Assembly: GCA_964594835.1 (NCBI GenBank)
Contig: CAZQNA010000015.1
Location: 1,210-29,545 of the forward strand
Length of the DNA: 28,336 nt
From: an uncultured Nitrososphaerota archaeon
GTDB lineage: Archaea; Korarchaeota; Korarchaeia; Korarchaeales; Korarchaeaceae
Direction: 5' to 3'
The notes under the pieces: model-generated
Told to the model about the DNA's origin: nothing
Databases searched by the model: none
What the model saw: only the letters and a program-made list of their open reading frames with translations
In this document: positions 1-28,336 of the stretch, piece by piece
Layout of the letters: each line of letters opens with the position of its first letter
Position numbering within the stretch: position 1 is the stretch's first letter
Made by a program: the position numbers and the translations under genes

Positions 1-1459
1 CCCCGTCAAGCTCCCAGTGGTCGAACCTGTACCCCGAGCAGGGATTGGCGGTGGCGGTGACGGAGGTGCCGTCGGGATATGCGTAAGTGCTCCCGTCCCC
101 AAAGTCGGAGTTGGGCGGGTTCAGGTTGACCTGACAGCCTATAGAGGCTCCTCCCTCATCCTTGACCTCCACGGTGAGGGTGTACTGCCGGTCGAGGACC
201 CGGACGTGATAACCGTGATCCCCCACCACCACCTCAACGTCGCCGTCGCCGTCCACGTCGGCCACGGCGGGTCCGGTCTCCACGTCTCCGCTCATCGTGT
301 AAGTCCACTCCTCCGACCCGTCGCTGCCGCTGAGGCAGTAGACCTTATCGTCGTTGGATCCCACGATTACCTCCATGGCGCCGTCGCCGTCCACGTCGGC
401 CACGGCCGGTGGAGAGTACACTCGGTCCCCGGTGGCGTGGGACCACTCGATGTCCCCGTTGCTGCCGTTGAGGCAGTAGACCTTGTTGTCGTCGGCCCCG
501 ATCACCACCTCCATGGCGCCGTCCCCGTCCACGTCGGCCACGGCCGGGGAGGACTCCACGGGGGAGGCGAGGTATTTTGACCACTCGATGTTTCCGTTGC
601 TGCCGTTGAGGCAGTAGACCCAGCGGTTGCCCGACCCGATCACCACCTCCATGGCGCCGTCCCCGTCCACGTCGGCCAGAGCAGGGGACGAGTGGGTTAG
701 CAGTCCGCCCACGCTGCGCGTCCACTCAACGTTCCCGTTGCTGCCGTTGAGGCAGTAGACGTTGCCGTAAAAACCCCCGATCACCACCTCCATGGCGCCG
801 TCCCCGTCCACATCGGCCACGGCCGGGGAGTTGGGGTACGATTCCGTGGTTTTGGTCCACTCAACGTTCCCGTTGCTGCCGTTGAGGCAGTAGACCTTGC
901 CGTTAACGTCGGCGAGGACGACCTCCATGGCGCCGTCCCCGTCCACATCGGCCACGGCCGGGCTCCCGGTCACGTCGTTGTCAACGGTCTGCTGCCACTC
1001 CACGCTCCCGTCGCTGCCGTTGAGGCTGTATACGGTCTCCTCATTATTCCCGACCACTATCTCGACGGCGCCGTCCCCGTCCACATCGGCCGCGGCCGGG
1101 GTGACCAGGATCCCGTTCCCGAGGGTACCCAGCCGCTTGGTCCACTCCAGCGTGCCCGAGTCCCCGTCGAAGCAGTAGACCCAGCTGCGGCCGTCCGTCG
1201 CGACCACCTCCATCTCCCCGTCTCCGTCCACGTCGGCGGCTATGGGTCCGTTGGGCCAGAAGTGGAGGGTGTAATCCCACCTGGATATGGGGTTGGAGAG
1301 GTGCCCCGTCGCCGAGGTGTACCCCGTGTTCCTGGCGTCGTGGTGGAACATGGGCCAGTCCGCCGACCCCTGGGCGTGGGACCCTCCGAGCGTGAGAGCT
1401 AGAATTAGGCCCAGGAGGACGAGTGTCGCTGAGAGAAGAATCCTCCGCCCGGGCTGCAT
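1..1459 (-). CDS. Secreted/surface beta-propeller protein with 8 FG-GAP-like (DxDGDG)/PQQ-like repeats; 3' end beyond the window
   Basis: Not in the ORF track because there is no stop inside the window. Manual translation from ATG 1459 (GGTGA SD upstream): MQPGRRILLSATLVLLGLILALTLGGSHAQ (signal peptide), DWPMFHHDARNTGY (typical N-terminus of PQQ-like propellers), 8 copies of (S)PAVADVDGDGAMEVV.G....VYCLNGSNG.VEW, then YTLTVEV...VTATANPCSGYRFDHWELDG (InlB-B-repeat-like beta domain). Confidence 0.88.
   Translation of the reverse strand, partial: MQPGRRILLSATLVLLGLILALTLGGSHAQGSADWPMFHHDARNTGYTSATGHLSNPISRWDYTLHFWPNGPIAADVDGDGEMEVVATDGRSWVYCFDGDSGTLEWTKRLGTLGNGILVTPAAADVDGDGAVEIVVGNNEETVYSLNGSDGSVEWQQTVDNDVTGSPAVADVDGDGAMEVVLADVNGKVYCLNGSNGNVEWTKTTESYPNSPAVADVDGDGAMEVVIGGFYGNVYCLNGSNGNVEWTRSVGGLLTHSSPALADVDGDGAMEVVIGSGNRWVYCLNGSNGNIEWSKYLASPVESSPAVADVDGDGAMEVVIGADDNKVYCLNGSNGDIEWSHATGDRVYSPPAVADVDGDGAMEVIVGSNDDKVYCLSGSDGSEEWTYTMSGDVETGPAVADVDGDGDVEVVVGDHGYHVRVLDRQYTLTVEVKDEGGASIGCQVNLNPPNSDFGDGSTYAYPDGTSVTATANPCSGYRFDHWELDG
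225..1240 (-). repeat. Intragenic tandem repeat, 8 units of about 138-150 bp (propeller blades)
   Basis: ccacctccatggcgccgtccccgtccac(g/a)tcggcc and cccgttgctgccgttgaggcagtagac recur almost identically near 255, 395, 530, 670, 810, 945, 1085 and 1230. Confidence 0.9.
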
Positions 1460-1590
1460 CGAAGGTCACCATCAACCTTCTTTGGAGCTAGCCCCATTGG
1501 AAGACAAGGATCAGAAGGAGGGAGCGCCGACGAAGACGCCCTCGACCTTCAAATCCCTGCCTCCGCAGGGCTGGATCGGTGGGCTGCGTC

Positions 1591-1605
1591 TTTATTTTAT
1601 TAACA
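1591..1605 (-). promoter_or_regulatory. Candidate TATA-like promoter of the propeller gene
   Basis: AT-rich island (minus strand TGTTAATAAAATAAA) in GC-rich DNA, about 130 bp upstream of ATG 1459. Confidence 0.35.
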
Positions 1606-1756
1606 TTGCCAGCCTACTTGCCATGGATCTCTTCGGGTAGGGCCAGCTGGGCGATATTCAAGTCAACAGTCAAAGCGTGTGATTAACGGAGTCGCGCGAT
1701 CCTGCGCCCCTCCAGGTCCTCAGCTCCCTCGCCGGGCTGAACCTAGATCCGCCCTC

Positions 1757-2149
1757 TCAGTCCAAGATTATGCTCCAGTAACTCACGAGAGTGAAGAGGA
1801 CCGTCATACCAGCCAAGGCCACTCCGAACTCCCTCCACCTCTCCCCCAGCAGGCCCGCAGAGATCGAGGCGCTTAGGGCCATGAACGCGGACGGGACGCC
1901 CGCGACCAGCAGGAGAAAGCGGATTGCCCAGTCTGGAATTCTCCCGTACAGGATGGGCAGATCCAGGGCCTGCGCGCCCATCGCCGAGAGGGTGGCGGAG
2001 CCGACAAGAACCGAGAACAGGATGGATCTGCCGTCAAACATCCTCCAAGAGGCTCTGAAGAAGACGTAGATCCACAGCATCGTGAAGAGGGGCTGAAGTA
2101 GATGCGAAAGCCCGTAAAACGAGCGGAAGAGCTGCCTACTGTAGGCCAT
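1757..2149 (-). CDS. Hypothetical multi-pass membrane protein (start uncertain; coding frame probably extends to about 2216)
   Basis: Four to five hydrophobic segments (WIITAVVPIALWAM, LLQPLFTMLWIYVFF, ILFSVLVGSATLSAM, FLLLVAGVPSAFMAL, FGVALAGMTVLFTLVSYW). The first in-frame ATG is 2149; the track start at 2395 overlaps the AOR gene. Confidence 0.6.
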   Translation of the reverse strand: MAYSRQLFRSFYGLSHLLQPLFTMLWIYVFFRASWRMFDGRSILFSVLVGSATLSAMGAQALDLPILYGRIPDWAIRFLLLVAGVPSAFMALSASISAGLLGERWREFGVALAGMTVLFTLVSYWSIILD

Positions 2150-2255
2150 CGCCCAGAGGGCGATGGGGACGACTGCCGTGATGATCCAGCCCCCGACGCA
2201 GGCCCAGAACTCCCATGATCGTCGACCCGCTCCGGCGGATCTACGTGTCCCGTGG

Positions 2256-2285
2256 CTTAAATTCCCAACAAGGGAAGAAAGAGTC
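2256..2285 (-). terminator. Candidate terminator after the last AOR gene
   Basis: Minus strand TCTTTCTTCCCTTGTTGGGAATTTAA: pyrimidine tract plus a TTCCC/GGGAA inverted repeat (2262-2276) just after the stop at 2298. Confidence 0.4.
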
Positions 2286-2297
2286 GCGGGGAGGGAA

Positions 2298-4232
2298 TCA
2301 CGGTGGGATCCTGATTCCCCTCCTCTCAAGCTCTCCTGCCTCCTTCTCCAGCCCCAGCTCCCCCAATCTAGCCCTCCTCGGGATTCCCGTCTCAACGTCC
2401 CACTTCCTGTACTGGTAGTACTCGTCGAGCATCTGGTCCAGCTCGACGACCTGCCCCTTGGCTGGCCCCCTGGGCATCGGCACCTTGGTGAACCTCTCTG
2501 GCAGCGAGTCGTCCTTCCTGGTCAGGCCCTCCCTCACGTTGAACAGCCTCTGGAGGTTCACTATCCTAGCGCCGATCAGCCTGAGGTCCGCCTCTGTGTA
2601 CCTCTTCCCGGTCACCAGCGTCAGGGCCTCCGCTATGTCTGGATAGAAGAACACGGGCGGGATGATGGTGCCGTACTTGCACAGGCCGACGGCCTCGACC
2701 ACGGCGCCGAAGTCCTCCAGCTCCGCTACCATGATCCCCTTGTACTTGGGGTTGAGCCTGTCGGTCATCTCGGGCAGGTACTGCTCCCCGAACCTCTCGA
2801 CTATCTCCCTCTCGAAGCCCACCTCGTCCAGCACCGGGAACGCGTAGAGGTGGTCTGCCCCGCGGTTGGAGGTGGCGTGGGCCAGGCCCATGCTCTTCTG
2901 GGCCCTGCCGTCCTGCGCGGCTATCTCCATCTTCTTCACGTGCATGGCGTACTTCTCGGTCCCCCTCTCGACCTTCTTGGCGGCCCGGTAGACGCCCTCG
3001 GCCAGCAGGTCCCCGAAGCCCTTCCTGAGGGCGATCATCTCGATCAGCTGGACTATGAGGTCCGGGTCCCCCCACTCGAGCTCCAGGCCTCCCGTGTCCT
3101 CCTTGGTGAGGAGGCCCTTCTCCCAGCACTCCATGGCCCAGGCTATGACGCCTCCGGTGGATATGACGTCCATCCCGTAGAGGTTGCACAGGTGGTTGGC
3201 GTAGATCAGGGCCTCCAGGTCGCTGTTCCCCACGTTGGCCCCCAGCGCGTCCAGACCCTCGTACTCCGGCCCCTTCCCTATCATCGCGTACTTGCCCGAC
3301 GGCACCCGGACGAACCGGCCGCACCTCTGGTAGCAGGCGAAGTCCGCCTTTGGCTTGAGCAGGTACTCCCTAGTCACCCTCTCGCCGGAGATCTTCTCCC
3401 ACTCGTCGAACACGCCCTCCCTGTGGTTGTACGCTGGAAGCCTCCCTATGGCCTGCATGAGCTCGACCAGGCTGTTCGTGCCGTATTTCACCCTGTCGGG
3501 CGTGAACGGGTGGGCGAGCATCCTCCGGCCGTACTCGATCATGGTCTCGTAGAACTCGTCGGGCCTGGCCACCTTGATGGGCCTGTACCCCCTGGCCGCG
3601 ATGGCCTTGAGCCTCTTGGAGCCCATTACCGCCCCTATGCCCGCCCTGGCCGCGGCCCTGCCGTGGTCGTTGAAGACTCCGGCGAACCTCACCAGGTTCT
3701 CGCCGGCCTGACCTATCACGGCCACCTTCACCTGCCTGTCCCCGAGCTCCTCCTTGATCACGTCCTCCGTCTCGTAGGTCGTCCTCCCCCAGAGGTGGCT
3801 GGCGTCCCTTATCTCGGCCTTCCCGTCCTCGACGTAGATGTAGACCGGCTTGTCAGACCTGCCGGTGACCACGACCGCGTCGAATCCGGCGAACTTGAGC
3901 TCGGCGCCGAAGTGCCCGGCGGCGTGCGCCTCCCCGTAGACGTCAGTTAGCGGGGACTTGGCGGCTACTATGTGCCTGCTGGCCTGCGGGAATATCGTGC
4001 CGGTCAGGACTCCCGTGGCCAGTATGAAGACGTTGTCTGCGCTGAGCGGATCGACCTCGGGGCCAACGAGGTCGAACAGCCACCTGGCGGCGAATCCCGT
4101 TCCACCCAGGTAGTTCAGCGCGAGTTCCTCCTCGAGGGGCTTGGTGACAACCTTCTGTCGGGTCAGGTCGACCCACAGGACCTGACCCGCCCAACCCCCG
4201 TACCTCTCGGCGACTCCAGGAGACTCATCCAT
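2298..4232 (-). CDS. aor: Tungsten-dependent aldehyde:ferredoxin oxidoreductase family protein (paralog 3), 644 aa
   Basis: GWAGQVLWVDLT, YLGGTG, AKSPLT, GHFGAELKFAGFD, GQAGENLVRFA, AARAGIGAVMGSKRLKAI, GPEYE, YGMDVISTG, SNRGADH, RLFNVREG..RKDDSLPERF. Start reset to ATG 4232 behind GGAGGTGA; the 840-aa track ORF is an out-of-frame overlap extension. Confidence 0.93.
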   Translation of the reverse strand: MDESPGVAERYGGWAGQVLWVDLTRQKVVTKPLEEELALNYLGGTGFAARWLFDLVGPEVDPLSADNVFILATGVLTGTIFPQASRHIVAAKSPLTDVYGEAHAAGHFGAELKFAGFDAVVVTGRSDKPVYIYVEDGKAEIRDASHLWGRTTYETEDVIKEELGDRQVKVAVIGQAGENLVRFAGVFNDHGRAAARAGIGAVMGSKRLKAIAARGYRPIKVARPDEFYETMIEYGRRMLAHPFTPDRVKYGTNSLVELMQAIGRLPAYNHREGVFDEWEKISGERVTREYLLKPKADFACYQRCGRFVRVPSGKYAMIGKGPEYEGLDALGANVGNSDLEALIYANHLCNLYGMDVISTGGVIAWAMECWEKGLLTKEDTGGLELEWGDPDLIVQLIEMIALRKGFGDLLAEGVYRAAKKVERGTEKYAMHVKKMEIAAQDGRAQKSMGLAHATSNRGADHLYAFPVLDEVGFEREIVERFGEQYLPEMTDRLNPKYKGIMVAELEDFGAVVEAVGLCKYGTIIPPVFFYPDIAEALTLVTGKRYTEADLRLIGARIVNLQRLFNVREGLTRKDDSLPERFTKVPMPRGPAKGQVVELDQMLDEYYQYRKWDVETGIPRRARLGELGLEKEAGELERRGIRIPP

Positions 4233-4240
4233 ACTCGCTC

Positions 4241-5599
4241 TCACCTCCACCTGCCCATCCTGACGAACTCCCCGTGGCCGGGGCGCCCGACGGGCTCGCC
4301 GTCCTGGGCAACGACCTCTCCTCGCACGGTGACCAGGACGGGCCAGCCCCTGACGACGATCCCCTCGTAGGGCGTCCAGCCCACCTTGTAGTGGAGCCTG
4401 TCGGCCTTGATCTCGACCTCCAGGTTCTGGTCGTAGATGACGAGGTCCGCGTCGGACCCGGGGGCCAGCTCGCCCTTCCTGGGGTACATCCCGAACGCCT
4501 TGGCCGGGTTGGCGCAGAGGGCCGCGCAGAGCACGGTGGGCGGTATCCCCCACCTGTGGAGGCCCTCGCTCATGGACACCGGGAGCAGGGTCTCCACCCC
4601 GGGGATGCCCCCCCAGGCCTCCCAGATGTCGTCCCAGCCGACCTCCTTCTCCTCCCTGGTGCCGGGGGCGTGGTCCGTGGCTATCATGTCCACGCCGCCG
4701 GTGAGGAGGGCCTCCCAGAGCCCCCTGACGTCCTCCTTGGTCCTGAGGGGCGGCGTCATCTTGAGGTAGGGCCCCCACCTCTTGACGTCGTCCTTCGTGA
4801 AGACCAGGTAGTGCACGCACGTCTCCGACGTCACCCTGAGCCCCCTGGCCTTGGCGTGGGCCGCCAGCTCGGCCCCCCTGGCCGTGTTCAGGTGGGCAAC
4901 GTGGTAGTGCCCGCCCACCCGGGCGACGGACTCGATGATCCGGGCCACCGCGACCACCTCGGCCTCCGGGGGTCGAGAGTCGTGGTGGGCCAGGGGATCC
5001 TTCCTCCCCTCGACGTCCCTGACCCTGTGAACCCCCCTCTCTATCACCTGATCGTCCTCCGAGTGGACCACGATCCTTCCTCCCAGCTCCGAAGCCCTGA
5101 TCAGGAGCTCCTCTATGTAGTCGTAGCCGGCCAGGAAGGGCTTGGTGGTGAACGCCTTGAAGGAGAGGATGCCCATCTCCGCCAGCTCCGGCATCCTCCT
5201 CAGGTGCTCCTCGCTGGTCATCATGCCCGCGTGCAGGCTGAAGTCGACGAGGGACTCCCTCTCTCCGACCTCTATCTTCTGCCTGGCCAGCTCCGGCATG
5301 ACGGTGAGCACCAGGGGCATGTCTATGAGCAGGGTAACGCCGCCGGCCGCGGCGGCCTCACTCCCGCTCCTCCAGTCCTCCCTGTGCGTGTAGTCGGGGT
5401 CGTAGATGTGCGCGTGCGCGTCTATGGCACCGGGCATCAGGATCTTCCCGTCGGCGTCCACGACCTGGGAGGCCTCCGGCAGGTGGGGGTCCTTTGCCAG
5501 GGCCACGATCTTCCCGTCCTGGACGGCGACGCCAGCTCCCTCGACCGTGAACTGGGAGGTCAGGACCCGGGCGCCCCTGACCACGAGGTCGACCGTCAT
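4241..5599 (-). CDS. Cyclic amidohydrolase, allantoinase/dihydropyrimidinase (hydantoinase)/dihydroorotase family
   Basis: MPGAIDAHAH (HxH), GSEAAAAGGVT..IDMP, SFKAF (carboxylated Lys), VHSED, HVAH, ETCVHYL, KMTPPLR, ATDHAP, AWGGIPGVE, KGELAPGSDADLVI. Confidence 0.9.
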   Translation of the reverse strand: MTVDLVVRGARVLTSQFTVEGAGVAVQDGKIVALAKDPHLPEASQVVDADGKILMPGAIDAHAHIYDPDYTHREDWRSGSEAAAAGGVTLLIDMPLVLTVMPELARQKIEVGERESLVDFSLHAGMMTSEEHLRRMPELAEMGILSFKAFTTKPFLAGYDYIEELLIRASELGGRIVVHSEDDQVIERGVHRVRDVEGRKDPLAHHDSRPPEAEVVAVARIIESVARVGGHYHVAHLNTARGAELAAHAKARGLRVTSETCVHYLVFTKDDVKRWGPYLKMTPPLRTKEDVRGLWEALLTGGVDMIATDHAPGTREEKEVGWDDIWEAWGGIPGVETLLPVSMSEGLHRWGIPPTVLCAALCANPAKAFGMYPRKGELAPGSDADLVIYDQNLEVEIKADRLHYKVGWTPYEGIVVRGWPVLVTVRGEVVAQDGEPVGRPGHGEFVRMGRWR

Positions 5600-7563
5600 T
5601 CGGCCTCTCCTACCCCTCCCGCGCCCTCGGGGGGCTGCTCAGTCCTGGGAAGCTTTCCGAGGCGCTCCAGCTCGTCGGCGACGTCCTCCAGGCCGAGATC
5701 CACGAGCTTCTCCCTCGTGGGCAGTCCGGTCTCGAGGTCCCAACCCCTCAGGGTGTAGTACTCGTCCAGCATCACGTCCAGGTTGACGACCTGCCCCTTC
5801 GCCGGTCCGGCCGGCATGGGCTCCTTGGTGAACCTCTCCGGGAGGGTGTCGTCCCTCCTCGTTATCCCGAGCCTGACGTTGAACGCCCTCTTGAGGTTGT
5901 TGATCCTCTCGCCGATCAGCCACATCTTCCTGACGTCCTTGAAGGCCTCCTCTCCCGTGACCAGGTAGGCTAGCTTGGCGAAGTCGTCCATCCAGAATAT
6001 CGGCGGCCAGCCGACCGTGTACCAGCACACGATGAGCGAGTCCCTCACGGCGTAGGCGTCCTCGTGCATCTTCACGGCCAGCCCCTTGTAGGCCTCGGAG
6101 TACCCGTTGACCACCCCCTCCACCTTGTCCTCTCCGAACCTCTCCCTGGCCGTGTCCCAGTAGGCGAGCTGGTCCACGGTCACGAGGGACCTCATGTGGT
6201 CAGCGCCCCTGGCCGACACCGCATGCGTCAGGCCTGCGGACCTGTGGGCCCTGCCATCCTGCCCAGAGATCTCCAGGCCCTTGACGTGCATCGCGTACTT
6301 CTCGGAGCCCCTGCCGATCCTCTGGGCCATGGCCCTGACTCCCTCGGCCATGAGGTCCCCGAAGCCCCTCCTGAACACGATCATGTCCAGGGCCTCGAGC
6401 ATGGCGTGGTAGTCTCCCCACCTGAGCTCCAAGCCCCCAGTGTCTCCCTTGGTCAGTATGCCCCTCTCAAAGAGCTCCATCACGAAGGACATCGTCTTCC
6501 CGGCGGATATCACGTCGACGCCGTACCTGTTGCACAGCAGGTTGAGCCTGAGGATCGCGGGCAGGCTGTCGCACATGGCGCTGGAGCCGAAGGCGAAGAC
6601 GGCCTCGTACTCGGGGCCGCCGGTGAAGGTGCCGGCGAACTCTCCGGCCCTCACGAGATGCTTCTTCTTGCAGGCCGTGCTGCAGCCGAAGCAGGACTTC
6701 GTGGCCACCCAGTACTTCTCCCTGAGCGTCTCCGCGTCTATTTGGTGGTAGCGGTCGAACACCCCCACCCAGTGGTTCTTGGTGGGGAGCTCGCCGATGG
6801 CCTGCTTCACCGCCACCAGCATGGGGGTGCCGTACCTCCTCAGCTCCATGGCCTGATCGGACTCCAAGACCCTCCTGTGCCCCTCCAGGGCGAACTCGTA
6901 GAACTCGTCCGGGTGGGCCACCTCGACAGCCCCGAACCCCCTCACCGCTATCGCCTTGAGCCTCTTAGAGCCCATGACGGCTCCCATGCCGGTCCTGCCG
7001 AACGCGTCGTGGTAGTTGGTGATTATGGCCGCGTACTTCACCAGGTTCTCGCCGGCCTGCCCGATGCTGGCCACCTGCACCGCCGGGTCCCCGAGCTCCT
7101 CCCTGATCGCCTCCGTGGTCTCGTACGTGTCCTTGCCCCAGAGGTGACCGGCGTCCCTGATCTCCACCTTCCCGTCGTAGATGGAGAGGTAGACCGGCTT
7201 GCTCGAGGCGCCCTCCACCACGATCATGTCGTAGCCCGCGTACTTGATCTCAGGCCCGAAGTGACCGCCGGAGTGGGACTCGCCCCATATGCCGGTCAGG
7301 GGGGACTTGGACACCGCGACGACCCTGCCGGACGTGTGCCAGATGGTGCCCGTGACGGGCCCCGTGGCTATGATCAGCTTATTGTCCGGGCCCAGCGGGT
7401 TAACGCCGGGACCGACCTCCTCCCAGAGGAGCCTGGCCGCCATGCCGTCGCCGCCGAGGTACTTGCGGGCCCACTCCTTGGGCGTGTCGACCTCCCTGAC
7501 CCTGCCAGAGCTGAGGTCGACCCGCAGTATCTTACCAGCGTACCCCTTGTACCGGAGGCGCAA
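5596..7563 (-). CDS. aor: Tungsten-dependent aldehyde:ferredoxin oxidoreductase family protein (paralog 2), 655 aa
   Basis: GYAGKILRVDLS, KSPLTG, GRTGMGAVMGSKRLKAI, CFGCSTAC, GPEYE, GVDVISAG, RGADH, SLIVC, DDTLPERF. TTG start; the stop overlaps the next ATG (ATGA). Confidence 0.94.
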   Translation of the reverse strand: MRLRYKGYAGKILRVDLSSGRVREVDTPKEWARKYLGGDGMAARLLWEEVGPGVNPLGPDNKLIIATGPVTGTIWHTSGRVVAVSKSPLTGIWGESHSGGHFGPEIKYAGYDMIVVEGASSKPVYLSIYDGKVEIRDAGHLWGKDTYETTEAIREELGDPAVQVASIGQAGENLVKYAAIITNYHDAFGRTGMGAVMGSKRLKAIAVRGFGAVEVAHPDEFYEFALEGHRRVLESDQAMELRRYGTPMLVAVKQAIGELPTKNHWVGVFDRYHQIDAETLREKYWVATKSCFGCSTACKKKHLVRAGEFAGTFTGGPEYEAVFAFGSSAMCDSLPAILRLNLLCNRYGVDVISAGKTMSFVMELFERGILTKGDTGGLELRWGDYHAMLEALDMIVFRRGFGDLMAEGVRAMAQRIGRGSEKYAMHVKGLEISGQDGRAHRSAGLTHAVSARGADHMRSLVTVDQLAYWDTARERFGEDKVEGVVNGYSEAYKGLAVKMHEDAYAVRDSLIVCWYTVGWPPIFWMDDFAKLAYLVTGEEAFKDVRKMWLIGERINNLKRAFNVRLGITRRDDTLPERFTKEPMPAGPAKGQVVNLDVMLDEYYTLRGWDLETGLPTREKLVDLGLEDVADELERLGKLPRTEQPPEGAGGVGEAE

Positions 7564-7566
7564 CCC

Positions 7567-8070
7567 TCACACCTCTGCCCTCCTCGGGGCCATCAGGTTC
7601 TGGGCCACCTCCTGCATCCTGAGGGCCACCATCCTCCTCTTGGTATCGTCGGCCTGGTCGGCCCTGACCCACTTGATGGCGCCAGTGGGGCAGATCCTGG
7701 CGCACTGCGGGTTCCCGCCGCACCAGTCGCACTTCAGGATGCTGTTGGTCTCGGCGTCCCACCCCACGCCGCCGAACGGGCAGGCCGTGATGCAGGACTT
7801 GCACCCTATGCACCTCTCGGGGTCGTACTCTACCAGGCCCGTCTCCTCGTTCTTCCACAGGGCGCTCGTGGGGCAGGCGGCCACGCAGGGGGCGTCGTCG
7901 CACTGGAGGCAGGTCACGGGCACGTCCAGCCCGCGGTCCTCGAACTTCACCACGGTGATCCTAGACCTAGATGGCTGGATCACCTTGTAGTGGTAGAAGG
8001 AGCACGCCCCCTCGCAGAGCCTGCACCCGCTACACAGCTCGGGCGTTATCAGCAACATCATCTGAACCAC
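7567..8070 (-). CDS. 4Fe-4S dicluster electron-transfer subunit (DmsB/CooF-like), partner of AOR paralog 2
   Basis: CSGCRLCEGAC, CLQCDDAPCVAACP, CIGCKSCITACP, KCDWCGGNPQCARICP. Likely GTG start 8070 after GGAGG. Confidence 0.9.
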   Translation of the reverse strand: MVQMMLLITPELCSGCRLCEGACSFYHYKVIQPSRSRITVVKFEDRGLDVPVTCLQCDDAPCVAACPTSALWKNEETGLVEYDPERCIGCKSCITACPFGGVGWDAETNSILKCDWCGGNPQCARICPTGAIKWVRADQADDTKRRMVALRMQEVAQNLMAPRRAEV

Positions 8071-8104
8071 AAGACCACCTCCCAACCGAATCCTCCCGTC
8101 CAAC

Positions 8105-8117
8105 GGGAAGGGAAAAA
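8105..8117 (-). terminator. Possible internal oligo-T terminator/attenuator
   Basis: Minus strand TTTTTCCCTTCCC directly after the stop at 8119. Confidence 0.3.
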
Positions 8118-8118
8118 C

Positions 8119-9306
8119 TCAGGAGGGCGGGAAGGTAACCGCCCTCACGGGGCATATGCTCACGCAGACTCCGCAGCCGTAGCAGGCGTACTGATCGACG
8201 ACCGCGGTCTTCCTGCCGCCCTCTCCCTCTATCCTGATGGCGTTGTACCTGCAGGCCTGCTCGCAGATGCCGCAGGCGGTGCACTTCTCCGGGTCCACGA
8301 CCGGGTTCCTGACCTCGTAGTTGGGCTCCTCCCTCATGTGCTTCAGGGCCACGCCCCTGATGTCCTCGACCGAGTCGTACCCGTGCTCCTCTAGCCACCT
8401 GGCTATCTCCCTGGCCACCCTGCCGTAGATCTCCGGGCCCTCGATTATCGCGCCGGTGCAGATCTGCACGGCAGATGCGCCGGCCATGAAGTACTCTATG
8501 GCGTCCTCCCCCTTCGTGACGCCCCCAACGCCGATCACCGGAAGGTTCGTGTTCCTCGCGACCTCCGCGACCACCCTAACCCCCAGCGGCTTGATCGCCG
8601 GGCCGGAGAGCCAGCCGTAGCCGTACTTCCCGCCGAGCATGGGCTTGCCCTCCTCTATGTCTATGTGGAGGGTCGGCCCCAGGGAGTTGACCGCCACGAT
8701 TCCGTCCACGCCTATCTTCTCAAGCTCCTTGGCAAACTCGGGCAGGTTGAGGATGTGTGGGCTCAGCTTCGCGAATATCGGTACGTCAACGGCCTCCCTC
8801 AGGGCCTTGGCGATCTCCAGGATCGGCTTGTAGTCTATCCCCACGTAGTGGAGGGAGAACTCTATGCCGTCCACGCCCGCCTCCTGAACCTTCTTGCCGA
8901 GGAAGCTGACCTCCTCTGCCGTGTACCCTATGCTAGCTATCAGGGGCAGGCCGGAGCTCTTGGCCAGCCTGTACTCCACGTCGAGCCAGCGCTGGTAGGG
9001 CAGGTCGGACCACAGCTCGGTGTTCAGGAGGCCCCTCGGCATGAAGAGCTTGGTCCTAGTCCTCCTGACTATCCTCCCTCCCGCGGCGTAGAACACGTCG
9101 AAGTCCGTGAACCCCCTGTCCAGGACCACCATGGTGGGCCTCGGCACCTTGGCGGGCTCCACGCTGATGGTCTTGGCCACGAGCCCGCCCACCCCGGCCC
9201 TGGCCGCGGCGAGCAGGGCTGCCGCGTTCTGGCTGGGCGGACCGGCGGCCGTGAGCACGGGGTTCCTGAACCTGATCCCTGCTACCTCAACCGTCAGGTC
9301 CACCAT
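8119..9306 (-). CDS. Dihydropyrimidine dehydrogenase PreA / dihydroorotate dehydrogenase-like FMN protein with C-terminal 2x[4Fe-4S] domain; atypical active site
   Basis: FRNPVLTAAGP, VAKT, LLNTELWSD, PLIASI, PIFAKLSP, AVNS, GWLSGPAIKP, PVIGVGGV, FMAGASAVQICT, CTACGICEQAC, CYGCGVCVSICP. Start reset to ATG 9306 behind GGAGGTGA. Confidence 0.88.
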   Translation of the reverse strand: MVDLTVEVAGIRFRNPVLTAAGPPSQNAAALLAAARAGVGGLVAKTISVEPAKVPRPTMVVLDRGFTDFDVFYAAGGRIVRRTRTKLFMPRGLLNTELWSDLPYQRWLDVEYRLAKSSGLPLIASIGYTAEEVSFLGKKVQEAGVDGIEFSLHYVGIDYKPILEIAKALREAVDVPIFAKLSPHILNLPEFAKELEKIGVDGIVAVNSLGPTLHIDIEEGKPMLGGKYGYGWLSGPAIKPLGVRVVAEVARNTNLPVIGVGGVTKGEDAIEYFMAGASAVQICTGAIIEGPEIYGRVAREIARWLEEHGYDSVEDIRGVALKHMREEPNYEVRNPVVDPEKCTACGICEQACRYNAIRIEGEGGRKTAVVDQYACYGCGVCVSICPVRAVTFPPS

Positions 9307-9311
9307 CGGGC

Positions 9312-11243
9312 TCACCTCCACCTCCCAGCCAGCTCGCCGAGGCCGAGCTCCCTGAGCGTCTCGTCCTTGGGGACGCCCGTCTCCTTGTCTATGCCCGCGG
9401 CCTCGTAGTAGTCGTCCAGCATCTCGTCGAGCCTGCAAACGTGGCCCTTCGCCGGGCCCGTGGGCATGGGTTCCTTCAGGAACCTCTCTGGGAGCGTGTC
9501 GTCCTTCCTCCTGAGCCCCTCCCTCACGTTGAACATCCTCCTAAGGATGGCTATCCTCTTGGCTATCCTCCTGATCTCGTTGGGGTCGCCGAACTCCGCT
9601 ATGCCTGTGGCCGCGGCGGCGGCCTTGGCCATGTCGGGGTAGTAGAAGACGGGCGGCCAGCCGACCTCGTACCAGCATATGATCAGCGAGTTGCCCATGG
9701 CGTAGAGCATCTCCAGGTCCCAGACGAGCCAGCCCTTGTACCTGGTGGACTGCGGGTCGACGAGGTCCCTCACCTTGTCGGCCCCGTACCTCTCGGCGGC
9801 CACCTGCTCGTAGCCCCTCTCCTCGAGGCAGGACAGCGAGGTTAGGTGGTCGGCCCCCCTGGCGGCCGTCGCGTGCGTCAGCCCGGAGGACTGGTGGGCC
9901 CTGCCGTCCTGAGCCGAGATCTCGTTGCCCTTCACGTGCATGGCGAACCTCTCGGTCCCCCGGCCAATGATCTCGGAGGCCCTCTTGCTCCCCTCCGCTA
10001 TCACGTTCCCGAATCCCTCCCTGAAGGCCGTCTTCCTCACGAGCTCGACCATGACCTCGGCGTTGCCCCAGCTCAGGTCCAAGCCCCCGGTGTCCTCCCT
10101 CGTCAGTAGGCCGTGCTCCCAGCTCTCCATCGCCCACGCTATCGTCATGCCCAGGGAGATGGAGTCCATCCCGTAGAGGTCGGCCAGGTGGTTCGCGTAG
10201 AAGACCGCCTCGACATCCTCGACTAGGGTGGAGGATCCGAAGGACACCAGGGCCTCGTACTCGGGCCCCTTGTACACGCCCGCGTAGGGCTCCTTCCTCG
10301 ACCTCACGAAGTACTTGCACTGGACCAGGCAGCCGAAGCAGCTGGCCTGCTTGACCCTGAACTCCTCCCTGATCCTCTCCCCTCCTATCAGGTGGGCCTT
10401 CTCCCAGTACCCGGTCCAGTGGTTCTTCACGGGCATCCTCCCCATGGAGTTGATGGCCTCAACCAGGTTCGGGGTGCCGTACTTCGTCAGGGTCTCCCTC
10501 AGCGAGTCGCCCCAGTCAACGAGGAGCTTCCTGTACGCCTCGTCGACCACCTCCATGAAGAGCTCGGGCTTCGCTACCCGCACCCCCTTGCTCCCCCTCA
10601 CCGCTATGGCCTTGAGCCTCTTGGAGCCCATCACGGCGCCCATGCCGGTCCTGCCGGCCGCGTTGCCCATGTCGTTGATGATGGAGGCGAACCTCACGAG
10701 GTTCTCCCCCGCGGGCCCTATGGCGGCCACCTTGAAGGTCTCGTCGCCGAGCTCCTCCCTCACCTCTTGGATGGTCTCGAAGGTCGTCTTCCCGCCGTAG
10801 TACCTGCCGTCCCTCTCCTCACCCCAGAGGTGGCTGGCGTCCCTGATCTCGACGAGGTCGTCGTCGATGACCAGATAGACGGGCCTCTCGGACCTGCCCT
10901 GTATCACCAGGAAGTCGTAGCCGGCGAACTTCAGCTCGGGCCCGAAGAAGCCCCCGGCGTTGGCGTGTCCCCATATCCCGGTGAGGGGGGACTTCGCGTT
11001 CACCTGATACCTCCCGGCGGCGGGGAACATGGTCCCGGTCAGCGGGCCGGTGGAGATCACCAGGCGGTTCTCCGGACCGAGGGGATCCGTCCTCTCGTCC
11101 ACCTCGTCCCACAGTATCTTGACCGCGAACCCCAGCCCACCCAGGTAGTCCCTGATCAGCTCCCTGGGAGTCTCCTGGATCAGGATCTTCCCGGTTGAGA
11201 GGTCGACTCGGATGTACCTACCCGCGTACCCTCCCAGCTCCAT
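9312..11243 (-). CDS. aor: Tungsten-dependent aldehyde:ferredoxin oxidoreductase family protein (paralog 1), 643 aa
   Basis: GYAGRYIRVDLS, AKSPLTG, GGFFGPELKFAGYD, AGRTGMGAVMGSKRLKAI, CFGCLVQC, GPEYE, YGMDSISLG, RGADH, SLIIC, RKDDTLPERF. Confidence 0.94.
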   Translation of the reverse strand: MELGGYAGRYIRVDLSTGKILIQETPRELIRDYLGGLGFAVKILWDEVDERTDPLGPENRLVISTGPLTGTMFPAAGRYQVNAKSPLTGIWGHANAGGFFGPELKFAGYDFLVIQGRSERPVYLVIDDDLVEIRDASHLWGEERDGRYYGGKTTFETIQEVREELGDETFKVAAIGPAGENLVRFASIINDMGNAAGRTGMGAVMGSKRLKAIAVRGSKGVRVAKPELFMEVVDEAYRKLLVDWGDSLRETLTKYGTPNLVEAINSMGRMPVKNHWTGYWEKAHLIGGERIREEFRVKQASCFGCLVQCKYFVRSRKEPYAGVYKGPEYEALVSFGSSTLVEDVEAVFYANHLADLYGMDSISLGMTIAWAMESWEHGLLTREDTGGLDLSWGNAEVMVELVRKTAFREGFGNVIAEGSKRASEIIGRGTERFAMHVKGNEISAQDGRAHQSSGLTHATAARGADHLTSLSCLEERGYEQVAAERYGADKVRDLVDPQSTRYKGWLVWDLEMLYAMGNSLIICWYEVGWPPVFYYPDMAKAAAAATGIAEFGDPNEIRRIAKRIAILRRMFNVREGLRRKDDTLPERFLKEPMPTGPAKGHVCRLDEMLDDYYEAAGIDKETGVPKDETLRELGLGELAGRWR

Positions 11244-11249
11244 CCGCCA

Positions 11250-11744
11250 TCACCCCTGGGGGACTATCAGCGAGATCAGCCTGGCGGACCTCTGAGCCCC
11301 GTCGACCTTCTTCTGGTAGCCAACCTGGTCGGCCCTGACCCACCTGATCGCCCCGGTGGGGCACCTCCTGGCGCACTGCGGGTCTCCTCCACAGAGGTCG
11401 CACTTCACGATCTGGAAGGTCACTAGGTCGACCTGGATGCCCCCGAAGGGGCAGGCGTTCAGGCACTGCTTGCACTCGATGCACTTCGACTTGTCTAGGA
11501 AGACGGCGTTTCCGAACTGGTACAGGGCGCCCGTCGGGCAGGCCTCGACGCAGAGAGGCTTCCCGCAGTGCTGACATGTCATGGGTATGAAGACTCCCTC
11601 GAAGTCGTTCCGCAGGACCTGGATGTACGACCTCCGGGGGTTGAACTCACCGTAGTGGTGGAAGGAGCACGCCTCCTCGCAGATCCTGCACCCGGTGCAC
11701 TTGTCCGGGTCGATTATCAAGAGGTTCTGAACCCCCTCAACCAT
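11250..11744 (-). CDS. 4Fe-4S dicluster electron-transfer subunit, partner of AOR paralog 1
   Basis: CTGCRICEEAC, CQHCGKPLCVEACP, CIECKQCLNACP, KCDLCGGDPQCARRCP. Clear paralog of 7567..8070 (shared CSF.HY and WVRADQ). Confidence 0.92.
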   Translation of the reverse strand: MVEGVQNLLIIDPDKCTGCRICEEACSFHHYGEFNPRRSYIQVLRNDFEGVFIPMTCQHCGKPLCVEACPTGALYQFGNAVFLDKSKCIECKQCLNACPFGGIQVDLVTFQIVKCDLCGGDPQCARRCPTGAIRWVRADQVGYQKKVDGAQRSARLISLIVPQG

Positions 11745-11793
11745 GCGATCACCGCCAGCCCTGAACGGGCCAAAGCTGAATCTTTCCGAGAGA

Positions 11794-11806
11794 CCAAATA
11801 AATCCT
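11794..11806 (-). promoter_or_regulatory. Candidate TATA box for the AOR operon
   Basis: Minus strand GGATTTATTTGG about 55 bp upstream of ATG 11744. Confidence 0.4.
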
Positions 11807-11921
11807 GGGGAGCGAACTTGAACCAAGGGCGTTATTCCGCCGGGATAGATCGGTCTGGCGGCCCTCTCAGGGGCCCGAGACGTGCCTCGGGAAGGCAGGC
11901 CAGCGTGAGTGCGGATCTGCC

Positions 11922-11937
11922 GAAAAAAGGTGGAAGG
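11922..11937 (-). terminator. Archaeal oligo-T terminator after the BMP gene
   Basis: Minus strand CCTTCCACCTTTTTTC about 10-25 nt after the stop at 11946. Confidence 0.5.
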
Positions 11938-11945
11938 TGAGTGGG

Positions 11946-13244
11946 TCAGCCCCCGAGGGCAGGACCCACCACGTTGTCGACCCACCACTGCATTGACCAG
12001 AGCTCGTCGTGTCCGAGCCTCTGGCCGGCCATGACCCTGAGGGTGCCCTTGTCGTCGTATATCGGCCCGCTGAAGGGATCGAACACCTCGTCGTTGACGA
12101 AGACCCACTCGCTTCCCGTCCAGACGGCGCCCATCTGGATGAGCCTGGCCATCACCAGCGTGTAGACGTCGGGGTTCTCAATCAGCGTGCCGTTGGGCAG
12201 CTGGATGGTCTCCTGCACCCTGACGGACTTGAGCTCGCTCACGAACTTCGGGTTGACCGGCTGGTTGAAGGTGCACCCCAGCTCGACGGAGCCCTCCTTC
12301 AGCTTCCACCAGTAGTCGACGTTCTGCAGGTTCTGGGTGTTGTACGACCCGGAGTAGATCTTGCTGAGTATGTCATCGTATATGACCTCCCAGTGCACCA
12401 GCTGTCCGCTGACGCAGACGTCGGGCCCGTAGTCGAGCATCGGGCTGTAGTGACCGAAGGCGAGGACCCTCTCACCCCTCTCGAAGTGCTCCTGGGCGAC
12501 CTGGACGACGGTAGGCGAGTCCTCCGTGAAGGCGAGGACGTCGATCCCCTCGGAGATCAGGGCCTCAGCGGCCTGCCTGGCCTTGGTCGGATCGTACCAG
12601 GCGCCTATCTCCCTGACGTAGACCTTGCAGTCGGGGCAGACCTCCTTGACCCCCAGGGCGAAGGCGTTGATGTGCCTCACCACCTCGGGGATGAGGTGGG
12701 CGGCGACGTAGCCGATCTTCTTACTCTGGGTCAGAGCCCCGGCCATCAGGCCGTTGAGGTAGTAGACCTGGTAGAAGTCGGCGAAGTAGGTCCCCATGTT
12801 AGGGGCCCGCTTGTATCCGGAGCAGTGCCAGAAGATCTTGTCGGGGTGCTTCTGAGCCTCCTCCAGCGTCGGGTCCATGAAGTCGAAGCTTGTGGTGAAG
12901 ACCACGTCGTAGCCCTGGCCGAGCAGCTGCTCGATCACGCCGGCGCACTCCGCCGGGGCCACGGACTCGACGTGGGTGGTCTCCAGCCATTCGTACTTCG
13001 CGTCCACCATCTCCTTGGCAGCGTGGTGAGCGTAGGTCCAGCCGATGTCACCGATCGGACCTACGTAGATCCAGGCTGCCTTGATCTTCTTCGCGGGAGG
13101 AGCCTCGCACGGAGGGCAGGTTCCTGGCGCCGCGGTCTCACAGGGAGGGCACTCGGCCGGCCCCCTCGGCGCCGCCAAGTATCCTATGGCGGCCCCGACT
13201 ATGATGGCGATGATAACTAGGGCGGCCCACTGAGATGAGCTCAT
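11946..13244 (-). CDS. BMP/PnrA-family ABC transporter substrate-binding protein (nucleoside/purine), N-terminal membrane anchor
   Basis: KAAWIYVGPIGDIGWTYAH, VFTTSFDFMD, HCSGYK, YLNGLMAG, KIGYVAAH.IPEVVRHINAFALG, WYDP.KARQAAEALI. Hydrophobic N-terminus followed by a Cys/Pro linker. Confidence 0.92.
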   Translation of the reverse strand: MSSSQWAALVIIAIIVGAAIGYLAAPRGPAECPPCETAAPGTCPPCEAPPAKKIKAAWIYVGPIGDIGWTYAHHAAKEMVDAKYEWLETTHVESVAPAECAGVIEQLLGQGYDVVFTTSFDFMDPTLEEAQKHPDKIFWHCSGYKRAPNMGTYFADFYQVYYLNGLMAGALTQSKKIGYVAAHLIPEVVRHINAFALGVKEVCPDCKVYVREIGAWYDPTKARQAAEALISEGIDVLAFTEDSPTVVQVAQEHFERGERVLAFGHYSPMLDYGPDVCVSGQLVHWEVIYDDILSKIYSGSYNTQNLQNVDYWWKLKEGSVELGCTFNQPVNPKFVSELKSVRVQETIQLPNGTLIENPDVYTLVMARLIQMGAVWTGSEWVFVNDEVFDPFSGPIYDDKGTLRVMAGQRLGHDELWSMQWWVDNVVGPALGG

Positions 13245-13294
13245 GGCTATCCCCCCATGGAGAGCGTGGGTAAGGTGATTGCCGATTTGATGCC

Positions 13295-13308
13295 CATAAA
13301 TTTTTCCT
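13295..13308 (-). promoter_or_regulatory. BRE + TATA promoter of the BMP gene
   Basis: Minus strand AGGAAAAATTTATG: purine-rich BRE directly followed by TTTA, about 50 bp upstream of ATG 13244. Confidence 0.6.
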
Positions 13309-13519
13309 GAAGGTCGAAAAAGTAACCGGATCGTCCGGGCCCTCCGGTCGTACAGAACGGGGCTTTTAATCCGCCGAGTGGTGAGAGGCGGCGAGTCGAT
13401 TGAAACCTATCGGTGGATCGAGTTCCAGTCGGACAGGCTGCCGGGGCAGCCGCGCTGCGTGAACCGGCTGGCGGATCCAGCCCGGGCGCGGAGGAAAAGG
13501 GTTGTGGGGGCCGGGCGGC

Positions 13520-14458
13520 CTACTTCTCTCCCCTGACGTAGGGCACACCCAGGGCCGCGGGCGCCCCCATCCTCCTCCTCATTGTCTCGGTGGCCCCGGC
13601 GGTAAGCACTATGATGGTCAGGAGGTAGGGGACGCCGTTGAGGAGCCACTGGCTGTACCCGTAGGCCTGGAGTGTGTACCCGCCGGCCTCCACGACCCCA
13701 AACAGGTAGGCCCCGAATATGGCCCTCAGGGGATTCCAGAGGGCGAATATCGTGAGGGCCAGCGCTATCCACCCTCTCCCGGCCGTCATGTTCTCTATCC
13801 AGGCGGGGCTGTAGGCGACCGAGAGGTAGGCCCCGGCCATGCCGGCGAGGGCCCCTCCTAGGGCCGTGCAGGCGTACCTCACCAGGTAGACGTTTATTCC
13901 AAGGGCGTCGGCGGCGGCGGGGTTCTCCCCAGTCGACCTGATCACTATCCCCACCTTCGTCTTGAAGAGGACGAACCAGAGGACGACCGCCAGGCCTATG
14001 CTCAGGTAGAAGAGCGGCTCCTGGTCGAACAGCGCCTTCCCCACGACTGGTATCCTGACGAGCCCCTCCGATAGGGGCTTGGGGAGGAACCTGGACTTGA
14101 CCGGGAGCTGATAGCCGACGTACCCCCTCCCTATCACGCTGCTGAGTCCGAGGCCGAACATGGTCAGGGCGAGGCCGGAGACGACCTGATTGCCCCTCAG
14201 GTGGATGCTGATCACGCCGTGAATGAGGGACATAGCTATCCCGACGACGACCGCCACCGCCACGCCCAGCCAGGGGTTGCCGGTGCTTAGGGCGGTGATG
14301 AAGGCGGAGACGGCGCCCATTATCATCATCCCCTCCACCCCTAGGTTCAGTATCCCAGACCGCTCGGCGTATATCTCGCCGAGGGATGCGAGCAGGAGGG
14401 GAGTGGCGGACCTGAAGCCCACCCAGAGGATGTTCTCCACCACTGAGACATCCACCAT
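13520..14458 (-). CDS. Nucleoside-type ABC transporter permease
   Basis: ATPLLLASLGEIYAERSGILNLGVEGMM, NQVVSGLAL, RSTGENPAAADALGINV, MTAGRGWIALAL, PYLLTIIVL, PAALGVPY. Confidence 0.92.
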   Translation of the reverse strand: MVDVSVVENILWVGFRSATPLLLASLGEIYAERSGILNLGVEGMMIMGAVSAFITALSTGNPWLGVAVAVVVGIAMSLIHGVISIHLRGNQVVSGLALTMFGLGLSSVIGRGYVGYQLPVKSRFLPKPLSEGLVRIPVVGKALFDQEPLFYLSIGLAVVLWFVLFKTKVGIVIRSTGENPAAADALGINVYLVRYACTALGGALAGMAGAYLSVAYSPAWIENMTAGRGWIALALTIFALWNPLRAIFGAYLFGVVEAGGYTLQAYGYSQWLLNGVPYLLTIIVLTAGATETMRRRMGAPAALGVPYVRGEK

Positions 14459-14461
14459 CGC

Positions 14462-15538
14462 TCACCTCCTTATCTGGACCCTGTACCTGAGGAGGAAGTC
14501 GCCGGCGAGGACGAAGAAGAGTATGGCCCCGTTGAACATGTCCACCACGCCGATTGGGAGCTTGTAGTCGATCATGATGTACTGTCCCCCGACCAGAAGG
14601 CCCCCGAAGAGGAAGTTGGCTATCAGAAGGCCGATGGGGTTCACCCCCCCGAGCCACGCCGTGATTATGCCGGTGAACCCGTAGCCCGAGAGGAACTCGG
14701 GGGTGAACCTGTGCTGTATCCCCGCAAACTCCCCGACCCCGGCGAGCCCAGCCAGCCCCCCGCTGATCACCATGGCCAGCGTCACCGTCCTCAGGTAGCT
14801 TATCCCCGCCGCCCTGGCGGCCTCAGGGTTGTCCCCGACGACCTTCATCTCGTAACCAGCGCAGGTGTAGTTGAGGAAGGCGTACACCCCCACGGCGGCT
14901 GCGATCGAGAGGATCAGCGTGGGCCAGTGGATCCTCGTCTCGCCTATCAAGGGCAGCCAGGCGTTCTTCGATATTATCTCGGTGTGAGCGAATCCGCCGT
15001 AAGTAAGCTGTCCCACCCTCTCCCTCGCCTTCCAGGGCCCGTGTATGAGGTGCTGGAAGATCCAGAAGATGACGTAGTAGAGCATCAGGGTCGATATCAC
15101 ATCGTTGACGTTCAGCTTCGCCTTCAGAACGGCCGGAGGTATCCCCCACGCCGCGCCGGCCAGGAAGCCGACCGCGAACATCGAGGGAATGAGCAGACCA
15201 GGAGGCGCGTTTGGAAATGTTCTCGCCACGACGTAGGCGGCCATGGCTCCGAAGAGCAGCTGTCCCTCCGCCCCTATGTTCCAGAAGCCCGTCCTGAACA
15301 CGAGGGCCAGCCCCGAGCTGACCAGCAGGAGAGGCATCATCCTCACTATCGTCTCGGTCAGGCCGACCTCGGTGCCGAAGGCGTTGAAGAAGATGGACCT
15401 GTAGACGTCGACGGGGTTGACCCCGTAGGCGTAGAATATTGCGGCGACGGCCAGGAGGGCCAGGGCCACCGAACCAACGCGGACCGCGAGGGCGAACCTC
15501 CTCGAGACGACGACCCTCTTCCGAACGACTATCCTCAT
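14462..15538 (-). CDS. Nucleoside-type ABC transporter permease
   Basis: FRTGFWNIGAEGQ, VNDVISTLML, GYEMKVVGDNPEAARAAGI, SGGLAGLAG, GYGFTGI; multiple TM helices. Confidence 0.92.
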   Translation of the reverse strand: MRIVVRKRVVVSRRFALAVRVGSVALALLAVAAIFYAYGVNPVDVYRSIFFNAFGTEVGLTETIVRMMPLLLVSSGLALVFRTGFWNIGAEGQLLFGAMAAYVVARTFPNAPPGLLIPSMFAVGFLAGAAWGIPPAVLKAKLNVNDVISTLMLYYVIFWIFQHLIHGPWKARERVGQLTYGGFAHTEIISKNAWLPLIGETRIHWPTLILSIAAAVGVYAFLNYTCAGYEMKVVGDNPEAARAAGISYLRTVTLAMVISGGLAGLAGVGEFAGIQHRFTPEFLSGYGFTGIITAWLGGVNPIGLLIANFLFGGLLVGGQYIMIDYKLPIGVVDMFNGAILFFVLAGDFLLRYRVQIRR

Positions 15539-23896: not shown

Positions 23897-25854
23897 CACT
23901 CCGGCCAGCCCAGTGCCCTCCTCTTCTCCAGGATGTGAGCCATGATGGCCTCGGCAGCCTTCACCGGGTCGGGCTCTACTAAGAACTTCCCTCCCACAAG
24001 GTCCTCCGCCTTGTCGGTGAGTATCTCAACGACCTTCTTGCTCCCAAGCACCGGAGGAACCGTCCCCAGGTGCACCAGCAGTCCGGACGCCACGAAGTAG
24101 GAGCCGATGGAGACAGCCTTCTCGCTCATCCACTCTGGCGCAGACCCCGCTGCCGGGAGGTCAGGTATGTCAACTCCAAGGTGCTCCGCCAGCGCCGCCA
24201 GGGCTATCAGCATCCTGGAGCAGTCTACGCAGCTTCCCATGTGCAGGGCTGGCGGGATGCCGAGGGCCTTGCAGACCTCCTTCAGCCCAGGTCCGGCAAG
24301 CTCGGCGGCCTCTGGGAGGAGCAGGCCGTGCTTTCCCATGGCGATGGCCCAGCAGCCGGTGCCCACAATGAGGACATCCCTCTTAATCAGCTCCTTCGTC
24401 AGAGTAACGTGGCTGTGGTCGTGCTTGACCTTTGGGTTGACGCAGCCCACGATTCCGACGATCCCCTTTATCTTCCCCGTCCTCAGAGCCTCAGCGAGGG
24501 GCTCGAGCGTGCCTCCAAGAGCCTCTAGTATGGCCTCAACGCTGAATCCGGCCACGAGTTCTGACTTCTCCTTCGGTATCATTACCCTGGCGGGATTTCT
24601 ATTCTTGAAGTTCTCGACAGCAATCCTCACGATCTTCCTCGCGGTCTCGATGGCGTTGGCCTTGTCGAACTCGATGTGTATTGCGCCGGGGATGTGGGCC
24701 TTAGGCTCCGTCGTTATCACCTTGGTGTGGTAGCAGGAGGCAACGTCCACGATCGCCGGCATGATGCACTGGTAGTCCACAATGACGGCCTCGAGAGCGC
24801 CGGTGGCTATGGCGAGCTCCTGCTGGAGCATGTTGCCAGCTATGGGGACGCCAAGCCTCATGAGCACCTCGTTACCGGTGCAGCACATCCCGACGACGTT
24901 TATCCCGCCCGTCGCACCGAGGTCCTTTGCCATCTGAACCAGCTCGGGGTCGCTGGCGACCTCGGCGATCTTCATGGACAGAACAGGGTTGTGGCCGTGC
25001 ACCAGTATGTTGACCGCGTCCTCTCTCAGCACCCCGAGGTTCGCCACAGCTCTGAGCGGTTTCGGCGTCCCGAACATGACGTCGCTGAGGAGCGTGGCCA
25101 TCATGGAACCGCTCCATCCGTCCGCGAGGGCGCACCTGAGCCCCTGGGCAATGAGCGTGAGCGGGTCCGCGTCGACGCCCATGTGCGTTCTGTGCATTAT
25201 CTCCGTGATCTCTCTGTCAATCGCGCGGGGCATTATCCCGACCTTATTCCATACCTCCTTCCGCTTCTTGGGGGCGTAGGCCTCCACCAGTCTGAGGGGC
25301 TCCTCTCCAGGCTTGCCGAACTCCCACTCCATTATCTCGGCAACTTCCTTCGCTAAGTCGTTCAGCTCCCTGCCCTCAACCTCCAGCCCGAGGGCGCGGG
25401 CTATCCCCCTCAGCTTCTCCGGGTCTTTGATCTCGTAATCCTTGGCCCATCCGTCAGGTATCCCCTTGAAGACTTCCACAATGTCCCTGGCGTGATCGCT
25501 GTGAGCGGCGGCCCCTGCGGCGAGCATCCGCATAAGGTTCCTTGCCACTATCGTGTCGGCAGTGGCCCCGCAGACTCCCCTCTGGGGGCCGTATCCGAAC
25601 GGATCGATTCTGCACGGTCCCATGTTGCAGTTCCTGCAGCATACCCCCAGAAGGCCAAACCCGCACTGCGGCTGCTGGGCCAGGTACCTGTGCCAGGCTG
25701 TCTCGGCGCCGTCCATCTCGGCCTTCTCTAGGAGCTGTGAGACTGTGGGGTCAATGGAGACGGTCTCGTAGAACTCCCTCCTCGCGCTCCTCATGAGCCT
25801 CTCGTAGATCCTCTCGGAACCGGGCTTGTCTCCCTCAACCCCCGCTGCAGTCAT
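23896..25854 (-). CDS. cooS: Anaerobic Ni,Fe carbon monoxide dehydrogenase catalytic subunit
   Basis: D/B clusters QCGFGLLGVCCRNCNMGPCRI and GVCGA; AAHSDH; C-cluster ligands HGHNP, GMCCTGNE, DYQCIMP, VGCVNP, TGCW, HMGSCVD; EWMSEKA. All canonical ligands are present. Confidence 0.96.
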   Translation of the reverse strand: MTAAGVEGDKPGSERIYERLMRSARREFYETVSIDPTVSQLLEKAEMDGAETAWHRYLAQQPQCGFGLLGVCCRNCNMGPCRIDPFGYGPQRGVCGATADTIVARNLMRMLAAGAAAHSDHARDIVEVFKGIPDGWAKDYEIKDPEKLRGIARALGLEVEGRELNDLAKEVAEIMEWEFGKPGEEPLRLVEAYAPKKRKEVWNKVGIMPRAIDREITEIMHRTHMGVDADPLTLIAQGLRCALADGWSGSMMATLLSDVMFGTPKPLRAVANLGVLREDAVNILVHGHNPVLSMKIAEVASDPELVQMAKDLGATGGINVVGMCCTGNEVLMRLGVPIAGNMLQQELAIATGALEAVIVDYQCIMPAIVDVASCYHTKVITTEPKAHIPGAIHIEFDKANAIETARKIVRIAVENFKNRNPARVMIPKEKSELVAGFSVEAILEALGGTLEPLAEALRTGKIKGIVGIVGCVNPKVKHDHSHVTLTKELIKRDVLIVGTGCWAIAMGKHGLLLPEAAELAGPGLKEVCKALGIPPALHMGSCVDCSRMLIALAALAEHLGVDIPDLPAAGSAPEWMSEKAVSIGSYFVASGLLVHLGTVPPVLGSKKVVEILTDKAEDLVGGKFLVEPDPVKAAEAIMAHILEKRRALGWPE

Positions 25855-26474
25855 TCAGACCACCTCACGGTCTCATACATTTCCCTGAGAGATGCGAGGG
25901 GGGACTTAGGAGCCTTCTCAACGGGCCTGGCGTATACCACAGCCGCCTCCGCGAGACCCAGCACCATATCCGCGGCCCTTCTGATCTTCTCCCGGTCAAG
26001 GATGTCCTCCGCCCTGCCGTATCTGAGGGCACCAGTTGGGCAGGCCTCGACGCACGCTGGCGGGAGTCCAGCCCTGAACCTATCCACGCAGTGATCACAC
26101 TTCACCACCTTCCTCCTGAAGTCGTAGGTCGGGTGGCCGAAGGGACAAGCGAGAAGGCACGTCCGGCAGCCTATGCACTTCTCGAGATCAGATACGACGA
26201 AGCCCTCCTCAGTCCGGTGCATGGCCCCAGTTGGGCAGGCCTCGATGCACGGGGCCGGATCACAGTGCATGCACCTCATGGGAACGTAGACGCCGGCGGC
26301 CGGAACTACCTTCGTCCTCGGCTTCGGGGCGGGGTCCTCGAAGACGGCCTTGTACAGCTCCCTTGAAGAGGAGTGCTCAACCGCACAAGCTATCTCGCAG
26401 CTCCTGCACCCCACGCATCTCTCGGGATCAACGTAGATGAGGTATTCCAGGTAGCTCGGAGGGACGGTTGTCAT
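25851..26474 (-). CDS. cooF: CODH-associated 4x[4Fe-4S] electron-transfer protein CooF
   Basis: CVGCRSCEIACAVEH, CMHCDPAPCIEACP, CIGCRTCLLACPFG, KCDHC...PPACVEACP; its stop overlaps the cooS start. Confidence 0.9.
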   Translation of the reverse strand: MTTVPPSYLEYLIYVDPERCVGCRSCEIACAVEHSSSRELYKAVFEDPAPKPRTKVVPAAGVYVPMRCMHCDPAPCIEACPTGAMHRTEEGFVVSDLEKCIGCRTCLLACPFGHPTYDFRRKVVKCDHCVDRFRAGLPPACVEACPTGALRYGRAEDILDREKIRRAADMVLGLAEAAVVYARPVEKAPKSPLASLREMYETVRWSE

Positions 26475-26504
26475 TCATCCCCCCAGGTGAACTCCGAACC
26501 CGCT

Positions 26505-26538
26505 CAAGAAAAATTCTCCGATTTAGGTAAAAAATTTG
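26505..26538 (-). promoter_or_regulatory. Promoter/operator region of the coo-hdr operon
   Basis: Minus strand CAAATTTTTTACCTAAATCGGAGAATTTTTCTTG: AT-rich, TATA-like TTTTTA about 55 bp upstream of cooF, with a motif shared with the corQ upstream region. Confidence 0.5.
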
Positions 26539-26539
26539 A

Positions 26540-27697
26540 CTAACTTCGTTCCTTTAACATGAGGTTAAAACGGACGATCCCGAGTCCGGCCTTGTAGTCG
26601 CGGTAGGACCGAACCAGCTCGAGAGCCTCTGGCGTGAGAACCACACCTCCTCGACCGGTGCCGCCTTTCCAAGACTCAAAGAGCCTGAACCCCAACGCGG
26701 ACTCCATCCTCTTGAGCCTCCTGTATACCGCAGGGGGAGACAGTCCAAGGCTCCTCGCGACGGCGCTAAGGCTTCCCGTGGACTCCAGCAGCGATAGCAC
26801 GTCCAAGTCATCTTCATCCAGTATCAGGCCATCCTTGGTTACGAGTCTGAGGGAGGGGATGAACGAATAGACCGATGATCGCTCTATCAGCTCGCATCCA
26901 GATCCGAGGATGCTACGGAGCTCGTCGGGTCCATAAGCGGGATTGAGTTGACCCAGCATCGGACACTTCCCGACCAGGCCGGATGGATCCATGTAGATTA
27001 TCCTGCACTCCCTCTGGCACTTGGGACCTGAGAGGAGGTACACGGGGAAGTCTCGGTGGAAGGTGACCCGCATCTCATATATGCCCATGAGCTCACCGAA
27101 GGGATCGGAGACGTCGTAACCCCGGGCCTGCATGGCCTTAACGACATCCGTGGGACACTTGGTAACTGGGCAGAAGACCGGCGGCGAGATCCACACTTGA
27201 AGCCCCCATGATCTGCCGATGTTAATCATCTCCACGAGCTCATCGTCGTTCACGCCCGGGACATAGATGGACATCAGCCTGATTGATTTACCAGCCATGA
27301 GGAGCTTCCTGACAAATCTCTTGGCTCGCTTGAGATTTGATGTCGTGTAGCAGAACAGAAATATTTCGTCAGCCATCAAGAGCCTCTCGGGCGACCTCTC
27401 GCGAGACCCGGCTGCGGCGGGAACGAACACGTGGGATTTAAGTCCCCTGTCGGCCGACGCCGAGATGAGTTCTTCCACCTTTGGGTTGGCCAATGGGTTT
27501 GGGCACGTGTAGTAAACGTCCGGCCTCAAACCGGACCCAATCAGAGAGTCCAAGAAGGCCTCGAGTCTACTAGGCTCGAGGAAAGTCTGAGGAGGAACCC
27601 TCTCCTCAGCGCGCGGGCAGTAGGAGCAGGCAGAGTCGCAACCCTCTACGGGCCTGACAACCGCTATCGCTTCGGCTCTACCTGCCAGTAGGCTCAA
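26540..27697 (-). CDS. corR: CorR-like transcriptional regulator: N-terminal radical-SAM-like Fe-S domain plus C-terminal ModE/LysR-type winged HTH
   Basis: CDSACSYC (CxxxCxxC) near the N-terminus; KCQRECRIIYMDPSGLVGKCP (SPASM/twitch-like); C-terminal TGSLSAVARSLGLSPPAVYRRLKRMESALGFRLFESWKGGTGRGGVVLTPEA (ModE/LysR HTH). A V4R gene plus LysR-HTH gene next to cooFSC matches the CorQR arrangement of Thermococcus onnurineus; the symbol rests on synteny. Confidence 0.72.
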   Translation of the reverse strand: MSLLAGRAEAIAVVRPVEGCDSACSYCPRAEERVPPQTFLEPSRLEAFLDSLIGSGLRPDVYYTCPNPLANPKVEELISASADRGLKSHVFVPAAAGSRERSPERLLMADEIFLFCYTTSNLKRAKRFVRKLLMAGKSIRLMSIYVPGVNDDELVEMINIGRSWGLQVWISPPVFCPVTKCPTDVVKAMQARGYDVSDPFGELMGIYEMRVTFHRDFPVYLLSGPKCQRECRIIYMDPSGLVGKCPMLGQLNPAYGPDELRSILGSGCELIERSSVYSFIPSLRLVTKDGLILDEDDLDVLSLLESTGSLSAVARSLGLSPPAVYRRLKRMESALGFRLFESWKGGTGRGGVVLTPEALELVRSYRDYKAGLGIVRFNLMLKERS

Positions 27698-28245
27698 CGG
27701 CTGAGCCCTCCCTCTAGAATCTCTGCCTCAAATACGCAGACATCCTTCCCGGTGGCCTGGCACTCCCTCTCGATCATGGGGCCTATCCTAATGCCGGTGA
27801 TGTCCTCCACGAGGGCGGCTAATAGCCCGGCCGTGAAGTGACAGACCGGAGAGTCGGACCTCCTTCCTCTGGCCTCGAATGAGTTTCTTACCTTCACCAC
27901 GACTCTTTCCTTTTCTAGACTAATTGACAAGATGTCGCCAAATCCGAGTGATCTGTAAACTCTCTTGGCCGCATCTAGCATCTCGCCGAGAGACAGCTTC
28001 TCCTTGGTCGAGACTATGCCCTTGGAGTCGTGGACCTTCATCATCCTGTAGGCGGAGTAGTACAGGACCGGCCTGAGGCCCTTCTCGCCTACGAAGACGG
28101 AGAGTCCGGCCATGAAGTCCGCCCACCACTTCGTGGACATCAGAAACATGTCCTTCAGCACGACCCTGCCGAAGTGGGGGATGTCGACCTCGGCCCGGAG
28201 CACCCCTTTTCTCTCGGGGTCCTCTTCGATGACCCGAAGGCTCAT
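27694..28245 (-). CDS. corQ: V4R (4-vinyl reductase) domain protein, CorQ-like sensor
   Basis: LGFGDI...VRNSFEA...PVCHFTAGLLAALVE...ERECQATGKDVCVFE is the V4R Cys/Glu metal site; its stop overlaps the corR start. Confidence 0.78.
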   Translation of the reverse strand: MSLRVIEEDPERKGVLRAEVDIPHFGRVVLKDMFLMSTKWWADFMAGLSVFVGEKGLRPVLYYSAYRMMKVHDSKGIVSTKEKLSLGEMLDAAKRVYRSLGFGDILSISLEKERVVVKVRNSFEARGRRSDSPVCHFTAGLLAALVEDITGIRIGPMIERECQATGKDVCVFEAEILEGGLSR

Positions 28246-28336
28246 CTCCGTATCGGTAAAAATCCGAATGAGGGATCAAAATAACGATTTATCGGACAGT
28301 AAAAACGGCACTGACCCGCGGCAGTGAGCCATGTGA

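Follow-up and report, generated by a model that had tools for sequence, protein, structure and literature searches.

In the window (the whole stretch of DNA analysed, 28,336 nucleotides), the reverse strand encodes at 26540-27697 a CorR-type regulator, the DNA-binding member of the archaeal CorQ/CorR pair that controls carbon monoxide dehydrogenase (CODH) genes. The open reading frame is present, and the cysteine motifs singled out in the initial annotation are all real and lie where it put them. A V4R gene lies upstream and cooF-cooS-cooC directly downstream, in a gene order that is conserved at other loci. The locus comprises the following features:

26540..27697, minus strand: corR, a 385-aa regulator with a TTG start (from the open reading frame and its translation)
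27694..28245, minus strand: corQ, a 183-aa V4R protein with C135, E159, C162 and C170 (Pfam V4R, 53.2 bits)
23093..26474, minus strand: cooF, cooS and cooC, presumably the genes under control of the regulator (from Pfam and synteny)
26475..26539, minus strand: the corR-cooF intergenic region, putative site of the CODH promoter and presumed target of the regulator

The TTG start of corR overlaps the stop codon of corQ (ttga), and a TTG start stands at the matching place in six of the ten unbroken full-length corR orthologues from the same phylum, with starts picked by script. (A split corR copy in L071 has a TTG start as well.) In the intergenic DNA ahead of cooF, AAATCGGAGAA precedes an A/T-rich box. 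Such a box seems to be shared by cooF promoters, in which it is preceded by (A/T)AT(T)CGGA(A/G); it could be an operator, or merely a BRE/TATA promoter.

The CorR family and its linkage to CODH

The family considered here comprises 49 sequences, with members of 339-392 aa, and the window CorR, at 385 aa, lies within the ~370-385 aa expected of a CorR protein; among the matches listed, at least five close relatives were returned for the single protein query and at least six for the family alignment. In 16 of the 17 loci examined, corQ lies beside corR, and the order corQ-corR-cooF-cooS is kept in 10 of 11 same-phylum loci and in all six Thermococcus-type metagenome loci. CooS is encoded in each of the 13 genomes in which CorR is full-length, and none of the 23 without CooS has a full-length CorR, genomes of one phylum being non-independent observations. 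Full-length CorR was not found in six CooS-positive genomes of the phylum, two of which have a CooS match that is cut off by or abuts a contig end. One genome (G037, a bin with ~6% contamination) has a CorR-like gene on a contig with cooFSC and hydrogenase genes, cooFSC lying ~10 kb off, and gave no CorQ-like match at E<=1e-3. This combination fits a CorR with a sensor of its own.

The sequence of CorR has diverged much faster than that of the enzyme whose genes it accompanies: between genera, identity is 37-44% for CorR, compared with 78-81% for CooS. The most conserved cysteines of the CorR sensor domain (C27, C65, C231, C245 and C268) persist in spite of this.

The predicted fold of CorR

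Within the protein, the following features can be delimited:

27173..27682, minus strand: predicted six-unit beta/alpha radical-SAM core, residues ~6-175 (AF2 pLDDT 88; Z 19.5-19.8 to MoaA)
27617..27640, minus strand: Cx3Cx2C, the radical-SAM cluster motif (CDSACSYC, residues 20-27), with C20, C24 and C27, aligned to the Cx3Cx2C of MoaA
27494..27505, minus strand: C65-P-N-P, where strand beta2 ends, opposite the G-G-E-P of MoaA in the hhalign register
27152..27175, minus strand: FCPVTKCP (C176, C181), a clade-specific cysteine pair, with Cys at each position in only nine of 49 sequences
26882..27106, minus strand: Twitch-like extension, residues ~198-272, with C227, C231, C245 and C268
26543..26842, minus strand: ModE/LysR-type winged helix-turn-helix, residues ~286-385 (277-385 at its widest)

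The proposal that the N-terminal domain is a radical-SAM scaffold is upheld by profile and structure comparisons alike. Residues 16-84 score 32.4 bits against the Pfam Radical_SAM model, above its cut-off of 29.5 (E 1.3e-7), and the NCBIfam MoaA model, TIGR02666, matches residues 19-82 weakly (20.1 bits against a cut-off of 284.05). In other members of the family, Radical_SAM reaches 17.7-19.4 bits in three of the nine tested and gives no match in the other six. In the AF2 model of CorR (pLDDT 88, pTM 0.73), residues 6-282 are predicted with high confidence to form a radical-SAM barrel plus a Twitch-like extension. MoaA is the top Foldseek match of this model (E 1.4e-9) and superposes on it in VIA-align over 265 residues with Z 19.8 and an rmsd of 3.7. 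A search of 48,161 chains, made independently of Foldseek, also ranks MoaA first (Z 19.5, with the runner-up at 16.4), and the best 11 matches are all radical-SAM enzymes. For a Thermococcus-type relative, P0010, the model (pLDDT 87.1) has a Z of 19.2 to MoaA. In hhalign, the CorR family pairs with the MoaA of the same genome at a probability of 95.5%, and with a 25-sequence MoaA profile at 98.0% (E 2.1e-13, 255 columns); among the 22 radical-SAM ORFs of the source genome that were compared, MoaA is the best match. A phmmer search of PDB sequences with the N-domain alone gave a chance-level match only. On balance, the evidence supports a prediction that the first ~280 residues of CorR form a partial barrel of the radical-SAM kind, extended by a Twitch-type region and nearest to MoaA. 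The protein is not the cell's own MoaA, since a separate MoaA is encoded in the same genome, as it is in 42 of 43 genomes of the phylum.

Set beside MoaA (PDB 1tv7, 2fb2), CorR has the same fold over ~265 residues (Z 19.5-19.8) and shares, in register, the Cx3Cx2C motif, a GVNDDE stretch (PGVNDDE in CorR opposite RGVNDDE in MoaA) and two of the three auxiliary-cluster cysteines. It differs in having CP(N/D)P, across the family, where MoaA has GGEP, in that the first auxiliary cysteine is shifted, or replaced by C268, and in being fused to a DNA-binding domain. In the ESM Atlas, the look-alikes of CorR fall in radical-SAM clusters (score 0.96), which is a lead only.

The C-terminal domain is, as initially described, a winged helix of the ModE/LysR type with no effector domain attached. 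Pfam HTH_1 matches residues 297-358 at 47.9 bits, and the NCBIfam ModE repressor domain (TIGR00637) matches residues 293-371 at 44.8 bits, below its cut-off of 98.5. E. coli ModE (1b9m) superposes on the CorR model over 100 residues with Z 13.0 and an rmsd of 2.8, the putative ModE 2ijl is matched at E 0.0046, and the DNA-binding domains of the LysR family reach Z 10-12. The likeness extends to a glycine-rich wing (KGGTGRGGVVLT). The domain order, however, is different. In ModE the helix-turn-helix is N-terminal and followed by two Mop domains, and LysR-type regulators combine an N-terminal HTH_1 with a LysR substrate-binding domain, whereas in CorR the HTH_1 is C-terminal and Pfam finds neither a Mop nor a LysR substrate-binding domain at E<=1.

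Of the eleven cysteines of CorR, C20, C24 and C27 (site I) stand at the radical-SAM motif and are present in 39, 37 and 42 of the 49 family sequences, respectively; three more have a shifted Cx2Cx3C form. The GGE motif, which forms hydrogen bonds to the two AdoMet groups, amino and carboxyl, that chelate the unique iron (PMC6231123, in the part available), is absent. Its place is taken by C-P-N-P, in agreement with the initial annotation, which had noted YYTCPNPL where GGEP should be; the hhalign register and the 49-sequence family both show a conserved Cys-Pro-x-Pro, with C65 (codon 27503-27505) kept in 42 sequences and P66 and P68 in 37 each. The loss of GGE alone is no proof that SAM binding has been lost, since Gly-Gly is missing at that position from 22 of the 48 radical-SAM enzymes with solved structures, according to an excerpt of PMC10267522. 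Judged from the alignment register, on which its reach to the cluster rests, C65 may be a fourth ligand of site I. The whole N-terminal motif and C65 are both missing from six representatives (P0027, P0029, P0035, P0037, P0039 and P0042), and site I is therefore not essential to the core function of the family. The joint loss was probably a single evolutionary event. (P0027, one of these six, gave no match in a locus scan.)

The second group of cysteines (site II) had been likened to a SPASM/twitch region, and only the latter half of that description holds. A beta-hairpin is predicted at 207-223, ahead of C227/C231, C245 and C268, and the structures matched by the CorR model include MoaA, SkfB, BtrN and SpeY. 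In the accessible part of PMC6231123, MoaA is classed as a Twitch enzyme, and the open iron of its Twitch cluster is said to bind GTP. SPASM (PF13186), on the other hand, has no match to CorR in Pfam at E<=1, the hhalign probability against the genome's SPASM-type protein is 7%, and CorR has a single conserved auxiliary cysteine group instead of the seven-Cys, two-cluster motif of SPASM. The motifs KCQREC...GKCP and SGC supply C227, C231 and C245, and C268, respectively. In hhalign, C231 falls opposite the second cysteine of the MoaA Cx2Cx13C and C245 opposite the third, and C227 is shifted by one position (Cx3C) relative to the first.

Cysteine is found at C227, C231, C245 and C268 in 19, 47, 46 and 45 of the 49 sequences. 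The top-ranking positions of the sensor domain are C231 and P246 (47 each), C245 and G136 (46), C268 (45), and C27 and C65 (42), and by this alignment the best-conserved site of CorR is the auxiliary site and not the radical-SAM site. In Thermococcus-type CorR, site II has three cysteines (C231, C245 and C268) and no C227. The initial annotation had allowed for either an open iron or a fourth cysteine: a fourth cysteine is found at both sites of the window CorR (C20/C24/C27/C65 and C227/C231/C245/C268), and with four at each, no open iron is evident.

A proposed sensing role for CorR

What would such a protein do? The explanation favored here, with a probability of roughly 0.5 as a whole, is that CorR is a retired MoaA-type input module in the CorQ/CorR activator of the nickel CODH operon. 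Its ~280 N-terminal residues would derive from a Twitch-bearing radical-SAM enzyme of the MoaA type, which would have been catalytically retired, losing SAM cleavage, and would now receive a signal. At site I, C20, C24 and C27 would have gained a fourth ligand, C65, at the former SAM-anchoring GGE, closing the unique iron and excluding SAM. At site II, C231 and C245, taken over from the MoaA auxiliary cluster, would bind a second [4Fe-4S] cluster together with C268 and, in the window clade, C227. That the N-terminal domain is an iron-sulfur input module independent of SAM seems rather probable. The state of the clusters (their redox state, their presence or a bound ligand) would be passed on to the C-terminal ModE-type winged helix, presumably binding the cooF promoter as a dimer, and CorQ, the translationally coupled V4R protein, would act as a co-sensor or modulator.

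CorR may sense either CO or redox state. Redox is preferred, if only tentatively: the signal would be either anoxia or electron pressure, the latter exerted by the very low-potential electrons that CO oxidation releases. Direct binding of CO is ranked second. It would require a reduced [4Fe-4S] cluster in CorR to bind CO at one of its irons and thereby switch DNA binding without heme, a kind of CO sensing for which we know of no biological precedent and for which none was found in the literature searched. This mechanism is unlikely, and the same holds for the wider formulation in which CO, or its extremely low-potential electrons, acts directly on a [4Fe-4S] cluster in the CorR scaffold to throw the ModE-type switch. 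Direct binding would nevertheless suit a regulator so strictly tied to CODH genes, with an auxiliary site derived from a MoaA cluster whose open iron binds substrate (PMC6231123, as far as available). It would also suit the three-cysteine site II of the Thermococcus-type members and the CorQ-less gene on the CODH contig of G037. The difficulty lies in the window CorR itself, in which four cysteines at both sites leave no free iron evident.

Alternatively, the V4R partner could be the only sensor, the cysteines of CorR being structural metal ligands or relics, and CorR serving only to tether the complex to DNA. CorQ has a plausible site for this, since C135, E159, C162 and C170 (C...E-x2-C-x7-C) do not vary among the 15 aligned sequences, and it is similar to the V4R portion of MsvR, a redox regulator (NF053755, E 2.8e-7, below the cut-off). 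The near-constant adjacency of corQ and corR and the dispensability of site I in one CorR clade point the same way. So does the published view, as far as the available text goes: PMC6557876 has the V4R domain replace heme in CO sensing, and three papers citing the original CorQR study attribute CO sensing to the V4R protein, or imply it, and not to CorR. Even so, a sole role for CorQ is doubtful, because conservation in this fast-evolving domain peaks at the auxiliary cysteines, whereas a relic should decay, and because G037 has the CorR-like gene with no CorQ-like match. Least probable by far is a bifunctional CorR, a still-active radical-SAM enzyme with a DNA-binding domain attached. Most members keep Cx3Cx2C and, by prediction, the whole barrel, and Radical_SAM scores above its cut-off in the window clade. 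(Many active radical-SAM enzymes also do without a canonical GGE, as part of PMC10267522 relates.) Against this stand the conserved cysteine at the SAM-anchoring position, the free variation of the residue between the second and third cysteines, which is aromatic in the canonical motif, the clade that has lost site I, the Pfam scores far below cut-off in other members, and the fast divergence of the sequence. Nor, as we read the hhalign register, does there seem to be any arginine after the CxxC opposite the GTP-binding arginines of MoaA, those mutated in PDB 2fb2.

CorR among known regulators

To our knowledge, anaerobic CO oxidation has just three types of regulator, and CorQ/CorR is the only archaeal one among them. 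In iron-sulfur transcription factors such as FNR, IscR/NsrR/RirA, SoxR and WhiB, cluster state governs DNA binding, as is proposed for CorR, but we know of none with a radical-SAM/Twitch scaffold or with two clusters of the CorR kind. A retired MoaA-type module would, if true, bring a novel type of sensor domain to these factors and be a clear example of a radical-SAM fold retained for a non-catalytic job. If, as is less likely, CO or its electrons act directly on the cluster, CorR would also be the first of its kind among heme-free gas sensors, a radical-making enzyme fold recycled as the sensor of a transcription factor. The literature searched (main texts, with the original CorQR paper outside its scope) held no radical-SAM or iron-sulfur description of CorR. 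By contrast with CorR, in which Pfam finds no such domain, the sensors CooA and RcoM, which activate CODH genes in response to CO (PMC6557876, PMC13077300, in the parts available), are heme-based, with CRP/FNR or PAS-LytTR architectures. A MoaA-derived scaffold makes the question of CorQ/CorR sensing testable, where the citing papers, in the portions available, merely point to the V4R partner: it names as candidate ligands C65, at the old SAM site, and C231/C245/C268, at the old site of the substrate-binding cluster. With it comes a testable idea of how archaea could control the use of CO without heme.

The CorQ/CorR system of Thermococcus onnurineus NA1 is the one reportedly described by Kim et al. 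in 2015 (Appl Environ Microbiol 81:1708). In T. onnurineus, activation of the CODH cluster is credited to CorQR (PMC4791640, PMC6557876, PMC13077300), and overexpression of corQR raised H2 production from CO, according to a table in PMC4791640, all of these being available in part. Knowledge of the sensor could aid the engineering of strains that make H2 from CO. As in the window, a V4R protein and a LysR/ModE-type helix-turn-helix protein are encoded there directly upstream of cooF-cooS-cooC. The comparison of the CorR proteins was made through a T. barophilus-type representative, P0010, whose 90% cluster contains Thermococcus barophilus proteins and whose loci keep the same gene order; it matches residues 11-369 of the window CorR at E 1.9e-31 with 29% identity, and overall identity between the two types is 25-29%. 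The window clade differs in its extra C227 at site II and in the C176/C181 pair, and the window operon differs in running on past the coo genes into HdrA/MvhD/HdrC/HdrB-like genes.

The corR gene and its neighbourhood

The corR gene encodes a protein with 11 cysteines in all, and every motif that the initial annotation listed for it lies where it had been placed.

Features of the corR locus
26540-27697, minus strand: corR ORF, 385 residues
27617-27640, minus strand: CDSACSYC, residues 20-27, the radical-SAM cluster motif Cx3Cx2C
27503-27505, minus strand: the Cys of YYTCPNPL, residue 65
Within corR: FCPVTKCP, with C176 and C181
Within corR: KCQREC...GKCP, with C227, C231 and C245
Within corR: SGC, with C268
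27694-28245, minus strand: V4R protein gene (corQ), upstream of corR; Pfam V4R 53.2 bits
18722-26474, minus strand: CODH and Hdr-like stretch, from cooF to a CooT-like ORF

The corR start codon is a TTG that shares bases with the corQ stop codon (ttga), and TTG was the automatically assigned start at the equivalent place in 6 of 10 unbroken full-length same-phylum orthologues. Pfam assigns Radical_SAM to residues 16-84 (32.4 bits; cut-off 29.5) and HTH_1 to residues 297-358 (47.9 bits); the NCBIfam ModE repressor domain matches residues 293-371 at 44.8 bits, under its cut-off, and NCBIfam MoaA matches residues 19-82 faintly. Elsewhere in the source genome, a 385-aa ORF (locus L002, G000:C2, 1369-2526) matches CorR only through a ModE-type HTH, which lies near its N-terminus, its C-terminal part being unrelated to CorR. 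It is a separate regulator and was rejected as a CorR paralogue. The only other match there is a weak third (L003, E 7.4e-4).

On the 3' side of corR lie cooF, cooS and cooC, then HdrA-, MvhD/FlpD-, HdrC- and HdrB-like (CCG) genes and the CooT-like ORF. No energy-converting hydrogenase follows cooF-cooS-cooC in the window; the Hdr-like genes stand there instead. The arrangement suggests a coupling between CO oxidation and a heterodisulfide-reductase-type, possibly electron-bifurcating, module. The order corQ-corR-cooF-cooS is kept in 10 of 11 fetched loci, and Hdr-like genes come next in all eight related loci with a long enough contig. All six Thermococcus-type metagenome loci (69-92% identical to P0010, the Thermococcus-type CorR representative) have V4R-corR-cooF-cooS, one corQ being cut by a contig end and Pfam V4R having been checked for one locus. 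P0010 itself, whose 90% cluster contains Thermococcus barophilus proteins, aligns with window CorR over residues 11-369 (E 1.9e-31). Given this gene order and alignment, the window gene is identified as the CorR of a CorQ/CorR activator pair, a system taken here as papers citing it describe it (PMC4791640, PMC6557876 and PMC13077300). The system was already known, and window CorR adds a member.

The regions upstream of cooF were compared using window 26475-26539 and 28246-28336 and the matching parts of L069-L078 and L080-L085. Eight of the 10 printed loci of the window's phylum have (A/T)AT(T)CGGA(A/G) right before an A/T-rich box, and all four printed Thermococcus-type loci share CCGAACACG; such an element might serve as an operator or be no more than BRE/TATA. 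Farther along the window, three aldehyde:ferredoxin oxidoreductase family genes (2298-4820, 5596-7563 and 9312-11243, minus strand) are interspersed with an ABC transporter set, a polyferredoxin, a dihydroorotate-dehydrogenase-like Fe-S protein and an amidohydrolase.

Relationship of the input domain to MoaA

The AlphaFold2 model of window CorR, built from a 34-sequence alignment (pLDDT 88, pTM 0.73), shows six predicted beta/alpha units (residues 11-171) as well as an extension rich in beta structure, two further helices and the winged helix. Structure comparison of this model supports the radical-SAM scaffold proposed earlier: MoaA ranked first in Foldseek (E 1.4e-9), in VIA-align (Z 19.8, 265 residues aligned, rmsd 3.7, model residues 6-281), where SuiB, BlsE and PqqE came next (Z 16.3-16.7), and in a Foldseek-independent search of 48,161 chains (Z 19.5; runner-up 16.4), whose top 11 rows were all radical-SAM enzymes. 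The proposed C-terminal ModE/LysR winged helix is likewise seen in the model, residues 277-382 matching E. coli ModE (Z 13.0, 100 aligned, rmsd 2.8) and LysR-type DNA-binding domains giving Z of about 10-12, in line with the HTH_1 hit. Since P0010 models alike (pLDDT 87.1; MoaA Z 19.2; ModE Z 13.3), the predicted MoaA-like scaffold is a trait of the whole CorR family, including the genetically studied clade.

Profile alignment leads to the same enzyme. Hhalign matched the CorR family to the source genome's own MoaA with a probability of 95.5%, the best among 22 comparable radical-SAM ORFs there (25 loci, three without a usable ORF), and the N-domain profile to 25 MoaA sequences of the phylum at 98.0% (E 2.1e-13, 255 columns). 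Both alignments have the same register: Cx3Cx2C over Cx3Cx2C, T-C65-P-N-P over T-G-G-E-P, PGVNDDE over RGVNDDE, and C231 and C245 over the second and third Cys of MoaA Cx2Cx13C, with C227 one position ahead of the first auxiliary Cys. A cysteine at the GGEP place, as first noticed, thus appears correct. Of the "SPASM/twitch-like" reading, the Twitch form holds, because the auxiliary [4Fe-4S] cluster of MoaA, whose open iron takes GTP, sits in the Twitch domain (PMC6231123); a SPASM domain is not supported. Because a genuine MoaA is encoded elsewhere in 42 of 43 same-phylum genomes, the source genome included, CorR is a diverged paralogue; the possibility that it serves as the cell's MoaA was rejected. 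We conclude that the input domain of CorR derives from MoaA, as a radical-SAM/Twitch scaffold in which two cluster sites are likely.

Cysteine sites and the likely signal

Occurrence of Cys at each position among 49 non-identical family members (34 representatives together with loci, one duplicate dropped)
Position 20: 39/49
Position 24: 37/49, three more with a shifted Cx2Cx3C form
Position 27: 42/49
Position 65: 42/49
Positions 176 and 181: 9/49 each
Position 227: 19/49
Position 231: 47/49
Position 245: 46/49
Position 268: 45/49

The expected conservation of the cysteines thus holds for C231, C245 and C268, which with P246 and G136 are the most conserved positions of residues 1-290, but not throughout for site I: six representatives (P0027, P0029, P0035, P0037, P0039 and P0042) have neither the N-terminal motif nor C65, yet keep C227, C231, C245 and C268. 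This joint presence or absence would fit one cluster with four ligands but, as the two were probably lost in one event, it is only suggestive. Between genera CorR is only 37-44% identical, compared with 78-81% for CooS, and the sensor-domain cysteines are kept nonetheless.

Is the input domain still an enzyme? At site I, a cysteine would stand where SAM was formerly anchored; the GGE motif forms hydrogen bonds to those amino and carboxyl groups of AdoMet that lie 2.2-2.3 Å from the unique iron (PMC6231123). Site II would coincide with the substrate-binding place of MoaA. A cysteine conserved at the GGE position, free variation at the residue that separates the second Cys from the third, the complete disappearance of site I from one clade and the fast divergence all point to a domain that is an enzyme no longer. 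They do not prove it, since Gly-Gly is absent from that position in 22 of 48 solved radical-SAM enzymes, according to PMC10267522.

The initial annotation envisaged an open iron or a fourth cysteine. The fourth cysteine is there (C65), but no free iron is evident in window CorR, which has four cysteines at each site; this argues for redox or cluster-integrity sensing over ligand binding at a free iron. With three cysteines, site II of Thermococcus-type CorR could take a ligand, for example CO. CorQ may be a second input, given its invariant C...E-x2-C-x7-C site (15/15 sequences) and its weak likeness to the V4R portion of MsvR, a redox regulator. In a single genome, G037 (98% complete, 6% contaminated), a 345-aa CorR-like gene (29% identical; L079, L111; G037:C70, ~11674-25247) stands at the far end of a cooF-cooS-cooC and Mbh/Ech-type [NiFe] hydrogenase cluster, encoded on the opposite strand and adjoining Pyr_redox_2 and CooF-like genes. 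No CorQ-like match was found in that genome, a hint that CorR can sense without CorQ.

Distribution and annotation of CorR

The closest public relatives are MAG records labelled Thermoproteota archaeon (CorR 87-88% identical). Full-length CorR occurs in 13 of 43 same-phylum genomes (counting G009, whose copy has an in-frame stop) and CooS in 20; all 13 have CooS (E<=1e-100), and full-length CorR is absent from all 23 genomes that lack CooS. Being kin, these genomes do not give independent counts. Among six CooS-positive genomes without full-length CorR, G015 has a CorR fragment at a contig end just upstream of CooS, and in two more the CooS match is cut off or abuts a contig end. In G009, of the same genus, an in-frame TAA divides corR (L071, G009:C11, 9350-10533) into stretches of 76 and 312 codons. 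This marks a pseudogene or else an error of assembly, and that contig is also the source of the deposited 312-aa protein P0006.

In the literature searched, to which the original CorQR paper did not belong, CorR was nowhere found to be presented as an iron-sulfur protein or as derived from radical-SAM/MoaA. Late-start gene models and the failure of Pfam to find Radical_SAM outside the window clade (a close homologue of P0010 scores 18.1 bits only) may explain this silence. Several deposited Thermococcus models in the P0010 cluster start 32 residues late (340 versus 372 aa), losing Cx3Cx2C, and one 340-aa model is named "periplasmic molybdate-binding protein"; the starts are likely mis-called and the name misleading.
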